From positions 16,276-80,275 of the forward strand of contig JBNKHI010000010.1 of NCBI GenBank assembly GCA_050290265.1: DNA of 64,000 nucleotides. Direction: 5' to 3'. The notes under the pieces were generated by a model that was not told the DNA's origin, searched no databases, and worked only from the letters and a program-made list of their open reading frames with translations. This DNA comes from Cellvibrionaceae bacterium (lineage in GTDB: Bacteria; Pseudomonadota; Gammaproteobacteria; Pseudomonadales; Cellvibrionaceae). This document shows, in pieces, positions 1 to 64,000 of this stretch. The translations under genes were made by a program, and so were the position numbers. Position 1 is the first letter of the stretch. Each line of letters starts with the position of its first letter.

Positions 1-366
1 GCGATTCTTATTACGCCTTTTTATGGTGCGCAGCCACCCTGTTTAAGCGTAATTCTGTGACTTATAAAAACGTAGAAAAAATAAAAAATAATTTTAGAAA
101 ACAACAGGTTAAGAAATTAAGCCGCTCATCCAAAATACGAGTTAGAACAGACAAACCTGGAGAAATCACTAAGATAGGGCGAGGCATTATTTTTTTGCGC
201 CATTTTATGGCTGCCATTTTGGCGAATAATTTTTGCGCATGACGCCATTCAATGGCCTTAGGCCGACAGTTTCCAGTAAAAAACGACCGTCCAAGCGAAT
301 ATTGCGCAATTAGCAGCTTACATTTTCTGCAAAAATTTGATGATCAACAGTGGGTTTTAACAAGCA

Positions 367-389
367 TTAAAAAGGGCTGCCAAGCCCTT
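367..389 (-). terminator. Rho-independent terminator (minus strand)
   Basis: Stem aagggct (372-378), loop gcca, stem agccctt (383-389). On the minus strand the stem runs into a U-tract. It lies downstream of the 474-941 minus-strand reading frame. Confidence 0.6.
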
Positions 390-653
390 AAATGCATCAG
401 AAAAATGACGTGTAGTTTTATGAAGAGGTTTCAGATCCTGCAGCACGCAGTGTAACGAGCAACGTGAAGGTGGTTATACATTATCGTCCATCCCGGTGTT
501 TTTGCCGTCGAGGCTCACCCGGTTATTCTCGCTCCAATACTCTTTTATTCCATCTCGGCCACGATTATCGGCCCACTTAACAAGCGTATCCCGCTCACCT
601 ACAAAGTCATAAAACGGCACCGAAAAAGTATTACAGCCATAAACTGACGTTAA

Positions 654-941
654 CTAACCTCTTTTGATACGTACAACTTTCATATATTCAAAACTAATAC
701 CCGCTACTTCTTCATTCGCCAGGTAGTACGTCATATTCACTCGCGCACCTTTTAAGTTTTGATAATTGCCCTTCCGTTTAAACTTAAACGGAACATCACA
801 ACCTTCGACCATGACGGAGTGTAAGATCCACTCGCCCTGCTCCCTCTGCGTATGAGAAACAACCTTCATAAGCTCAGAATGCAAAAGCTCCCGGTTTTTC
901 TCCACTAACTTAGCAGGATCTGATGTAATTTTTTTATTCAT
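654..941 (-). CDS. Hypothetical small protein (95 aa); frame continues past its TAG stop
   Basis: ORF track. No family recognised. The frame stays open for 59 more codons after the TAG at 654-656 (see findings). Confidence 0.5.
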   Translation of the reverse strand: MNKKITSDPAKLVEKNRELLHSELMKVVSHTQREQGEWILHSVMVEGCDVPFKFKRKGNYQNLKGARVNMTYYLANEEVAGISFEYMKVVRIKRG

Positions 942-1201
942 ACGTCCTTCCAGGCGGAGCCATTATAAACATAACACTCAACGTTGGGACTGAGTGAACG
1001 AAGGCCATAGTTTAACCTATTTTACGGTAGTCGTTTCGGCTGTGCGGCTGTCAGTGCGGACGAAAGTAATGCGGAGCTGGCGCTTACAGCAGTGGATATC
1101 TGCGCGTGTCATGTCGTGTCGTAAAAAAATGATCGGCGTCGATTTCTATTTCAGCCTCTACAACGACATTGTCACAACATGAAAACTCGCCATTTTACTG
1201 A

Positions 1202-1660
1202 TCAGCTCTGGCGTAGTGCGTCTATATTGCCCAATATGTTCAATATTCGCCTATCGTTTTCAGCAAAGGCTTCTTCGCCTCGTTGCTGATGATTAACTAA
1301 CTGCTGCTCCCACGCCTGCATAAAATCTTTTGGCGCAGTTGCCAAGCTGGCATCGCCGACAAACCCGGCCCCTAATTCCGGCTGAAATGATAACAAGCTG
1401 TGATCTTTGAACGAAATAGCCCCGGTATCATAAAGCCTTTGACTCAGCTTCGACATATCCAGCGGCGACATATGCCTGACATCATATTGTTTTGCGACAT
1501 CAGCCACCGATTCTGCCCTGCCTAGATTCACAATGGTGGCACCCGGCTGCGCTGTTTCTATCGGTTTTGGCTGACTACCAAGCGGCAATGTTTCGCCGCG
1601 TTCATAATTTTTAGTAGCAACACTTGCCGATATAAATGGCTGCACCCCATTCATAACCAT
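1202..1660 (-). CDS. Hypothetical protein (152 aa)
   Basis: ORF track. A GGGAGG Shine-Dalgarno sits about 8 nt upstream of the ATG at 1660 on the minus strand. No family recognised. Confidence 0.55.
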   Translation of the reverse strand: MVMNGVQPFISASVATKNYERGETLPLGSQPKPIETAQPGATIVNLGRAESVADVAKQYDVRHMSPLDMSKLSQRLYDTGAISFKDHSLLSFQPELGAGFVGDASLATAPKDFMQAWEQQLVNHQQRGEEAFAENDRRILNILGNIDALRQS

Positions 1661-1784
1661 CGTTCATGCCTCCCTATTAGGTTTGCTAGTGCTAATGCAC
1701 TACAAAAGCAACATCCATGCCTACGATTTAAGCACACCACAAACCTAAACAAGCCCGTGTTTATTATGGGATAAACGACTCGAC

Positions 1785-1985
1785 TTATGCATGACCTACT
1801 GGCTTGGAGAAAAATACAAATGGAATAGCCAAAGGCCCGAATAGCGCACCCATTACTACCCAGAATGAAACGTTGGCCCTTCTTTTTTTAGCGATGGAAT
1901 AACAAATACCGGTGCACACCATAAAAATTAGCAGCACGGCATAAATAGGGTTCATAACGATACCTTTACGATACCTTTCGGCCAC
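1785..1985 (-). CDS. Small two-TM membrane protein (start may be the internal Met at 1955)
   Basis: Hydrophobic segments IYAVLLIFMVCTGICY and VVMGALFGPLAIPFVFF. It starts 3 nt after the signal peptidase stop, suggesting co-transcription. Confidence 0.45.
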   Translation of the reverse strand: MAERYRKGIVMNPIYAVLLIFMVCTGICYSIAKKRRANVSFWVVMGALFGPLAIPFVFFSKPVGHA

Positions 1986-1987
1986 AA

Positions 1988-2656
1988 CTACAGCGTATGA
2001 AAAAACCTGTTTTTACGCGGGATATAAAAATTATCGTAGTTAAGCGACAACACAACACTCTTAGCTCGACCCACTATCTCATGCCTTGGAATAAGACCAA
2101 TGACTCTAGAGTCCGCACTGTTATCTCTGTTGTCGCCCATTGCGAGATAATAACCAGCAGGAATCTGCAGTGGTTGAAAATTTGATAACCTGGAACCGTG
2201 TTTATCGATACGGATGAGATGCTCCACACCCACAAGGTTTTCCTGTAGATCTACCGTTGAAGCAGTTGAAGCAGTTGAAGCAGTTGAAGCAGCATCTTTA
2301 TAGGCTATAGGCTGCCCGTTAATAATTAAGGCGTTATTTCTAAGCGCAACAATATCACCCGGTATACCAACGACACGCTTAACAAGCCTTTTTCCAGACA
2401 CCTTTGAATCAAAAATGATGATGTCTCCCCTGGCAGGGTCTGAAAGCTTGAGCAAGGACACGTTCGTAAACGGCACTCTGACATCGTATGCTAATTTGTT
2501 TACAAGAATCCGGTCGCCTTCTACGATCGTCGGCTTCATTGACCCAGTTGGCACTTCATTCCAATCCGCAACAACACTGCGGTAGACAAACATTAACGCA
2601 ATGAAGAGCAGGAATGACTTATTTTCTCGCCATATTTTCAGAATCCGATTTTTCAT
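1988..2656 (-). CDS. lepB: Signal peptidase I (S26 family)
   Basis: N-terminal TM helix, catalytic Ser box GSMKPT, Lys box KRVVGIPGD and the GDNRDNSADSR box. Confidence 0.9.
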   Translation of the reverse strand: MKNRILKIWRENKSFLLFIALMFVYRSVVADWNEVPTGSMKPTIVEGDRILVNKLAYDVRVPFTNVSLLKLSDPARGDIIIFDSKVSGKRLVKRVVGIPGDIVALRNNALIINGQPIAYKDAASTASTASTASTVDLQENLVGVEHLIRIDKHGSRLSNFQPLQIPAGYYLAMGDNRDNSADSRVIGLIPRHEIVGRAKSVVLSLNYDNFYIPRKNRFFHTL

Positions 2657-2792
2657 AGAGCTACTCCTGACTTGAATTTAGGTTTCAAATAACACTTCAG
2701 ACACCAGAGGAAAACCACAGCAACGCAAGCGCGAAGGTTGTGACTTCCCAGCAGCGTGACTGGTCATACGTTAGTTTCACAGCCTTACCCTG

Positions 2793-3077
2793 TTAATCAA
2801 CACCACTGATTTCATAGTGTCGCTCAATATTTACAGTAACGGCTCCCCACGCTGACTGACGAACTCGATCTTGATGATTCGCAAATGAATGTCGATCAGC
2901 AAACTCCTCATAGACATTAAATCTATTCGGATTTTCAGTATCCTGAGAAACGTTGAAAACTAAACAACCGCTTTCTTGCCGAGTTAACTCGATATGATTG
3001 ACGAGTTCTAATTTTACAGCGGCCATCTCAGAGTCGGGCACGACTATGTGCCCTTTAAGAACAACCTTAGTCAACAT
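2793..3077 (-). CDS. Antibiotic-biosynthesis-monooxygenase (ABM) domain protein, quinol monooxygenase-like
   Basis: 94 aa, with an ABM-like pattern (GCLVFNV...NPNRFNVYEEFADRHSFANH). Confidence 0.7.
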   Translation of the reverse strand: MLTKVVLKGHIVVPDSEMAAVKLELVNHIELTRQESGCLVFNVSQDTENPNRFNVYEEFADRHSFANHQDRVRQSAWGAVTVNIERHYEISGVD

Positions 3078-3164
3078 TGATTTCCTATATAGGTATAACG
3101 CGATGCTTTTGGCGCTGGATAAAAGTGTAGCCGCCGCAAGGCCAACAGCGCATTGTTATGCACA

Positions 3165-3437
3165 TTATTTATTGGCTTTACCATAAATTTTAACTTGAAT
3201 AATTGACACTAATAAATATAAAAAAATCCCTACCAATGAAGCTGGCACGTATATTAAATAGGCCCAAACACAAGCTTCTGACACACTATCCAGTGCACAC
3301 AATCTATAATTTCTGATAAAAACGAAAAACAACGGAATACCAAGGGCTAATAAAAACACACCCATATTTCTAATTTTATAGAGGGCAACTATGCACCCCA
3401 CTATTAAAGCTATTAATATAAATGCCCCAAAAAACAC
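3165..3437 (-). CDS. Small integral membrane protein
   Basis: Three hydrophobic helices in 90 aa. No family recognised. Confidence 0.45.
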   Translation of the reverse strand: MFFGAFILIALIVGCIVALYKIRNMGVFLLALGIPLFFVFIRNYRLCALDSVSEACVWAYLIYVPASLVGIFLYLLVSIIQVKIYGKANK

Positions 3438-3538
3438 CTCAAATACTCTCTATGGTATAGAACATTTTCATTCGCATAACACCCAGTTTGGGGCCACAAT
3501 GCGACGGTTTGTCAGGCGCAAGATAAAACCCAGAATGT

Positions 3539-3763
3539 TCACAGTGCTTCCTGCCCTACTATGCAGAACCCATGGCCGAATGGATCACTACAAAACGCTA
3601 CTGGAGAATAACCGGAAACCCTGTGCTCTTCTTCAGATATTGCGCCTGCTGCTAATGCCTTTTTAAGGGTGCCCTCAAAATCTTTGACCCGGAAATCAAT
3701 GTGCACCGGCGTCCAGTACCGTCTAACGACTGCCTCAATGCTGACCTGTGGAGCGCAAGGCAT
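3539..3763 (-). pseudogene. C-terminal half of a VOC/glyoxalase-like domain (probable remnant)
   Basis: VHIDFRVKDFEGTLKKALAAGA...DPFGHGFCIV matches only the C-terminal half of glyoxalase-like domains. The longer ORF form (to 3850) overlaps the upstream VOC gene by 71 nt and has no recognisable N-terminal half. Confidence 0.4.
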
Positions 3764-3779
3764 CCACTGTAGCCATTGG

Positions 3780-4139
3780 CTATGCGCCCAGCTCTGACCA
3801 AACAGCAAACTCATTGCCACAGGGTTCTGTGAAGTGGAAGCGACGGCCACCCGGAAAAGAGAAAATCGGCTTAACTATTTTACCGCCAGCGTTAGATACC
3901 TTAGCCAACGTCGACTCAAGGTCGTTGCTATAAAAGACAAGCAAAGCCGCACCGTTTGAAGTATTTGAATGTAAGTTTGCCTTAAAGAATCCACCATCAA
4001 GGCCCTGGCCCGAAAATGCGGTATAGTCAGGGCCATAGTCCACGAAGGACCAGTTGAACGCCTTTTCGAAGAATGCTTTTGTCGCACTGAGATCAGCAGA
4101 CCCAAACTCAACGTAATTCAGCTTTTCATGTTCGTTCAT
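3780..4139 (-). CDS. VOC family protein (glyoxalase/bleomycin-resistance fold)
   Basis: 119 aa: LNYVEFGSADLSATKAFFEKAFNW ... GGRRFHFTEPCGNEFAVW. Confidence 0.8.
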   Translation of the reverse strand: MNEHEKLNYVEFGSADLSATKAFFEKAFNWSFVDYGPDYTAFSGQGLDGGFFKANLHSNTSNGAALLVFYSNDLESTLAKVSNAGGKIVKPIFSFPGGRRFHFTEPCGNEFAVWSELGA

Positions 4140-4390
4140 AGAGCTTCCTCAAGTGGTAGTGTATAACGCCCTGCACAAGAGCCGGCTGGAGCATAGCGTA
4201 AGGAGGTTTAAATTCATAAGCTCGAAAACCTCTTCTACCCCATTCGCCATGCGGGAAATAACGTGGCCTAGGATATTAGCGCTAATCCACAGGAGCCACC
4301 ACAAACCGACACTAGGGCTAATTTTTTCAAATACCTAATCTTCGGGATTATGGCTGGCTTGCCAGGGGGGGGTGGTGGCAATGTAATAGC

Positions 4391-4858
4391 TCATCGTGTG
4401 CGATAGCTATAATGACAGGCAACACATGAGCTGGTTACTTTCTGAAGTGCACTGTATGCATTCTTTAAATCACCTTGTTTGGCGATTTTTGAAAATTCTG
4501 TTGCCGCAGTATGCATACTCTGACCTATATTTCGCATTTCAACAGGCATAAACCTGCCTGGGCCTATACCCGTGCCACGATGCTTCCCTATTGAACTTAG
4601 CCCCATTTTAGTTTCTGCAATATCTGCAGCTGCATCAAGGTTATTGGATGCGAGATAACCGATTATTTGGTTCAAGGACAATAGATGGTCCAACATATCT
4701 TTACGCATAAGCTCGCGTGATTGATCAGGCATTGATACTAATATACGAGTATCTCCACCAGCAGAACTTTCTACATTTTGAGATTTGTTAATTGCTTCTT
4801 CGCTATGAGCAGTTTGAGATGCGAGTAAAATCAAAGAGATAAATACGTTTTTGTACAT
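4391..4858 (-). CDS. Class II c-type cytochrome (cytochrome c'-like), exported
   Basis: Signal peptide MYKNVFISLILLASQTAHS. A single CxxCH (CVACH) lies 8 residues from the C-terminus, the class II arrangement. Confidence 0.7.
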   Translation of the reverse strand: MYKNVFISLILLASQTAHSEEAINKSQNVESSAGGDTRILVSMPDQSRELMRKDMLDHLLSLNQIIGYLASNNLDAAADIAETKMGLSSIGKHRGTGIGPGRFMPVEMRNIGQSMHTAATEFSKIAKQGDLKNAYSALQKVTSSCVACHYSYRTR

Positions 4859-4988
4859 GAGAATATCCTCTGTTAAAGACTATTTTCTAAATGATATACG
4901 TACAATCTAGCAAGTTCCTAACAGTCGCGTAATAGGCGCAAGCTTGCGAGCGTCCTTATTGACGCGTTTGTTAGCTGGCGGGCTAGAA

Positions 4989-6620
4989 TCATGCTAGTTT
5001 CTTTTCCTTGGCAGGCTTTCCCTTTTTCTTTATCTCAAGGACTGGATCAACCTCTATTGCTGAAATGGAAACACTGAAATTCAGTGTTTTTAACGTTTTC
5101 AGTGCATTTTTTAAAGTCACTTTTGAAAAAAACGGCAGGTCTTTGGGGATATCTCGATTTGCGGCAACCGCATAGATTATTTTATATTTACTTGGGTCTG
5201 GCCTAGAGTCAGTGCATGTCAATTTTGAGGATTTTGGAAGTTTATCATTTAATCGCCTCCTGAAATCAGCATCACCAATAAACGCCTCAGAAGCAACAAA
5301 CCCCTGTGAGAACAGGTGACTTAAAGTGGCAGAACTTCTGTAGTACTTAACATGAATAAATTCACTGGAGTCTTTAATTAAATCGCAAAATTCGAGTTTG
5401 TCATGAGGCCCGCCAATTTTTACAAACTTCTTATCCATTAATTCAATGTTATCAAATGATGCGACCACAAATTCATTATAGTCCTCCTCTCTGTCGTGCG
5501 AGTAGGTAGGAAATTTAAAGTCGTAGACATCAAAGCCTTCCAAGTACTTATCTACACTAGCCACGAAGTCTGTATTTACGATATACCACTGACCATTTCG
5601 CAAAATGTATTGCTCATTTTCTGTAGAAACCTCTGCATATATACATCTGTAAGCGGACCATTTCTTAATAGAATTGTACTCGCTATCGTTAATGTGAACA
5701 CTTTGATTCTTAAGACTATCTGATGTCAAAGGTATGCTTTTTTCAATAAAGTACTTTACCAAATCATCAATTTTTAGGACAACGTGCCTAGGTGTCTTTT
5801 GATACAAATCGAACGAATAGCCAACTTGTGATTCCCAATCGATAATCTCCGGCTCTCCAAGCCACATATTCTTAAATTCACCTTTAGCTAGAATATCATC
5901 AAGCTCTAGATCCAATACCTCATGCAGCTCTTTATCCTTAACTCGTTGAATATTTTCAACCCACTCAAAATCCTTAGGTAGAGATGATTTATACCTCAGC
6001 AAACACTCTGAAAGAATTTCTTTTAACCCATTTAGATTCACTTCTAAGACTAGAGTAAGTGCATCCCTTCCAGTCACATGAGAACCAAATATTGGAACCG
6101 TAGATGCACCGGTTACCGCGTAAAGCATGTCCATTTCAGAGTCAACATCTAGATCAAACACACCCAAATCGATTGAACTCTGTGTTCTCGAATTAAGGGG
6201 GTTGTGATCATAGCTAGCCTTATCGAGGCTTCTTAATTTGTCTGGGTCTACGGAATTTAGCGTTACACGTAGCCCGAAATCTCTTTCTATAGCTTCATTC
6301 TTAAGAAGATGAAAACCAGTCCCAAAAGTCAATACGAATAGGTTTTCATCCAGCCTAACCATCAATGCAGCCCCGACAGATCTTCTACCTCCAAATATAT
6401 CCTCTGGTAGATCCTGATGTTCTGTAAAGAGCTTTGTCCATGGAGGTGGCGGCTTCGGGGGCTCTTTTTTTACATAAAGAGTCGCTTCAAGACCCTGTAC
6501 TTCCATCTCGATAGGGGGCTTAGAGTTCTCGAGATTAACTGCCTTTGAAACGTCGCACTCAATACCTGTCTTGGCTAGGTATATGGATAACTTCTCTTTC
6601 CTTTTCTTTGGCGTTCTCAT
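4989..6620 (-). CDS. TIGR04141/DUF6119-like 'sporadically distributed' protein with PD-(D/E)xK-like C-terminal region
   Basis: 543 aa. N-terminal LSIYLAK, FGTGFHLL and FGLRVTLNSV motifs are recalled as family hallmarks. C-terminal LEFCDL...FIHVKYYRSSATLSHLFSQG. AT-rich relative to neighbours. Confidence 0.8.
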   Translation of the reverse strand: MRTPKKRKEKLSIYLAKTGIECDVSKAVNLENSKPPIEMEVQGLEATLYVKKEPPKPPPPWTKLFTEHQDLPEDIFGGRRSVGAALMVRLDENLFVLTFGTGFHLLKNEAIERDFGLRVTLNSVDPDKLRSLDKASYDHNPLNSRTQSSIDLGVFDLDVDSEMDMLYAVTGASTVPIFGSHVTGRDALTLVLEVNLNGLKEILSECLLRYKSSLPKDFEWVENIQRVKDKELHEVLDLELDDILAKGEFKNMWLGEPEIIDWESQVGYSFDLYQKTPRHVVLKIDDLVKYFIEKSIPLTSDSLKNQSVHINDSEYNSIKKWSAYRCIYAEVSTENEQYILRNGQWYIVNTDFVASVDKYLEGFDVYDFKFPTYSHDREEDYNEFVVASFDNIELMDKKFVKIGGPHDKLEFCDLIKDSSEFIHVKYYRSSATLSHLFSQGFVASEAFIGDADFRRRLNDKLPKSSKLTCTDSRPDPSKYKIIYAVAANRDIPKDLPFFSKVTLKNALKTLKTLNFSVSISAIEVDPVLEIKKKGKPAKEKKLA

Positions 6621-6707
6621 CCTAATCCCTCATCAGGGCCAGTTTTTATATTCAGCTAACGCTCAAAGCAGCGGTGCGAAGCATTCGCTGCCTTTGCTTG
6701 TTAAATG

Positions 6708-7727
6708 TTACTGTGAATCCAGTTTCATTGTTGTTTTCGGAATTAGCTCAACAACAGACCTTGTAGTATTTGACTGTTGAGAATCAGATTTAATAAACCC
6801 AGTGTCTTGCGGTGAAAAAATACAAGCGGATGCATGGTTAAGCACTATATCTTTACTTTCTTCAGTTGCTGCCGAATCGGTGATGGCTGTGTACGTCATC
6901 AATGCATTTTGCCTATGCTTATTAACGATGGCGCTATGCTTGTGAGATAGAAAGTTTTTGGCCGATAGAAACAGCATATAAGATATAACACCAAAAATGA
7001 GAATCTTGCTCGTAACAAGCTGTATAGACTGAATGGTATCTTCGGGCTGCAACCAAGACCATTTATGAAAAAATATACTCAAAAAAGCATAAACACCTAG
7101 ACCCAAAGCCAATTTGGTAGTTCTTCTTCGCCAAGTTTCTGCTAGTGCTTCATGCGCCTCCGCCTCATCTTTAAAGTAAATCGCTTGCTGTGAAACACCT
7201 TGCTCTGCTGCAACTTTTCTAACATCTGCAAGAACACCTTGTGCTTGTTCTTGATGCTCAGTTAACTGCTCAGTTATTTCTGATGCTTCATCTTTTACAT
7301 TTTGAAGCATTGCACGAGCTTCATTTTCCATCCTTTGAAAATCAACAGACTTACTCGTACCATATGATATAAATGGGAAGAGTTTCTGAAATGCAGGATC
7401 GTATGCATTCCTAACCTGTTGGATTAATTGATCTCTAGGCTGGGTAGGATTCTGGTTTTCTACAGTAGTTGGATCAAAATCTAAAACCTCCTGAAACCTA
7501 TTATAGTCAGCATCGGCCTGTTGCTTGATTTGAGCAAGTATTTGGTCTGGAAAGTCATCCAGCGTCGAAAGGCCTAACTGATTGTAGAGCCTAATAAGTT
7601 TTGATGCTGGAGCCACAATAGCAGAGAAATCAAAATTCCTTCCCAGTTCTTCCTCTCTAGCAAGGCTTTTCGGATCAAATGCCTGCATCCGAGATAGTGA
7701 CGCTTGTGTTTCTTCCAGTTGACTCAT
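6708..7727 (-). CDS. Coiled-coil protein with two C-proximal TM helices (unknown family)
   Basis: 339 aa. About 200 aa of charged helical sequence, then the TM helices LALGLGVYAFLSIFF and ILIFGVISYMLFLSAKNF. It lies 87 bp upstream of, and co-directional with, the DUF6119-like gene. Confidence 0.75.
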   Translation of the reverse strand: MSQLEETQASLSRMQAFDPKSLAREEELGRNFDFSAIVAPASKLIRLYNQLGLSTLDDFPDQILAQIKQQADADYNRFQEVLDFDPTTVENQNPTQPRDQLIQQVRNAYDPAFQKLFPFISYGTSKSVDFQRMENEARAMLQNVKDEASEITEQLTEHQEQAQGVLADVRKVAAEQGVSQQAIYFKDEAEAHEALAETWRRRTTKLALGLGVYAFLSIFFHKWSWLQPEDTIQSIQLVTSKILIFGVISYMLFLSAKNFLSHKHSAIVNKHRQNALMTYTAITDSAATEESKDIVLNHASACIFSPQDTGFIKSDSQQSNTTRSVVELIPKTTMKLDSQ

Positions 7728-8002
7728 TTTTTCTCCTTACTCGGATAAGACATTTAACATCTATGGACACCCCATTTTTTGCAAGTAAAAAAGCACTGAC
7801 AATTAGGTTTTGCAGCCATCTATTCGGATTTCCAATGAAGCTTTCTTTGGCTTCTATCCCTGATGAACTTCGCTGACCTGGCTCTAATCATTTTAGCGTT
7901 TTTCAAAAAACGATGTTAAACACAGAGTGCCCAAGTCACGGTCTGACCTGCTTTGTCATCAACTTACTTTACTCAGCAAAACAAGGGTATCTAAACTTTA
8001 TA

Positions 8003-8297
8003 TTAAACAGCCACTTGGCTGTACCGTCTATCGTGGGCAAGTATGGCCCAAACAATCCTGACTAATTTGTTCACCAATGCCACCACGACTTTGTTTTTAT
8101 GCATCCTACACAACAGGCTTTGAATCCATTCGTAATACGGCTTACCAGGTTTAATTTGCCTTATCACTGCTCTTGCTCCATGGATAAACATCCGCCTTAA
8201 ATAGCTATCATTTTAATAGCGCGCATGCGCGGTTTCCCGGCAAAGCGATTACTAGCTTTGCCGGTTTAGCTATTTGATTTAACGGTAGTTTTTTCAT
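8003..8297 (-). mobile_element. Internally deleted IS110-family transposase remnant
   Basis: The 62-aa ORF (8003-8191) ends ...HGARAVIRQ...KNKVVVALVNKLVRIVWAIL, like IS110-family C-termini. A 29-aa ORF with an AAGGA RBS (8208-8297) in another frame may be the N-terminal stub. Total length is far short of an intact transposase. Confidence 0.5.
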
Positions 8298-8342
8298 AGT
8301 GACTCAATCCTTCGTTCCAGAAATACGGGCATGCGCGCTATT
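8215..8342. repeat. 14-bp perfect inverted repeat pair flanking the transposase stub
   Basis: aatagcgcgcatgc (8215-8228) and gcatgcgcgctatt (8329-8342). An internal 10-bp stem-loop ccggcaaagc/gctttgccgg lies at 8237-8264. Confidence 0.7.
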
Positions 8343-8593
8343 CTGGTCTCCTTCGCCGGTTATTTCGGATGGGATTTAGCTAACCCCTAGACGGGAAAGG
8401 GTCATTATTAGCACCTTCTGAATAGTCGCGCAAACTTTACGTGCCATTTCCAGAAAAACACGCATTAAAATTACGCCACCTTCAATATACTGTATGAATT
8501 AACAGAAATTGGGCTGACTAGCAGTGCTAGATTATTTGCTCTGTTTTTAGTGCTTGCAGGCTTACCCATGTTTAAAAGTGCTAGGGCCGGTAA

Positions 8594-8628
8594 TAAAAAA
8601 AGCCGCTTCTGGTGTAACCAGAAACGGC
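8594..8628 (-). terminator. Rho-independent terminator of metY
   Basis: Stem gccgcttctgg / ccagaaacggc (one mismatch) preceded on the plus strand by an A-run, which reads as a U-tract on the minus strand. Confidence 0.75.
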
Positions 8629-8725
8629 TGCTAGATTCCCCTACAGAGAAATCGTTCTATTTCATTTTAAATCGATCACTGCCGGTAGTGGGCCAGCACT
8701 GAATGCTGGCCCCCAAATCACGCGA

Positions 8726-9997
8726 TTAGGCTTTATCTAATGCCTGCGATACATCGGCGATGATATCGTCGATATGCTCAATACCTACCGAGATACGCAC
8801 CAGGTCGGCACTCACACCGGCTTTCTTAAGCTCTTCTTCATTCAACTGACGGTGCGTAGTAGAAGCAGGATGACATGCCAGTGATTTCGCATCGCCAATA
8901 TTGACCAAACGTAAAATCATATCGAGCGAATCAATAAACTTGGCACAGGCATCAATACCGCCGGTGATACCAAAACTCAAAATACCTGAGGCTTTGCCTT
9001 TGGTAATTTTTTGGCAGTTTTCATAATACGGGCTATCCGGTAAAGCAGCGTAGTTTACCCACTCTACTTTCGGGTGTTGCTGTAAATATTCCGCCAGGCG
9101 CTGGGCGTTTTCACAATGGCGATCCATTCGCAAACCCAGGGTTTCCAAACCTTGTAAAATTTGAAATGAATTCATCGGCGAAATAGCAGAACCGGTATTG
9201 CGCAGCGGCACTACTCGACAGCGACCAATATACGCGGCAGCACCTAAGGCCTCGGTGTAAACCACACCGTGGTAGGAAGGATCTGGCTCGTTAAGAATCG
9301 GAAAACGGTCTTTATTGGCGACCCAATCAAACTTACCCGAATCGACAATAATGCCGCCAATGGTTGTACCGTGGCCGCCAATATATTTAGTGAGTGAATG
9401 CACTACAATATCGGCACCCAGCTCAAACGGGCGACACAAATACGGCGTAGCCACTGTGTTGTCGACAATCAACGGTACACCGTGTTTGTGGGCAATCTCG
9501 GCCAAACGCGCAATATCGACAATATTACCGGCTGGGTTACCAATCGACTCGCAGAATACCGCTTTGGTATTTTCGTCGATGGCGCTTTCAAAACCCGCAA
9601 AATCATCATGCGACACCATACGTACGTCCACACCTTGGCGCGGCAGCGAGTGCGCAAACAAATTATAGGTACCGCCATACAACTGGCTGGTACTCACAAT
9701 ATTGTCACCCACTTGCGTAATACACTGAATCGCATAGGTGATGGCCGCCATACCAGACGACACCGCCAGCGCTGCAATACCGCCTTCCATCGCTGCTACA
9801 CGTTTTTCCAACACATCGGTGGTTGGGTTCATAATGCGGGTGTAAATATTGCCCGGCACGGCTAGATTAAACAGGTCCGCGCCATGCTGAGTATCATCAA
9901 AGGTATACGATGTGGTTTGATAAATAGGTACCGCCGCAGCTTTGGTGGTAGCTTCGGACTTATAACCTTCGTGCAGTGCAATAGATTCGAGTTTCAT
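8726..9997 (-). CDS. metY: O-acetylhomoserine sulfhydrylase (PLP-dependent)
   Basis: 423 aa: HEGY...PIYQTTSYTFDD..., the PLP-lysine region SLTKYIGGHG, and C-terminal ISVGIEHIDDIIADV. Confidence 0.92.
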   Translation of the reverse strand: MKLESIALHEGYKSEATTKAAAVPIYQTTSYTFDDTQHGADLFNLAVPGNIYTRIMNPTTDVLEKRVAAMEGGIAALAVSSGMAAITYAIQCITQVGDNIVSTSQLYGGTYNLFAHSLPRQGVDVRMVSHDDFAGFESAIDENTKAVFCESIGNPAGNIVDIARLAEIAHKHGVPLIVDNTVATPYLCRPFELGADIVVHSLTKYIGGHGTTIGGIIVDSGKFDWVANKDRFPILNEPDPSYHGVVYTEALGAAAYIGRCRVVPLRNTGSAISPMNSFQILQGLETLGLRMDRHCENAQRLAEYLQQHPKVEWVNYAALPDSPYYENCQKITKGKASGILSFGITGGIDACAKFIDSLDMILRLVNIGDAKSLACHPASTTHRQLNEEELKKAGVSADLVRISVGIEHIDDIIADVSQALDKA

Positions 9998-10264
9998 AGA
10001 GTGTCTCGTTTAGATTTATAGTGGTTTGGTTATATTACTAAATAGCAGCTTTCTTTTTGGTTCAGAAAAGCCACTATTCTATGATCTTTGTGCAGTTTAC
10101 TGCCGTTTCCAGATGTCTCCTTATGCTAACCACAGCACAAGGGATACCGTTTAGCCGGCTTGTGCATCTGGAGCATTGAGCAACAGCGTCTATTGTAAAC
10201 GTATCACAGTAACTATAAAAACGTTAAGCGAAAGGCCCACCTGACAGGCCTATTAAGCACTTGC

Positions 10265-10498
10265 TTACCTATCACAGAGTGAAGAGTGCCAGCATTTAGG
10301 AGCATGCTGAAACAGAAATAACCTCGCGATCAGCAGCAAGCTTATAGCCGCAACCATATGCTTATACTGAGCCTGCGGCCCACCGAATAATTCAGCGAGC
10401 GTGTTCCAAGACCACAATCCAAAAATCGTTATTGCCATAAACACGCAGATATAGATGACGGAACGGATGACTTTATTGGTTAACAGGTTTTTCATCAC
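10265..10498 (-). CDS. Small membrane protein co-transcribed with the MarR regulator
   Basis: 77 aa with two hydrophobic helices. It starts 7 nt after the marR-family stop. Confidence 0.5.
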   Translation of the reverse strand: MMKNLLTNKVIRSVIYICVFMAITIFGLWSWNTLAELFGGPQAQYKHMVAAISLLLIARLFLFQHAPKCWHSSLCDR

Positions 10499-10505
10499 AA
10501 AATCC

Positions 10506-10949
10506 TCACGATAAATTCTCTTTCATTTTTTCCAAGGTAGCGCGAACTCTTTTAGCCTCTGAGTCAGAAATGCCATTAAATAGCAGCTTAATAGCCTCTT
10601 TATCTTTTTTAGCTATGTCTGAGAACAGGCTACGGCCTTTGTCATTTAGCATGATGAGTGACGAGCGTTTGTGCTTGGGATTCTCTTTTATTGATAAGAC
10701 GTTTTGCTTGAGAAGCGCATTCACAGTTGCTTGAACATGCTGCCTGGAGACACGATAAAGCTCCGCAATTTGTGGAACGGAAAGCTCTTTATCAGGATAT
10801 AGAAATTCCATCACCGCGCGTTCTGCTGCGGAAACACCGAGCTCTTCAAGGTAACTATCCGCTGCATGGCCCATGGAGCGAAACAACCGTCTAATTAACC
10901 AGGTTATCTGATAAGGATCTGTATCTTTCATTGTAGGCATAATACTCAC
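10506..10949 (-). CDS. MarR family transcriptional regulator
   Basis: 147 aa. Winged-HTH region LSVPQIAELYRVSRQHVQATVNALLKQNVL...NPKHKRSSLIMLNDKG. Confidence 0.9.
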   Translation of the reverse strand: MSIMPTMKDTDPYQITWLIRRLFRSMGHAADSYLEELGVSAAERAVMEFLYPDKELSVPQIAELYRVSRQHVQATVNALLKQNVLSIKENPKHKRSSLIMLNDKGRSLFSDIAKKDKEAIKLLFNGISDSEAKRVRATLEKMKENLS

Positions 10950-10957
10950 TCACACTT

Positions 10958-10995
10958 TGACAACTAAATTGTCATATATGACAACTCAGTTGTCA
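10958..10995. promoter_or_regulatory. Tandem palindromic operator (candidate MarR autoregulatory site)
   Basis: TGACAACTAAATTGTCA (10958-10974) and TGACAACTCAGTTGTCA (10979-10995), lying 9-46 nt upstream of the marR-family start. Confidence 0.7.
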
Positions 10996-11282
10996 ATAAA
11001 AAGTGATGCGGAATCAATCTGACAGGCTTTTTATCCGCGTTATTTTTAAAGCTTCACGCACGGCTGCGGTATACGTTATCAGATATGGTATTGGCGACTA
11101 GTGCCTAGCTATTTGCCCTTTTGTTAACCGTAGCGGACTGACACGTGTTTAACACTGATAGACGCTAGCATCTCAGCTTAATAAGGCATAAATATATCGA
11201 TAATCGATAAAAAAATATTGTTTATCAATATTTTTCTGCTAATCTAACGCCAGAAATGTGAATTCAGCTGAACAGGTATGAA

Positions 11283-11825
11283 ATGAATACACCTCTAAGT
11301 CCCCCTCTCAATCGCTACATCATGGCGATGCGAATCGTTTTAATTGCAGCCAGCTTAGCTCTTGTTGCCGACGAAATTATTACTTTCTTTTTCAGCTCGC
11401 AGCCTGTTGCGCTACTGATTCAAGGTGAGGTTTGGACAAAACCTCTCACCAGCTTCCAAGCATTTGATAAAGCGGTGCTTTTTTTCATTGTTAATACTGG
11501 GAACTTCTGCTGGCTGTTTGCCTTGTATCAACTCTGGGCGTTATGTGCTCTTTATAGTGACAACCATATTTTCGAGGCGCAAAACGCACGCCACTTCATT
11601 AACATTGGCTATGCCTTAATGGTCATGTCTATCTTGCAAATGTTCGTAGTACCCACTGCTGGAGCGTATTTACTTTACCGGAACATTAGCCCACAAATGC
11701 CTGATATCAATATTTTAGGATTATTGGAACTTGATCTTCTTGTCGCAGGCTTATTATTTTTACTGATTGCGAAAATTATGGAATTCGCTGCGACTATCCA
11801 AGAAGAATCGAAATTAACAATTTAA
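11283..11825 (+). CDS. DUF2975-like multi-pass membrane protein
   Basis: 180 aa with 4-5 TM helices. It directly precedes a YozG-type HTH gene, a pairing recalled as conserved. Confidence 0.65.
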   Translation: MNTPLSPPLNRYIMAMRIVLIAASLALVADEIITFFFSSQPVALLIQGEVWTKPLTSFQAFDKAVLFFIVNTGNFCWLFALYQLWALCALYSDNHIFEAQNARHFINIGYALMVMSILQMFVVPTAGAYLLYRNISPQMPDINILGLLELDLLVAGLLFLLIAKIMEFAATIQEESKLTI

Positions 11826-11846
11826 TTAAAAAACAGGTTTATTAGC

Positions 11847-12077
11847 GTGGCAGAAGAAAGTGCCCAAATAATTGTTAACTTAGATGTCATATTGGCACAA
11901 CGGAAGATGAAACTTTCGGACTTATCAAAAAAAGTTGGTGTAAGTTTAGCTAATTTATCAATCTTAAAAACAGGAAAAGCGAGAGCTATTCGCTTTTCAA
12001 CACTTGCAGCAATATGCGAGGCATTAGAATGTCAGCCAGGAGATTTATTGAAGTACAACACAGAAGATGATCTGTAA
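11847..12077 (+). CDS. XRE/Cro-type helix-turn-helix regulator (YozG-like)
   Basis: 76 aa, GTG start. LDVILAQRKMKLSDLSKKVGVSLANLSILKTGKARAIRFSTLAAICEALECQPGDLL. Confidence 0.85.
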   Translation: MAEESAQIIVNLDVILAQRKMKLSDLSKKVGVSLANLSILKTGKARAIRFSTLAAICEALECQPGDLLKYNTEDDL

Positions 12078-12090
12078 AAGGAGAGGTAAG

Positions 12091-12678
12091 ATGAAACAAA
12101 CACAATATTTTTCGTTCTTGATACTACTAATCGTACCGATTTTAACGTTTAGCGATGCGGTTGCCGCTGACACTGGCTTTTATACGGGTGCAACGATAGG
12201 AAGATCTGGATTATTGTTTGATAGTAAAACTAGCATTGGAGAGATTGATGGAGAATCCGGTAACTCTGGTACTGTTTTAGCTGGGTATAAACACAAGCTA
12301 TATAAAGGCTGGTTTCTCTCCGGTGAGACCTTCTATAGACACGTGGATATAGATAAAACATTTAGCGGCGGCGAAAATATTAAACTTGATTCTCAATATG
12401 GTCTAAATGCGCACATTGGCTATGAATGGCAATGGGGAGAGCTGTATACAATTATTGGGCTTGGTCGTTTTGACTACGAGTTCGTTCAAAATGGAATTTC
12501 TGCCGGCGATGACAATATAAATTCCTTTATTGGTATAGGAACCAGCTTTCAGATCTCAAATTCACTTTCAACAACTCTCGAGTACACAAGTGCTTCGGAC
12601 GAAATAAGTACAAGCTCTGATCCTGAAAAATCTATCGCTTTATACTCAATGCAAGTTGGTCTTAGGTACCATTTCTAA
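12091..12678 (+). CDS. Outer-membrane beta-barrel protein (OmpA-like barrel/OmpX-type)
   Basis: Signal peptide MKQTQYFSFLILLIVPILTFSDAVA, alternating beta-strand pattern, and terminal LRYHF aromatic residue. Start chosen at the internal ATG (12091). Confidence 0.75.
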   Translation: MKQTQYFSFLILLIVPILTFSDAVAADTGFYTGATIGRSGLLFDSKTSIGEIDGESGNSGTVLAGYKHKLYKGWFLSGETFYRHVDIDKTFSGGENIKLDSQYGLNAHIGYEWQWGELYTIIGLGRFDYEFVQNGISAGDDNINSFIGIGTSFQISNSLSTTLEYTSASDEISTSSDPEKSIALYSMQVGLRYHF

Positions 12679-13095
12679 AACCATCTTAGGCACCATTTCT
12701 AAAACTAAACGTAGCCCACTACTGCTGATACATATTAAGGACGTATTATAGGATTCATAATACGTCCTACTTGTAGGATAGACCAAAGTTTTCTGTAATT
12801 TTCAATTTAATGAATATTGAAAACACTCTGCGTTATGTTTAAGAAAATTAATACCCAACACTCACCTTTTATTAAAATACAAACATAATAACGCTTATTG
12901 ATTCTTATCTTTTTGGTTTGTCACAAGATATTGCTCTGTACCGAACAGCTAAAATATCACCGTTTAAAATTGCATGAGTAATTGAATCATCACGTTAATA
13001 GAAAAGAATACTACCTGATATCTTCCTAACAATTACACCTTCAAGGCTAAGCGCTAGCAGGCTACCCGTGTTTAACATTAATAGAGGAAAGCCAT

Positions 13096-13136
13096 AAAAA
13101 AAGCCGCTTCGTGTGTAACCAGAAGCGGCTTTTTTT
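13096..13136. terminator. Bidirectional Rho-independent terminator downstream of pyk
   Basis: A-run, stem gccgcttc (13103-13110) / gaagcggc (13122-13129), then a T-run at 13130-13136. Confidence 0.8.
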
Positions 13137-13154
13137 ACAGTTATTAACTAATCA

Positions 13155-14600
13155 TTAATGTTTGTCGCCTACGCGGATAATCCGCATGGTGTCTGTACCA
13201 CCGTGTACGTTTAGGTAATCACCTTTCGACATAATCACCATATCACCGGTTGTCACCGCTTCACGACGCAACAATTCGTCAATGACAGCCGGGGTAATCA
13301 AGTCTGGCGACATTTGATCGGTACCAATACTGACGGGCGTTACACCACGATACAGTGCCAAGCGTCGTTGTGTATCCGGGTGCGTGGTAAATGCAAACAG
13401 CGGGATACCCGAGCTGATGCGCGACATTAACAAAGGCGTATGCCCGGTTTCGGTTAGACTGACAATCGCTTTTACACCGTCCATATGGTTTGCCGCATAC
13501 ATGACTGACATTGCAATTGCTTCGTCGATACGGCCAAAATGTTGATGTAAGCGATGCTGAGACTGCTGTGTTTGACGCTGTCGCTCTGCCCCCAAAATAA
13601 CGCGACACATGGCTTCAACAGTTTCCACTGGGTAGTCACCGGCAGCGGTCTCTGCCGATAACATTACCGCATCGGTTCCATCCAGTACGGCGTTGGCTAC
13701 GTCAAATACTTCAGCTCGCGTAGGCAGTGGGCTGGTGATCATGGTTTCCATCATTTGTGTGGCGGTAATCACAACGGTATTCAATTGCCGCGAGCGTTTG
13801 ATCATGTGCTTTTGTACGGCAATCAATTCCGCATCGCCAATTTCTACACCAAGATCGCCCCGTGCAACCATGACTGCATCCGACGCAATAATAATTCCAT
13901 CCAGTACATCGTGATCATTCACGGCTTCGGCACGCTCAACTTTAGCCACAATGCCAGCATTGCCACCCGCTTTATGCAAAAGCTCGCGGGCTTTTTCGAC
14001 ATCTGCCGCATTGCGAACAAAGGATACGGCCAGGTAATCAACACCAATTTTTGCGGCCAGTTCTATATCGCGAAAATCTTTTTCGGTTAAGGCATCGGCA
14101 GACAAACCACCGCCTTCGCGATTAATACCTTTGTTGTTGCTGAGCTTGCCACCAGAAAACACGGTGGTTTCAATACGATTACCGTTGACGGTTTCGACCA
14201 GTAAAATAACCCGACCATCATCCAGTAATAACTTATCGCCCGGCGATACATCTTGCGGCAATTGCCGATAATCAATACCGACCTCATGCTGATTACCCGC
14301 GTCGCGATCAAGATCTGCATCCAGCGCAAAGCGGTCACCGTTTTTCAATTTAATCGGACCGTCTGCAAAACGCGAAATGCGAATCTTTGGCCCTTGTAAG
14401 TCACCCAGTACGGCGACGGTACGGCCAATTTTATCTGCAATAGCACGCACATTATTGGCACGCTCCATATGATCCTCTGGACCACCATGGGAGAAATTAA
14501 GCCGGACAACATTCACTCCCGCACGCAAGACTTTTTCCAACGTGACTATATCGTCCGTAGCAGGACCGAGGGTAGCAACAATTTTGGTTCGACGAATCAC
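13155..14600 (-). CDS. pykA: Pyruvate kinase
   Basis: 481 aa: [12 protein letters not shown]..., [16 protein letters not shown]. Confidence 0.95.
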
Positions 14601-14654
14601 AATAAATTCCTTTAGCTACATGTAGCATTGGTTACGCGGGCAAAGTCAGCGTTG

Positions 14655-15389
14655 CTATTCTGCCCAATAAATACTGACGGGAGTTTTCTCCTGCTGCAAA
14701 ATAAAACTAATCGGCAGCTCACGCTGTTCAGCAGGATCAATCCGCCAACCGGCATCTTGCAGAATGGCTTTCTTTTCTTGACCGGTAATATGGATAAATA
14801 CTTTTCTACTGTTTAACAACCGCGGTAACGTCATTGTCATCCGCTGATGAGGGGCAGTTACGGGATCGATTGCCAGACAATTTTTGCCAGAATCCATTGC
14901 CACAGCAGCCTTCAGTGCTTTGGCTTTAGGGAACAGCGACGCGGTGTGGCCATCGCCACCCATTCCCAGAATAACCAGATCAAAACGCCCTAATGCTGCA
15001 AGCTCTGCATCTAACTCTGCCTGGCCATCGTTGGCGTCAGTATGGGACGTTTTCAGCGGTAAAAATTTGCCTGCCGCAGCCTTACCCACTAACAGGTTTT
15101 CACGCACTAACTTTTCGTTGCTGTCAGCATGGTCGGGATTCACCCAACGCTCGTCAGCCAAGGTGACGGTAATGTCTGCCCAGGGCAATTCTTTCTCGGA
15201 TAGAAATTTAAAAAACTGCAATGGTGTCGAGCCACCAGAAACTACTAACGTTGCTTTACCACGCTTGTTAACGGCTTTGGTTAATATCGCCGCTACATCA
15301 TCAGCCAGCTGTGAGTCCAGGGCATCACGATGAGTAAAACTGTTATAGGATTCGACGTCATCTGCAGAATCGAAAACACCATCACTCAT
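14655..15389 (-). CDS. pgl: 6-phosphogluconolactonase
   Basis: LVVSGGSTP..., ADERWV, LGMGGDGHTASLFP. The chosen start ATG (15389) overlaps the zwf stop by 8 nt. Confidence 0.9.
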   Translation of the reverse strand: MSDGVFDSADDVESYNSFTHRDALDSQLADDVAAILTKAVNKRGKATLVVSGGSTPLQFFKFLSEKELPWADITVTLADERWVNPDHADSNEKLVRENLLVGKAAAGKFLPLKTSHTDANDGQAELDAELAALGRFDLVILGMGGDGHTASLFPKAKALKAAVAMDSGKNCLAIDPVTAPHQRMTMTLPRLLNSRKVFIHITGQEKKAILQDAGWRIDPAEQRELPISFILQQEKTPVSIYWAE

Positions 15390-16836
15390 GCCAGCTTCTC
15401 CCATCCTTTTCAATTAACAGCTCTGCTTTAGTGGGGCCCCACGAGCCAGCATGATAATGCTTAACTTCTTGTGCTTGTGTTTGCCAGGCGTTCACTAGCT
15501 GGTCACACCAACGCCAGGACTCTTCAACTTCTTCACGACCAACAAACAACGACTGGTCACCCATGATCGCATCCAAAAACAAACGTTCATACGCTTCTGG
15601 AATTCGATCCATGCCTGATGAGCCTAAAAAGTAGAGGTTCAAGGTTTGACGCGCTAAAGCCATTTTATCTTTCAGGCTATGCTTCTTCGACACCATCTGC
15701 ATTTCAATACCTTCGTTAGGCTGCAAGCGAATCACCAAACGATTAGGAATATTGTCTCCAGCGGAAAAAATATTATGCGGCAAACTTTTGTAGGCAATCA
15801 CAATTTCCGTGTGCTTAGCGGGCATACGCTTACCGGTACGCAAGTAAAAAGGCACGCCGGCCCAACGCCAGTTATCAATAAAGGCTTTGATAGCAACAAA
15901 TGTTTCGGTGTCACTGTGGGCTGCTACACTGCCCTCTTCATCCATATAGCCCGGCACAGCCTGTCCCTGATTCCAACCGGCAGCGTACTGGCCGCGCACT
16001 GAGTTTTCAGCCACATTAGACGAATCAATGGTTCGCAACGCACGGATGATTTTGACTTTTTCGTCACGAATACTGTCAGCGGTCATGGAGTTTGGTGGCT
16101 CCATCGCCACCAAACACAATAGCTGCATTAAGTGGTTTTGCACCATGTCACGCAGCTGGCCTACTTTGTCGTAATACGACCAGCGACCTTCAATACCCAC
16201 GGTTTCGGCAACCGTAATCTGCACATGGTCAATACAACTCTGGTCCCACTGGGCATTTATAAAGCGGTTGGCAAAACGCAGTACCAGTAAGTTTTGAACC
16301 GTTTCTTTACCCAGGTAGTGATCGATACGATAAATTTTATCTTCAGGAAAATGTTTACCAACGGTTTCGTTAACATTGGTACAGCTTTTAAAGTCATGTC
16401 CGATGGGCTTTTCCAGAACGATACGGCATTCACCTTCCAGACACCCGGTACTGCCCATATTATTACAAATATCGCTGTACAAACTCGGTGGTGTCGCCAG
16501 ATAAAAAATACTCGTGCGCCCTTCTGACAATACCTCTGCCAAGCCGTTGTAATCCTGTTCTTCTGTCATATTGACGCGAACATAAAGGCAACGGTCAGCA
16601 AAACACTTCCAGTGTTTCTCGGTCCAATATTTAGCCTCGATAAACGGCTCCAAGCGCGCTTTTAATTGTGTTAAAAACTCTTCAAGACTAACGTCATCTC
16701 TTGCCACGCTGATAATGCGCAACTCTGTTGGCAGTAAGTCACTACAGGCAAGGTGATACAGCGCGGGAAATAATTTGCGCGCAGACAAGTCGCCCTTGGC
16801 ACCAAAAATTATTAGATCTGTTTCTTCGTTCATCAT
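15382..16836 (-). CDS. zwf: Glucose-6-phosphate 1-dehydrogenase
   Basis: IIFGAKGDLSARKL, RIDHYLGKE, and the QNHLMQLL region. Start taken at MMNEE. Confidence 0.95.
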   Translation of the reverse strand: MMNEETDLIIFGAKGDLSARKLFPALYHLACSDLLPTELRIISVARDDVSLEEFLTQLKARLEPFIEAKYWTEKHWKCFADRCLYVRVNMTEEQDYNGLAEVLSEGRTSIFYLATPPSLYSDICNNMGSTGCLEGECRIVLEKPIGHDFKSCTNVNETVGKHFPEDKIYRIDHYLGKETVQNLLVLRFANRFINAQWDQSCIDHVQITVAETVGIEGRWSYYDKVGQLRDMVQNHLMQLLCLVAMEPPNSMTADSIRDEKVKIIRALRTIDSSNVAENSVRGQYAAGWNQGQAVPGYMDEEGSVAAHSDTETFVAIKAFIDNWRWAGVPFYLRTGKRMPAKHTEIVIAYKSLPHNIFSAGDNIPNRLVIRLQPNEGIEMQMVSKKHSLKDKMALARQTLNLYFLGSSGMDRIPEAYERLFLDAIMGDQSLFVGREEVEESWRWCDQLVNAWQTQAQEVKHYHAGSWGPTKAELLIEKDGRSWHE

Positions 16837-16844
16837 AAAAATCC

Positions 16845-17504
16845 TTATTGGGCCGCTTTTATGTTGGCTACGACATCGCAAGCTTCACGGGCAAGTTTAG
16901 TGATACCTTCCCAGTCGCCCGCTGCAATCAAGTTATCTGGCACGATCCAGGATCCACCGACACTCATCACAGACGGTACTGCAAAATAAGATTCGATATT
17001 GTTCAAACCAATGCCGCCGGTTGGACAAAACTTCACATCAGAAAACGGACCGCCAAACGCTTTCAACGCCTTGGCACCGCCATTGGCTTCGGCGGGGAAA
17101 AACTTCAACGTGTTCAAGCCTTTTTCGCGGCAGCGCATCAAATCACTGACGGTCGCTATACCTGGCAGAAACGGTACACCACAATCCATACCCGCATCCA
17201 ACAATTTGTCGGTGAGCCCTGGGGTAATAATAAATTCTGAACCCGCAGCAACGGCCTTGCTCAAGTCGTCAGTACTCAGAATCGTACCCGCACCAACGAT
17301 TGCGCCTTCAATTTCTTGCTTAATCCGCGTAATGGCCTCAAGGCCATACTGCGTGCGTAACGTGACTTCCAATACTGGAATACCACCCGCAACCAATGCT
17401 TTGGCTAAAGGCAATGCCGACTCCAGATCGTTGATAGTAATAACAGGTACCACGGGAGCCTGTTGTAAAACATGGCGGGCAGCGCCGGAAAATTCGTAAC
17501 TCAT
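16845..17504 (-). CDS. eda: KDPG (2-dehydro-3-deoxy-phosphogluconate) aldolase
   Basis: 219 aa: PVLEVTLRT, GAGTIL, LKFFPAE..GG, PTGGI. Confidence 0.95.
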   Translation of the reverse strand: MSYEFSGAARHVLQQAPVVPVITINDLESALPLAKALVAGGIPVLEVTLRTQYGLEAITRIKQEIEGAIVGAGTILSTDDLSKAVAAGSEFIITPGLTDKLLDAGMDCGVPFLPGIATVSDLMRCREKGLNTLKFFPAEANGGAKALKAFGGPFSDVKFCPTGGIGLNNIESYFAVPSVMSVGGSWIVPDNLIAAGDWEGITKLAREACDVVANIKAAQ

Positions 17505-18485
17505 TTACAACTCCTGCAAATTTAATTTTTTCATGGCGCCAAATAGGCCCAAATCATCTTTTATAACAACTCTGGTGGGTACATCACTGAGAAAGCTGCT
17601 TAACCGACCTTTGGCTTCGAAGCGACGCCGGAATTCACTTTGTTCAAGAAACTCGATAAAACGCGGCACAATACCACCTGCAATATAAACGCCACCTTTA
17701 GCACCTAGCGTTAACGCTAAATTGCCCGCTGTAGAACCGAGTATGCGGCAAAACATTTGCAGTGATTTGACGGAGAGAGAATCAACACCCTGCAAAGCGG
17801 ATTCAGTAATCTCAGCGGGCGATTCCAATGCAGGTGTTTTACCCGCCAACTCAGCCAAGGCTTTGTAGATATTTAAGATGCCAGCGCCTGACACTAATCG
17901 TTCAACAGACACCCGACCAAAACGGGCGGTTAACACTCTTAAGACTGCCGCTTCGTGTTCGTCGACAGGCGCAAAATCCACATGACCACCTTCACCTTCA
18001 ATCACATGGTAGCCAGTGCCCACAGGAATCAGTGAGCAAACACCCAGGCCGGTACCCGCGCCCAAAATTGCAATCGGCTTTCCGATAACGGGGTGACCAA
18101 CGCCCACTTGATGCCAGTCTTGTGGCTTCAAGCCAGAGACAGCGTGACCCACTGCGGCAAAGTCATTAATAATATCGATCTGCGCGACCTGCAGCAGTTC
18201 TGCCACATCAGTGCGGTTAATGCTCCAGGGGCTATTGGTAAACTGAATAACATCTGCATCCGGCGGGCAAGCTACGGCCAAGCACGCAGCCCTCGGGGTT
18301 GGCTGCCAGCCATCTTCGGCAGCTACATCGCGCAAAAAATTGGCTAGCGCATCGATAAACTGAGTGTGATCCGATACCGAATAGATACGCACAAATTGCA
18401 GCGAACTGCTGGCGTAATCTTCGAGGCCGAAACGCGCATTTGTGCCACCAATATCCGCCACTAAATTCCAAAGCTTTAACGACAT
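17505..18485 (-). CDS. glk: Glucokinase
   Basis: 326 aa: LVADIGGTNARF, GAGTGLG, EGGH. Its stop abuts the eda start. Confidence 0.93.
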   Translation of the reverse strand: MSLKLWNLVADIGGTNARFGLEDYASSSLQFVRIYSVSDHTQFIDALANFLRDVAAEDGWQPTPRAACLAVACPPDADVIQFTNSPWSINRTDVAELLQVAQIDIINDFAAVGHAVSGLKPQDWHQVGVGHPVIGKPIAILGAGTGLGVCSLIPVGTGYHVIEGEGGHVDFAPVDEHEAAVLRVLTARFGRVSVERLVSGAGILNIYKALAELAGKTPALESPAEITESALQGVDSLSVKSLQMFCRILGSTAGNLALTLGAKGGVYIAGGIVPRFIEFLEQSEFRRRFEAKGRLSSFLSDVPTRVVIKDDLGLFGAMKKLNLQEL

Positions 18486-18487
18486 AA

Positions 18488-20317
18488 TTAATCCTCTAAC
18501 GCATCAAAGAGGACAGTGGCGCCCTGCTCCGCAGACGTAACAACGCGGCGGAAATTGGTGAACAGCTCACGGCCTACCCCTTTGTTACTCACTTCCGTAA
18601 TGGATGCAGGTTCGCGCGCGGCAAATTCTTTTTCGTCAACCTGACAGGACAACACACCACGATGTGCATCCAGTACGATCCAGTCGCCATCTTTTACTTT
18701 CGCTAACGGGCCACCGGCAGCACTCTCGGGTGACATATGGATGGCAGCCGGGACTTTGCCTGAGGCGCCAGACATACGACCGTCAGTGACTAACGCAACA
18801 TGGTGGCCACGATCCTGCAACACGCCCAACAGCGGTGTTAATTTATGCAGCTCGGGCATGCCATTCGCACGCGGCCCCTGAAAGCGAACAACGACAACAC
18901 AATCTTTGTTTAACTCGCCGGCATCAAACTTTTCTTGCAGACTGTGCTGACTTGAGAGCACAACCGCCGGGCCTTCCACAACCCAATGTTTTTCATCAAC
19001 TGCCGACACTTTTATCACACCGCGACCCAAGTTACCGTCCACTAAACGCAAACCGCCTTCTTTATCAAACGGCTCGGCAGTGGTAGCCAATACTGACGCA
19101 TCCAGACTTTCAGTAACAGCAGGTTTCCACTCGATTTTGTCACCGTTCAAGGTGGGCTCAACCGCGAAGTCCGCCATTGTTTTGCCCCACATGGTGCGCG
19201 CATCACTGTGCATCAGCCCGGCATTCATTAGCTGTGAAAACAAGTATGGTGTGCCACCAGCGGCATGGAAATGATTGATGTCGGCCTGACCGTTGGGGTA
19301 AACCCGCGCTAACAATGGCACGACACCTGACAACGCATTGAAGTCGTCCCAATTGATAATCAAGCCCGCCGCACGTGCAACCGTTATCAGGTGAATAGCA
19401 TGGTTAGTAGAGCCGCCAGAAGACAGTAAGCCCACCATGCCATTAACGATGGTGCGTTCATCGAAGACTTCTGCCAACGGACGAAAGTCGCCGCTCTGTG
19501 CAGTAATTCGCGTAATTTGTTGTGCAGCTTCACGGGTCAGTGCATCACGCAACGGCGTACCTGGATTCACAAATGACGCTCCCGGCAATTGCAGACCCAT
19601 GGCTTCCATTAACAATTGGTTGCTGTTGGCAGTACCGTAAAACGTACAGGTACCTTCGCTGTGATAAGACGCAGATTCCGCCGCCAGTAATTCTTCACGA
19701 CCCACCTTGCCTTCAGCGAACAACTGGCGAATACGATTTTTCTCTTTGTTCGACATGCCGGTGGGCATGGGTCCCGCAGGTACAAATAGCGTTGGCAAAT
19801 GGCCAAATCGCAAGGCACCTATTAACAGGCCCGGTACAATTTTGTCGCAAATACCTAGGCACAATACGCCATCAAACATTTGGTGAGACAGTGATATTGC
19901 CGCTGCCTGGGCGATAGCATCACGACTGAACAAGCTGAGTTCCATACCGGGGCGGCCTTGGGTAACACCGTCACACATAGCCGGCACACCACCCGCAACT
20001 TGCGCAGTACAACCCATTTCACGAACGGCACTTTTAATTTGCTCAGGATAAGTGGCATAAGGATGATGCGCCGACAACATATCGTTGTATGCATTCACAA
20101 TACCGATATTGGACGCATTCATTAATCTGATCTGGTTTTTATCCGAAGCATCACACGCCGCAAAACCATGGGCCAGGTTCCCGCAACTGAGTTGTGTACG
20201 CTCTGGCTGACCTTTTGCCGCATCTTGCATGTCCTGCAAATAATCGCTGCGCAGTTGACGACTGCGCTCCGCGATCGTGGCCGTTACTTTTTCTATTGTG
20301 GCATTTAGCTGGCTCAT
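18488..20317 (-). CDS. edd: Phosphogluconate dehydratase
   Basis: 609 aa IlvD/Edd family: [34 protein letters not shown]. Confidence 0.95.
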
Positions 20318-20477
20318 AAAACCTCGTCACCGGTATCGTAGATGTAAAAGTCTTTGCAACAAGTACTGACTCTACCCTGCTGCACATTCATAAAACTATT
20401 GGAGAAACCGTTGAAAATAATTACTTTTTCAGGGGCTTCTTAGCACACAACACACCCAACGGGCTGCATGCGCGTTC

Positions 20478-21362
20478 TTACTCGCTTAACGCACCTTCGT
20501 TACGCGGATAGCGTGTAGGCCGCAAGCTATCTTTAATTTTTTTCAAGTGCGACTGAAATCCAGGGCCGCGCTTTAAAGTCACCCCGGTTGCCAGTACATC
20601 AAGTACTGTGAGGTGTGCTATGCGCGAGGTCATGGGCATATATTCATCGGTGTTTTCAGGTACCGTGACTTCGATCACCAAATCACAGACTTTCGCCAAC
20701 GGCGAATTGGGTGCCGTTAAACCAATAACGGTCGCACCCGTCTCGCTCGCTATTTTTGCGGTATCAACAACTTCTCGAGTACGTCCAGTATAGGAAATAA
20801 CAAAGAAGACATCGCCCGTTGTGCCAGATGAGGACAACATCCGCTGCATCAACACATCTTCATGAAAGGATACAGGCAGATTAAACCGGAAAAACTTGTA
20901 CTCAGCGTCTTTAGCTACGGAGCTGGAAGCGCCCAGACCAAAAAAGTAGATTCGCCGCGCCTGTATCAATTGTGTGACGACATCGTTGATCAACTGGTCG
21001 CTTAAAGTGTCGCGCACCATCGCTAAGGTACTGATAGTGCTATCAAAAATCTTGCCGGAGTAAGCATTTACATCATCACCCGGTTTTACATTTTGATTCA
21101 CATAGCGCATGCCAGTCACCAACGACTGCACCAGTTTTAACTTAAAATCCGGAAACCCGGTGGCCTGAAACTTCTTACAAAAACGGTTGACGGTGGGTTC
21201 ACTCACACCCGCCATTTGCGCGAGGGTAGCAATACTGGAACGGGTAACCAGCTCTGGCTCGGCCAAAATTACCTCAGCAATTTTGCGTTCTGACTTACTC
21301 ATTTGCGGCATTGTATCTGCAATATACGCCAGCAAATTTTCTATAGTTATTGTTGATGTCAT
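20478..21362 (-). CDS. hexR: HexR (RpiR family) transcriptional regulator
   Basis: N-terminal HTH (SERKIAEVIL..., IATLAQMAGVSEPTVNRFCKK) plus a SIS domain (IYFFGLGASS). Start taken at MTSTI. Confidence 0.9.
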   Translation of the reverse strand: MTSTITIENLLAYIADTMPQMSKSERKIAEVILAEPELVTRSSIATLAQMAGVSEPTVNRFCKKFQATGFPDFKLKLVQSLVTGMRYVNQNVKPGDDVNAYSGKIFDSTISTLAMVRDTLSDQLINDVVTQLIQARRIYFFGLGASSSVAKDAEYKFFRFNLPVSFHEDVLMQRMLSSSGTTGDVFFVISYTGRTREVVDTAKIASETGATVIGLTAPNSPLAKVCDLVIEVTVPENTDEYMPMTSRIAHLTVLDVLATGVTLKRGPGFQSHLKKIKDSLRPTRYPRNEGALSE

Positions 21363-21441
21363 AAAAGGGTGCCCACATGGCATTCAATATGTTCTGGCGT
21401 ACACCTTGATACTCATACAGCGTACTGTCCAGCACCTAAAA

Positions 21442-21456
21442 TGTAATTAAACTACA
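21442..21456. promoter_or_regulatory. HexR-type operator palindrome
   Basis: TGTAATTAAACTACA in the hexR/gap divergent intergenic region. One mismatch from the TGTAATTAAATTACA-type palindrome recalled for gammaproteobacterial HexR. Confidence 0.7.
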
Positions 21457-21593
21457 TTTTTACTCTAAAAATCCAACAAAACTTTGTTTTTGAGATTATT
21501 TTATGTAATTTTAGCAAAAAAATTGGATTTTGATACAAAAAAAGGTCTAGAATGTAAAAAAACACACAGACAACGTACATAACAGTGGTGCAT

Positions 21594-22598
21594 ATGATCA
21601 ATATCGCGATTAACGGCTACGGACGAATTGGACGAAACATTTTACGGGCTTACTACGAGCGCCCCGAGCTACGACAGAAGCTACGCATCGTGGCAATTAA
21701 TGACTTAGGTAACGTTGATATCAACATGCACCTGACCCAGTACGACACTGTACACGGGCGTTTCGGTCTGCCAGTAACCAAAGATGACCAGCATATCATT
21801 ATTGATGGCGACAAAATTCGCGTCCTGTCCGAGCGCAACCCGGCAGCTCTGCCCTGGAAAGATCTTGAAGTAGACGTTGTCTGCGAATGTACCGGACTGT
21901 TCACTGATTACGACAAGGCTAAAGCCCATCTGGAAGCCGGCGCAAAGAAAGTACTGGTGTCTGCACCAGGTAAAAATATGGATGCCACCGTGGTGTACGG
22001 TATCAATGAAAGCACACTGAAACCCGAACACCGCATCGTTTCCAACGCCTCGTGCACCACTAACTGTCTAGCCCCAGTGGTTAGCCCGCTGCACAATGCT
22101 ATTGGCATTGAATCTGGCTTTATGACCACAGTGCATGCGTATACCAACGACCAGAACCTGAGCGATGTCTACCACTCAGACATCTACCGTGCACGCTCGG
22201 CAACCATGTCGATGATCCCAACGAAAACTGGCGCTGCAGCGGCTATCGGTTTGGTGATCCCGGAATTAAACGGCAAGCTGGACGGTTGTGCGGTTCGCGT
22301 TCCCACTATTAACGTTTCGCTGGTGGACTTCACCTTCGTTGCCAGCCGCAATACGACTGCCGAAGAAGTTAACAGCATTATGCAAGAAGCCAGCAAAGGC
22401 GCGCTCAGCCAGGTGCTGGACTATGTAGAAGCGCCACTGGTATCGGTTGACTTTAATCACACTCCTTTCTCAAGCAACTTTGATTCAAGCCACACCCGTG
22501 TACAAGGCAACCTGGTTAAGGTGATGTCCTGGTACGACAACGAATGGGGCTTTTCAAATCGTATGCTCGATAACAGCATTGCGTTGATCAACGCTTAA
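21594..22598 (+). CDS. gap: Glyceraldehyde-3-phosphate dehydrogenase
   Basis: [33 protein letters not shown]. Confidence 0.93.
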
Positions 22599-22626
22599 CT
22601 TTTTTGACTGGTGAGTCACGTCCTGT

Positions 22627-22649
22627 AGCCCCGCAAGGGGCTTTTTTTT
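22627..22649 (+). terminator. Rho-independent terminator of gap
   Basis: agcccc-gcaa-ggggct followed by eight T. Confidence 0.85.
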
Positions 22650-22710
22650 GCCTCTAATTTAACGCTATGCTGACAGCCCTCCATTAGCCAACCTGATTAA
22701 CCACTTTGAA

Positions 22711-23622
22711 ATGTCTATGAATGCAAAACGTGTAACCTTACCGACTGAAGCAATCACACTATCGCAATTTGCAGCAGGCTTTTGGCGCTTGCGAAACTGG
22801 CAAAAAACACCGGAGCAATTGCTCAGCTTTATTCATAGCTGTATGGATATGGGCGTCACCACGATGGACCATGCCATGGTGTATAAGAGCGAAGCGCTGT
22901 TTGGCGAAGCATTGGCACTGCAACCAGCGCTACGGCAAGACATTGAAATTGTAACCAAGTGCGGTATACGCCCTGCAGGTTTTGGTGAGCTGGGTGCGCG
23001 ACACACAAATCACTACGACAGTAGCGCTGATCACATCATTCAAAGTACTGAACAATCATTGCGACAGTTAAAGACCGACTATATCGACCTTTTACTGATT
23101 CACCGCCCCGATTATCTGATGGACATCAATGAAACAGCGAACGCTCTCAACACGTTGACTGCGCAAGGAAAAGTGCTGGCAATTGGAGTTTCAAATTTCA
23201 CAACATCGCAATTTTCAGCATTACAATCTGCGTGCAATACGCCATTGGTGACTAACCAAATTGAATTTTCACCCTACAATATGCAGGCATTAGACAACGG
23301 AGTTTTCGACCAATGCCAGATGCTCGGCATTAAACCCATGTTATGGTCATGCCTTGCCGGTGGTTTGCTGGCTAATCCGCGAGACGAAAAATCCCAGCGT
23401 ATTATGAAGGCCGTTAAAGACATCCAACGTGATATCGGTGCCGAAACACCAGAACAGGTAATCTATGCTTGGGCGCAGGCACTTCCCTGTCAACCCATCA
23501 TATTACTGGGCACAAGCAAGCCCGACCGAATACGTCAGGCGCTGGCAAGCCAGCACTACCGTTTAGACAGAGAACAGTGGTACAAAATCTGGGAAGCAAG
23601 CACTGGCGCAAGCGTACCCTAA
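22711..23622 (+). CDS. Aldo/keto reductase (YdhF-like)
   Basis: 303 aa: GVTTMDHAMVYKSE..., DLLLIHRPD, GVSNF. Confidence 0.85.
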   Translation: MSMNAKRVTLPTEAITLSQFAAGFWRLRNWQKTPEQLLSFIHSCMDMGVTTMDHAMVYKSEALFGEALALQPALRQDIEIVTKCGIRPAGFGELGARHTNHYDSSADHIIQSTEQSLRQLKTDYIDLLLIHRPDYLMDINETANALNTLTAQGKVLAIGVSNFTTSQFSALQSACNTPLVTNQIEFSPYNMQALDNGVFDQCQMLGIKPMLWSCLAGGLLANPRDEKSQRIMKAVKDIQRDIGAETPEQVIYAWAQALPCQPIILLGTSKPDRIRQALASQHYRLDREQWYKIWEASTGASVP

Positions 23623-23662
23623 CAGGCACGCACTTAGTTAGCACAGTAGCACTGGTCAACCA

Positions 23663-24685
23663 TTAGAAATCCAGCGACCTACCCAGGGCACTGCTCTCTT
23701 CTGCCAACACCAATACTTTCATGACTGCGACCATTTCGCTCAAAGGCACGGGCACTTTGCCCCCGTGCAAAACGGCATCCGCAATCGCCGCGTAATAAAG
23801 CTGATAACAACCAGTCTCTTGCACCACCCTTGCAACAGAAGCATCGTTATATAACTGTCCGTGTGCATCGGTAGAAAACTGGCCATAACCCGCCGACAGC
23901 GGATTTAAACCACTTTTGAGCTGATCTTCTTGGGGATCAAGCCCTGTCTGAATATACGTACCTTTGTAGCCTTCCAACCTAAATCGAGCATTGGGCGCAG
24001 CACTTAAGCAGCTGCCATGTAAAACCACTTCCAGATTTTTATAATGTAACTGTACGTGGAAATAATCCGTCACCTCAGCATTTTCACGAACCACCAAACA
24101 ACGCCCGGTAACTGCATTGGGGGTACCGAAAAGCTGCAAGGCCTGATCGGTTAAATGGGAACCTAAATCAAACCAGAGTCCGGCACCCGCGCCAGGCTGC
24201 TCACGCCAGCGCTGTCTTAAAAAGGGACGAAAGCGATCAAAATGCGATTCGTATAAGCGCAAATCTCCCACTGCGTTTTCTGCCAATAATTTTTTCACTG
24301 TGAGGAAGTCGCCATCCCAACGGCGATTATGAAACCCAGAGACAAATGCTTGACTGGATGCCTCTGCCTTTAGCAAACGATCCATTTCTTCAGCATTGGT
24401 CACTATCGGTTTTTCAATAACAACGTTGATATTTGCCTGCAAACATTGGCAGGCCAGATCACAATGCAGCGCATTGGGAGCCGTAATAACCACCAGGTCT
24501 AATTCACACTGCGCTAACAGTTGATCAACATCGCTATAAACTATCGCCGCCGGAAGTTTAGCGCTAACCGCTTCGGGTTTTGAACTCACCACCGCCACAA
24601 TGTCAAACTGCTCACTGGCTACCAATAACGGCACATGAAACGTTTGTGCCGCGTAACCAAATCCAACAATGCCAACTTTTATCAT
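23663..24685 (-). CDS. Gfo/Idh/MocA family oxidoreductase
   Basis: 340 aa: MIKVGIVGFGYAAQTFH Rossmann N-terminus and the EKP motif (VVIEKPI). Confidence 0.85.
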   Translation of the reverse strand: MIKVGIVGFGYAAQTFHVPLLVASEQFDIVAVVSSKPEAVSAKLPAAIVYSDVDQLLAQCELDLVVITAPNALHCDLACQCLQANINVVIEKPIVTNAEEMDRLLKAEASSQAFVSGFHNRRWDGDFLTVKKLLAENAVGDLRLYESHFDRFRPFLRQRWREQPGAGAGLWFDLGSHLTDQALQLFGTPNAVTGRCLVVRENAEVTDYFHVQLHYKNLEVVLHGSCLSAAPNARFRLEGYKGTYIQTGLDPQEDQLKSGLNPLSAGYGQFSTDAHGQLYNDASVARVVQETGCYQLYYAAIADAVLHGGKVPVPLSEMVAVMKVLVLAEESSALGRSLDF

Positions 24686-24824
24686 GAGTCACACCCAATA
24701 AATGAATATTCAAACACCTTAACAAAAGCCATAACTATGTTCGAGCTTCAGCATGACGGTAAGCACTCTTTATTTGGCCAGTCATAACAGCAAAAGAGCG
24801 TTTATAAAAGTCGGGCTAGGACAC

Positions 24825-24875
24825 AACGTTATGACTACAAGAACGTTATAACTACAAGAACGTTATACAAACAGG
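24825..24875. repeat. 17-bp tandem repeat, about 3 copies
   Basis: aacgttatgactacaag / aacgttataactacaag / aacgttatacaaacagg. Confidence 0.85.
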
Positions 24876-25093
24876 TTTATGACCACAAATAGCCAAGGCG
24901 AAAACCCAATGCTTACTTCAGGGCAGACAATCTCCGGCACGGGCACGGGCTGAGTTACAAGCTATCATCGCAACACTAGATTGGAGGCAACATAACCCAT
25001 GCGTATAGAGCTGGAAAATGACGTTTTTGTGAATACAGCAGTCTGGCATTGACGTCCTTTTTGCGAACGCCCACGGAGCGCTATTCTACCTCT

Positions 25094-25203
25094 GTGATTA
25101 CTACTGCTGTGATTACTACAGCTATGATTGCTACTCCTGTTACTACCAGACTTGTTATTGCTACTTTCGTTTTAATGCTACTTTCGTTATGGCTAGTACT
25201 TTC
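25094..25203. repeat. Degenerate 15-18-bp tandem repeat tract (about 7 units)
   Basis: gtgattactactgct / gtgattactacagct / atgattgctactcct / gttactaccagactt / gttattgctactttc ... Confidence 0.8.
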
Positions 25204-25337
25204 ACTGCTGTCATACTTGGCTCTTTTTTCAACCGGTGTGATCCCACGTCTCATACTCGAGCGTATCAGCTAGACGCTTCTACGCGCATAGCATTTACGC
25301 TACTATCATTTTTCAATTTCAAACTTTGTGGTAAGCA

Positions 25338-26618
25338 ATGATATTTTCTAATTTAAGACGCCATTTCTCACTCGGCCTGCTTAGCGCGACCCTGATAAGC
25401 GTATGTCCCACACTGTCAGCCGAAGAAATAGCCCCCAAAATCCAGGAGCCAGCCACAGACACGTCACAGGCGCCTGCCGTTGACGAGTCATTTGAGCAAT
25501 GCCGTGCCACACTGCGGCAAAATGCTGCTGAAGAAGGCTTTTCCGACTATATTCTCAACGACGTAATCGGTGACTTAAAACCACTTGAGCGAGTGATACA
25601 GCTCGACCGCCGCCAGCCTGAGTTCACCGAAAGCTTTGCCGGATACGTGCAAAAACGTGTCAGCCAATATCGCATAGAAACCGGCAAACGCATGCTCAAA
25701 GAACACGCCACATTATTGAATAACCTGACACATGAATACGGCGTTCCCGCACGTTATATCGTCGCGTTTTGGGGATTAGAAACCAATTTTGGCAGCCACA
25801 AGGGCAAAATCGAAATCCTCAATTCAATAGCGACCCTGGCCTGTGATGCTCGCCGCAGTACCTATTTCACGCGAGAGTTATTTAACGTATTTTCACTATT
25901 GGACGATCAACGGGTTCAGCGTAATCAGTTACTGGGATCCTGGGCCGGTGCCATGGGCCACATGCAATTTATGCCCACGGCATTAAAAGCCTACGGTAAA
26001 GACGGCGATGGCGACGGCAAACTCAATGTATGGGATAGCCTGCCAGATGCTCTCACCTCGGCAGCGAACTACCTACAACAAATTGGCTGGAACAAAGAAG
26101 AGATATGGGGCCGCAGCGTACAATTACCCAAGAACTTTGCCTTTGGCAAAGTGGAATTTGATACCGCGTATCCACTAAGCTACTTTAAGCAACTAGGCAT
26201 CACAAAAACCTATCATCGTCCGCTGCCAGACTACGATATCAAAGCCAAACTGGTGTTGCCGTCGGGGCATTCAGGACCAGCATTTTTGGTCTACGATAAT
26301 TTTTCTGTGATTATGAAATGGAATTTTTCACAAAATTACGCACTGGCGGTAGGATTACTTGCCGACCAATTTATCAATATTAATAACGGGCTGGATGCTT
26401 ATAGCGGCGAGCCCTACTTCTTTACCAATGAAGATCTAAAAACGCTGCAGGAAAAGCTGTTAGATGAAGGCTTTGACATCGGCACGCCCGACGGTATTTG
26501 GGGCCCCATGACACGCAAGGCGATACAACAATACCAGCTAAAAAATAACCTGGTTGCAGATGGCTTCCCCAATCGGAAAGTGTTTGAAAAACTCGACATC
26601 GTATTGAGTAAAGCTTAA
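25338..26618 (+). CDS. Lytic murein transglycosylase (MltB/Slt35-like) with C-terminal peptidoglycan-binding domain
   Basis: Signal peptide. VAFWGLETNFG (catalytic Glu region) and GAMGHMQFMP. C-terminal PDGIWGPMTRKAIQQYQ (PG_binding_1-like). Confidence 0.9.
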   Translation: MIFSNLRRHFSLGLLSATLISVCPTLSAEEIAPKIQEPATDTSQAPAVDESFEQCRATLRQNAAEEGFSDYILNDVIGDLKPLERVIQLDRRQPEFTESFAGYVQKRVSQYRIETGKRMLKEHATLLNNLTHEYGVPARYIVAFWGLETNFGSHKGKIEILNSIATLACDARRSTYFTRELFNVFSLLDDQRVQRNQLLGSWAGAMGHMQFMPTALKAYGKDGDGDGKLNVWDSLPDALTSAANYLQQIGWNKEEIWGRSVQLPKNFAFGKVEFDTAYPLSYFKQLGITKTYHRPLPDYDIKAKLVLPSGHSGPAFLVYDNFSVIMKWNFSQNYALAVGLLADQFININNGLDAYSGEPYFFTNEDLKTLQEKLLDEGFDIGTPDGIWGPMTRKAIQQYQLKNNLVADGFPNRKVFEKLDIVLSKA

Positions 26619-26644
26619 GTTTTCTGCCCAAAACGAAACCCATG

Positions 26645-26674
26645 AAAAAGCCGGTTACAAGCCAGTTAACCGGC
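26645..26674 (-). terminator. Rho-independent terminator of the methyltransferase gene
   Basis: Stem gccggtta (26650-26657) / taaccggc (26667-26674). The A-run at 26645-26649 reads as a U-tract on the minus strand. Confidence 0.7.
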
Positions 26675-26707
26675 ATACACCAACCAGCCTGTGTTTACCG
26701 CAAGCGC

Positions 26708-27400
26708 TCATGCCTGCACTGACTGAAAAGACTTCACCACCAGCATGTGGGTAGCGCCCTTTTGAAATCGGTATCGACTGTTTGTAAGCTCTGCATGAAA
26801 ACCTTTTTCCGATAGGAACCTGACGACCTCATCTAGGTAGGGCGAGAGCTCACCTTTTAACGTAACAAGCGGGTAGACCCTTACTTCTTTAGCAACACGC
26901 ATGAGTTCGAGCAATGAATCCAGATGCTGCTGTAGAGTGAGCTGCTGGCTATACAAAAACAGGTAGTGCGAGCATAGAGCCAAATCAAATTGGCCATCGG
27001 TAAACGGCAGCGCGGGCAAGGAAGCTTCTAAGTATCGCTTGTCGATCTTTCCTTGTTCGTAGTCAGCAAGAAATTTATTCATTGCAGACATTCTGATAGC
27101 CCCAAGCTCTTCAACAGACGATATTGATTCCCAAATATACTTATCTTGTGTGCCTTCCATCTGCGGCATAACTTCATCATAGACTTCAGCGATCCTCGCC
27201 CTTAGCTGTTCGGCGTTAAAGGAATAAGCAGGATCAATAGAAATCACTGAGCCGCCTTTTGCAGTCAACTCAGCATTAAACGATGCTGGGCCATCACCAC
27301 AACCAAGGATCGACTTGCCTAAATCAGCCTCAGAGAGGCAAAACATCTTGATATATTCTAAAAAGGACCGTCCCCACGGTACGACATTCTTCAATTCCAT
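26708..27400 (-). CDS. Class I SAM-dependent methyltransferase
   Basis: 230 aa. Motif I ILGCGDGPASF; DLALCSHYLF post-motif. Confidence 0.8.
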   Translation of the reverse strand: MELKNVVPWGRSFLEYIKMFCLSEADLGKSILGCGDGPASFNAELTAKGGSVISIDPAYSFNAEQLRARIAEVYDEVMPQMEGTQDKYIWESISSVEELGAIRMSAMNKFLADYEQGKIDKRYLEASLPALPFTDGQFDLALCSHYLFLYSQQLTLQQHLDSLLELMRVAKEVRVYPLVTLKGELSPYLDEVVRFLSEKGFHAELTNSRYRFQKGATHMLVVKSFQSVQA

Positions 27401-27659
27401 TCGGGTTTCCTTAAGTGCTCAAAACGTCGAAAAATACAGGCTGTAGCCTACCAGAATCCAACCTTGCTTGACGCATTTTGCGTGTTTCAACCATTTACCA
27501 CTCCATCCGCAGATGCCTAACCGCAGGTTTTTTTCGGCCTACGGTTTCATAACTGGAACAGGCGATTGCATTTTTGGACCCTCTTTAATGAGCCAATTGC
27601 AGGCATACTCGGACGCTGGATTACCTACTACTATAAAAATAACCAAACGAGGAAACCCC

Positions 27660-29117
27660 ATGGCCGGTGTAATACCTCAGCCAACCAGCATCGCTGATGC
27701 TGAAGACAATGATATTCAACCCACCGCGACCGACAATAATACTGGCCCGCAAACAAAAGCAGAGGAACAACCCTGGCCTTCTGCAACATCCAGTTACATT
27801 GCCTTGACTGTTATTATTCTTGCGACCTTTATCAATTTCTTCGACGCTACCGTCTTTAGCATGTTGGCAGAACGGATTAAGGTCAGCTTTGATCTTACCG
27901 ACGAACAACTTGGTTTTCTGGGTGGCCCTGCGAATGTTATTTTTTACGTATTTGTGGGTATCCCCCTGGCACGACTTGCAGACATTTATGCTCGCAAGCG
28001 TGTGCTGGCAGGAGGCATATCAGTCATAGGCCTTGTAACAATGTTAGGAGGCCTGGCACAAAACTTCTGGCATTTTATGGGCACCCGAATGTTTGTCGGC
28101 GCGGGAGGGTCTGCACACGCACCGGCATCTTACTCTTTACTGGCTGACTCATTTCCGCCCAAGAAAATCACCCGTGCTTTTGCCTTATTGCAGCTAGGCT
28201 TTATTGGCGGCTCCACTCTGGGCGTCTATTTTGGCGGCAAGATGATCGCCCATGTAGCAGACTGGCCAACCATGGAATGGATGGGCCTGACGATTTACAA
28301 CTGGCAGTGGGTACTGATCTTTATTGGCTTACCCGGTATTTTACTGGGTGCATTATTTTTGTTTATTAAAGAGCCCGCGCGACGACAGCCGCCAGCCACC
28401 GATCAATTGATTACCCCTGCGCCCACCAATGCCGGCATTGGTCGCAAAATTCTGACCTTTATGGGTTTAGACGCAGCCAAGGCTATCCATGTTAAGCGCA
28501 AAGTGTATTACCCGTTGTTTATCGGTTTAGCCTTAAGCGCAGTAGAGAGTATGGGTATCGCCTTCTGGCGCACGCCGTTTATGATTCGCACCTTTGGTTG
28601 GAGTGAAGAAAAAATCGGCCAGGTCATGGCCCCCATGTTACTGGTCGGGGCATTGATTGGTATTTTCTTTGGCGGCATTTTTGTTGAGTGGTTGGCCAAA
28701 CGGTATGCCGATGCGAATGTACGTGCGGCGGCGATATTATTTTGTGGCACAACTATCACATCAATTGCCGCCCCGATAATGCCGACCGGTGAACTCGCGT
28801 TAGCGATGATGAGCATGGCTTTTATGTTTGGTGTAGCGGGCGCAGTACCTCAAAATGCGGCAATCCAACGTATTGCGCCGCAAAAAATGCGTGGCCAAGT
28901 AACGGCTATTTATTTGTTTATGTTTACCTTTTTTGGCGCGATGGGCAGTTTTGTTATCGGTATTGTGGCACAACGGATTGTGGTGAACCCAGAGGAACTC
29001 TGGAAGGCCTTGTTGATTACCGCGTCAGTGATTCTACCCACGGCAACGTTCTGTATGTATAAAGGCATTAAACCCTATCGCGAAGAAATTGAGCGGATTG
29101 AAACCGGGGTTGTCTAG
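27660..29117 (+). CDS. MFS transporter (Spinster-like)
   Basis: 12-TM pattern, with the motif GGPANVIFYVFVGIPLARLADIYARKR. Start chosen at the ATG with a GAGGAA RBS; the ORF-track TTG start at 27468 is rejected. Confidence 0.85.
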   Translation: MAGVIPQPTSIADAEDNDIQPTATDNNTGPQTKAEEQPWPSATSSYIALTVIILATFINFFDATVFSMLAERIKVSFDLTDEQLGFLGGPANVIFYVFVGIPLARLADIYARKRVLAGGISVIGLVTMLGGLAQNFWHFMGTRMFVGAGGSAHAPASYSLLADSFPPKKITRAFALLQLGFIGGSTLGVYFGGKMIAHVADWPTMEWMGLTIYNWQWVLIFIGLPGILLGALFLFIKEPARRQPPATDQLITPAPTNAGIGRKILTFMGLDAAKAIHVKRKVYYPLFIGLALSAVESMGIAFWRTPFMIRTFGWSEEKIGQVMAPMLLVGALIGIFFGGIFVEWLAKRYADANVRAAAILFCGTTITSIAAPIMPTGELALAMMSMAFMFGVAGAVPQNAAIQRIAPQKMRGQVTAIYLFMFTFFGAMGSFVIGIVAQRIVVNPEELWKALLITASVILPTATFCMYKGIKPYREEIERIETGVV

Positions 29118-29308
29118 CGGCGAGTGCGTTTTTCTTTGCGTAATTCGCAAGCACTCAGCGTTGCGGACCGCTCTTCATCGTCGGCACCATGCCAACCAAG
29201 GATCTCATCAAGCGAGCGATGACACCCCAAACAAACATCATCGTCGTCCAGACAACAATTACGGACACACGGAGAAAGAATCCTTTGTTTATTATTCTGT
29301 GTGTTCAT
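29114..29308 (-). CDS. DUF1289 (YdhL-like) cysteine-rich protein
   Basis: SPCVRNCCLDDDDVCLGCHRSLDEILGW. Confidence 0.8.
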   Translation of the reverse strand: MNTQNNKQRILSPCVRNCCLDDDDVCLGCHRSLDEILGWHGADDEERSATLSACELRKEKRTRR

Positions 29309-29414
29309 TATTTTTCCTCGAAAGAATAATGTCGATTAAACCCTCAATGTTACATCAGAAGTTTGGCAGGTTGAAATTTTTATCCCATATTTACCAGCCA
29401 CTACATAACGGATA

Positions 29415-29903
29415 TTAATCTTTACCTTGGAAGTCACCTTCGCTTTCCGGGCCAAGAGAGGAGGTGCAAAAAGCGCACCTTACCGCACGGCTATCAATGG
29501 TACTCAAACAAAAACTACAGTCTTTGGTTTTCTTTTTCTCTTGTGTCTCATGGGTTACCCGCAAGCGATTAATCCCTTTCACCAGCACGAATGCAAACCA
29601 GGAGACAATTAAAAAGCTCAGTACACTATTAAAAAAAACGCCATAACCTATGGTAACAGCACCGTCTTTATTCGCATCTTGCAATGTGGCATAAGGAGCT
29701 CCATTGACGCCGTCCTTTAATACAATGAACAAATCCGCCAGATCCACACCGCTGGTCAATAATCCGAAAACTGGCGCGATAATGTTGGTAACAAGACTGC
29801 TGGCAATAGTGGCAAAGGCGCCACCCACAACAATACCCACAGCCATATCCAGTACATTGCCTTTGAGCGCAAACTTTTTGTATTCGTCGAACATTTTAGC
29901 CAT
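29415..29903 (-). CDS. mscL: Large-conductance mechanosensitive channel with C-terminal CxxC...CxxC extension
   Basis: FKKFALKGNVLDMAVGIVVGGAF N-terminus and two TM helices. The extra tail is KDCSFCLSTIDSRAVRCAFCTSSL. Confidence 0.9.
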   Translation of the reverse strand: MAKMFDEYKKFALKGNVLDMAVGIVVGGAFATIASSLVTNIIAPVFGLLTSGVDLADLFIVLKDGVNGAPYATLQDANKDGAVTIGYGVFFNSVLSFLIVSWFAFVLVKGINRLRVTHETQEKKKTKDCSFCLSTIDSRAVRCAFCTSSLGPESEGDFQGKD

Positions 29904-29998
29904 CTGAAAATCTCTTGAACCAGGTATTAGAAATGGGTATTAGAAAATAAGTACGTGAATCAGATATTCGGCAAAGCTTAGCGTTACCGCGGTTTTAC

Positions 29999-30496
29999 TT
30001 ACACTTTTTTACCCGCAACAGGCTCGGTAATATCGTCCATATTCACCAAATTCCACGGTAATCCGTTATTACGGTAAATACGTTTATTGAGCGCCGGATA
30101 ATCAGCTACATCATGATTTAGACGCTGGCCCACCACAATACATTTCAGCGTTGTATTACCGTTATTCACGAGTTTATGCGCTTTGCCACCGGCACGATAA
30201 CCAATGAAGTCCCCAGCTGTTACGGTAAAGGAGTCCTCGCCGATAATGGCCTCTGCCTGGCCTTCCAGAATATAAACACACTCGTCTTCGTGGTAGTGAC
30301 AGTGCAACTCGGTAGATTCATGCCCCGGCGCAATCTCAATCAGATGAAAGCCAAACCCCGTTAACCCGGTTAAATCACCCAGTGATTTATTGACCCGTTG
30401 CGCGTTGGGGTTTAGGAAATGGGCTTTGTGGATACCGTCATAAGCTGCAATATCCGCACTGGTGAGTACATATGTTTCCGTCTGTTTGTCTGACAT
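29999..30496 (-). CDS. Cupin domain protein
   Basis: 165 aa: GHESTELHCHYHEDECVYILEG...GDFIGY. Confidence 0.8.
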   Translation of the reverse strand: MSDKQTETYVLTSADIAAYDGIHKAHFLNPNAQRVNKSLGDLTGLTGFGFHLIEIAPGHESTELHCHYHEDECVYILEGQAEAIIGEDSFTVTAGDFIGYRAGGKAHKLVNNGNTTLKCIVVGQRLNHDVADYPALNKRIYRNNGLPWNLVNMDDITEPVAGKKV

Positions 30497-30653
30497 TCGA
30501 ACACCCTGCCCCTCTAAAATATTAGGAAAGTAATAGCCGCATTGTTTACAATGTTATTTTTATACCCAATGCCCATCCAAACCAGGGATGGCTAGAGTCA
30601 CCTTCATTTGACTTACCGATTATTTCAACACCATCTGAACAAGGAAGCAAAAC

Positions 30654-31493
30654 ATGCCGGAAATTATTGAAGACATTGATGTAAACCAATACCTGCCTGC
30701 CGCTGTAGATTGGGCCAGCAATATATTGTTGGCAATTGTCATTCTGCTATTGGGCCTGTGGTTTGCGGGGCGAGTCAACAAACTGATCATTAACGTCAGC
30801 AAAAAATACACACATTTGGATGACACGCTATTCCGTTTTTTAGGGAGCATGGCCCGCTATGTGATTATCGCGTTTGTCATTATTGCGGTGCTGAATCGTT
30901 TCGGTGTTCAGACGGCGTCAATTGTTGCCTTATTAGGTGCTGCAGGCCTCGCCATTGGCCTCGCGCTACAAGGTGCCATGTCGAACTTAGCGGCTGGGGT
31001 AATGCTGTTGATATTCCGACCTTACAAAGTGAATGACTTTATTGATGCTGCCGGCCGCTTTGGCAAGGTAACCGAAATCGATATGTTCACCACAATTCTG
31101 CAAACCTTTGATAATCAACAAATTATCATACCTAACAGCCAGATTTGGGGCGCGCAGATTATCAATCATTCTCACTACGATATCCGCGGTGTTGATATGC
31201 ACTTTGGCATTGCCTACGGCGAAAATACTGATGCAGCCCGCGCAGTCATTGACGCCGTGTTGGCAAATCACCCCCACATATTGGACACACCAGCGCCGTT
31301 TGTGGAGGTCGAGACCTTAAACGACAGCTCGGTAGATTTTATTGTTCGGCCGTTCTGTCATGGCGAGCACTACTTTAATATTCTCTACTCTGTACCCGAG
31401 CAGATTAAAAAGGCGCTCGATGAACATAACATTGAGATTCCGTTCCCGCACCGCAAGGTTATTCTGGTGAATGAAACCGCAAAAACCGAATAG
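30654..31493 (+). CDS. MscS-family mechanosensitive channel
   Basis: 279 aa with three TM helices, then FRPYKVNDFIDAAGRFGKVTEIDMFTTILQTFDNQQIIIPNSQI. Confidence 0.9.
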   Translation: MPEIIEDIDVNQYLPAAVDWASNILLAIVILLLGLWFAGRVNKLIINVSKKYTHLDDTLFRFLGSMARYVIIAFVIIAVLNRFGVQTASIVALLGAAGLAIGLALQGAMSNLAAGVMLLIFRPYKVNDFIDAAGRFGKVTEIDMFTTILQTFDNQQIIIPNSQIWGAQIINHSHYDIRGVDMHFGIAYGENTDAARAVIDAVLANHPHILDTPAPFVEVETLNDSSVDFIVRPFCHGEHYFNILYSVPEQIKKALDEHNIEIPFPHRKVILVNETAKTE

Positions 31494-31516
31494 GTGAAGG
31501 AAACCTCTATTGCCAA

Positions 31517-31550
31517 TGCAAGAAGCCCTGCTGATCAGCAGGGCTTCTTG
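31517..31550. terminator. Strong 14-bp hairpin between convergent genes (no clear U-tract)
   Basis: gcaagaagccctgc-tgatca-gcagggcttcttgc. Confidence 0.5.
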
Positions 31551-31599
31551 CATTTAGTCATTAAAAAGTGTGCCTAAACAGACTTATCGACCAAGACGG

Positions 31600-31911
31600 C
31601 TAAAGATCGTTATTACAGTATTCCACCTTCAGTCGCGGTTTTAGCAACGCCTCCTGCTCAACATGCTCAGTTCGCACTTCGACAATCCAGTCCACCCCTC
31701 TGTCAGACGAACAGACATTAATGGTATAGAGATTGCCGTCGGCATCTTCGAGCTCGTCATAGTTTTCTGAAACACTTTCTGCATGGCTTTCGGCCTTTTC
31801 CATCGGCGATGGTACACCGATCATGTGCAGTTCTTCAGCATCAAGCGTTAATAATAAATATCCACTCGACACTGGCGCTAAATCATCATGCCCTTCAATC
31901 GTAAAGCTCAA
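31600..31911 (-). CDS. Hypothetical acidic protein (103 aa)
   Basis: ORF track only. No family recognised. Confidence 0.5.
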   Translation of the reverse strand: MSFTIEGHDDLAPVSSGYLLLTLDAEELHMIGVPSPMEKAESHAESVSENYDELEDADGNLYTINVCSSDRGVDWIVEVRTEHVEQEALLKPRLKVEYCNNDL

Positions 31912-31980
31912 GGTATTTCCCTTTTAAAAATAAGAACCGGATGGTTGTCTCATAGGATTAGCGGAACACGCAACGTTTAG

Positions 31981-32742
31981 CTAAACAAGGCTAATACCGA
32001 AAATTTCTCGCAGCAGGTAACCCACCAAATAAGCAAGGCTTGCTGCAGCCCCGCCAGTAAGCAGAGTCCCCAGTCCAGAAGTAATAACCGGCTTGGCAAA
32101 AATAAGACTTTTTAGCGTACCGATAGAAAAAAACATCGCCCCGGCGATAACAGCACTGCTAAAAAATTGAACGTGCCTTTCCAAGCCAGGAAGTAAAAAT
32201 GGAACCAGCGGCATAATGCCAACGCCAACAAAGGCAGCAAAGGTTGTTAAGCCAGCTTTAAACGGGTCGGGATTCGCTTTTTGAATACCGTATTCCTCCG
32301 TCAACATGGTGTCTACCCATAACTGTTTTTCTGCACAAATAGTTTGCACGATAGTTTCCAGGACGTCGCCGGTAAAACCTTTTTGCTGAAAGATTTGTCG
32401 GATTTCCTCGCGCTCACCTTCCGGCCAGCGGTCAATATGATCTTCTTCCGTAAGCCGTACGCTGTCACGAAATTCTAACTGGGCCTTAATGGATTCATAA
32501 TTACTAATAGCCATGCTAAACGCATCGGCGATAAGGTTCGCAAAACCCAGTACTAAAGCGACAGATGCGGGAAAGTTAGCGCCAACGGCACCCGATATCA
32601 CCGCGAAGGTGGTCACACAGCCGTCAATCCCGCCTAACACCGCATCGGCAATCAGGCTGGTTTTAGGGGGGGTATTCAACCGCCGTGCAATTGACTCCGG
32701 TTGATGCTCCTGGGCTAGTTGGTCTACATCAGGCTGTTTCAT
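31981..32742 (-). CDS. VIT1/CCC1 family iron/manganese transporter
   Basis: 253 aa: AVLGGIDGCVTTFAVISG..., ANLIADAFSMA, and C-terminal TM helices. Confidence 0.85.
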   Translation of the reverse strand: MKQPDVDQLAQEHQPESIARRLNTPPKTSLIADAVLGGIDGCVTTFAVISGAVGANFPASVALVLGFANLIADAFSMAISNYESIKAQLEFRDSVRLTEEDHIDRWPEGEREEIRQIFQQKGFTGDVLETIVQTICAEKQLWVDTMLTEEYGIQKANPDPFKAGLTTFAAFVGVGIMPLVPFLLPGLERHVQFFSSAVIAGAMFFSIGTLKSLIFAKPVITSGLGTLLTGGAAASLAYLVGYLLREIFGISLV

Positions 32743-32764
32743 ACAGGAATGCCAATACTCGGTT

Positions 32765-33358
32765 CTATTTTTTCCATTTGCTCCAAGGATCTGAACTGTC
32801 TGTGTCCACCGTTTTGCTGGACGGCTTTACCGAACGGTCTGCAGAAAAACGCTGCGGTTTCTTGGCAGGCCGAGAGGTATTTTTATCTGCCCCCCAAGGA
32901 CTGGCGTTTTCATTGCGCGATGGTTTGCTATCCCGGTTTTTCGCGTAAGGCCGTTCGCCTTTATCAGAACGTTGACCACCACGACCAAACGCCGCAGCCT
33001 TTTGCGCGCGTTTTTCACGCAAGCGCTCGGCATCTTCCAAGCTCAGTTCAGCGGGCTCACCGGGTAATTGACCATCGGGAATAATTCGATCACGGGGTGG
33101 TAATTCAAACTGCTCGGCGGAGGCACGCGGTAAACTTTTGTATTGATACAAATAAAATGCCTCCACTTTTTCACGTGCCCAATCCGTCTTTTTTAAAAAC
33201 TTGATGCTGGATTCAATACTGGGGTTGGACCTAAAGCAGTTGATATTCAGGTAGGCGAAGAGAATTTCAAACCCGTAGTGGTCGACAATCTCCGTGAGCA
33301 GATTCTTTAAACTCAAACCATGCAGAGGATTGTTTTTATAATTGGGTTCTTCATTCAT
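32765..33358 (-). CDS. DUF2132 (VF530-like) domain protein with long basic C-terminal tail
   Basis: [33 protein letters not shown]...[15 protein letters not shown], then an R/K/G-rich tail. Start taken at MNEEPNY. Confidence 0.75.
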
Positions 33359-33569
33359 GACATTACCTAACAACAGAATAGATTTACGCGTGCGCAATGC
33401 GTTTTTATATTGCAATTACCCTGTCAGCGCCGTAAGCAGGTTGCAAAATGATTCATTACTTGCCAGCATTTATGCACTTTTCACGCAACTATTAACCCGG
33501 CTAACCCGGCGACTAGCCCGACAATAATGCTTGCCGGATTAATAAAATAACGTAACTAGCGAGTACACA

Positions 33570-34466
33570 ATGGACATTCGATGGCTTGGTATTCAAACCA
33601 GAGCTAACCGCAGCGAACAATTAATTTCGGCTTTGGGCGGTACCGTTAACATCGCGCTGGTAAGCCTTATCAGCTATATATTGCTGGGGTTACAAGGCAC
33701 GCTGGCCATTGTACCCTCTATTGGCGCAGCCACCGTATTACTTTTTGCGGTGCCGCACGGCCCGCTGTCCCAACCCTGGGCATTGTTTGCCGGCAACCTG
33801 ATCTCGGCGTTTATCGGCGTTAGTGTCGCACTTGTCGTGCCTAATATGATCGTGGCCGCCGCACTGGCAGTGGGTTTGGCTATTGGCGCTATGTTGATGT
33901 GCCGCTGTACCCATCCACCGGGCGGCGCTACCGCACTGGCTGCCGTGATTGGCGGTACCAGTATTCACGACCTGGGCTATGGTTATTTGCTAGTACCCGT
34001 TTTACTCAATTGTAGCGTCACGTTTTTAGTCGCGGTTGGTTTTAACAACCTGTTCGGTTGGCGCCGCTACCCAGCAACGGCTATGCGCTATAAACCTATC
34101 GCCATTCCCAGCCGTACGCATATCCCACCGGAAATCCAACATTTGGAAGAAGCATTGACAGAAATAGGGCTGGTTGATGTCACCCCTACTCAGCTGCGAC
34201 AAATTTATAAGGTGGCCGAACAACGACGTATACAGGATGTACTGAGCCACTTTGACTTTGAATTAGGGGCAGTTTACACCAACAATCGTCCCGGTGCGGA
34301 ATGGTCAGTGCGACGCATTATCGATTATGCGCAGCATCCCGACCCGGAAAAAGAGCTGGTTATTTACAAAGTACTTGAGGGTGCACAAAAAAGGCTGACT
34401 GGCAGCTGCACCCGTGCTGAGTTTGCAGACTGGGCCGCGCAACGACTATCACCGGTAAAAACCTGA
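33570..34466 (+). CDS. HPP family membrane protein with C-terminal soluble domain
   Basis: The HPPGGATAL motif and 4-5 TM helices. Confidence 0.85.
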   Translation: MDIRWLGIQTRANRSEQLISALGGTVNIALVSLISYILLGLQGTLAIVPSIGAATVLLFAVPHGPLSQPWALFAGNLISAFIGVSVALVVPNMIVAAALAVGLAIGAMLMCRCTHPPGGATALAAVIGGTSIHDLGYGYLLVPVLLNCSVTFLVAVGFNNLFGWRRYPATAMRYKPIAIPSRTHIPPEIQHLEEALTEIGLVDVTPTQLRQIYKVAEQRRIQDVLSHFDFELGAVYTNNRPGAEWSVRRIIDYAQHPDPEKELVIYKVLEGAQKRLTGSCTRAEFADWAAQRLSPVKT

Positions 34467-34506
34467 GTTTAGGGGTATTTCTGTCCTGATCTGACTGCCT
34501 ACGGAT

Positions 34507-34797
34507 TCAGATTTTGGCAACGTGCTCGGCCAGACAATCGTAGCCACCCATTTCAAATTCACGACAAATCAACGGACGCTTTTCATAAATTGAACAATTC
34601 ATGCTGCTGCGATCCAGGGCAGCACACCAACCGTCGTCCAGGCGTGCCATGGTCATGCCACCCCATTGATCAACCGCTATAAACTTATCGGGTACACCGG
34701 TATCGGTAATCAGCATCACTTCCAGGCGGCAACAGCTAGCCTGACAGGTATTGCAGCTCACCGTAACATCAGGCAACTGTGTAACATCAATGGTCAT
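34507..34797 (-). CDS. YkgJ family cysteine-cluster protein
   Basis: CNTCQASCCRLEV ... C..Y..RP.ICREF. Confidence 0.8.
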   Translation of the reverse strand: MTIDVTQLPDVTVSCNTCQASCCRLEVMLITDTGVPDKFIAVDQWGGMTMARLDDGWCAALDRSSMNCSIYEKRPLICREFEMGGYDCLAEHVAKI

Positions 34798-34840
34798 GGA
34801 AACGACTCGGCATAATAATGACTACGGGTGGTATCAATAA

Positions 34841-34864
34841 GATCAGGACCTGCAGGTCCTGATC
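34841..34864 (-). terminator. Terminator hairpin downstream of the BCCT gene
   Basis: Perfect palindrome gatcaggacc-tgca-ggtcctgatc. The minus strand continues TTATTGAT. Confidence 0.6.
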
Positions 34865-34888
34865 ATTATTAAAGAGGTGAAAAGTACG

Positions 34889-36877
34889 TTAGGAGACGGT
34901 GTTCCAGGGTAATTGTCCCGGCGCCACATCCACAAAATTCAAGTATTGCTCAATGTGGTCAATTAAGTCACGAATCACTTCATCATGGCTATAACCATAC
35001 ACTTCATAACCCAGCGCCCCATGACGGGTATATACGTCTGCCTGCCAATGGGATTTAACTTCTCCGGTTTCGCTCAATACTTCGGGCACCGTGTGCTCTG
35101 TAGCAAAAACCTCATAATAGAAATCGAGAATTTCTTCTCGCGCCAGCTGAAACGTGACACCGTATTCTCCGCGCGTTATTTTAGCGTCCAGTCCATGGTC
35201 AGCCAGTTCCTTCTGCACATCTTCCATGGCGGGCACTACAACATCACCAATAAAGGCCATCACGTTGCGCTGTTCCGGGAACTTAAACAACCCTGACAAG
35301 CGTTTACGCCAGTTGTTATCGTTCCCAGAAGTGCGTGTAGAGTTGCTGGCCGCATGCAGTGTTGCACCTCGATGCCCCTCAATCACTAAGGCTCGCCATA
35401 ACCCAAACGCTGCAATCACCATAATAATCGCAAAAGGTAATGCGGCCAGAACGCTCATGGTCTGGAGAGCACTAAGCCCACCTGCCAACAGCAACGTGGC
35501 CGCGATGATACCTTCCAGCGACGCCCAAAATACACGCTGCCACACCGGTGTTTCATGAGCACCGCCGGATGCCAGTGAGTCGACCACCAGCGAGCCGGAG
35601 TCTGACGACGTGACAAAGAAAGTGATAATCAAACAAACAGTCACAACAGATAGAAACGTCGACCAAGGCAGCAAGTCGTAGAATTCAAACAGCGCTACAG
35701 CATGATCAGCCTGGACTTCGCCAATCAATACTTGCTTGCCCTCTTCCATAATCAGGTGCAAAGCAGTGTCGCCGAAAATGGCAAACCATAAAAAAGTGAA
35801 TAAAGTGGGAACAGTCAACACGCCAAATACGAACTGCCGAATGGTTCGACCGCGACTGATTTTGGCAATAAACAAGCCTACAAATGGAGCCCAGGCGATG
35901 GTCCACGCGAAAATAAAGAGCGTCCAATTGCCGATCCAGTCAGTCTGCGTGTAGGCCTGCATGTTAAATGTGCGTTCAACAATATTCCCTAAATACGCAC
36001 CGGTATTTTGTAAAAAGGCGTCCAAAATATGAATGCTTGGGCCCACCAAAAAGACAATAGTCATTAAGAATATGGCTAATATTATGTTCAATATGGACAA
36101 ATTTTTAATGCCGCGATCCATACCCGCTACCACAGAGGCGGTCGCAGCCAGGGTAATCAGGCCAATCGCGGAAATCTGTACGGTGGTGTTAATAGGAACA
36201 CTCGGCCACAAATAATGAATACCGGCATTAATTTGCGTGACCGACAAACCCAGGGTGGTCGCCAAACCAAACAGCGTACCCAGGATAGCGAACACGTCTA
36301 CTGCGTGACCAATGGGCCCGTAGATACGGTCTCCAATCAACGGATAAAGTGCCGAACGTACGGATAATGGCAACCCATGGCGAAAGGCAAAATACGCCAG
36401 TACCAATCCCATCAAACCGTAAATGCCCCAGATATGCAGGCCCCAATGAAAATAGGCTATTTGCATGGCTTCACGAGCTGCTTGCACGGTTTCTGGCGTT
36501 GCTGACGGCGGCTGCGAAAAATGCAGGACGGGTTCAGCGACGCCAAAAAATAACAACGCAATGCCGTAGCCCGCCGAAAACAACATCGCAAACCACGTGG
36601 GAAAGCTGTATTGGGGTTCGCCATGGTCGGGCCCCAGGCGAATATTGCCCCAACTGCTAAAGCTAACGCAGATAATAAAAATGAGGAAAATAGCGGTGAC
36701 CAGCATATAAAACCAGCCAAAGGTATTTGTCACCCAGGCTAATGCCGCTTTAAATAGCGTGCCTGCCAGCTCGGGGTTACTTAAGGTTCCGACGATTAGC
36801 AATAGAGTAATAATAACAGCGGGAGCGAAGACGGGCAGCAAGACCGCCCCGGACAAAGTTCGTTGTGGGTTAGACAT
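34889..36877 (-). CDS. BCCT family (betaine/carnitine/choline) transporter
   Basis: 662 aa. WGLHIWGIYGL, the Trp-rich signature WTLFIFAWTIAWAPFVGLFIAKISRGRTIRQF, and a C-terminal cytoplasmic domain. Confidence 0.93.
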   Translation of the reverse strand: MSNPQRTLSGAVLLPVFAPAVIITLLLIVGTLSNPELAGTLFKAALAWVTNTFGWFYMLVTAIFLIFIICVSFSSWGNIRLGPDHGEPQYSFPTWFAMLFSAGYGIALLFFGVAEPVLHFSQPPSATPETVQAAREAMQIAYFHWGLHIWGIYGLMGLVLAYFAFRHGLPLSVRSALYPLIGDRIYGPIGHAVDVFAILGTLFGLATTLGLSVTQINAGIHYLWPSVPINTTVQISAIGLITLAATASVVAGMDRGIKNLSILNIILAIFLMTIVFLVGPSIHILDAFLQNTGAYLGNIVERTFNMQAYTQTDWIGNWTLFIFAWTIAWAPFVGLFIAKISRGRTIRQFVFGVLTVPTLFTFLWFAIFGDTALHLIMEEGKQVLIGEVQADHAVALFEFYDLLPWSTFLSVVTVCLIITFFVTSSDSGSLVVDSLASGGAHETPVWQRVFWASLEGIIAATLLLAGGLSALQTMSVLAALPFAIIMVIAAFGLWRALVIEGHRGATLHAASNSTRTSGNDNNWRKRLSGLFKFPEQRNVMAFIGDVVVPAMEDVQKELADHGLDAKITRGEYGVTFQLAREEILDFYYEVFATEHTVPEVLSETGEVKSHWQADVYTRHGALGYEVYGYSHDEVIRDLIDHIEQYLNFVDVAPGQLPWNTVS

Positions 36878-36963
36878 TCATAGTTCCTCCTAGACTATTA
36901 CCCTGACAAACCCCGGCACGAATAGCAACCCCGATCAAATTTCAATCAATTTTTTAAGCGTCG

Positions 36964-37995
36964 TCAAAACTGATTTGACTTGCGCACAGAATCTAGTTGA
37001 CTACACAACATAGCAGCACCCTCAAGAATCCTGACCGTATGCCGCTGTAAATAATCGGGAGGAATAAAAAATAAATGATCATTCTTCACAGCGCGAATAC
37101 TGGGCCATTGGTACCAATCATCCAGCCATTCTGGACGTGCATCGTCGGTACCACTGGCAACAATCACCTCAGGATCAGCCACTAACATGGCTTCCATATT
37201 AATTTGTGGCGCTTTAATAGACAGATCAGAAAATACATTATGACCGCTGCACAATTGAATAATATTATTGATCACGTGATCGCCGCCGATGGTATGTAGC
37301 GGATGATTCCAGACTTGATAAAACACACTGACCGGCGCCAATGCACCGTAGGTTTTTTTGAGTTCATTTAATCTAAACAGAAAGTTTTTACTGGCTTGAT
37401 TTGCTATTTTTTGATGTCCTGTCAACAAACCATAACGCTGAATATTACTGGCAATATCCTTAAGTACTATAGGCTCTGCAATAAAAACAGGAATACCCAA
37501 ATCAATGATGGGCTGAATTTTCGCCATGCCATTTCCACTTGCCCAGGCTACTACTAAGTCAGGCTGCAATTGAACAATGGCTTCCAAGTTGAAATGCGCT
37601 GAATTTCCAACAGACGCAATAGTTCGCGCGGCGGCTGGATAATCACTGTATTCCACTACCCCAACAAGGTTTTCGCCGGCACCAGCAGTAAAGAGATTCT
37701 CAGTGATATGCGGCGCCAGACTAATAATACGTTGCGCAGGCGCTGGCAGTGTAATTGAGCGGCCGACATCATCAACCAGGTTAACAGAAGCAGCCATTAC
37801 TAGCGCATTCATAAGCAATAGAACAAAACCTGAAACATTGCCGGTGCGGATTAACAATCCCATTGATTTTTTTAGAGCCGTACCAAAAAATGACACCACA
37901 CAGCGCACAGAATATTGCTGCACAAACAATGCGCTAAATCGCTTTTTGAAGAACATAATCAATGGCATAAACATTATGGGCACCGCCGATACCAT
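36964..37995 (-). CDS. btuF: Periplasmic cobalamin-binding protein (BtuF-like); start uncertain (37995 or 37863)
   Basis: RIISLAPHITENLFTAGAGENLVGVVEYSDYP...LQPDLVVAW. The ATG at 37995 abuts the cobC stop. The ATG at 37863 gives a cleaner signal peptide. Confidence 0.85.
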   Translation of the reverse strand: MVSAVPIMFMPLIMFFKKRFSALFVQQYSVRCVVSFFGTALKKSMGLLIRTGNVSGFVLLLMNALVMAASVNLVDDVGRSITLPAPAQRIISLAPHITENLFTAGAGENLVGVVEYSDYPAAARTIASVGNSAHFNLEAIVQLQPDLVVAWASGNGMAKIQPIIDLGIPVFIAEPIVLKDIASNIQRYGLLTGHQKIANQASKNFLFRLNELKKTYGALAPVSVFYQVWNHPLHTIGGDHVINNIIQLCSGHNVFSDLSIKAPQINMEAMLVADPEVIVASGTDDARPEWLDDWYQWPSIRAVKNDHLFFIPPDYLQRHTVRILEGAAMLCSQLDSVRKSNQF

Positions 37996-38643
37996 CTACT
38001 CTGACCGGTACACTGAGCGGTTCATAAAAATCAGACGAGGGAAATTTTCAGTGGCATGGTGATACACATTAATTCGGCTGATACCGGCGTAGGGTATATC
38101 GATTCGGGTAACATGATTTAAATCCATATTTAATGCCCAACCAATTAACGCACGAATCGTCACACCATGTTGCACCAACAATAAATGTTTACCGCGATGT
38201 TGTTCCAGGAGCTGATCCAGAGCCGGTAACATACGTGCCTGAAGCTGCGCGATAGATTCACCATTGGGCGGCGACACATGTGCTGGATTATTATAAAAAG
38301 CTGCTACTGCCTCCGGATGCTGTTCACTGATGTGAGCGATATCCTGTCCTTCCCAATCACCAAAATGCATTTCTCTAAAGTCGTCCACAATATCCAGCGG
38401 CAATGCATATTCGTCAGCTTTCGTCTGCGCAAACAAACGGCAGCGCTGTAATGGCGAGCTCACAATATGCTGCCATGGTGGTGTATCCGTATGTCGGCAT
38501 TCACCTGCAAGCGCCTCATTCATTTGTTGCCAACCGCGCTCACTCAACAACACATCGGTACTACCGCGATAAATCTCACCGCCCTCACAAGTACCATGGC
38601 GTAATAAATCCAGCGTTGTTACCACGTCGGTTTGAGTTCTCAT
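37996..38643 (-). CDS. cobC: Histidine-phosphatase family; alpha-ribazole phosphatase
   Basis: LLRHGTCEGG...RGSTDVLLSERG and HGVTIRA. Located in the B12 operon. Confidence 0.8.
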   Translation of the reverse strand: MRTQTDVVTTLDLLRHGTCEGGEIYRGSTDVLLSERGWQQMNEALAGECRHTDTPPWQHIVSSPLQRCRLFAQTKADEYALPLDIVDDFREMHFGDWEGQDIAHISEQHPEAVAAFYNNPAHVSPPNGESIAQLQARMLPALDQLLEQHRGKHLLLVQHGVTIRALIGWALNMDLNHVTRIDIPYAGISRINVYHHATENFPRLIFMNRSVYRSE

Positions 38644-38693
38644 ATTGAACGCTCACTTTTTCAAAAATAAAGTCAGATTTATCGTTCCATCAT

Positions 38694-39473
38694 CTAAGCG
38701 TGAATCACCATTGGTTTGCCCGTTTGAGGATGCGCCATTAGCTGAACATCCACCTCAAACACCTGGCGTATATTGTCCACAGTAAAAACGCTGTAGCTGT
38801 CTCCTTGCGCTACAGTTTGCCCAGCTTTCAGTAATAAAACCTGATCTGCATACTGCGCCGCTAAATTAAGATCATGCAGTATGACTAACACGCCAACACC
38901 TTGCATTGCCATGTGTTGCGCGGTTGCCAATGCCAAATGCTGATGGGCCAGATCCAATGCAGACGTAGGTTCGTCTAACAGCAGATAACGTGCGCCAAGT
39001 TCAGACGCCTCCCACACTTGTGCCAGTACTCGCGCCAAATGCACACGCTGTTTCTCACCACCAGACAAGGTCATGTAGCTGCGCTGTCGCAAATGTTCTG
39101 CATCCACTTGTGCAATAACTTGCTCAACAATCTCATGGTCGCGCTGTTGCCCGGAGCTGTGCGGATACCGCCCCAATGCAATGACATCCTCCACCGTAAA
39201 TGGAAAATGTAAACCCGAGTGTTGCGGCAGCACTGCAATAAGCTGAGCACGCTCACGGGCTGACCATTTTGACAAGTCTTTGTGTTGCAATGTTACGGCG
39301 CCGGCAGTGGGTGCTAGTTCGCCACTAAGCAATTTAAGCAGCGATGTTTTACCAGAACCATTAGGCCCTACCACAGCCGTCACCGTACCCGGTGCGAGGG
39401 TTACATCAACCTTTACCAATAGCGGGCAGCCAGCAATAGCAAATGATAATCCCGACGCTTTTAGCATAAACAA
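38694..39473 (-). CDS. btuD: ABC transporter ATP-binding protein (BtuD/FecE type)
   Basis: Walker A GPNGSGKTS, signature LSGGEKQR, Walker B LLLDEPTSALD. Confidence 0.9.
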   Translation of the reverse strand: MFMLKASGLSFAIAGCPLLVKVDVTLAPGTVTAVVGPNGSGKTSLLKLLSGELAPTAGAVTLQHKDLSKWSARERAQLIAVLPQHSGLHFPFTVEDVIALGRYPHSSGQQRDHEIVEQVIAQVDAEHLRQRSYMTLSGGEKQRVHLARVLAQVWEASELGARYLLLDEPTSALDLAHQHLALATAQHMAMQGVGVLVILHDLNLAAQYADQVLLLKAGQTVAQGDSYSVFTVDNIRQVFEVDVQLMAHPQTGKPMVIHA

Positions 39474-39491
39474 CTCTTCACAAGGAGTAGA

Positions 39492-40613
39492 TTAAGAGAG
39501 TGCCAAACGGTGGCGCTGCTGCAACAGCAAGCCAATAAAAAAAGGAGCACCCAATACGGCAGTAATAATGCCAATTGGAATTTCCGCCGGCGCAGCCAAC
39601 GTACGCGCCAGCGTATCAGCCAGTACCAGCAACAGCGCCCCCAATAATGCTGAGGCTGGCATTAACCAACGGTGATCCGGCCCTATGAGCAAACGCACTA
39701 AATGCGGAACGACCAATCCAACAAAACCAATAATGCCAGCCATGGCCACCGCAACACCAACACCTAATGCCGTTAAGGTAATGAGCTGCCATTTGAGTCG
39801 ATCTACGGCCACACCTAAATGTCGCGCTTCAGATTCGCCGAGCAGCAATACATTTAATGCTCCCGCATAACGAATTAAGGCAATGATAACCAACAGTATG
39901 ACAACGCTGGCAAGCATCAGCTGTGACCAGCTAATGCCATCAAAACTACCCATCTGCCATAACGTAATTTTGCGCAATTGGCTGTCACTGGCAACATAAG
40001 TAAAACTGCTGATAATCGCAGCCGCTAATGCATTCACGGCAATCCCTGCCAGTAACATTGTACTCACGGAAATTCTTCCGACCCCTGAGCCACTGAGACG
40101 TGATGCTGCGCAGCCCAATCGATAGACAACCAATGTTGCTATAAAACCACCGATAAAAGCAGACAACGCCACAAAACCCATTTGCCAGACGCTGTCGTTG
40201 GCAAAAACAAGGGCACTGTGGCCCGACAGCACGGTGCCGCCGACAATGGCTGCACTGGCACCCACAGCCGCACCACCGGATACACCGATCAAAGATGGGT
40301 CTGCGAGTGGATTGCGAAACAACCCTTGCATGGTGGCACCACTCACTGCCAGACAACCGCCAACCAACGCAGCCATCAGCACTCGCGGCCAGCGAATAAC
40401 AGTTAAAATCAAATCCTGTTGTGGCGTAACAGGCGTGTCGCTAAAGCCCAAATGATAGGCCAGAAACTGCCCGTGATCGGCCCAGCTGATAGGCACCAGA
40501 CCGCTGCCGCTAGCGAGTAGCAACACCAATGGCAAGAGCGCACCCAAACCAATCAGCAAACGACGTGCTTTTACATTAAGCACGTTCTGATTCATCCTTA
40601 TCGCGTTTGGCAT
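39492..40613 (-). CDS. btuC: FecCD-family permease (BtuC type)
   Basis: 373 aa with about 9-10 TM helices: [16 protein letters not shown]..., [16 protein letters not shown]. Confidence 0.9.
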
Positions 40614-42306
40614 TTGCTGTAAATTGTTTGACTAGAGACTGTACCGGGCCTTTGCTCTCTGACTTTTCTGCTTCTGAAACTGCTTGCGTATAACCCGGTA
40701 AAAACGCGGCTACGTTAAGATTTTCTTCTATTGCATCCGCCAGGCGCTCGAGGTCTGCCTCACGGCGAGCAAAGTAGTCTGGCTGAGTTTTCACGCTCAA
40801 TCCAGCCCATTGCAGCAACGCGGTGCACGCGGTACTGCTATCAAACAAACCATGCAGATAGGTACCAATAATCTGGCCATCTTCAGAAACCGCGCCCTCT
40901 GGACCTGACGCCAACTCAATGACCGGGCGACACAACGCTGCACCACTGCTTTTGCCTGCGTGAATTTCGTAGCCTTTAACCGTTACCGGTGTAGTAACTT
41001 TATTACCGATTTTATTGCCTACGTTGTTAGCCAGCTTATTCCCGACTTTGCTACCCAGTTGAGGGCCAATCTTGACCCCGAGTTTATTCGTAATACAGCT
41101 GTAGTCTTCCAGTAGTAATTGCCCAGTGACTCGACGCAATTGCTTAATGGGTTTCAATTCGGTTTCAATCGGTAATAAACCCAGTCCTAAAGAAAAACCA
41201 GGCTCACCTTCCAGTCCGGAAGGGTCGCTGATGACATCCCCCAGCATTTGAAAACCTCCACAAAGGCCAATGAGTTTGCCGCCATAACGCAGGTGTTTGC
41301 GAATGGCAGGCTCCCACCCATTATCGCGCAGCCATTGCAAATCCTGGCGCACACTTTTACTGCCGGGCAAAATAATGAGATCCGCTGCGGGGATGGTCTC
41401 CGCGGGTCCAATAAATTGTAAATTGACCTGCGGGTGCAAACGCAATGCATCAAAGTCTGTATGATTACTGATGCGAGAAACCACAGGAACAATAACGTTA
41501 AGCTTGGGTAGTGCTGTGGCAGATTTATGATGAGCAGGCTCTTGCGCCGTGCTAATGGCATCTTCTGCGGGCAAATGAAAACCCTGTAAATAAGGCAGCA
41601 CACCCAGCACTGGCTTACCGGTTTTTTCTTCCAACCAATCTAAACCCGATTGCAACAAGCGAATATCACCGCGAAAGCGGTTAATGACAAAACCGACAAC
41701 ACGGTCTTGTTCACTTTGCGACAACAGCGCAAGGGTGCCTACCAAATGCGCAAATACGCCGCCACGGTCGATATCAGCAACCAGAATTACAGGGCAGTCT
41801 ACCGCTTCTGCAAATCCCATATTCGCAATATCTTTATCGCGTAAATTAATTTCTGCCGGACTCCCTGCACCTTCAACCACAATAGCGTGGTATCGAGATT
41901 GCAACCGCTGAAAAGAATCCAATACAGCATCCATGGCCGTGACTTTATAATCATGAAACGCTTGCGCTTCCATTTCAGAAATTGCGCGCCCCTGAATAAT
42001 CACTTGCGCACCAGTGTCACTATTCGGTTTAAGTAACACCGGATTCATATCGGTATGCGGCTCTATGCCGCAGGCTTGTGCTTGCACGGCTTGTGAACGG
42101 CCAATTTCACCACCATCCTCGGTCACAGCACTGTTTAATGCCATGTTTTGTGGTTTAAAAGGGGCAACGCTAATACCTTTGCGCGCCAGAACACGGCACA
42201 ACCCGGCCACCAGCATCGATTTACCGGCGTCGGACGTGGTGCCCTGCACCATTAAAACGGAGCCCTGCACAATTCCCGGATGATTTTTCTTATCGCGTTC
42301 AGCCAT
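40576..42306 (-). CDS. cobQ: Cobyric acid synthase with repeat insertion and C-terminal extension
   Basis: [13 protein letters not shown], the [13 protein letters not shown] region and the GATase domain [10 protein letters not shown]...GYEIHAG. Its start overlaps the cobO stop (TAATG) and its 3' end overlaps btuC by 38 nt. Confidence 0.92.
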
Positions 42307-42917
42307 TAAAAATCAACTCCTTTGCGCGCTTTAATACCAGCGTGATACGCATGCTTTATGTCTTTTACTTCAGATACCGTATCTGCAAGCGCCTGCAAAC
42401 CACTCCCGCCGCCACGCCCGGTCACTACAACACTCATCGAGGCCGGACGTTCACGCAAGGCTTTTAGAATAACCTCTTCTTCTAAATACTGATAACCGAT
42501 CATGTAGGTCAGTTCATCAAGTAATACCAAGTCGTAACTGGGATCTTTTAGCATACGTTCCGCCACAGCCCAGGTTCGCTCGGCGGCGGCAATATCACTG
42601 CTGCGATCTTGTGTATCCCAGGTAAAGCCTGTGCCCATCTGGTAAAAGTCTTGCGCCGGCAAATGCTTTTTCAAATACAGCTCTTCGCCGGACAATTGCA
42701 CACCTTTAATAAACTGCACAACGCCAACTTTTTGCTCATGGCCCAGAGCTCGCATCACCATACCAAAACCAGAAGTACTTTTACCTTTGCCGTTACCCGT
42801 CAGTAAAATAAACACGGCCTGATCTGCTGTTGCGGCGGCGATACCCGCATCAACCTTGGCCTTATGCTTTTCCATCTTCTTTTTATGAGTTGAATGTTTG
42901 TCACTATGATCGGACAT
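42306..42917 (-). CDS. cobO: Cob(I)yrinic acid a,c-diamide adenosyltransferase
   Basis: [38 protein letters not shown]. Confidence 0.92.
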
Positions 42918-42951
42918 ATCGTCTATTTCTCATGCAAAAAGTGAAGCCACA

Positions 42952-42983
42952 GCAGAGTTAACACGCACTGCGGTTAACTCTGC
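42952..42983 (-). terminator. Intercistronic 11-bp hairpin between btuB and cobO (possible partial terminator or stability element)
   Basis: gcagagttaac (42952-42962) / gttaactctgc (42973-42983). On the minus strand a UUUUU run follows about 10 nt later. Confidence 0.45.
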
Positions 42984-42996
42984 ACAGTCCAGGGCC

Positions 42997-44862
42997 TTAA
43001 AAACTGAATCGAACCCCGGCATAAGCTGCCGCACCCGCGACGTTGTAATTACTCACTTCCTGATAATTTTCATCCGTCGCATTTTCAACACGCACAAACA
43101 CTTCTGTAGCATTTGTTACATGATACAAAGCGCGAATATCCAGTGTTTCATAGTCGTCCAGCGTTACATTACCCACATCGATAACATCGCGGACAAAATG
43201 CCAGTTGCTTGAAATCGATAATTTATCGGGCACGAGGTAATAGGTTAAACCAATATTGCCTTGATGCACTGGTCGCCGAACCCTATCTTCACCGGTATTG
43301 GTGTCGGAGTCGTTATAGGTATAGTTGGTATAGAAAAACAAAACATCTTTAATCGGCATATCGAACGACACTTCAACACCAGTGGAGCGACTTTCACCAC
43401 TGGCTTGTAAATAACCACCAGAAACAAAATCGTAGATGATTTCATCATTGATACGCTGATCAAAGTACACCAGTTCAGCATGTAGCCCCTGAGCACCAAT
43501 ATATTCAATGCCGGCATCATAGCCTTTGCTGGTTTCCTCACTTGGAGTTGTATTTAAAGCGGGCGCAAACACCCACGGTGTATAGTTATACGCGCTCTCA
43601 TACAGACTCGGTGCGCGAAAGCCAGTACCGTAGCTGGTCTTGTACTTTATGGCATCGCCATTCTTCAAATCCTGCACATAGGCAGCAGTCACGCGATAGC
43701 TGGTATGTTTTCCAAAATCGTCGTTATCGTCTTGCCGCACGCCCGCAGTAAAATAAATATCATCCAGCAACTGGCTTTGTGCTTCCACAAAATAACCTAA
43801 TTGCTCGCGTTCGCTATCGCCATTGTATGTACCAAAACTCTGTTCTTTTTCGTTTTCGATACCAAAGACTAACGCCATATTATCTTGTAATTTAACGCTA
43901 CCTAAATATTCAACTTTTTCGCGCTCACCATTATTGAAATAAGATTCAACACCATCAGTAAAATTAGTGCGTTCAATATCCGTAATGTTATAAGCGAGGG
44001 TATGGGTAAATGTGGCATCGGTGTAGAGCAATGCAAAACGCTCTATCGTTTGCTCGTAGTCAGTGCGCAAATCATTGCTACCAAAGCTACTGTCGTACGC
44101 CGAATCTGCTTCTGTTTTGCGCAGTACAGTTTCTGCCCGCCAATGGTCATTCAGATTTAAACCTGCTTTTAGATGAGCCGTCTGGTTATCATAGCCATCT
44201 TTATCTGCCAAAACGGTATCCGTTTTCAAAGCATTAAAACCGTCGGTTTGAAAATCAGACAACGACAAATACACATCACCGTGCGCGTTACCTGCGCCGA
44301 CATAGCCATTTATCAACCGCGAGTCATAGCGTCCCGCTTCGATAGTAACGCCGCCATTAACACCGTCTTTCACCGTATTGCTGGTAATATTGACGACACC
44401 TCCCGCATCTGCGCCATACATCATACCCTGCGGACCACGCAAAATTTCGATGCGGGCAATATCACTACTTAACACATGCTGTAACTGGGGGCTGACCTGT
44501 GTACCCGTGGGGTCGGACACTTCTACGCCATCAATAATCACCAAGGTACGATAGCCCTCTTCACCGCGAATGCGCAGTGCAGTTTGCTTACCTTGCCCTC
44601 CGGCATTCGATACGCCAATGGCAGTCTGGTTACGCAATACATCAGGAATCGACACAAAACCGCGTGCCCGGATATCATCAGCGGTTAACACTGAGACGCT
44701 GGAACCCACTTGTCGCAGTGGCATAGGCATACGACTGGCAGAGACAACAATTTCTTCCAGATAACGGTCAGTAAAAGCCTGTGAATCAGCAGCGGGGTTA
44801 CTTTCTGCGGCAATAGCAGTACCGACACCAGCCAATAGGTAAAGGGGGATAAATTTTTTCAT
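42997..44862 (-). CDS. btuB: TonB-dependent vitamin B12 receptor
   Basis: Signal peptide, TonB-box region EEIVVSASR, plug domain and terminal RFSF. It is the first gene behind a cobalamin riboswitch. Confidence 0.92.
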   Translation of the reverse strand: MKKFIPLYLLAGVGTAIAAESNPAADSQAFTDRYLEEIVVSASRMPMPLRQVGSSVSVLTADDIRARGFVSIPDVLRNQTAIGVSNAGGQGKQTALRIRGEEGYRTLVIIDGVEVSDPTGTQVSPQLQHVLSSDIARIEILRGPQGMMYGADAGGVVNITSNTVKDGVNGGVTIEAGRYDSRLINGYVGAGNAHGDVYLSLSDFQTDGFNALKTDTVLADKDGYDNQTAHLKAGLNLNDHWRAETVLRKTEADSAYDSSFGSNDLRTDYEQTIERFALLYTDATFTHTLAYNITDIERTNFTDGVESYFNNGEREKVEYLGSVKLQDNMALVFGIENEKEQSFGTYNGDSEREQLGYFVEAQSQLLDDIYFTAGVRQDDNDDFGKHTSYRVTAAYVQDLKNGDAIKYKTSYGTGFRAPSLYESAYNYTPWVFAPALNTTPSEETSKGYDAGIEYIGAQGLHAELVYFDQRINDEIIYDFVSGGYLQASGESRSTGVEVSFDMPIKDVLFFYTNYTYNDSDTNTGEDRVRRPVHQGNIGLTYYLVPDKLSISSNWHFVRDVIDVGNVTLDDYETLDIRALYHVTNATEVFVRVENATDENYQEVSNYNVAGAAAYAGVRFSF

Positions 44863-44984
44863 AGGTCCTCAATTCAATAAAATTAAAATTGACCTACGAT
44901 CTAGAGAGGGAGCGTGGAATAGCCAGTGGACTGAAACTGCAGATTAATACCGCGCATCAACATTACGGTCTGGAAGCAGTAGTC

Positions 44985-45175
44985 AGAACCTCAAGAAATT
45001 TCACCGATGAAGCCCTCCGCAACATCGTAGTTCTGACCAGGCCGGTTCCGGACTCGTGACATGCATACGCACAATCACTTTACCGTTGCGGGGGCAGTGT
45101 TGGAATCACATACTTAGCGGTTATTACCGTTTAGCACGCATACCAAACTTCCCGTTTACCCCATCCCCTTTATCA
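44985..45175 (-). promoter_or_regulatory. Cobalamin (B12) riboswitch
   Basis: The minus-strand RNA contains AAACGGGAAGUUUGGU (45142-45157), GUGAUUCCAACACUGCCCCCGCAACGGUAAAG (45078-45109) and the B12 box GAGUCCGGAACCGGCC (45040-45055). Boundaries are approximate. Confidence 0.85.
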
Positions 45176-45405
45176 CAAACGTTAATGTGTAAATCACAGT
45201 CATAACGCTGCCTAAATGATGGGCACCTGAACAGAGTTGGCAGCCCCAAGCTTCTTACGACCCAGGTCTGCCAAGTGGCCTAGTATAAACAATCCACAGT
45301 CTAATTGCTCTTTGACTTTCACACTTTTTCCAAATACAGGATAATGCCCGCCCGTTAGCACCGACTAAACAATGCGTTACTGAAAGATATAAAAGAGAGT
45401 AAACC

Positions 45406-45750
45406 ATGACCCCAGCCGAACTTATCAGCCAACTGCGTAGCAATGCCGACAGTATTGAATTTGCCGATGTGATCGACGTGATTACCGAGCACTACAACTA
45501 CACGCCGACCCGTTTCAGTAATGGAGAAGTGACCAACGAAGCAGGTACCAATGAAGGCTCCTGCAAAATTTTTGCATTTGCCCAGCTTAACCAACTGAGT
45601 GAAACTGAAACACTGGCACTGTTTGGAAAATACTATCGTGACGATGTCATGGGCAACCCAGCCGGTGAGGACCACGCAAATATTCGCAACTTCATTTTAG
45701 ACGGCTGGCTCGGCATCAAATTTGATCAAGAAGCATTAAGCCTCAAATAA
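45406..45750 (+). CDS. HopJ (type III effector HopPmaJ) family protein
   Basis: 114 aa: FADVIDVITEHYNYTPTRFSNG...NEGSCKIFAFAQLN...HANIRNF. Confidence 0.8.
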   Translation: MTPAELISQLRSNADSIEFADVIDVITEHYNYTPTRFSNGEVTNEAGTNEGSCKIFAFAQLNQLSETETLALFGKYYRDDVMGNPAGEDHANIRNFILDGWLGIKFDQEALSLK

Positions 45751-45826
45751 CTCGAACCCAGCCTTCGTGTTCTCTGACTGCCAACCTACCGGCCAATCAG
45801 AGAACACAAAAATCAACGCATACAGA

Positions 45827-46087
45827 TCAAATCAAGCTAACCGTTTTTGCTTCAGAGCGTTCGATCATTTTCACAATCGCTGACTGAATAAATTCATCCT
45901 CACGAGCATTGTCCTTACTTTGAAATCGTTGCTCCATGGGTTCGGCACCTTCTTCAGCGACAAAAGTTACAGTAACAGTGCTGCCCGCTCCACTCTCGTC
46001 AGAATAAGAAATGGATATTTCTGGATATCCTTGAAATCCCATCTTCACCCGCTTGGCAATTCTCTTTTTCGATTTATCCAAATTCAT
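45827..46087 (-). CDS. Hypothetical protein (86 aa)
   Basis: ORF track only. No family recognised. Confidence 0.45.
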   Translation of the reverse strand: MNLDKSKKRIAKRVKMGFQGYPEISISYSDESGAGSTVTVTFVAEEGAEPMEQRFQSKDNAREDEFIQSAIVKMIERSEAKTVSLI

Positions 46088-46188
46088 CTATGGTTCTCTA
46101 TGTAGGAAGCTGCTGGCTGAACAGCTCTTGGGAATTCTAAGCCTGAAATCTAACCGCTAATCCTAAGCATGCCAGCGTTGCCGGCTAT

Positions 46189-46232
46189 TTGATAGTGACA
46201 TCTTGATAACCCTTTGATAACGCTATTGATAA
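46189..46232 (+). promoter_or_regulatory. Four phased direct repeats TTGATA(A) upstream of the MFS gene
   Basis: TTGATA at 46189 and TTGATAA at 46203, 46214 and 46226 (spacing 14/11/12 nt), about 100-140 nt upstream of the ATG at 46330. Confidence 0.5.
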
Positions 46233-46329
46233 ATCGCAATGCCGCCCATTATCACTTTGGTATATTGGAATAGCATTTTTTGCTGATCATCAGTGCTCAC
46301 ACCACCGCCCTTATTCAACAGGATTTAGC

Positions 46330-47712
46330 ATGATCTCCAGTACACCTACGGTATTACCAACTAGCGCAAGCCCTCGCAAGCCAATTGAATTTAGCGGATA
46401 CCCAGACTGCATCCAGAAACTGCGTGCCCTGATCAGCGATAAACCGATGGCTCCCCTGCAAATATTGGTCGTGACACTGTGTTTTATACTAAACATGCTG
46501 GATGGCATGGACGTAGTATTGATGTCTTATGCTGCACCGGTACTGGCCTCTGAATGGGAAATCCCAGCCGCTGCGCTGGGTGCAGTGTTCAGTGCTGCAC
46601 TCATTGGTATGACCGCTGGTTGCCTCGTGCTAGCACCCTACGCCGATATCATCGGCCGCCGAAAAATGATTTTAATATCAGTATTCGTTATCGCCATTGG
46701 CATGTTGTTGTCCGCACTTAGCAAGAACATACTGCAACTCTCAGCAGCACGGGTTTTCACCGGCTTGGGCCTGGGAGCGATCCTTCCCAGTATGGCAGCA
46801 ATGGCAACCGAGTTTTCATCCGAACAACGGCGCAACCTATCGGTCACCTTTGTTCAGGCTGCCTACCCTATTGGCGCGGTGATCACTGGCTTTGCTGCCG
46901 CTAACATCATGCCGGTACAGGGTTGGCAACCCATGTTCTTCTGGGCCGCCGCGATGACGGGAATCATGCTGCCCATTATTTATTTTTTAATGCCTGAGTC
47001 GTTGGAGTTTTTAGCCAAGAAACAACCCCGTAACGCACTGCAAAAAATCAACAAAACGCTGGAACAGCTTAACGCCCCCAACTTAAGAGAATTGCCAGAA
47101 CAACCCATAGATGCTCACCAAAAAACCAAAGTTTCAGCCCTGTTTTCAGGGCAACGAAAATACTCCACCATCATGCTGTGGTTAAGCTTTATGTTTTCGT
47201 TCTTCACACTTTATTTTGTCATTAGCTGGATACCCAAAATTGCGGTGGATGCAGGCTTACCCTTGGACAAAAGTATTTATGCTGGCACGGCTTATAACGC
47301 TGGATCGTTTGCAGGCAGTATTTTTCTAGGCTGGATTTCTGCACGATTCGGTCTGCAAAAAGTTATCTTCGTATTCTTCGCCATTGCTGCAGTAACACTG
47401 ATGATCTTTGGCTCAGTCAGTATGACGGTATTTTTTATTCTGCTGGTCGCATTCGTCATTGGCATTACGGTAAACGGCGGGTTTAACGGCCTATATCCCT
47501 TGGCTGCGCGCCTGTACCCCACAGAAATCCGTGCAACCGGTGTTGGCTGGGCAGCAGGTGCTGCTCGTGCAGGTGCTGTATTAGGCCCGTTGGTGGGCGG
47601 GTATTTACTGCAATCAGGAGTGGGTTTAGCCGTTACATTTGCCGTTTTTGCTGTACCTATTTTTCTGTCTGGCGTTGCTGCCTGGTATATCCGCACCAGC
47701 GATTTTGCCTAG
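46330..47712 (+). CDS. MFS transporter, aromatic acid:H+ symporter (AAHS/PcaK-like) family
   Basis: 460 aa with 12 TM helices: DGMDVVLMSYAAP, PYADIIGRRK, the FTGLGLGAILP region, and PTEIRATGVGWA. Confidence 0.87.
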   Translation: MISSTPTVLPTSASPRKPIEFSGYPDCIQKLRALISDKPMAPLQILVVTLCFILNMLDGMDVVLMSYAAPVLASEWEIPAAALGAVFSAALIGMTAGCLVLAPYADIIGRRKMILISVFVIAIGMLLSALSKNILQLSAARVFTGLGLGAILPSMAAMATEFSSEQRRNLSVTFVQAAYPIGAVITGFAAANIMPVQGWQPMFFWAAAMTGIMLPIIYFLMPESLEFLAKKQPRNALQKINKTLEQLNAPNLRELPEQPIDAHQKTKVSALFSGQRKYSTIMLWLSFMFSFFTLYFVISWIPKIAVDAGLPLDKSIYAGTAYNAGSFAGSIFLGWISARFGLQKVIFVFFAIAAVTLMIFGSVSMTVFFILLVAFVIGITVNGGFNGLYPLAARLYPTEIRATGVGWAAGAARAGAVLGPLVGGYLLQSGVGLAVTFAVFAVPIFLSGVAAWYIRTSDFA

Positions 47713-48127
47713 CACGTCGACGTTCAACGATATTTTTTTGACAAAGCACTTTTAATCACACCAGCACTTAGCAAAACAACCTGTTTTTAACCAGCAGCAG
47801 ATACCATGTACTGGCAACGTAGTGTTATCCCGACGGCTGTCACCGGTGATGGCCGCCCTATTTAACCGGCAAAAACCGTACACCTCTATTGGGTTATATA
47901 AAATAATCAGTCAACAGATTAGTATTCATTCAGTATCTATCTATGCCAATACCTATGCAAACCCAATACATATAAACCCAGTACCTATATAAACCTAGCA
48001 TCTATGAAAATCCGCTATATACAGACTAGGCGTCGAGGGTTGCAGATAAAACCAGAAGCATGACCAGTTTAAGCACTCGAATAACAATGAATGAGTAATC
48101 TCAATAATTATCGAAAACAGGAGAATA

Positions 48128-49093
48128 ATGCCAATGATATGCCTGAGAAAACTAACGCTACTACTCTCACTCGCACTACCCTGCCTGAATTCATTGGCGG
48201 CAGAACTGGTCCAATCAGACATCATCCTAAAGCCGTCAGAAATGCCCGGTGGCGAAATGACGCTAGAAAAATATCGCGCCTATATAAATCTCTTCAATCA
48301 CAAAGACCCCCGGTTTGCCGATTATTATCATGACACTATGGTATTTAAACGCAGTGAAGATGAAGTTCTGATTGGTAGAGACGCGGTCAAAGCTTTTTAC
48401 GCCGACGCCTGGACCCGCATAGATGAACGAGTATGGGAAGATGCCATAGCCATAGATAACAAAAATGGTGTCATGGCCGTTGATCTATCAGTTGAGTTGT
48501 TAGCAAAACAAGACCCCACACCAGACGCCAGTATCCGTTTAAAAAAAGGAGATCATTTGCTGCTGCGCGAGGTGCTTTTTTACAAACTTAAAGACGGCTT
48601 AATCACGTCACTGGATGCTCCCGATAACTACCGAATAATGACACCTGCCAATGGCGCCCCTTTGCCAGTGAATGAAGTAACCGAGTCTATTCCCCCTCTG
48701 CAGCGGGAATCACTGGAAGCCGCCTACGCAAAATATGCAGACTGTTTTAATCGGCAAATTGTCGAGTGCTTTTCAGATTTCTACAACCCGGATATCAAAT
48801 TTATCAGCGAAGTCCTGCCCACCATGCACAGCACGGAAGAAATCGTAAACTTCTACTTACCCGTGTGGAAACATTTAAAAGAAAACCTGGTAATTCACGG
48901 TTTCCGTTATGAAGGCAAGTGGATGTATGTTCAAGTATCCAACACGTTAACCGTCTTTGAAGATTATCCAGATTTTGTTGCCGGCCCATTGAAAAAAGGC
49001 GACAGGACAATTTCCGGAGAAGTGGCTTACGAAATCAAAAATGGACGCTTTGCAGCAGTGTATGACGGAATAGACCCAGCCAAGATGCAATAG
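48128..49093 (+). CDS. Exported protein with two NTF2/SnoaL-like halves (tentative)
   Basis: Signal peptide ...LALPCLNSLAAE. Two segments of about 140 aa have NTF2-like spacing. The assignment is weak. Confidence 0.6.
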   Translation: MPMICLRKLTLLLSLALPCLNSLAAELVQSDIILKPSEMPGGEMTLEKYRAYINLFNHKDPRFADYYHDTMVFKRSEDEVLIGRDAVKAFYADAWTRIDERVWEDAIAIDNKNGVMAVDLSVELLAKQDPTPDASIRLKKGDHLLLREVLFYKLKDGLITSLDAPDNYRIMTPANGAPLPVNEVTESIPPLQRESLEAAYAKYADCFNRQIVECFSDFYNPDIKFISEVLPTMHSTEEIVNFYLPVWKHLKENLVIHGFRYEGKWMYVQVSNTLTVFEDYPDFVAGPLKKGDRTISGEVAYEIKNGRFAAVYDGIDPAKMQ

Positions 49094-49190
49094 TCGTTAG
49101 AAAAAATGAACACACAAACGATAAGTCCTATATATCAAGGGTAAAGTAAATAAGCTAACAATAATAAAATCCGATTTCTCTCACAACTTA

Positions 49191-50102
49191 TTATATGTTC
49201 TCTGGGGCATTCAACGTGTCGTCACGTATGACAGAGGTATTAAGTTGTGAGTTTTGTGCGAATGAAATCGTTGTTTGAGGGAAAGCTATTTCAATACCAA
49301 CATTATCAAAGCGCTGCTTAATATTTTGAAGAGAATCACATTGCAGGACAAAGCCATTTGCGGGATTCTCTGCCCAAGCCCAAGCGCGCAAATTAACAGA
49401 AGAATCCCCTAAATTAGTTACACGCACTACGACAATAGGAACATTTTCACTCTTCTGTTCGGAAGAGCGATTATCGATGGTAAATGGATGACTGGCTATT
49501 GTCTCAGCCATAATAGGAATCGCACGTTCAATATCTGAAGAATAGCCAATACCAACATCAATCATTTTACAGATGAAGTTGTCTGTATGATTGGCATTAA
49601 CAATCACTTGGCTGCCTATCTGAGAATTTGGAATTATTACCCTATTATTTTCATAATCTCGCACAACTGTTTCGCGAAGCGTTATATCCTCAACGATACC
49701 GGTATACTGATTATTAAAGGTAATTTTGTCACCAATTTTAAAGGGGCGAAAATAAATTATCATAAATCCGCTGAAGATATTGCTCAGAATTTGTTGCGAG
49801 GCCAGCCCACTAACTATGGTCAAAATACCAGCACCCGCCAGGAATGAATGCCCTATTATTTTGAATTCAGGTATATGAGTCAGGGCTGATCCAATACCCA
49901 CAATGTAGATGGTTGTGTTAATCACTCGCTGGACAAATCTTAAAGCAGTTGGGTCGAAACTATCTTTCGCAATTTTCGCCTTGGCTACTCGGGAAATCGC
50001 ACGATTTAGAGTCCAATTAACAGCTACAGTGATCAGCAGTATACTGCTGATCACAACCAACAATCTGAAATCGGTAGGTATATTTGCAAAAATCGAATTC
50101 AT
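49191..50102 (-). CDS. MscS-family mechanosensitive channel
   Basis: 303 aa: FRPFKIGDKITFNNQYTGIVEDITLRETVVRDYENNRVIIPNSQI. Confidence 0.88.
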   Translation of the reverse strand: MNSIFANIPTDFRLLVVISSILLITVAVNWTLNRAISRVAKAKIAKDSFDPTALRFVQRVINTTIYIVGIGSALTHIPEFKIIGHSFLAGAGILTIVSGLASQQILSNIFSGFMIIYFRPFKIGDKITFNNQYTGIVEDITLRETVVRDYENNRVIIPNSQIGSQVIVNANHTDNFICKMIDVGIGYSSDIERAIPIMAETIASHPFTIDNRSSEQKSENVPIVVVRVTNLGDSSVNLRAWAWAENPANGFVLQCDSLQNIKQRFDNVGIEIAFPQTTISFAQNSQLNTSVIRDDTLNAPENI

Positions 50103-50730
50103 TGAGTGAGTACTCTTATTAAAAACAACGCCAAACTAAGGGGGCGCAAAGCGTCCCTTAGAGCAAGATATTAGCGATCGAACTGGACCTGGTTTTTCTT
50201 AAATACCGTAAATCTTAATTTGAGCCATTCGTTGCTCCCTGTGATATAAAGCCGCAATGACTTATCTCTATGAAAGGAAAATCCAAGCAGGAAATTCCTT
50301 TACTATCAAATAGTTAAAAATCCCTATTTATTGGGACGCGGGGGTAGACGTCACGGTAACGTCTATTGTTACGTTGCTGTTTTAAATAGGCATATTGTAG
50401 ACCCTGGACCAGCATCACTCAAAACCAATGGTTCCAATCCCAGTGATACAGCCCCCAAAATCCTTTTGCTTTGACTGGGCATTACGCACAATCAAAAATC
50501 CTAATTACACTATCATAGTAATTATCTTAATCTCGTATTTATCTAAATCACAGCTCTATAGAGAGAATTTCTGTTTAACGGTGGTATAGCTATACCCCGC
50601 CAAGTGCTAACGCTTGATTGTCATCATCTAAACAAATGTGCTAACGTTATCATTGATAACATTTTGTTTTAAGCCTGAATATAATCAAACGTAACATTAA
50701 CTCGTTAAAGTACAAAAAAATGGGGTAAAG

Positions 50731-51960
50731 ATGAAAGGTCAACTGAAATTAAAACTGCCACTGCTTGCTATATGCTTATTGATTTCGACGCTATCACAAG
50801 CAGCTGGGTACCCTGCTCCACCCACCGATCCGTCACTACCCCCTTCAACGGTTGAACCGACGGTGCAACAATTGCGTCGCGCTATGCTTGATCAGGGCGT
50901 AAGCAGCCTGGCCATGCATAATATGGACGAACTTTTTACGACACGTATTGTTGGGCGGTCTGGTCCGGCCTGGAATTTACAGCGAGATGATCGGACACTG
51001 GATTTCACCTATGAATTTCAGGGGCAGATGTATACCCCTGACGAATTTCTGGAGCGTACTTACACCAATGCATTACTGATCATGAAAAATGGCAAGATTA
51101 TCTTTGAGAAGTACCGTAATCAAACAAATGAAACTACCCGGTTCATGGCATTTTCCATGACCAAGTCCATCACCTCTATTTTGATTGGTATAGCCCTCGA
51201 AGAAAAACGAATCGATTCTATTGATGATCCAATAGACAAATATTTACCGGAACTTTCGAAAAGCGGTTATGAGGGTGTGACCATCCGGCAAATTTTGCAA
51301 ATGCGTTCAGGTATTAATTACCCGGAGCGTTATGATTTTGGCAATCCCGGGATTGCAGCCACCAATCATGAAAATTCACTTGTATTAAATGTCACGCGTT
51401 TCGCAGATATAGCTCGCACGCTTAAACGCAAACATCCTCCTGGTAAAGTGTGGGAATATAAAACTATTGATACAGCGGTGCTGGGTTGGCTGCTGGAACG
51501 TGTTAGCGGTGGTAGTACCGTAGCAGCTTACACTTCACAACGCCTATGGGAACCACTTGGTGCTGAAGCCAATGGTTATTATATTATGGATGGCCCCCCA
51601 GATATCGGTCGTGAATTCAGCGGCGCAGGCTTTAATGCCACATTACGCGATTTTGCACGATTGGGACAAATGGTACTTAATGGTGGCGTAGCCAATGGTC
51701 ATCGCATAGTCTCAGAAAGGTGGCTAAAAGAATCCACTGCACCAACGGACAAGGCTGATCCCGTTTATGGCTACCAGTGGTGGATGGGGTTACGCCCCGG
51801 CTCTTTTGAAGCTTCGGGCTTGCTTGGACAGTATATTTTTATAGACCCAACTACCAACACTGTAGCGGTTAAACTAAGTTACTATCCACCAGGCGATATG
51901 GTGCCCCATCAAGAAACCCAGCACTTTCTGGCAGCAGTATCGGCTTGGTCACCCGAGTAA
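50731..51960 (+). CDS. Exported serine hydrolase (beta-lactamase/class C-related family)
   Basis: Signal peptide, SxxK motif (SMTKS) and a YxN-like region. Confidence 0.87.
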   Translation: MKGQLKLKLPLLAICLLISTLSQAAGYPAPPTDPSLPPSTVEPTVQQLRRAMLDQGVSSLAMHNMDELFTTRIVGRSGPAWNLQRDDRTLDFTYEFQGQMYTPDEFLERTYTNALLIMKNGKIIFEKYRNQTNETTRFMAFSMTKSITSILIGIALEEKRIDSIDDPIDKYLPELSKSGYEGVTIRQILQMRSGINYPERYDFGNPGIAATNHENSLVLNVTRFADIARTLKRKHPPGKVWEYKTIDTAVLGWLLERVSGGSTVAAYTSQRLWEPLGAEANGYYIMDGPPDIGREFSGAGFNATLRDFARLGQMVLNGGVANGHRIVSERWLKESTAPTDKADPVYGYQWWMGLRPGSFEASGLLGQYIFIDPTTNTVAVKLSYYPPGDMVPHQETQHFLAAVSAWSPE

Positions 51961-52217
51961 CAGGCCGCAATGAATCAGCAGACAACACAGGTTTTCACGC
52001 TACCATACCCGATGTATGAGCCAGTGGAACCTGCCTGCTGAACTCAAAATGAATACAATATTTGTTATGCTCGAGATGCTGATGTCAGCTTCGCAGTGTA
52101 TGCAAGATTTGTTAAAACTAAATTATTCAGCTCTACATTAGAAACGATATACAAATCCAAATAGAAAGATAAACGCATTTGAAGACTGACTAGATGGATC
52201 AGAATCAATATCGTTGC

Positions 52218-52772
52218 TTATTTACTTTTCTGCTTTTCTTTTTTTAGACGCGCGCGCAACCCGTCCAGAACGGAGCCCAAGGCAAAATCAAAAGCATTTT
52301 CATGATTATAATTAGGCTCTGCCCGATTAGCTCTCTCTAATTCATGATCTTCTCGAAGCTGCCAACCCATCATAAAACTTGTAAATAACTTGGAAGCATA
52401 CAGTGCTGTTTCAGGGCGAAACCCTGCATCAGTCAGCGGTTTAGAAATGAGATCTAGAGGTTCAATAGGTAATGACTCTGCTACGATCTTTGCCCCATCT
52501 CGGTATTTGCTAACAGCGGCAGCAGATTCTCTGGCAACGCGTTCTAACCACTTATCCCACTTTTCATTTTCTTCCACAGTCTGTAAAACGGGCAAAAGTA
52601 TTGCCGCTGCCATTTGGTCAGTTAATTCGCTCATACTTTTAAAATGTCGATATAATGCTGGCCCCTCTACACCCAACTCTTTCCCAAGTCGTCTTGTTGT
52701 TAATTTTTCAAAACCTATTTCATTCACAAGCTCCAAGGCTCTTTTAACAATAATTTCTCGATTTAGACGCAC
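52218..52772 (-). CDS. TetR family transcriptional regulator
   Basis: N-terminal HTH: IVKRALELVNEIGFEKLTTRRLGKELGVEGPALYRHF. Confidence 0.9.
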   Translation of the reverse strand: MRLNREIIVKRALELVNEIGFEKLTTRRLGKELGVEGPALYRHFKSMSELTDQMAAAILLPVLQTVEENEKWDKWLERVARESAAAVSKYRDGAKIVAESLPIEPLDLISKPLTDAGFRPETALYASKLFTSFMMGWQLREDHELERANRAEPNYNHENAFDFALGSVLDGLRARLKKEKQKSK

Positions 52773-53057
52773 GTCTTCTCCTTATACCTTATATTTTTGC
52801 CATTTCGAGTTACGCAAATATGTAGACACAGTGTTTACTTTATCGAACAATAAAAGCAAATACTTTTATCTATAGGATAATAGTATATCGACTTAAAAAA
52901 TCTAAGCGAATGATATTAAATGATTTTTTGAGTGAATCATTATGTTCTGTTAGTCCAGAATAGCCTCAGACTCAATTTCTACACTATCCGTTTTACGCTT
53001 TACTCCCTTCGCTGCATACGCTTGTCGCCCACAATAAAAGGTGCTAGCCTCGAAAAT

Positions 53058-53072
53058 GTTATCACTGATAAC
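53058..53072. promoter_or_regulatory. Perfect 7-1-7 palindrome, candidate operator (TetR or Fur-like)
   Basis: GTTATCACTGATAAC, about 95 nt upstream of the TonB-dependent receptor start. Confidence 0.5.
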
Positions 53073-53165
53073 TTGAAGCTGTATTTTATATACAAACCCC
53101 TTATGCCAAGCATTAAGTAAGGTTGAGACAGGGGAAAAACAACATAGATAACCTTGGGGAACCTC

Positions 53166-55652
53166 ATGAAAAAATGGCAAATTTGTTACGCAACACAGCG
53201 CACCAAAAATAGGCAACCAAGCAATATATCCAAGTCAATATTACCTTGCTTATTGATGGCTACCGTAAGCAATTTAGTAAGCGCGGAAACCGCAAAAGAA
53301 CAAGGGGCCATCCTCGAAGAAGTTTTCGTAACAGCACAATTCCGTAAGCAAAGTGTTCAAGAAACACCGATTGCCATCACCGCAGTGACAGGTGACATGC
53401 TGGAAGCCCGCATCCAAACAAATATTTTCGAAGTTTCGCGCCAAGCTCCAAACGTCACGTTAACGCCACAAGGGCAAGCCTGGGGGCCAGCAATGGTAGC
53501 GTTTATTCGAGGTGTTGGACAAAGTGATTTTATCTATGCACTTGAACCTGGCGTCGGTATTTACGTAGACGACGTTTACTATTCAACGCTAACAGGATCG
53601 CTGCTAGAACTTATGGATCTCGATCGTGTTGAAATTTTGCGAGGCCCACAGGGCACTCTAGCCGGTCGAAACTCAGTCGGGGGCGCCGTTAAGCTTTTTT
53701 CTAAAAAACCAACCGGAGAAGGTGTTGGCGACATCTCGGTTACTTATGGATCTTATGATCGATTAGATTTTAGCGGCAACTATGACTTTACAGTAGTGCC
53801 CGATAAATTATTTGCACGTATCTCGGGTATGTCTCAATCCAAAGATGGCTATATTAAGCGGGTCGACTATGGCTGCTCTCACCCTAGCTCAGGGGTTCCC
53901 ACTTTCGCCGTTGGTGATGGCTGCAATCTTGGAACACTCGGCGGTAAGTCACTAACTGCAGCGCGCTTGGCTTTACTATGGAATGCTTCAGATTCTGTTC
54001 AAGTCGATTTCAGCGCAGATATAACTAACGACCACTCTGAAGCTGGCGGCGACGTCTTACGCTATGCCAATGCAACCCAATCTATCGATGACGGAGACCC
54101 ATCTACTCCTGTAGTATTTTTGGATAATCGTTTTGTAGCTTATGGACCAAACGCAGGCGATCCAAATGGAAGCAATCCATACATTACCTATTCCACATTC
54201 ATGGATCCGAATCAGCCTACAGCAAGCCTACCTTATAGCCCTCATTCATTGGCGCCTATTCAATACTTTGAAGGAAAAGGTTTTTCCACCGCTATTAATT
54301 GGGAGATCTCTGAAAATTTTGAGCTCAACTCAATAACAGCCTATCGTGAATATGAAACAAAATTTACAGAAGATGCAGATGGCTCTCCCATTCATGGGCA
54401 ACTTGCCTATCAACAATTAGAACACGAGCAATACAGTCAGGAGTTAAGATTAAACGGAACAGTTGCAGACGGCGAAGTAGATTTCACGGCCGGCTTGTTT
54501 TGGTTCCAATCTGATGGTGTATTTCGCGGACGATTTTCATTGCCCTACCTGCCTGCAGACTTTATTCACCCAGGCGATCCTTCTAGTAACGACTCACAAG
54601 CCGTCTTTTTAAATTCTACATGGCACGCTACTGATCGCATGAATATTTCAGCGGGCATACGCTATTCCAAAGATGAAAAATCCTACCGGTTTTTCCGCCG
54701 CAATCCCGATGGAACAATCCCTTCAATACCTTGTGGCGCGCCACCACAAGCGCCAAACTGCTCGCAATTTGGTTTAGACAATCAACCTAGTGGTTTTGAT
54801 GGTGACAATACTGACTGGCGTATAGCCCTTGATTACTCGGTAAATGAAGACATCTTAGTATATGGCTCTGTTTCAACAGGGTATCGTGCCGGCGGTATAA
54901 ACCCACGTCCATTTTTTGGCCCTGGATCAATCCTACCGGTGAACGGAAACTCTATTGATTTTATCAATGGCATACCTATAGACGTCAACCAAATAGGTCC
55001 CTTTGAGCCAGAAACTCTAACTGCCTATGAAATTGGCGCAAAGATGGATTTACTAGATAAAACCTTGCGACTCAATATGTCCGCTTTTCGAAATGATTAC
55101 GAAGACATTATTTTAAATTTACAGTTCTGCCCTATTTTTTGCTTTAAGCCAACTAATGTTGGTACTGCAGAAGTATCGGGCTTTGAAGTTGAATTACAGT
55201 ATTACCCAACATCCAAGCTATCTATCGATGCATCCTTCAGTAAGTTAGATTTTCAATACACAGAGACCGATTTTTCACGCACATTTGTTTCCAAAGATAT
55301 GACGTCTCCATTCACACCGGATACCCAAGCAAGCTTAGGTATTCAATTTGATTTTTATACTGGTCCAGCAGGCACACTAACAGGACGAATAGATACCTCC
55401 TATCAATCCAAAATGTTTGCAGAAGCAATTAACGCTACGAACAACAAAATTGATGGCTATACGTTAACCAACCTCCATTTCATGTGGATATCACCTGATG
55501 AATCATGGTCAACCTCGTTAGAGGGCATCAACATAGCCGACACTTACTACGAGCTAAGCCGCTTTGATCAGTCTAACGGGCCTGCGCAAACGGTTACCGC
55601 AAATCCTGGCACCCCCCGAACGTGGGCTATAAAAATTAAGCACCAGTTCTAA
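53166..55652 (+). CDS. TonB-dependent receptor (non-siderophore type)
   Basis: TonB box/plug (LEEVFVTAQFRKQSVQETPIAITAV, IRGVGQSDF, RVEILRGPQGTLAGRNSVGG), a 22-strand-size barrel and terminal HQF. Start at the ATG with a GGGGA RBS. Confidence 0.92.
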   Translation: MKKWQICYATQRTKNRQPSNISKSILPCLLMATVSNLVSAETAKEQGAILEEVFVTAQFRKQSVQETPIAITAVTGDMLEARIQTNIFEVSRQAPNVTLTPQGQAWGPAMVAFIRGVGQSDFIYALEPGVGIYVDDVYYSTLTGSLLELMDLDRVEILRGPQGTLAGRNSVGGAVKLFSKKPTGEGVGDISVTYGSYDRLDFSGNYDFTVVPDKLFARISGMSQSKDGYIKRVDYGCSHPSSGVPTFAVGDGCNLGTLGGKSLTAARLALLWNASDSVQVDFSADITNDHSEAGGDVLRYANATQSIDDGDPSTPVVFLDNRFVAYGPNAGDPNGSNPYITYSTFMDPNQPTASLPYSPHSLAPIQYFEGKGFSTAINWEISENFELNSITAYREYETKFTEDADGSPIHGQLAYQQLEHEQYSQELRLNGTVADGEVDFTAGLFWFQSDGVFRGRFSLPYLPADFIHPGDPSSNDSQAVFLNSTWHATDRMNISAGIRYSKDEKSYRFFRRNPDGTIPSIPCGAPPQAPNCSQFGLDNQPSGFDGDNTDWRIALDYSVNEDILVYGSVSTGYRAGGINPRPFFGPGSILPVNGNSIDFINGIPIDVNQIGPFEPETLTAYEIGAKMDLLDKTLRLNMSAFRNDYEDIILNLQFCPIFCFKPTNVGTAEVSGFEVELQYYPTSKLSIDASFSKLDFQYTETDFSRTFVSKDMTSPFTPDTQASLGIQFDFYTGPAGTLTGRIDTSYQSKMFAEAINATNNKIDGYTLTNLHFMWISPDESWSTSLEGINIADTYYELSRFDQSNGPAQTVTANPGTPRTWAIKIKHQF

Positions 55653-55786
55653 ACCATGAACCTTTATTAGTACGCAAGCACCTTCGATCCCAGAAAGAGA
55701 ATGTGGCTTTTTCCAGGACCGCAGATTAAGAACTTATATGCTAAATCTACAACTGATATTAAACCCAATACAGGTTCGGTCAAAGT

Positions 55787-56704
55787 ATGTTTTTAAGATC
55801 AATAAAAATTAAGTATCTAACAACTAGCATAACATTGATGACTCTTGCTTCAGTTGCTTTCGCGCAGTCAACTGAAACACCCACTACATTCTCTCAAGGT
55901 TTTGCGGGTGCGAGCGACGCGGACAGCGCTAGCGAAGGATTGGCGTTAAAAGGATCGCCCGACAAACCCAATCAAGACCCTAGAGATTTCAATGGGTTAT
56001 GGAAGCCCGGAGTAACACCTAGAAGAACACCATTAAAAACACTAGACGATGCATTCACACTGGAAGAACCACCATTAACTAAACGTGCTCAGGATTTTGT
56101 GCGGATGATACGAAGCAAACGTGAAAAAGGGTTTCTGCCTAGTCTGTCTACCCACGCATGTCGTTCGCCCGGTGTTTATACGCAGCTATTCCCCGCATTT
56201 GTGATAGGTGTCATTCAAACTGATGAAGCCATGTTTCAGCTCTTTGAGCTGCCGCGTCTAGTTAGAAAAATACACATTGGTGAAAATTTTCCCAAACACA
56301 TAGAACCTAGTTATGTGGGCTACTCCATTGGACACTGGGAAGGCGACACGCTCGTGGTCGAAACCAAAGGTTATAACGGACTTGGTGAACTAGACATTAC
56401 AGGAGCGCCTGTGAGTAAAAACACTCGTATGTATGAGCGTTATACAAAAGCCAAGAATGGAAAACACATTAACATATCTATCAAGGTAGAAGATCCTGAG
56501 TATCTCACTGAGCCTCTGGAAGTCGAACGACAATGGGTATCGTCATACGGCACTCAACACGGTGAATATGATTGCGAAGAAAGCCCTAGAGAAGACATGG
56601 AAGGACACACTTATTACTACGAAGACCTCTACGTTCCTGTCTGTGTCCGTAAGCAAGGCAAAGGCACCGAGCCTTCCAAAGTCGTTTGCAATTATCAACC
56701 ATAA
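55787..56704 (+). CDS. Exported 4-Cys protein, paralogue X1 (unnamed family)
   Basis: Signal peptide ...SVAFA/QS. Motifs DPRDFNGLWKPG, ACRSPG, GHWEGDTLVVETKG, EDPEYLTEP. Aligns along its whole length with 58461-59387. Confidence 0.8.
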   Translation: MFLRSIKIKYLTTSITLMTLASVAFAQSTETPTTFSQGFAGASDADSASEGLALKGSPDKPNQDPRDFNGLWKPGVTPRRTPLKTLDDAFTLEEPPLTKRAQDFVRMIRSKREKGFLPSLSTHACRSPGVYTQLFPAFVIGVIQTDEAMFQLFELPRLVRKIHIGENFPKHIEPSYVGYSIGHWEGDTLVVETKGYNGLGELDITGAPVSKNTRMYERYTKAKNGKHINISIKVEDPEYLTEPLEVERQWVSSYGTQHGEYDCEESPREDMEGHTYYYEDLYVPVCVRKQGKGTEPSKVVCNYQP

Positions 56705-56754
56705 AAACATCAATAAATCTTAATGGAAATGCAGAATCAGGGTTGGCGTACAAA

Positions 56755-57255
56755 ATGATAGAAACGTTGAGAAACATAGGCTTATATCTGGCAGAAACGG
56801 GCTTAAGCACGACTCTAAATGCTACTGCATGGGCAGCCCCCCTATTACAGACAATTCACATTATTTTTGTATGTGCAGTAATGATCAGCATGCTTTTAGT
56901 TAATTTAAGAATACTTAATGTATTTTCAAAAAATAAGTCAATACAATTTATCTCCCGCCACTTTCACCCTTGGATTTGGTATTCACTACCAATTTTATTG
57001 GTGACGGGATCTTTACTAATTATCACCGAACCAGGGCGTTCAATTACCAACCCAGCCTTTATATTAAAAATGGCTTTGTTCATTACAGCCATCTCACTTA
57101 CTTTCCTTCAGCAGCTAGTAATAAGAAGAGAGTATGAACACAGTGAAACTTTCAATACAACAACAATAGAAAAATACATATCTATTTTTTTGATAGCTTG
57201 CTGGTCCTCTATCGTTTTCTGTGGAAGGTGGATAGCTTACATTTTGAGCTGGTAA
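56755..57255 (+). CDS. 4-TM inner-membrane protein, paralogue M1 (possibly DUF6644-like)
   Basis: Four hydrophobic helices, a conserved His in TM1 (LLQTIHIIFVC) and C-terminal GRWIAYILSW. Paralogue of 59426-59923. Confidence 0.75.
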   Translation: MIETLRNIGLYLAETGLSTTLNATAWAAPLLQTIHIIFVCAVMISMLLVNLRILNVFSKNKSIQFISRHFHPWIWYSLPILLVTGSLLIITEPGRSITNPAFILKMALFITAISLTFLQQLVIRREYEHSETFNTTTIEKYISIFLIACWSSIVFCGRWIAYILSW

Positions 57256-57281
57256 CTTTATTAATTTTTTTGGAGAAACTT

Positions 57282-57731
57282 ATGTCACTTAAACGTTTAT
57301 TTCTTGCATCCATAGTTTTCGCTATGTCTTCAGAAGCATTTTCCCATCATTCAACGGCTGAGTTTGATTACAGCAAAGATATTCTTATCGAAGGCCAAAT
57401 TGTAGAGGTTCAATGGATGAATCCACATTCCTTTATTGAGGTTTTGGCACCCGGAAAAGATGGAGCTGAAGCAGTACGCTGGTCTATTGAGTTTGGATCA
57501 CCCAACATTAATCGCCGCATGGGCTGGAAGAAGACATCACTAAAAAGTGGCGAGAAAGTTATTATTCACTTAGCTCCGACTCGAGATGGAAAACCCAGAG
57601 GAACCTTGAGAACGGTAACCAAAGAAGATGGAAAGGTACTACACGGCTTAGCCGGCCTAACAAAATCAGATGACAAAGGCGCACCGCTCATAAACAAAGA
57701 TGCGGTTAAAACAATCAGCGAAAAATACTAA
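57282..57731 (+). CDS. DUF6152-like exported protein (mature N-terminus predicted His-His-Ser)
   Basis: GGAGAA RBS. Signal peptide MSLKRLFLASIVFAMSSEAFS followed by HHSTAEFD, then W.NPHS. Confidence 0.8.
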   Translation: MSLKRLFLASIVFAMSSEAFSHHSTAEFDYSKDILIEGQIVEVQWMNPHSFIEVLAPGKDGAEAVRWSIEFGSPNINRRMGWKKTSLKSGEKVIIHLAPTRDGKPRGTLRTVTKEDGKVLHGLAGLTKSDDKGAPLINKDAVKTISEKY

Positions 57732-57741
57732 GGGGATAAAC

Positions 57742-58455
57742 GTGAAAAACAAATCGAGCATAAAGAAAAATATTATTGCCATTGTCCTCTTAGGTTTTTG
57801 CAGCCAGGTTTTATCTAGCACTGAAAGTTTAAAAAAAAATATCAATGGAATCTGGGTAGTTGAAAACTCTACCACTAAGATTCTAACAGTAGAAAACAAA
57901 ATCCCACCACTGAATGAAGAGGGAGAGGAAATTTACGAAGAGCATAATAGAAAATATAAGGACGATGACCGGTCATTCGACAGGACTACCTGGTGTGCTT
58001 CACCAGGTTATCCCAGACTAATTCTGGCTAATCATCCGTTTGAAATTGCCGTCAGTAATCGACGTGTCGCTTTTATGTCATCTTGGGCAAATTGGTATCG
58101 AACGGTTGATATGAGTGGAGAGACCTGGGCGATTCCTGAAGAATATTCTAGCGTTGGCGTAGCTCTAGGGCGATGGAATGCAGACACGCTAGTTATTGAA
58201 ACAACTGGCTTGAAATCTGATGTTGTGATGGACCAATACGGACTACCTGTGTCATGGGCTATGAAAATAACAGAACACATCAAGTTACTGTCTAAAAATA
58301 GACTTGAAATACGTTTTGTAATTGAAGATCCCGAGTACTACTCGAAACCCTGGGAAATGATTAAGACATTCAAAAGAATGGAAACCAATCATGTGCAGGA
58401 ATACATATGCCTAGATGAAATTAAAAAGGGCCACCCCCCATTGATAGAGGGTTAA
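57742..58455 (+). CDS. Exported 2-Cys protein, short paralogue Xs of the X family
   Basis: GTG start behind an AAGGGG RBS. Motifs INGIW, WCASPGYP, GRWNADTLVIETTG, EDPEYYSKPW. Confidence 0.78.
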   Translation: MKNKSSIKKNIIAIVLLGFCSQVLSSTESLKKNINGIWVVENSTTKILTVENKIPPLNEEGEEIYEEHNRKYKDDDRSFDRTTWCASPGYPRLILANHPFEIAVSNRRVAFMSSWANWYRTVDMSGETWAIPEEYSSVGVALGRWNADTLVIETTGLKSDVVMDQYGLPVSWAMKITEHIKLLSKNRLEIRFVIEDPEYYSKPWEMIKTFKRMETNHVQEYICLDEIKKGHPPLIEG

Positions 58456-58460
58456 TTGAA

Positions 58461-59387
58461 ATGGCGGATATACTCCCATTAAATAAATATATCGGCACGA
58501 TTGGCATTGTGGTGAGCCTGTTTGCGCAATCAACACTTAGCTTTGAAGTTAACCCTCAAGCATTCTCTGGTGGCCCCGATGCTGATGATACGACCTTACT
58601 CGAAAACCCAGAAGGATATGGGATGCTGGGACCCAAAGAAACGCCCAGCGCAGACCCGAGGGATTTCAACGGTCTTTGGCGTCCAGGGGCAACGCCAAGG
58701 AAGACACCGTTGAAATCGGTAAACGATGTATTCGCATTGGAAGATATTTCACTCACCCCCTATGCGGAAAAGATCACCAGAATGATCACTAAAATTAGGG
58801 ACGAAGGTAGTCCTGTTCAACTGTCGTCTACCGCTTGTCGTTCGCACGGTATAGCAACAGCGTTATTCCCTTCATTTGTCATGGCCATCGTCCAGAACGA
58901 CCACAACGTCATGATTATGTATGAGCAGCCACGTTACATTCAAAAAATTCGCCTTAATAGAAAACATCCAAAAAATCTAGAACCGTCTTATGGGGGGCAT
59001 TCAATAGGTCACTGGGATGGGAATACCCTGGTTGTAGAGACGGTTGGGTTTAATGGCTTAGGAGAGCTGGACATTAGTGGCGCCCCAGTAAGTGAAAATG
59101 CAAAAATGATTCAAAAAATCACTAAATCAGAAAACGGAACGGTACTAAACCTTCAAGTCACAATAGAGGATCCCTTTTATTTAACCGAACCCGTTGTTGT
59201 TGATCGTCGCTGGATTTGGACTAATGGCATTCAGCAAGGTGAATTCGATTGTGAGGAAAACCCCCGCGAAGATATGAATAATGAAACGTTCTACATTGAA
59301 GATCTTTACAAGCCCCTATGTGTCAGGATCGAAGGTAAAGGAGCAGAACCCTCAAGGGTGGTCTGTGACAAACTGGGAAAAATTTAA
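58461..59387 (+). CDS. Exported 4-Cys protein, paralogue X2
   Basis: DPRDFNGLWRPG, ACRSHG, GHWDGNTLVVETVG, EDPFYLTEP. Cys positions match X1. Confidence 0.8.
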   Translation: MADILPLNKYIGTIGIVVSLFAQSTLSFEVNPQAFSGGPDADDTTLLENPEGYGMLGPKETPSADPRDFNGLWRPGATPRKTPLKSVNDVFALEDISLTPYAEKITRMITKIRDEGSPVQLSSTACRSHGIATALFPSFVMAIVQNDHNVMIMYEQPRYIQKIRLNRKHPKNLEPSYGGHSIGHWDGNTLVVETVGFNGLGELDISGAPVSENAKMIQKITKSENGTVLNLQVTIEDPFYLTEPVVVDRRWIWTNGIQQGEFDCEENPREDMNNETFYIEDLYKPLCVRIEGKGAEPSRVVCDKLGKI

Positions 59388-59425
59388 ACACAACAGTCAT
59401 ATCAAATTTAATTGATTGGAGAAAA

Positions 59426-59923
59426 ATGATGATAGTAGCGGCCTTTCAATGGTTGAAGGAATCTACGCTGGGAATTTTTATGGCGGAAAATGAATTTGCT
59501 TTTCCCTGGATTGAATGCATTCATGTTATAGCGTTGTGTATTACCGTAGGTTCGATCCTGTTGCTCGACTTTCGTTTATTAGGTCTCGCCTATAAACACT
59601 GGTCGTTAAAAGACATGAGTCAGAGTCTACTACCAGTGACATGGTGGGCTTATGCCGTCGCACTCGTTACCGGCATCTGCCTGTTATCATCAAATGCTCT
59701 GGCCTATCTTGCCAATCCAGCGTTTTTGTTAAAAATGACCTTTATGGCTATTGCCGGCATAAATATGCTTTTATTTCATTTTGTGACCAACAAAAACATT
59801 TCGGACATTGACCATATTACTGATTTATCGCTTTCAGCGCGTATAGCAGGAGGCGTTTCATTTTGCTGCTGGATTACGGTGGTTGGTGCAGGTCGCTGGA
59901 TCGGTTTTATTAGCCCTTGGTAA
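59426..59923 (+). CDS. 4-TM inner-membrane protein, paralogue M2
   Basis: WIECIHVIALC and C-terminal GRWIGFISPW. Same topology as M1. Confidence 0.8.
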   Translation: MMIVAAFQWLKESTLGIFMAENEFAFPWIECIHVIALCITVGSILLLDFRLLGLAYKHWSLKDMSQSLLPVTWWAYAVALVTGICLLSSNALAYLANPAFLLKMTFMAIAGINMLLFHFVTNKNISDIDHITDLSLSARIAGGVSFCCWITVVGAGRWIGFISPW

Positions 59924-59932
59924 TGGAGCGTA

Positions 59933-60127
59933 ATGACCACACAACCCAACAATGATTCAACGCTAAAGCTAAGAAAGAACCTTGATGATGCTCTTTCCTG
60001 CACGCCTACATTTTATCCTGAACACCTAAAAATCCTGAACAGGCATAAAGGTCATACCTATTGTTGCCCCGCGTTTTTTCAAACTCGCAATAACCCATTC
60101 AAAAAATCTGTCGTTGACTACGATTGA
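59933..60127 (+). CDS. Possible small ORF at the end of the TBDR operon (64 aa)
   Basis: The ATG lies 6 nt after a GGAGCG motif and 9 nt after the M2 stop. No family recognised. Overlaps the convergent gene by 10 nt. Confidence 0.3.
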   Translation: MTTQPNNDSTLKLRKNLDDALSCTPTFYPEHLKILNRHKGHTYCCPAFFQTRNNPFKKSVVDYD

Positions 60128-61215
60128 GAATTATCGGTACCGGACTGAGTACGCTGATAGGTTCGAAGTATTCGGTGGATAAAACTAAGTTTATTGCGTA
60201 CTGCGGGCACAAGAATAAAGGGGTAAAGATCTGGCTGGCCCATACTGCGATTTAGACTGTTAACTGCAAAGGTCAGCGGTAAATGTTGTTCAATTATCTC
60301 GCTGAAGTCGTCGTGTTCAAACGGATTAATCGTAATGGCAACGGCCAGTGAAGCGTTTTTATTCGCCTGCGGATGCAGTTGTATACCGAACTGATGGGCG
60401 GTCTCCATAGTGTCGACAATATGAAAATAGTGCGCCCAGGTTTCAGCCCAGTCTTCCCAGGGATGCGACGACGCATAAACGCTGACAAAATTGTCGCGCC
60501 AGTTTGGTAAAGGGCTTTGATAATGCTTTTGCAAGGCTGCAGCATAATCTGCGCGTTCGTCACCAAACAGCCGCCGGCACTCTTCCAGTCTTTCAGGGTA
60601 GGGAAAAATGAGCTGGTCCCAATAGTAGTGTCCAACTTCATGACGAAAGTGCCCGATCAATGTGCGATAAGACTCACTTAGGTCTTCGCGCCGCTGTTCG
60701 CGTTCCGCTGAACTGGCTTCGGCAGCATTGATGGTAACCTGCCCCATGGAATGCCCAGTCATGGTTTGCGCATTGTGAGGAACGGCATCTTTTTCAGAAA
60801 TAAAATCAAACGCCAATCCATTTTCCGGGGCGTCATGTTTACTTTGCACGGGCAAATTTAAACGCAACAACCCATACACTAAACGGTGCTTGGCAAATTC
60901 AAGTTTCTGCCAGGCTTCGCGTTGTTCGATTTTTTCCAGATTTGGGATATGACGATTAAGTTCACAGGCAATACAGTATTTGTCGTCGCCATCGACTAAC
61001 CAGTTACAAACGCCATGTTGGAAGTTGTCACAATACCGCCAGACTTTGGCTGGCGACGACGTATCCATCAGCGCCTGCCAGCCGTTGTTAATTGGCTTCA
61101 GGGTGCTAAGTTCGAGTAACTCTGAAAGAAACCCCAGGCTTGAGCCACACCGTTCGCATCGAGTATTTTCAAACAGCACAGTTTGCGAGCATTGCTGGCA
61201 ACTATAAATTTTCAT
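60118..61215 (-). CDS. Zinc-ribbon plus putative zinc metallopeptidase domain protein
   Basis: N-terminal CQQCSQ...CERCG zinc ribbon and an HEVGH metal-binding motif. Confidence 0.82.
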   Translation of the reverse strand: MKIYSCQQCSQTVLFENTRCERCGSSLGFLSELLELSTLKPINNGWQALMDTSSPAKVWRYCDNFQHGVCNWLVDGDDKYCIACELNRHIPNLEKIEQREAWQKLEFAKHRLVYGLLRLNLPVQSKHDAPENGLAFDFISEKDAVPHNAQTMTGHSMGQVTINAAEASSAEREQRREDLSESYRTLIGHFRHEVGHYYWDQLIFPYPERLEECRRLFGDERADYAAALQKHYQSPLPNWRDNFVSVYASSHPWEDWAETWAHYFHIVDTMETAHQFGIQLHPQANKNASLAVAITINPFEHDDFSEIIEQHLPLTFAVNSLNRSMGQPDLYPFILVPAVRNKLSFIHRILRTYQRTQSGTDNSQS

Positions 61216-61260
61216 AAGGGCTCAATTGGATTTCGTTGCGTAATGGAATTTAGGCGTTGA

Positions 61261-62475
61261 TTACGTATTCGCTTTAATCGCCCCCAGTAGCTTATACGCT
61301 AACAATACACAGGCGATCACTGCAATCACTTCCGCAAACAAACTAAATACGCCGCCCAGACTAAAATACTCGAGAAAGGGCGATACCAGAACGGGGGACA
61401 TAAACTGTCCAAAAAACAGGAACGACGTGAGCGTACCAATTGCCAACCCTAAATGCTCTTTACTGACGATTGCCATGCATAAGGAAACACCCAGTGGCAT
61501 CAGTATACCCAGCCCGGTTCCCGCAAAGGCCAGTCCCACGACTGCCATGGCAAAACTATCGGCATGCCCGACAATAAACATTCCGATACTAAGATTGACC
61601 ATAATCCATACTAACGCTAGTAAGCCGCCGAGCAGATTCATTAATCGACGAAAGAATAACGCGCCCATAGACGAGAAAAATGCCATACAGGCCAGTGCCA
61701 TACCGGCTTTTGCTGCGCCCAAACCAATCTCGCCAAACAGGAACGGTAGTTGCACTGGCAACACGTAGTAGATCATGGCCATACCCATAACCATCAGATA
61801 GATACGCAGTAGCAGCCATTTCGACGTTTTTTTAGCGGGATGACTTGCCTCGCCGTTCGTCTCTGGCGCTGGCTGGCGACTGCGAAACTTGCGCCCTCCC
61901 GTTTCACGAACAAAACCGGCAAAGCCGACGAAGAGTAAAAACCCCAAGCTATACAGGAAAAATGGCAGCCGCCAGGAGATTTCTGCCAATATGCCGCCCA
62001 GGCTGAGTATCACTATCCCGCCCATACTCATAGCCGTGCTTTGCAAACCTAAAAAGCGTTGCCGTGCCTGGCCCTCAAACAAATCTCCGGCAATAGTCGT
62101 GAGTGCGGTCATCAGGCCGGCAATAAAAATACCCAAAAGTGCTCTGCTGGCCAGAATCCAATAGAGCGAGTCCATAAAGTAGCCTGCGGTACCAGCACAG
62201 CCACAACCCAGGCTTGATAACAACAGCATAGGCCAACGGCCGTAACGATCTACCAAACTGCCCATCACAAAGGAACAGAGAGCAATCGCCAATGATGGAA
62301 TCGTAATCACGAGTTTCACTAATAACTCGGCGTTTGGCACATCCGCAAAATGCTGCCCCATGCCGGCAATACCTGGGGCAATGGCCAGCCCCCCCATCAC
62401 AGTCAACATGCTGCCAAACAGCAAGGCGATATTACGATAACGTTCAGTTGGGTTTTTAAACATGGGGGAACTCAA
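61261..62475 (-). CDS. MFS transporter
   Basis: 404 aa with 12 TM helices. The loop 2-3 motif is GSLVDRYGRW. Confidence 0.87.
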   Translation of the reverse strand: MSSPMFKNPTERYRNIALLFGSMLTVMGGLAIAPGIAGMGQHFADVPNAELLVKLVITIPSLAIALCSFVMGSLVDRYGRWPMLLLSSLGCGCAGTAGYFMDSLYWILASRALLGIFIAGLMTALTTIAGDLFEGQARQRFLGLQSTAMSMGGIVILSLGGILAEISWRLPFFLYSLGFLLFVGFAGFVRETGGRKFRSRQPAPETNGEASHPAKKTSKWLLLRIYLMVMGMAMIYYVLPVQLPFLFGEIGLGAAKAGMALACMAFFSSMGALFFRRLMNLLGGLLALVWIMVNLSIGMFIVGHADSFAMAVVGLAFAGTGLGILMPLGVSLCMAIVSKEHLGLAIGTLTSFLFFGQFMSPVLVSPFLEYFSLGGVFSLFAEVIAVIACVLLAYKLLGAIKANT

Positions 62476-62507
62476 ATTACGGCCTACTGGGTCAAAAATT
62501 GATTGCT

Positions 62508-62548
62508 AAAAAAAACGCGAATTACCGAAACATTATGGTAATTCGCGT
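62508..62548 (-). terminator. Rho-independent terminator of the aldehyde dehydrogenase gene
   Basis: 12-bp stem acgcgaattacc (62515-62526) / ggtaattcgcgt (62537-62548). The A-run at 62508-62515 reads as a U-tract on the minus strand. Confidence 0.85.
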
Positions 62549-62596
62549 TTATACAGACAACGATGCCTTAATACATTGATTTTTTACGGGTTAAAT

Positions 62597-64000
62597 TTAA
62601 AAGCCCACTTGCACTGATTTGGTTTCGGTATAGGCGAGCAATCCATCCAAGCCACCTTCACGACCAATACCAGATTGTTTGAAACCTCCAAAAGGTCGCG
62701 GCGCATCACTGGCACCCCCACCGTTGATAGTAATCAAACCGGCGTCGATACGACGGGCCAAACCGTGCGCGGCGCGCAGGTTGCGGGTCCAGATTTTAGC
62801 CGCAAGACCATATTCAGTATCGTTTGCTGTCGCTGCGATTGCTTTCAAATCATTTGCGTCATCAAACCGCAGTACCGTCAATACAGGCCCGAAGATCTCA
62901 TCCTTATGCACAGCCATGTCTGCGGTTACATTGGTTAGTACCGTAGGTTGTACGAAGTAACCTGGCACATCAATGCGCTCGCCACCGCACGCCAGGGTCG
63001 CACCGGCTTGCTGACCGTCAGCGATATAGCTGAGTACCCGCTGCAACTGCCCTTCTGAAATAATGGGCCCCATCTGGCTGCCCGAGGCTGTACCGGGGGC
63101 AGGCTTGATGTTGTTAAAAATAGCGACAATTTTATCCACCAGTGCATCATGCACATCGTTGTGTACTAACAAACGGGTGCCGGCCGCACAAAACTGACCC
63201 GTTTTAAAGCATAGCTCACGTGCAATACCCGCTGCAGCGGCATCAAGATCTGCATCTGGCATCACGATGATTGGCGATTTACCGCCCAGTTCCAATGTCA
63301 CGCGTTTCATATTGCCGGAAGCGCCTTCCAGAATAGAACGACCAACACGAGTAGAACCGGTAAAAGACACTTTGTTGATATCGGGATGATCAACAATGGC
63401 CTGCCCAGCATCCGCACCAAAACCCGTAACAATGTTGACGACGCCTGGCGGAAAGCCAACTTCGTCGATAAATTTAGCCAAGCGCAGTGCTGACAAGGGC
63501 GCCAGTTCCGCAGGCTTAACCACTACCGTACAGCCTGCTGCCAAAGCAGTACCCATTTTGTTCAACACCATCAAAAACGGTGCATTCCAGGGCGTGATCG
63601 CACCAACCACACCAACAGGCTGGCGCATCGTGTAAGTCATAAACTCTGCATCAATTGGAGTCGTGGGCACATCACCAGCAACCTTGCCTATCCAGCCGGC
63701 ATTGCTGCGCAGGTTATTAACTGACATGGGAATATCTACATGCTGGATTTGAGCGATGGGATTACCACCATCAAGGGATTCTATAATGGCTAATTCGTCT
63801 TGATTGGCCATAATTACGTCCGCCAGCTTGTGCAACAGTGCGGCACGTGTTTGAAAATTCATGCTCGCCCAAGGGCCTTCTTCAAACGCAGCCCGGGCTG
63901 CTTGCACAGCGCGATCGATATCCTCGGCATTACCTTTAGCCACTGTCGCCAGGTGCTCGCCAGTGGAAGGATTCAGCACTTTGAAGGTTTCACCGGAAAT
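62597..64000 (-). CDS. NAD(P)-dependent aldehyde dehydrogenase (5' end lies beyond the window)
   Basis: ELGGKSP, FKTGQFCAAGTR (catalytic Cys), EIFGPV. The frame stays open upstream of the listed Met to the window edge. Confidence 0.9.
   Translation of the reverse strand: MSGETFKVLNPSTGEHLATVAKGNAEDIDRAVQAARAAFEEGPWASMNFQTRAALLHKLADVIMANQDELAIIESLDGGNPIAQIQHVDIPMSVNNLRSNAGWIGKVAGDVPTTPIDAEFMTYTMRQPVGVVGAITPWNAPFLMVLNKMGTALAAGCTVVVKPAELAPLSALRLAKFIDEVGFPPGVVNIVTGFGADAGQAIVDHPDINKVSFTGSTRVGRSILEGASGNMKRVTLELGGKSPIIVMPDADLDAAAAGIARELCFKTGQFCAAGTRLLVHNDVHDALVDKIVAIFNNIKPAPGTASGSQMGPIISEGQLQRVLSYIADGQQAGATLACGGERIDVPGYFVQPTVLTNVTADMAVHKDEIFGPVLTVLRFDDANDLKAIAATANDTEYGLAAKIWTRNLRAAHGLARRIDAGLITINGGGASDAPRPFGGFKQSGIGREGGLDGLLAYTETKSVQVGF

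Follow-up and report, generated by a model that had tools for sequence, protein, structure and literature searches.

The segment 4922–7757 of the window, by which the whole 64,000-nucleotide stretch of analysed DNA is meant, very probably consists of two adjacent, independently mobile integron gene cassettes, A and B, each made of one gene and its own attC site. An earlier note on this DNA had described the two genes as one candidate defence or abortive-infection module, in which a nuclease-like protein is paired with a membrane protein. The genetic unit is the single cassette and not such a module, and the adjacency of A and B carries no information on a shared function. As the cassettes are independent, A and B are to be tested singly and not as a pair. 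The elements of the two proposed cassettes are:

4922–6659 (−), cassette A, 1738 bp, running from T6659, just past the upstream crossover, to G4922
4989–6620 (−), gene A, encoding a 543-aa DUF6119/TIGR04141 protein, the cargo of cassette A
4916–4976 (−), attC_A, with R'' AGCTAAC at 4976–4970, R' GTTAGGA at 4922–4916 and the crossover at G4922/T4921
6660–7757 (−), cassette B, 1098 bp, with attC_B as its 3' end
6708–7727 (−), gene B, encoding a 339-aa helical, membrane-associated protein, the cargo of cassette B
6654–6706 (−), attC_B, with R'' ATTTAAC at 6706–6700, R' GTTAGCT at 6660–6654 and the crossover at G6660/T6659
7752–7758 (−), core site GTTAAAT, the 5' boundary of cassette B and remnant R' of the preceding site

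The two open reading frames were found as the earlier note gave them, co-directional and separated by 87 bp, and its hand counts of G+C (21, 22, 25 and 27 of 60) are exact. Protein A had been assigned to DUF6119/TIGR04141 from the motifs LSIYLAK, FGTGFHLL and FGLRVTLN, which are present at residues 11, 99 and 115. The profiles bear this out: protein A is a full-length member of the family, above the curated cutoffs of both PF19614 DUF6119 (449.1 bits, cutoff 27, E 2.8e-134, positions 1–523 of 524) and TIGR04141 (564.6 bits, cutoff 35, E 1.7e-169, positions 1–516 of 516). Its AlphaFold2 (AF2) model has a pLDDT of 77 and a pTM of 0.68. The C-terminal α/β domain carries the invariant residues E378, D396, E410-x-C-D413, H423-x-K425 and Q439, and the polar core is invariant across homologues of 29–59% identity. 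In the model, D413 and H423-x-K425 are located at or on consecutive β-strands, which are followed by a helix with the invariant Q439. The modelled constellation resembles the metal-dependent centre of a nuclease of the PD-(D/E)xK type. The description of A as nuclease-like had come from an impression of the residue pattern and finds no support in profile or fold searches: the isolated domains retrieved only DUF6119 from Pfam, with no nuclease signal, sequence and profile searches of the PDB were empty, and no significant fold match was obtained in the PDB or BFVD. The best PDB fold alignment by Foldseek, with the CdiA-CT toxin 4g6u, is insignificant (E 0.056, probability 0.82, TM 0.17/0.37).

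Protein B scores 19.1 bits against PF19658 DUF6161, below the gathering cutoff of 27, in a weak alignment of residues 148–316 with profile positions 46–214. DUF6161 is matched by 8 of the 61 members of the B family (E ≤ 0.01; best 1.6e-5), and from these sequence scores B is best treated as a separate family, distantly related to DUF6161. The AF2 model is all-helical, with helices 109–220 and 231–285; a fold search returned coiled-coil noise only. A strong hydrophobic segment is found at about 235–260 and a weaker one at about 204–221, with the conserved juxtamembrane motifs EQGVSQQA before and NKHRQNAL after the hydrophobic hairpin. Of the proposed long helical protein anchored by two transmembrane helices, the helical and membrane-associated character stands; two transmembrane helices are plausible, with one segment clear-cut.

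Upon folding, both attC sites of the window adopt the canonical architecture, which in attC_A consists of an R box, a 2-nt spacer, a bulged L box and a loop (−13.9 kcal/mol). The sites measure 61 nt (attC_A) and 53 nt (attC_B), and attC_B occupies most of the spacer between B and A. A generic attC scan by pattern and fold did not rise above chance, with 18 matches in comparison with 11–20 in shuffled sequences, and it was unspecific, with a match rate of 4.3% after unrelated genes. It was used solely to harvest candidates and was dropped as evidence, so that the case for attC rests on a covariance model and on comparative breakpoints. The first covariance model (R1) was circular, as its training set included the window sites, and was superseded by a leave-out model (R2) trained without any window sequence. 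The best R2 match in the 64-kb window, on both strands, is attC_B (6651–6709, minus strand, E 1.5e-6), followed by attC_A (4913–4979, minus strand, E 0.0028) and then by a next best at 2.5; these E-values are rough owing to a short calibration, and that of attC_A alone is moderately strong. In the attC alignment, 88% of the cells are paired versus 29–44% when the alignment is slid, a percentage inflated by the preselection of the training sites with a folding filter; double changes occur in 10 of the 11 L-box pairs. Applied to 2.1 Mb of related loci, R2 gave 131 matches (85 + 22 + 24), all of them on the gene strand and in arrays.

The breakpoints of homology give the cassette boundaries. Cassette A is 94% identical in nucleotides to a locus of Bowmanella denitrificans (L001) over window positions 4926–6662 only (blastn). 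Its 5' boundary, G|TTAGCT, is common to seven loci (L001, L002, L003, L004, L007, L017 and L076), in each of which a different attC precedes it. In 8 genomes, the upstream similarity of A starts at G|TTAGCT, and on the other side the sequences diverge directly after GTTA. A homologous attC lies 3' of A in L017, L002, L178 and others. Cassette B has its 5' boundary, G|TTAAATGT at 7758/7757, in common with two other loci (L082 and L085), where it coincides with the R' end of a canonical attC lying upstream; in the window, no recognisable attC arm or attI was found in the sequence 5' of the core site. For A as for B, the gene and its own attC travel together. The horizontal acquisition proposed earlier is supported, and both genes have copies at least 90% identical in distantly related hosts.

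That the attC-like elements are intrinsic terminators or chance palindromes, in a generic island inserted with the help of IS110, is scarcely credible: the single sites have modest fold z-scores (−2.0 to −2.3), the loose pattern scan does no better than shuffles and an IS110 fragment adjoins, but a T-run follows neither hairpin, the one terminator-like call within attC_A falls on the opposite strand, R2 singles out exactly attC_A and attC_B, the R'' and R' boxes are conserved, the strand bias, the arrays and an integron integrase found beside a homologue of B (L096) speak for attC, and the homology breakpoints coincide exactly with G|TT.

In the two-cassette reading, each unit on the minus strand would be built of a core G|TTRRRY on the promoter-proximal side, a single gene and a single attC. 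From what is established for integrons, the integrase IntI would use the bottom strand of attC, in its folded form, as substrate, the cassette would be excised as a circle, and the circle would be reinserted at attI or attC with a crossover between G and TT. Recombination of the IntI type would explain why genes move singly, why homology breaks off sharply and why unrelated genes have come to be neighbours by chance. The attC between A and B indicates two cassettes set side by side by integron recombination. As no intI lies nearby, the cassettes are probably fixed now, unless IntI acts in trans.

The elements around the cassettes are:

3090–3162 (−), weak attC-like relic, GCATAAC...GCGTTATAC, not significant (R2 E 2.6, R1 E 5.7)
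4391–4858 (−), next co-directional gene, 155 aa, cytochrome c'-like (PF01322, 31.7 bits)
8003–8191 (−), C-terminal fragment of an IS110-family transposase, 62 aa (NF033542 positions 286–342 of 343, E 4e-12)
8726–9997, metY

No integrase was found in the Pfam gene list within 10 kb on either side of the cassettes, nor among four window ORFs of 321–340 aa, which are housekeeping enzymes; metY and the IS110 fragment occupy the place where intI would be. A complete integron has intI, an attI site and a Pc promoter adjacent to the array, and none of the three was noticed in the window. A cluster of attC sites without an integron integrase is termed a CALIN in the terminology of IntegronFinder, the threshold being at least two close attC sites in the same orientation with no intI nearby. 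Two significant attC sites were found in the window, both on the minus strand and 1.7 kb from each other, and no intI. The cassette pair is a minimal CALIN beside an IS110 remnant, and the word integron applies in the CALIN sense only. This small CALIN would have the IS110 remnant and the adjoining metY on one side and, on the other, a series of small cassette-like genes that are probably decayed. A small CALIN beside an IS remnant is an ordinary genomic feature.

The transposase remnant, noticed earlier as a gutted IS110-like gene, is recognised by its NF033542 match and lies 244 bp upstream of the boundary of cassette B. No relative that would define the ends of the IS was found in plasmids or in the fetched loci; an intact IS110 in locus L007 was considered and proved unrelated to it. 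The IS1111-attC group of the IS110 family, as reportedly described by Tetu and Holmes in 2008, targets attC, with the end of the IS abutting it in a defined orientation. On the other side, the cytochrome c'-like gene starts just beyond the crossover of attC_A and is probably a further, decayed cassette; R2 found no significant attC downstream of it. The weak relic directly follows a 90-aa membrane ORF (3165–3437); a further weak candidate site is placed at 3471–3520. The fetched loci were searched for the small downstream genes of the window as possible cassettes, with no matches. The neighbouring cassettes of the window look metabolic (cytochrome c', glyoxalase, ABM). As for the AT-rich island described earlier, G+C is 40.1% for 4922–7758, with 45.6% (sd 3.0) as the mean of the window. 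The dip in composition exists but is modest: equally low values occur in 2.9% of windows of the same size, and a patch at 11.5–13.25 kb is lower.

The independence of A and B, with no conserved partner gene for either, is held with high confidence from their distribution in other genomes. The B family was found within 10 kb of DUF6119 in 0/75 species loci (positive control for the B profile: the window copy was found at 1.6e-180), and DUF6119 in 0/80 metagenomic loci of B. Copies at least 90% identical to A and to B exist without the partner in other hosts, and the named hosts of these clusters do not overlap: Bowmanella, Acinetobacter and Shewanella for A; Salinivibrio, Neptunomonas and Halomonas for B. 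Near-identical copies of each gene, with attC, stand alone in other cassette arrays. A is flanked by attC in 10 of the 75 species loci, and also in L076 and L178; in Acinetobacter it is a solitary insertion that has kept its own attC. Since an attC is lacking in most homologues of A (about 64 of 75 species), DUF6119 is not intrinsically a cassette family. For B, an attC lies directly 3' in 27 of 73 other loci (37%), and on both sides in Halomonas. In L096, B is the first cassette, divergent from an integron integrase (TIGR02249, 271.7 bits versus a cutoff of 265), the one adjoining IntI among the B loci. B is also found in the long VCR arrays of Vibrio mimicus and Vibrio tubiashii. The genes in the +1 position after B are heterogeneous: methylase, DUF6994, resolvase, LprI, DUF2726 and Fic.

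The B→A order was found elsewhere in Vibrio navarrensis only, where each gene is followed by a 129-nt VCR-type attC and both genes have diverged from the window to a similar extent (76% and 78%). This recurrence is not explained by pure independence. It would fit the two-gene module, with the attC between the genes incidental or the pair kept by selection, as would the co-directional genes with no promoter-like site in the spacer, so that A may be read through from B, and the nuclease genes found after B in some loci (HNH in Thalassolituus, GIY-YIG in V. tubiashii). The promoter scan is uninformative, as it returned fewer promoter-like sites than shuffled sequences. A pairing of B with a variable downstream nuclease was also considered and rejected, as the +1 genes are mutually unrelated; at the B/GIY-YIG junction of V. 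tubiashii there is a remnant of an attC whose R'' is mutated. After correction for ascertainment, the recurrence amounts to 1 of about 11 other A-cassette arrays, and in V. mimicus an acetyltransferase cassette comes after the Vibrio-type B. With the absence of co-occurrence in both surveys and the highly similar copies of each gene without the other, the module is very unlikely. A pairing that is not conserved elsewhere had been named in the earlier note as grounds for refuting it.

What A and B do as separate cassettes can be approached from their surroundings. The arrays around B are rich in defence genes, with Hhe, HEPN-associated, GIY-YIG and AbiH genes and a Lamassu-like cassette. A is surrounded by type I restriction-modification genes, integrases and recombinases, and occurs in the accessory region of a prophage as well as on plasmids; it also adjoins ParB/RepB-like and recombinase genes, which are typical of integrative or plasmid-like elements, and rhizobial megaplasmids carry it too. 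This context makes an anti-phage role plausible for each protein separately. Such a role is possible for A, though doubted, and a little more doubtful for B. A and B would be stand-alone accessory genes, the best guess for A being a single-protein nucleic-acid-targeting defence or abortive-infection effector, and for B a membrane-acting effector or sensor. It is a tentative reading that DUF6119/TIGR04141 is a single-protein anti-phage or anti-plasmid system with a new, possibly nuclease, fold, and B a second, independent cassette-borne abortive-infection effector; A would then have been spread between distant hosts by integron cassette, prophages, plasmids and islands. In a weaker variant of this reading, the recurring B→A order would reflect a functional synergy of two cassettes.

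For the alternative that A, B or both are non-immunity cargo, such as a toxin or addiction gene with a stabilising effect on the array, a function in the upkeep of a mobile element or a niche adaptation, the chances are about even. Most integron cassettes assayed to date lack anti-phage activity: sixteen of 88 V. cholerae cassettes of unknown function were anti-phage and 72 had no anti-phage activity (10.1101/2024.07.02.601686). Neither family is among the validated anti-phage cassettes of that study or of a second preprint on cassette-borne defence. A PADLOC check, called for in the earlier note, gave no match for either protein in PADLOC-DB at E ≤ 1. The metabolic look of the neighbouring cassettes, and the occurrence of A beside ParB/RepB-like and recombinase genes and on megaplasmids, point the same way. 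Against cargo of this kind stand the recurrence of both families in defence-rich neighbourhoods, the prophage location of A and a spread between distant hosts at an identity of at least 90%, as defence genes typically show. A protein language model rated a DUF6161 family as defence-like (10.1101/2025.01.08.631966), which would also count against it, with B a distant relative only of that family. In the literature, a full-text search found no defence paper naming DUF6119 and no established function for it, in agreement with the earlier note; no experimental report on either protein and no report of phage protection was found.

We know of no earlier contextual facts for the families of A and B. 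What is new is that integron cassettes carry a subclade of DUF6119/TIGR04141 from marine Gammaproteobacteria, which occurs in distant hosts at an identity of at least 90%, that DUF6119 lacks a conserved partner gene and shows an invariant core of acidic, His and Lys residues, and that the B family is a common integron cassette, often set in arrays rich in defence genes. Compact anti-phage systems have been shown to come from integron cassettes, which makes A and B reasonable candidates for a functional screen.

Compared with known systems, protein A differs from the PD-(D/E)xK nucleases (Mrr-like, RecB-like and CdiA-CT 4g6u) in that a histidine replaces the canonical acidic residue and no profile or fold match is significant, whereas D413, the H423-x-K425 strands and the Q439 helix would be points of likeness. 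Protein B resembles DUF6161 in its architecture, helical with a membrane hairpin, but it is below the threshold of that profile, to which most members of its family give no match at all. The VCR arrays of Vibrio (Darracq et al., 10.1101/2024.07.02.601686) hold homologues of A and B (in V. navarrensis, V. mimicus and V. tubiashii), both of them single-gene systems, as cassettes beside annotated defence cassettes; in contrast, the window has neither a long array nor IntIA, and its attC sites of 53 and 61 nt are shorter than the VCRs of 120–130 nt. The remaining comparison is with CALIN cassettes. The window differs from these in having two significant attC sites only and an upstream end disrupted at an IS110 remnant, and its cassettes, of 1.1 and 1.7 kb, are large for typical cassettes. 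It shares with them one gene and one attC per unit, the R''-L''...L'-R' boxes with bulged bases and a variable loop, the G|TTRRRY boundaries, the co-directional genes with no integrase nearby, and homologues of A and B that are cassettes in true integrons elsewhere.

The locus is a pair of independent integron cassettes in a cluster without integrase, one carrying gene A (the DUF6119/TIGR04141 protein) and the other gene B (a helical protein), each with its own attC recombination site. The two ORFs, their common direction and the 87-bp spacer between them are present in the sequence as described in the earlier note, as is the IS110-like remnant upstream.

4922-6659, minus strand: cassette A, 1738 bp, from homology breakpoints
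4989..6620, minus strand: gene A, 543-aa ORF
4976-4916, minus strand: attC_A, AGCTAAC...GTTAGGA, directly after the A stop codon
6660-7757, minus strand: cassette B, 1098 bp, from homology breakpoints
6708..7727, minus strand: gene B, 339-aa ORF
6706-6654, minus strand: attC_B, ATTTAAC...GTTAGCT, directly after the B stop codon
8003..8191, minus strand: IS110 fragment, 62-aa ORF matching the final 57 residues of an IS110-family transposase

On the 5' side of A, sequence common to the window and seven other genomes begins precisely at G|TTAGCT, some 40 nt ahead of the start codon, and this point is preceded by a different attC in each genome. On the 3' side, every copy starts CAGCTAAC, and where the site is intact (in the window and the comparison loci L002, L004 and L017) the copies diverge completely straight after GTTA. 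Cassette B starts at G|TTAAATGT (7758/7757), as in loci L082 and L085, where this core ends a canonical upstream attC. These breakpoints delimit the units as cassette A and cassette B.

Each of attC_A and attC_B, folded as a single strand, has an R-box stem separated by a short spacer from an L-box stem with bulged bases, and a terminal loop. A generic pattern-plus-fold scan was unspecific, with 18 hits in the window versus 11–20 in shuffled windows and a hit rate of 4.3% after unrelated genes; the case for attC sites is therefore based on a covariance model and on the homology breakpoints. When 22 candidate sites, preselected through a folding filter that inflates the pairing, were aligned, 88% pairing was observed in the canonical register versus 29–44% with the partners slid, and compensatory double changes occurred at 10 of the 11 L-box pairs. 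The covariance model R2 was built from 15 attC sites, excluding those of the window and their evident homologues, and applied, unfiltered, to both strands of the entire window. Its best match was attC_B (E = 1.5e-6), followed by attC_A (E = 0.0028); the third had an E-value of 2.5. In related loci totalling 2.1 Mb, the model gave 131 hits (85, 22 and 24), every one on the same strand as the A or B gene and in arrays with regular spacing.

The earlier note had proposed that A and B form a two-gene defence or abortive-infection module. The 10-kb flanks of 75 DUF6119 loci from 75 species were searched in six frames with a B-family profile, which, as a positive control, recovered B of the window itself at E = 1.6e-180. 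B was found in none of these loci, in agreement with tblastn, and DUF6119 in none of the 80 metagenomic loci that carry a B relative. No recurrent neighbour gene was found for A or for B in the comparison loci. A from Bowmanella denitrificans is 96% identical, with nucleotide similarity to the window confined to 4926-6662, that is, the gene with about 40–60 bp on either side. B from Thalassolituus, 94% identical, is followed by three unrelated genes, and a single exact B sequence, 90% identical to that of the window, recurs in at least four distinct contexts. Clusters of at least 90% identity comprise Bowmanella, Acinetobacter and Shewanella for A, and Salinivibrio, Neptunomonas and Halomonas for B; the named hosts do not overlap and these copies have no partner. 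Judged by conservation of the pairing, as the earlier note itself suggested, the module is rejected on the two zero counts and the separate near-identical copies, with an attC lying between the genes.

The order B then A was encountered elsewhere only in Vibrio navarrensis, where a 129-nt direct repeat, its copies 88% identical, comes after each gene; we take this repeat to belong to the Vibrio cholerae repeat (VCR) class of attC. The window sites are shorter, with the same architecture. Both V. navarrensis genes are similarly diverged, and the attC type differs from that of the window. Since the order recurs, allowing for ascertainment, in only 1 of about 11 other A-cassette arrays, block transfer or chance is sufficient to account for it.

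The independent cassettes are found in integron contexts in other genomes. An attC directly flanks A in 10 of the 75 species loci, in addition to V. navarrensis, the hosts being marine or halophilic Gammaproteobacteria. In Acinetobacter venetianus (L178, 5001-6708), a DUF6119 cassette at least 90% identical to that of the window, with its own attC, lies beside glyQS; the site is outside any array and the cassette is solitary next to these glycyl-tRNA synthetase genes. Of 73 loci, 27 have an attC directly after B. Locus L096 has B as its first cassette, adjoining a divergently oriented integron integrase (TIGR02249, 271.7 bits versus 265); B also lies within a 13-site VCR array in V. mimicus and stands amid Hhe, HEPN-associated, GIY-YIG, AbiH and AAA cassettes in V. 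tubiashii pFP31. In the latter (L164, 9018-9124), the R'' of the attC after B has changed from TTTAAC to TTTAAA and the site is missed by the model; this cassette is probably no longer excisable alone. In Halomonas sp. H5, B has attC sites on either side and a CTD7, MC3 and LmuB_C cassette of about 4 kb comes next. This attC-bounded three-gene block (L175, 6078-10062) appears to form one unusually large cassette, which we take to be a Lamassu-type system.

No integrase was found in the window, among the Pfam-matched genes of the surrounding ±10 kb and four ORFs of 321–340 aa, which are housekeeping enzymes. The upstream side of the cassettes consists of the IS110 fragment, then metY. No recognisable attC or attI arm is present in 7759-8450, between the cassette B core GTTAAAT (7752-7758) and the IS110 fragment. 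Relatives of this remnant were found neither in the plasmid collection nor in the fetched loci. A full-length IS110-family transposase (16302-17324) shares locus L007 with a DUF6119 cassette, making with the window remnant two associations of IS110-family elements with these cassette loci. After metY, an intergenic element of about 80 bp (~8549-8629), including a terminator hairpin (8629-8601), has a second copy, 79% identical, after the pyruvate kinase gene (~13050-13130); the pair may be a repeated extragenic element.

Downstream are small co-directional genes encoding a cytochrome c'-like protein, a glyoxalase, a truncated second glyoxalase, a 90-aa membrane protein and an ABM monooxygenase, with attC-like relics only, none significant. 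Weak R2 matches at 3090-3162 and 3471-3520 (both minus; E = 2.6 and 5.6, not significant) may represent decayed attC sites and an extension of the cluster; at least the former directly follows a small ORF on the minus strand. The 103-aa ORF at 3542-3850 (minus) comprises only the C-terminal glyoxalase-like part (PF18029 positions 42–106 of 106), overlaps the intact glyoxalase gene (3780-4139, minus) at its end and has the appearance of a second, truncated cassette gene. We read the window cluster as a minimal, partly decayed CALIN, a cluster of attC sites without integron integrase. Within the S26 signal-peptidase gene (1988-2656, minus), a perfect 9-bp tandem repeat (2256-2292, 4.1 copies, GTTGAAGCA on the plus strand) encodes in frame a short tripeptide repeat, possibly a length-variable segment.

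The AT-rich character of the island is real but modest (40.1% G+C versus 45.6% for the window, s.d. 3.0; 2.9% of equal-sized windows are as low); the four earlier hand counts were exact on recount. A second, deeper patch (11500-13250, 33–40% G+C), with an outer-membrane β-barrel gene (12067-12678, plus), an HTH_26 regulator, a DUF2975 gene and a 24-bp repeat (12660-12705), is possibly another acquired islet.

A is a full-length member of DUF6119 (Pfam, 449 bits versus a cutoff of 27) and matches NCBIfam TIGR04141 (564.6 bits versus 35), as recognised in the earlier note from three motifs that were quoted exactly. A literature search gave no functional statement on DUF6119, as had been anticipated. 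In non-integron settings, the genes near A include tyrosine integrases, type I restriction-modification genes, ParB/RepB-like genes and a large serine recombinase; one homologue is between two integrase genes at the accessory end of a Pseudomonas phage, and homologues are present on 27 plasmids. The AlphaFold2 model (pLDDT 77, pTM 0.68) has no significant fold match in the PDB or BFVD, sequence and profile searches against the PDB were empty, and isolated domains matched DUF6119 alone. Residues E378, D396, E410, C412, D413, H423, K425, S434, H435, Q439 and R454 are invariant in homologues down to 29% identity. In the model, successive strands carry or adjoin D413 and H423-x-K425, and a helix comes next. 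By residue pattern only, this arrangement resembles a PD-(D/E)xK centre with a histidine replacing the acidic residue; the nuclease-like nature ascribed to A in the earlier note got no support from the fold, PDB-profile or domain searches. Residues 131–167 (window ~6120-6230; LRSLDKASYDHNPLNSRTQS...), nearly invariant and modelled at pLDDT 22–43, are predicted to form a conserved flexible loop.

B scores 19.1 bits on the DUF6161 profile, under the cutoff of 27, and just 8 of 61 B relatives touch this family. Its AlphaFold2 model is helical throughout (pLDDT 77), with no informative fold match. Of the two transmembrane helices previously proposed, one corresponds to a strong hydrophobic segment (~235–260), but the other is weaker (~204–221); the motifs EQGVSQQA and NKHRQNAL are conserved on either side of this hydrophobic hairpin.

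A DUF6161 family has been mentioned once as a language-model-predicted defence candidate (10.1101/2025.01.08.631966). PADLOC, suggested in the earlier note, gave no match for either protein, and none of the cassettes validated in two cassette-defence studies, one of them on V. cholerae, corresponds to A or B. In V. cholerae, 16 of 88 cassettes of unknown function were active (10.1101/2024.07.02.601686). From this proportion and the defence-rich contexts, a stand-alone defence role would be a fair but unproven prospect for each gene. As candidates for cassette-borne defence, these two sizeable uncharacterised families can now each be tested on their own.

Follow-up and report, generated by a model that had tools for sequence, protein, structure and literature searches.

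A TonB-dependent receptor locus of a Cellvibrionaceae bacterium is a variant of a widespread cassette of X, DUF6152 and DUF6644 genes

The locus described here is a minority variant, with a TonB-dependent receptor (TBDR) added, extra copies of X and no cytochrome, of a widespread and hitherto undescribed gene cassette, X - DUF6152 - Ma - Mb - class II cytochrome c. It lies at positions 52218-60127 of a 64,000-nt stretch of DNA from a Cellvibrionaceae bacterium (GCA_050290265.1 JBNKHI010000010.1:16276-80275), the whole of which is called the window, and it resembles a module for metal or redox work in the periplasm more closely than it does an import pathway. No mention of the X, DUF6152 or DUF6644 families was found in the literature, nor was a characterised member found for any of them, as an earlier note on this DNA had supposed. 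The features are listed below with the basis of each assignment in brackets.

50731..51960, plus strand: exported serine hydrolase of the Beta-lactamase family, 409 aa (Pfam)
52218..52772, minus strand: TetR-family regulator, divergent from the receptor gene (Pfam)
52891..52933, no strand: inverted repeat in the TetR/receptor intergenic region, candidate operator only (repeat search)
53166..55652, plus strand: TonB-dependent outer-membrane receptor (TBDR), 828 aa (Pfam Plug and barrel)
55787..56704, plus strand: X1, exported protein modelled as a calycin/FABP-like barrel, 305 aa, 4 Cys (AlphaFold2/Foldseek)
56755..57255, plus strand: M1 (Ma), DUF6644 four-helix inner-membrane protein, 166 aa (PF20349)
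57282..57731, plus strand: DUF6152, exported protein with a predicted OB fold, 149 aa (PF19649, AlphaFold2)
57742..58455, plus strand: Xs, shorter divergent X paralogue, 237 aa, or 251 aa if the start is at 57700 (similarity to X1)
58461..59387, plus strand: X2, second long X paralogue, 308 aa, 4 Cys (similarity to X1)
59429..59923, plus strand: M2 (Mb), DUF6644 four-helix inner-membrane protein, 164 aa (PF20349)
59933..60127, plus strand: 64-aa ORF, probably not a gene (without support)

The locus genes and their coordinates agree with the gene calls of assembly GCA_050290085.1 (contig JBNKGZ010000007.1), and TBDR, X1, M1, DUF6152, Xs, X2 and M2 were all present where the earlier note had placed them. 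They form one co-directional set with gaps of 134, 50, 26, 10, 5 and 41 nt from TBDR through M2, a spacing of 5-134 nt that suggests co-transcription. Direct reading of the translations bore out the signal peptides or four hydrophobic segments that had been assigned to the products as well as the four Cys each in X1 and X2, and, as also claimed, no ABC, MFS or TRAP gene lies inside the cluster. The same window holds a canonical btuB-btuCDF uptake cluster at 36964-45199. The 64-aa ORF previously offered as a possible gene (59933-60127) is probably not one, being uncalled in the assembly, with no Pfam or NCBIfam match and no relative across about 90 related loci. It was also considered as a remnant of the cytochrome c gene that follows Mb elsewhere, which was ruled out because it has no CxxCH motif.

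The cassette was recovered from two separate seeds, X and M2. In the X-seeded scan of GTDB genomes, which comprised 80 loci, X and DUF6152 were adjacent or fused in most loci and DUF6644 genes, where present, were always paired. The M2-seeded look-ups and metagenome scan gave the gene order X-D-Ma-Mb-C (D, DUF6152; C, cytochrome c), and among the 18 loci flanked by 1.6 kb or more on either side DUF6152 and X were each found in 18/18 and cytochrome c in 12/18. The co-occurrence of X, M and DUF6152 in other genomes, on which the earlier note had made its grouping depend, is therefore very strong. The canonical cassette carries no receptor gene. Its cytochrome, which gives a weak Cytochrom_C_2 match, is like low-spin class II carriers in that its CxxCH is C-terminal and at least 90% of members share a Met towards the N-terminus of the mature protein. 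Cytochrome c was absent from three receptor-linked loci, namely the window, Novosphingobium L010 and Sphingobium L095, so that in these loci the part of electron partner would fall to DUF6152 itself or to a protein whose gene lies elsewhere.

PQQ dehydrogenases occurred in 13/80 X-seeded loci, at most 120 nt from X or D in 8 of these, molybdopterin dehydrogenases recur, and esterases, SDRs, monooxygenases and alcohol or aldehyde dehydrogenases are also found nearby. Regulators near the cassette are of the TetR, AraC, MarR and GntR types; the annotated contexts read held no copper gene and no regulator responsive to copper, iron or zinc, and copper-homeostasis genes and metal-responsive regulators were likewise missing from the neighbour clusters that recur in the 80 X-seeded loci. 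This genomic context favours organic-substrate oxidation over metal homeostasis.

DUF6152 matches PF19649 (E = 5e-32 to 8e-32). Its mature N-terminus is His-His-Ser, and the invariant residues are H22, H23, N47, P48 and H49: among non-identical domains, HH directly follows an A/V/L-x-A cleavage site in 123/123 and NPH is present in 121/123, with a conserved Trp beside the NPH His. In many genomes DUF6152 is fused N-terminally to X, and it precedes X in 16/16 of the D-X fusions aligned, so that its N-terminus stays free. The AlphaFold2 model (pLDDT 87) was matched by Foldseek to OB folds such as SSB and the LysRS N-domain. One member gave a weak match to CcmE (E = 0.029), and in S. meliloti a minimal, translationally coupled pair is formed by DUF6152 and a single M-like gene.

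Searching with the X profile gave 21,517 representative clusters, yet the family is without a sequence match in Pfam, NCBIfam or the PDB and without a YceI match, X1, X2 and Xs themselves having no Pfam match. X1 and X2 share 52% identity; Xs, correctly described earlier as a third, shorter paralogue, is 28% identical to X1 (E = 1e-13), has two Cys in the mature protein (translation read directly) and is without several family-conserved residues, namely the equivalents of Q144, E154, S180 and E185. Genes of 218-224 aa with no Pfam match occupy the Xs position in close relatives. The AlphaFold2 model of X1 (pLDDT 83) had CRABP/FABP barrels as top Foldseek matches, with marginal scores (E about 1e-3, target-normalised TM 0.55-0.6), and X is thus modelled as a calycin/FABP-like barrel. 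X1 keeps the full conserved residue set of the family, which includes C125/C263, G178, W184, D236, E154, E217, R218 and E260; in X no conserved His, Met or other obvious catalytic residue was seen, only acidic residues, one Arg and the disulfide pair.

Both M proteins exceed the PF20349 (DUF6644) cut-off of 27 bits, M1 with 44.6 bits (E = 3.7e-11) and M2 with 37.9 bits (E = 2.5e-9), and the M2 search returned 1,421 homologues. M1 and M2 are 28% identical to each other (E = 6e-16), or 26% in the comparison with pairs elsewhere, in which M1 shares 35-39% identity with the leading gene of DUF6644 pairs in Bradyrhizobium, Novosphingobium and two metagenome contigs, and M2 shares 40-45% with the second DUF6644 gene of pairs elsewhere. 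A recent duplication was rejected, since each is closer to Ma or Mb elsewhere than to the other; judged by these identities, M1 is the orthologue of Ma and M2 that of Mb, two paralogues of ancient origin (DUF6644a and DUF6644b) that are always found together as a pair. The X1/X2 split is also old, because X2 orthologues (P0014-P0018; 61-70% identity) in some cases share contigs with X1-like genes. Of the internally duplicated X/M module described in the earlier note, the paralogy of X1/X2 and M1/M2 is thus real, whereas duplication as a module is not supported, both splits being old.

Invariant residues of M1 are H35, R52, G85, K105, W150, G157 and R158, and both subunits have an invariant helix-1 His (H35 in Ma, H33 in Mb), one Lys and two Arg. 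The positive-inside rule predicts a periplasmic location for the N-terminus, loop 2 and the C-terminus of M2, and the invariant His, Lys and one Arg of the M proteins are predicted to lie in the periplasmic leaflet. Among 33 M members, matches to DUF2214 (22/33), UPF0093/HemJ (13/33) and CopD (4/33) were all below the Pfam cut-offs, no member matched Ni_hydr_CYTB or PepSY_TM, and the M profile aligned to E. coli YebZ with an hhalign probability of 0.4%. Elsewhere M is usually followed by a c-type cytochrome gene. Taken together, these weak similarities, the residues at the periplasmic face and the cytochrome neighbour suggest that M provides a periplasm-facing cofactor or hand-over site and is not a permease, which speaks against a part in inner-membrane passage; the basic residues beside the His would suit haem propionates better than a cation path.

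The receptor has Plug (E = 3.8e-15) and TonB_dep_Rec_b-barrel (E = 4.3e-42) domains, with a TonB-box-like EEVFVTA after the signal peptide (direct reading). It has no NCBIfam equivalog at cut-off, partial matches to the TonB-hemin model (E = 1.8e-23) fall far below cut-off, and solved receptors match in the plug only. The co-occurrence with TBDRs implied by the earlier note holds in part: the same receptor type (HMM, E < 1e-200) adjoins X/DUF6152 in four other proteobacterial loci (L005, L010, L041 and L071), three of which (L005, L041 and L071) have no M pair within 10 kb, and the receptor of a Sphingobium TBDR-Ma-Mb locus is 26% identical (E = 1e-54), but the canonical cassette is receptor-free and the receptor is not a core part of it.

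Conservation of TetR and the serine hydrolase is confined to close relatives. TetR has TetR_N (E = 2.5e-11) and TetR_C_1 domains; genes with both domains lie beside the cassette in close relatives, as does a TetR/AcrR gene on a Novosphingobium humi plasmid. A phmmer search of about 90 more distant loci gave no relative of the window TetR. The candidate operator at 52891-52933 has two 12-nt arms, 92% complementary and 19 nt apart, and no Fur-box-like site above background was found in the TetR/receptor region, the best match covering 11/19 positions. The hydrolase (Beta-lactamase, E = 1.6e-42), which the earlier note had rightly placed just upstream, has as its nearest solved structures 8rlj, a serine hydrolase related to class C beta-lactamases (E = 1e-53), and the 6-aminohexanoate-dimer hydrolase NylB (E = 2e-42). 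In two close relatives a homologue of 404-406 aa lies directly upstream of the X1 orthologue, beside a TetR gene, and the hydrolase is a lineage-specific partner of the cassette.

Our tentative preference, which falls short of being probable, is that the receptor feeds a periplasmic redox module in which DUF6152 supplies a metal centre, X holds the ligand and Ma/Mb form an electron conduit for a periplasmic oxidation or reduction, not a permease. The receptor would admit a small compound, probably hydrophobic and organic, on which the exported NylB-like hydrolase may act first and which the X barrels would then hold; TetR would sense the substrate or product. The metal, most likely copper, would sit in a histidine-brace-like site made of the free His-His N-terminus and the W-x-N-P-H loop of DUF6152, working in complex with X. 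Ma and Mb would be a heterodimeric 2x4-helix membrane anchor whose His/Lys/Arg site on the periplasmic side probably binds haem b in the manner of HemJ, and which may exchange electrons with the DUF6152-X pair, via the class II cytochrome c where present. Metal, haem, substrate, direction of electron flow and any catalysis are what we infer here, and we know of no precedent for an OB fold as a histidine-brace redox centre, which counts against this reading, as do the lack of obvious catalytic residues in X, the receptor-linked loci that are without cytochrome c or without an M pair, the sub-threshold similarities of M and the marginal Foldseek match of X.

The main rival, rather unlikely in our estimate, is capture and hand-over of a metal, most likely copper, in the manner of CopC/CopD or YcnI/YcnJ: the receptor would import the metal or a chelate, DUF6152 would bind it at the N-terminal His-His and pass it to the helix-1 His of Ma/Mb for import or for loading of a membrane enzyme, cytochrome c, where present, would reduce Cu(II) for release, and X would bind the chelator or act as an adaptor. 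The periplasmic metallochaperone CusF has an OB fold, in common with the DUF6152 model, the S. meliloti pair resembles copC-copD, receptor adjacency recurs and four of 33 M members match CopD below threshold. The Cu(II) site of YcnI was traced by the same argument that the invariant mature N-terminal His of DUF6152 invites, and YcnI too has a Trp, which cushions the copper, as DUF6152 has one beside the NPH His; N-terminal His ligands are found in CopC, LPMOs and pMMO as well (PMC8424229). Likewise, the CopD domain of YcnJ depends on a conserved transmembrane His, and the equivalent His of YebZ is important for copper uptake (PMC13344008). On the other hand, the annotated contexts read and the recurrent neighbour clusters showed no copper-homeostasis genes or metal-responsive regulators, the regulators are TetR- and AraC-type, the window locus has no Fur box, the M profile does not align with YebZ, an invariant Lys and Arg beside the His are unusual for a cation site, and X, the most abundant component, is left without conserved soft-metal ligands or a clear role.

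A model that follows the uptake pathway of the earlier note, import of a hydrophobic organic nutrient with X (and DUF6152) as ferry and Ma/Mb as inner-membrane permease, appears improbable. It draws on the grouping of receptor, exported and membrane proteins in one co-directional cluster without an ABC, MFS or TRAP gene (the btuB-btuCDF locus of the window shows which parts are missing here), on the suitability of an FABP-like fold for hydrophobic ligands and on the TetR and exported hydrolase conserved in close relatives. Ma and Mb, however, are small, have four helices each and resemble no transporter family, and their conserved residues cluster at the periplasmic face instead of along a transmembrane path; several receptor-X-D loci are without M, and neither the receptor-free canonical cassette with its cytochrome c nor the invariant N-terminal His-His of DUF6152 is explained. 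Very improbable is the handling of tetrapyrroles, in which the receptor would import haem or a porphyrin, DUF6152 and X would bind it and Ma/Mb would oxidise it or pass it on. Calycins that bind haem are known, the haem chaperone CcmE has an OB fold, and there are the HemJ, CcmE and TonB-hemin similarities, but all of these similarities lie below threshold, the annotated contexts read hold no haem-uptake or haem-degradation genes, a Fur box is again missing, and an invariant free N-terminal His points to amino-terminal chelation of a metal ion and not to axial haem ligation.

Among known systems, DUF6152 with Ma/Mb has the layout of CopC/CopD and YcnI/YcnJ of P. syringae, E. coli (YobA-YebZ) and B. 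subtilis. CopC/YcnI is exported, small and rich in beta structure, and removal of the signal peptide leaves a conserved His at its N-terminus (PMC8424229); the adjoining gene encodes a multi-helix membrane partner, YcnJ, with a functionally required helix His (PMC13344008). The solved fold of YcnI is a cupredoxin (PMC8424229), in contrast to the OB fold modelled for DUF6152. M stays below the Pfam CopD cut-off, and the cassette differs further by its X barrels and its class II cytochrome c and by having no copper genes or copper regulators nearby. The btuB-btuCDF-type loci, with receptor, periplasmic binding protein and ABC transporter, share the order of a receptor followed by exported and membrane proteins, whereas the present locus has no Peripla_BP, FecCD or ABC_tran domain and takes its periplasmic and membrane parts from uncharacterised families.

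M is comparable in size and four-helix layout to HemJ (UPF0093), a haem-b protoporphyrinogen oxidase in which a conserved helix-1 His ligates the haem, but its matches are sub-threshold, it occurs in an obligatory Ma/Mb pair with periplasmic partners and no tetrapyrrole-biosynthesis genes lie near it. FoxB/PepSY_TM and FpvG, receptor-linked inner-membrane reductases for imported ferric siderophores, offer the likeness of a small haem-binding membrane protein beside a TBDR that acts on periplasmic cargo without transporting it, although M has no PepSY_TM match, Fur box and siderophore genes are absent and the receptor stands outside the canonical cassette. In E. coli YceI/YceJ, a periplasmic lipocalin-like isoprenoid-binding protein and a cytochrome b561 membrane protein, the gene for a calycin-type barrel likewise accompanies that for a small membrane protein of four helices, a possible cytochrome b in the case of M; the searches showed no sequence relation between the two systems (X has no YceI and M no Ni_hydr_CYTB match), and DUF6152 and cytochrome c are extra in the cassette. 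Finally, histidine-brace copper oxygenases (LPMO, pMMO CuB) use a free N-terminal His as metal ligand, as proposed for DUF6152, on a beta-sandwich that differs from the modelled OB fold, and they need external electrons, which by analogy the membrane cytochrome pair and cytochrome c of the cassette could supply.

The genes at 52218-59923 of the window are those that the earlier note had described, and the ORF listing and the assembly gene calls (GCA_050290085.1, contig JBNKGZ010000007.1) agree on them; both underlie each of the following lines, with Pfam where it is named:

52218-52772, minus strand: TetR regulator (Pfam)
53166-55652, plus strand: TonB-dependent receptor (Pfam Plug and barrel)
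55787-56704, plus strand: X1, exported protein of the X family
56755-57255, plus strand: M1, four-helix inner-membrane protein (Pfam DUF6644)
57282-57731, plus strand: exported DUF6152 protein (Pfam, E = 8e-32)
57742-58455, plus strand: Xs, exported X paralogue
58461-59387, plus strand: X2, exported X paralogue
59429-59923, plus strand: M2, four-helix inner-membrane protein (Pfam DUF6644)

The paralogies claimed for these products also hold, X1 and X2 being 52% identical, X1 and Xs 28% (E = 1e-13) and M1 and M2 28% (E = 6e-16). Gaps along the plus-strand genes are 5-134 nt, a spacing that suggests co-transcription; promoter and terminator scans of the locus returned nothing informative. Regulation by iron was considered and set aside, as no Fur-box-like site in the window rises above background (the best agrees at 11 of 19 positions, a score that 438 sites equal or exceed). 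A 64-aa ORF listed as a possible further gene finds no backing, as it has no assembly call, no Pfam or NCBIfam match and no counterpart in related loci, and it does not qualify as a cytochrome remnant either, having no CxxCH and leaving the cytochrome HMM silent. On the opposite strand, convergent with M2, lies a gene for a putative zinc metallopeptidase with a Zn-ribbon (DZR_6) and a Peptidase_Mx domain (60118-61215), after which come an MFS transporter (61261-62475) and an aldehyde dehydrogenase (62597-63979).

It has been proposed in the earlier note that the X, M and DUF6152 families belong together, and other genomes bear this out, since a single cassette emerged from both X-seeded and M2-seeded searches. 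When the X profile was run against GTDB with one genome per species, at least 557 relatives came up; 80 loci in Acidobacteriota, Gemmatimonadota, Alpha- and Gammaproteobacteria were kept and mapped with our own HMMs. Most of these loci have X next to DUF6152 or fused to it, multiple X copies are frequent, and DUF6644 always occurs as two adjacent genes, here called Ma and Mb. Starting from M2, which has 1,421 homologues, contigs of Bradyrhizobium and soil metagenomes were found to carry X-DUF6152-Ma-Mb and, next in line, a protein of 155-173 aa whose CxxCH is C-terminal, and an Mb-seeded metagenome scan added 80 loci with the same X-DUF6152-Ma-Mb order, the two sets of 80 being phylogenetically non-independent. 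Eighteen Mb-seeded loci have 1.6 kb or more of sequence to either side of the pair; DUF6152 and X are present in all 18 and the cytochrome in 12, and no receptor was detected in any of them with an HMM that, being built from the window type, recognizes only receptors related to the window's own. Members of the cytochrome family carry CxxCH and, in at least 90% of cases, a Met in the N-terminal part of the mature protein, and match Cytochrom_C_2 weakly, features that would fit a low-spin class II electron carrier.

The core of this cassette is present in the window, where X, DUF6152 and the Ma/Mb pair lie in one cluster in the order X1-Ma-DUF6152-Xs-X2-Mb, while the HMM of the cassette cytochrome finds no member across the 64 kb. 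The window locus is thus a variant of the cassette with an added receptor, three X genes and no cytochrome of the cassette family. A receptor-linked version, X-X-TBDR-DUF6152-Ma-Mb, is found in a Novosphingobium MAG; on plasmid pTomTYG65a of Sphingobium sp. TomTYG65, TBDR-Ma-Mb is convergent with DUF6152-X-DUF6152-X inside a sulfonate-utilization cluster; and three further loci (L005, L041 and L071) have TBDR-DUF6152-X(-X) with no M gene within 10 kb. The plasmid cluster also encodes an alkanesulfonate monooxygenase, a sulfonate-binding protein, tauD, a peroxiredoxin and further monooxygenases. A two-gene version consisting of DUF6152 and a single M-like gene occurs on the 3.7-Mb replicon labelled pSymB of Sinorhizobium meliloti Ak57 (5606-6471); this pair has touching coordinates, is not accompanied by an X gene, lies between cysH/cysD and betA, and its M-like member is annotated as 'DUF2214 domain-containing'. 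The sulfonate and sulfur-scavenging cluster of the plasmid, together with the cysH neighbourhood in S. meliloti, hints at a possible link with sulfur limitation. Taken across genomes, these arrangements fit a DUF6152-X pair that is joined to a receptor, to Ma/Mb (usually with cytochrome c) or to both.

The DUF6152 protein of the window scores 110.3 bits against PF19649 (gathering score 27). In all 123 non-identical domains His-His directly follows an A/V/L-x-A site, the predicted cleavage site, and 121 of the 123 contain W-x-N-P-H. After predicted cleavage the protein would therefore begin with His, as the copper proteins CopC, YcnI and LPMO do. Fusions of DUF6152 to X, of about 336 aa, are common, and DUF6152 comes first in 16 of 16 aligned, so that its N-terminus stays free; adjacency and fusion together fit a physically coupled periplasmic pair. 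The sequence has no match in the PDB, and the AlphaFold2 model (pLDDT 87), whose top Foldseek matches are SSB and the LysRS N-domain, is that of a predicted OB fold and not of a cupredoxin-like or immunoglobulin-like beta-sandwich.

The partner family X is very large. At 50% identity clustering, its profile recovers 21,517 representatives at E <=1e-3 and 13,421 at E <=1e-10 among 1.84 billion proteins, from Acidobacteriota, Gemmatimonadota and Alpha-, Beta- and Gammaproteobacteria. X1, X2 and Xs match nothing in Pfam or NCBIfam, a Pfam search of 61 members with E allowed up to 1 yielded noise only, and neither X1 nor the profile matches a PDB sequence. The family as a whole conserves one Cys pair (C125/C263), G178, W184 and D236, together with several Glu/Asp and a single Arg, and no His or Met is conserved across it. 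The AlphaFold2 model of X1 (pLDDT 83) may resemble the calycin barrels of FABP and CRABP, given that at least the top 30 Foldseek matches in the PDB are CRABP, FABP or P2 proteins, although the fit is marginal (E about 1e-3, target-normalized TM 0.55-0.6, rmsd 6-7 A) and has no counterpart at sequence level. Many of the top profile matches (P0272-P0421) are proteins of 450-530 aa with two X domains in tandem, which mirror the X-X gene pairs of many loci.

M1 and M2 score 44.6 and 37.9 bits against DUF6644 (PF20349, gathering score 27) and have four hydrophobic segments. Of 33 family members compared, 32 match DUF6644, and matches below cut-off were obtained for DUF2214 (22 of 33), UPF0093 (HemJ, PF03653; 13 of 33, all under cut-off, best E = 0.0045) and CopD (PF05425; E <=1 in just 4 of 33, M1 reaching 17.2 bits against a cut-off of 32.1). 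Membership of CopD was rejected on these Pfam scores and on hhalign of the M profile against E. coli YebZ (probability 0.4%), a weak test as the template is a single sequence; plasmid matches to YebZ are almost all near-identical PcoD and thus too uniform for a better CopD profile. The M profile has no match among PDB sequences. Invariant residues are a His in helix 1 (H35 in Ma, H33 in Mb), Arg52, Gly85, Lys105, Trp150, Gly157 and Arg158. Lys plus Arg average 3.7 in loop 1 and 3.6 in loop 3 against 1.1, 0.85 and 0.1 elsewhere; on these counts both termini and loop 2 would be periplasmic, and the invariant His, Lys105 and Arg158 would lie in the periplasmic leaflet. The locus had been read as an internally duplicated X/M module, an idea that these comparisons do not sustain: M1 shares 35-39% identity with the first gene of DUF6644 pairs elsewhere and M2 40-45% with the second, against 26% between M1 and M2 in the same comparison, so that they are orthologues of an ancient Ma/Mb pair, which probably forms a heterodimer. 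The X1/X2 split is likewise old, since some of the orthologues of X2 (61-70% identical) share contigs with X1-like genes, and a recent tandem duplication of the unit was therefore discarded. One scaffold (ENA scaffold_962_c1, 5485-8605) has an Ma-Mb pair with neither X nor DUF6152; a BPSS1818-family (PF07077) protein and then an MFS transporter come after it, an arrangement indicating that the pair can have other partners.

The product of 53166-55652 is a TonB-dependent receptor, with Plug (56.7 bits, Pfam cut-off 23.9) and barrel (145.9 bits, cut-off 27) domains and, read directly from the translation, a TonB-box-like sequence (EEVFVTA) after the signal peptide. It falls in no characterized subfamily searched for (siderophore, haem, B12, PqqU, copper), every NCBIfam equivalog being far under cut-off; the best NCBIfam match is TIGR01783 (141 bits against 223.5), and solved receptor structures match it in the plug only. 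Close relatives of the locus (X1 53-56% identical) keep the order X1-(Ma)-DUF6152-Xs-X2, with a TetR gene and a hydrolase of the beta-lactamase family ahead of it and no receptor. TetR is kept only in these relatives and appears again on one plasmid, and its candidacy as a universal partner failed, as phmmer found no relative of the window TetR in about 90 more distant loci. A candidate operator for this TetR lies at 52891-52933. In the window, the serine hydrolase upstream of the locus resembles NylB-type amidases and esterases. Just upstream of it, between an MFS transporter and an MscS channel, 48128-49093 (plus strand) encodes an exported 321-aa protein with a signal peptide and a SnoaL_2 domain, whose length suggests two SnoaL-like halves; SnoaL_4 proteins also flank X/DUF6152 genes in one related locus (L003).

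Clustering of crude ORF calls showed three recurrent kinds of neighbour in the X-seeded loci: PQQ dehydrogenases, acidobacterial TonB-like outer-membrane proteins and molybdopterin dehydrogenases. There are 17 PQQ dehydrogenase genes, spread over 13 loci, 8 of them no more than 120 nt away from X or DUF6152. In six loci from Gemmatimonadota, Longimicrobiales, Vicinamibacterales and Acidobacteria (L034, L057, L072, L075, L076, L082), PQQ dehydrogenase-X-X-DUF6152 is convergent with cytochrome c-Mb-Ma, and PQQ dehydrogenases also abut X in L038, L062, L067 and L077. The DYD motif, which is linked with lanthanide use, is found in just 4 of the 17 dehydrogenases near X; on this count, and because His is unsuited to lanthanides and the canonical cassette (X-DUF6152-Ma-Mb-class II cytochrome c) has no PQQ dehydrogenase, a role in lanthanide or PQQ-cofactor supply was rejected. 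The idea that unannotated neighbours of 388-431 aa are outer-membrane channels in place of the receptor found no support, one matching PAS weakly and the other having a GH39-like match. Genes for esterases, SDRs, monooxygenases, alcohol and aldehyde dehydrogenases, and for regulators of the TetR, AraC, MarR or GntR type, are found in annotated contexts.

Four features point, tentatively, to a redox module in which DUF6152 would carry a metal centre, X would hold a small hydrophobic ligand and Ma/Mb would conduct electrons: the free N-terminal His, which is invariant, the cytochrome c, the HemJ-like features of M (with basic residues beside the His on the periplasmic face) and the oxidoreductase and organic-regulator context. 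The main rival, a hand-over of metal on the CopC/CopD or YcnI/YcnJ pattern, is a rather doubtful candidate: it has been shown that reasoning from an N-terminal His revealed the Cu site of YcnI (PMC8424229) and that the CopD domain of YcnJ needs a transmembrane His, whose counterpart in YebZ matters for the uptake of copper (PMC13344008), and the minimal DUF6152 and M-like pair of S. meliloti would suit it; on the other hand, it leaves the roles of X and the cytochrome unexplained, the M profile fails to align with YebZ, and neither copper genes nor metal-responsive regulators were seen in the annotated contexts examined.

The earlier note had likened the set of receptor, exported and membrane proteins to an uptake pathway; its gene set is real, yet M as the inner-membrane permease of such a pathway, given the predicted periplasmic position of the His, Lys and Arg and the HemJ-like features, is weaker than M as an electron conduit, and we consider this permease model improbable. 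A tetrapyrrole model is weaker too, and very improbable. Within the favoured redox reading, an elaborated and itself unlikely version would make DUF6152-X a new class of periplasmic mononuclear-metal (histidine-brace-like copper) oxidoreductase on an OB-fold and calycin scaffold, receiving electrons from haem-b Ma/Mb and class II cytochrome c and acting on small hydrophobic substrates, with products that would feed PQQ or molybdopterin dehydrogenases and, in the window, a substrate supplied by the receptor.

No paper among 7.7 million PMC papers and 0.34 million bioRxiv preprints mentions DUF6152, DUF6644, PF19649 or PF20349, and DUF2214 receives a single passing mention in each of two papers. 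None of the three core families has a characterized member and no system of the same composition has been described, so the cassette is new on these two counts, its proposed function being putative. X in particular is a very large exported family, without a Pfam or NCBIfam model, that gene order and gene fusion tie to DUF6152, while the Ma/Mb pair offers a way into the study of DUF2214/HemJ/CopD-like four-helix proteins, which are little understood. The presence of the cassette in tractable bacteria such as Sinorhizobium meliloti, Bradyrhizobium (for example CP100604, about 6.69-6.70 Mb), Azospirillum and Novosphingobium makes genetics and biochemistry feasible. If redox-active, it would represent a new periplasmic electron-transfer module in soil and marine carbon turnover; if metal-handling, a new route of metal trafficking between the two membranes, outer and inner.

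The window itself holds an example of a canonical receptor and ABC locus, a complete cobalamin salvage and uptake cluster at 36964-45199 (minus strand), headed by a cobalamin riboswitch (45024-45199; score 34.1 bits, gathering score 31.5):

42997-44862, minus strand: btuB-like TonB-dependent receptor
within 36964-45199, minus strand: cobO, cobQ, btuC (FecCD), btuD (ABC), cobC-like phosphatase and btuF (Peripla_BP_2)

Elsewhere in the window, 4989-6620 (minus strand) encodes a 543-aa DUF6119 protein (E = 2.8e-134) and then a 339-aa protein with no Pfam match, in otherwise housekeeping surroundings (signal peptidase, pyruvate kinase, zwf, edd). Compared with receptor, binding-protein and ABC loci, whose components are all present in the btu cluster upstream, the locus at 52218-60127 differs in that Pfam finds in it no periplasmic binding protein, permease or ATPase of the ABC uptake type. 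With CopC, YcnI and LPMOs, DUF6152 shares the His at the predicted mature N-terminus, the type of feature that marked those as copper proteins and that makes a new OB-fold metal site directly testable here; it differs from them in being modelled as an OB fold and not as a cupredoxin or immunoglobulin-like beta-sandwich.
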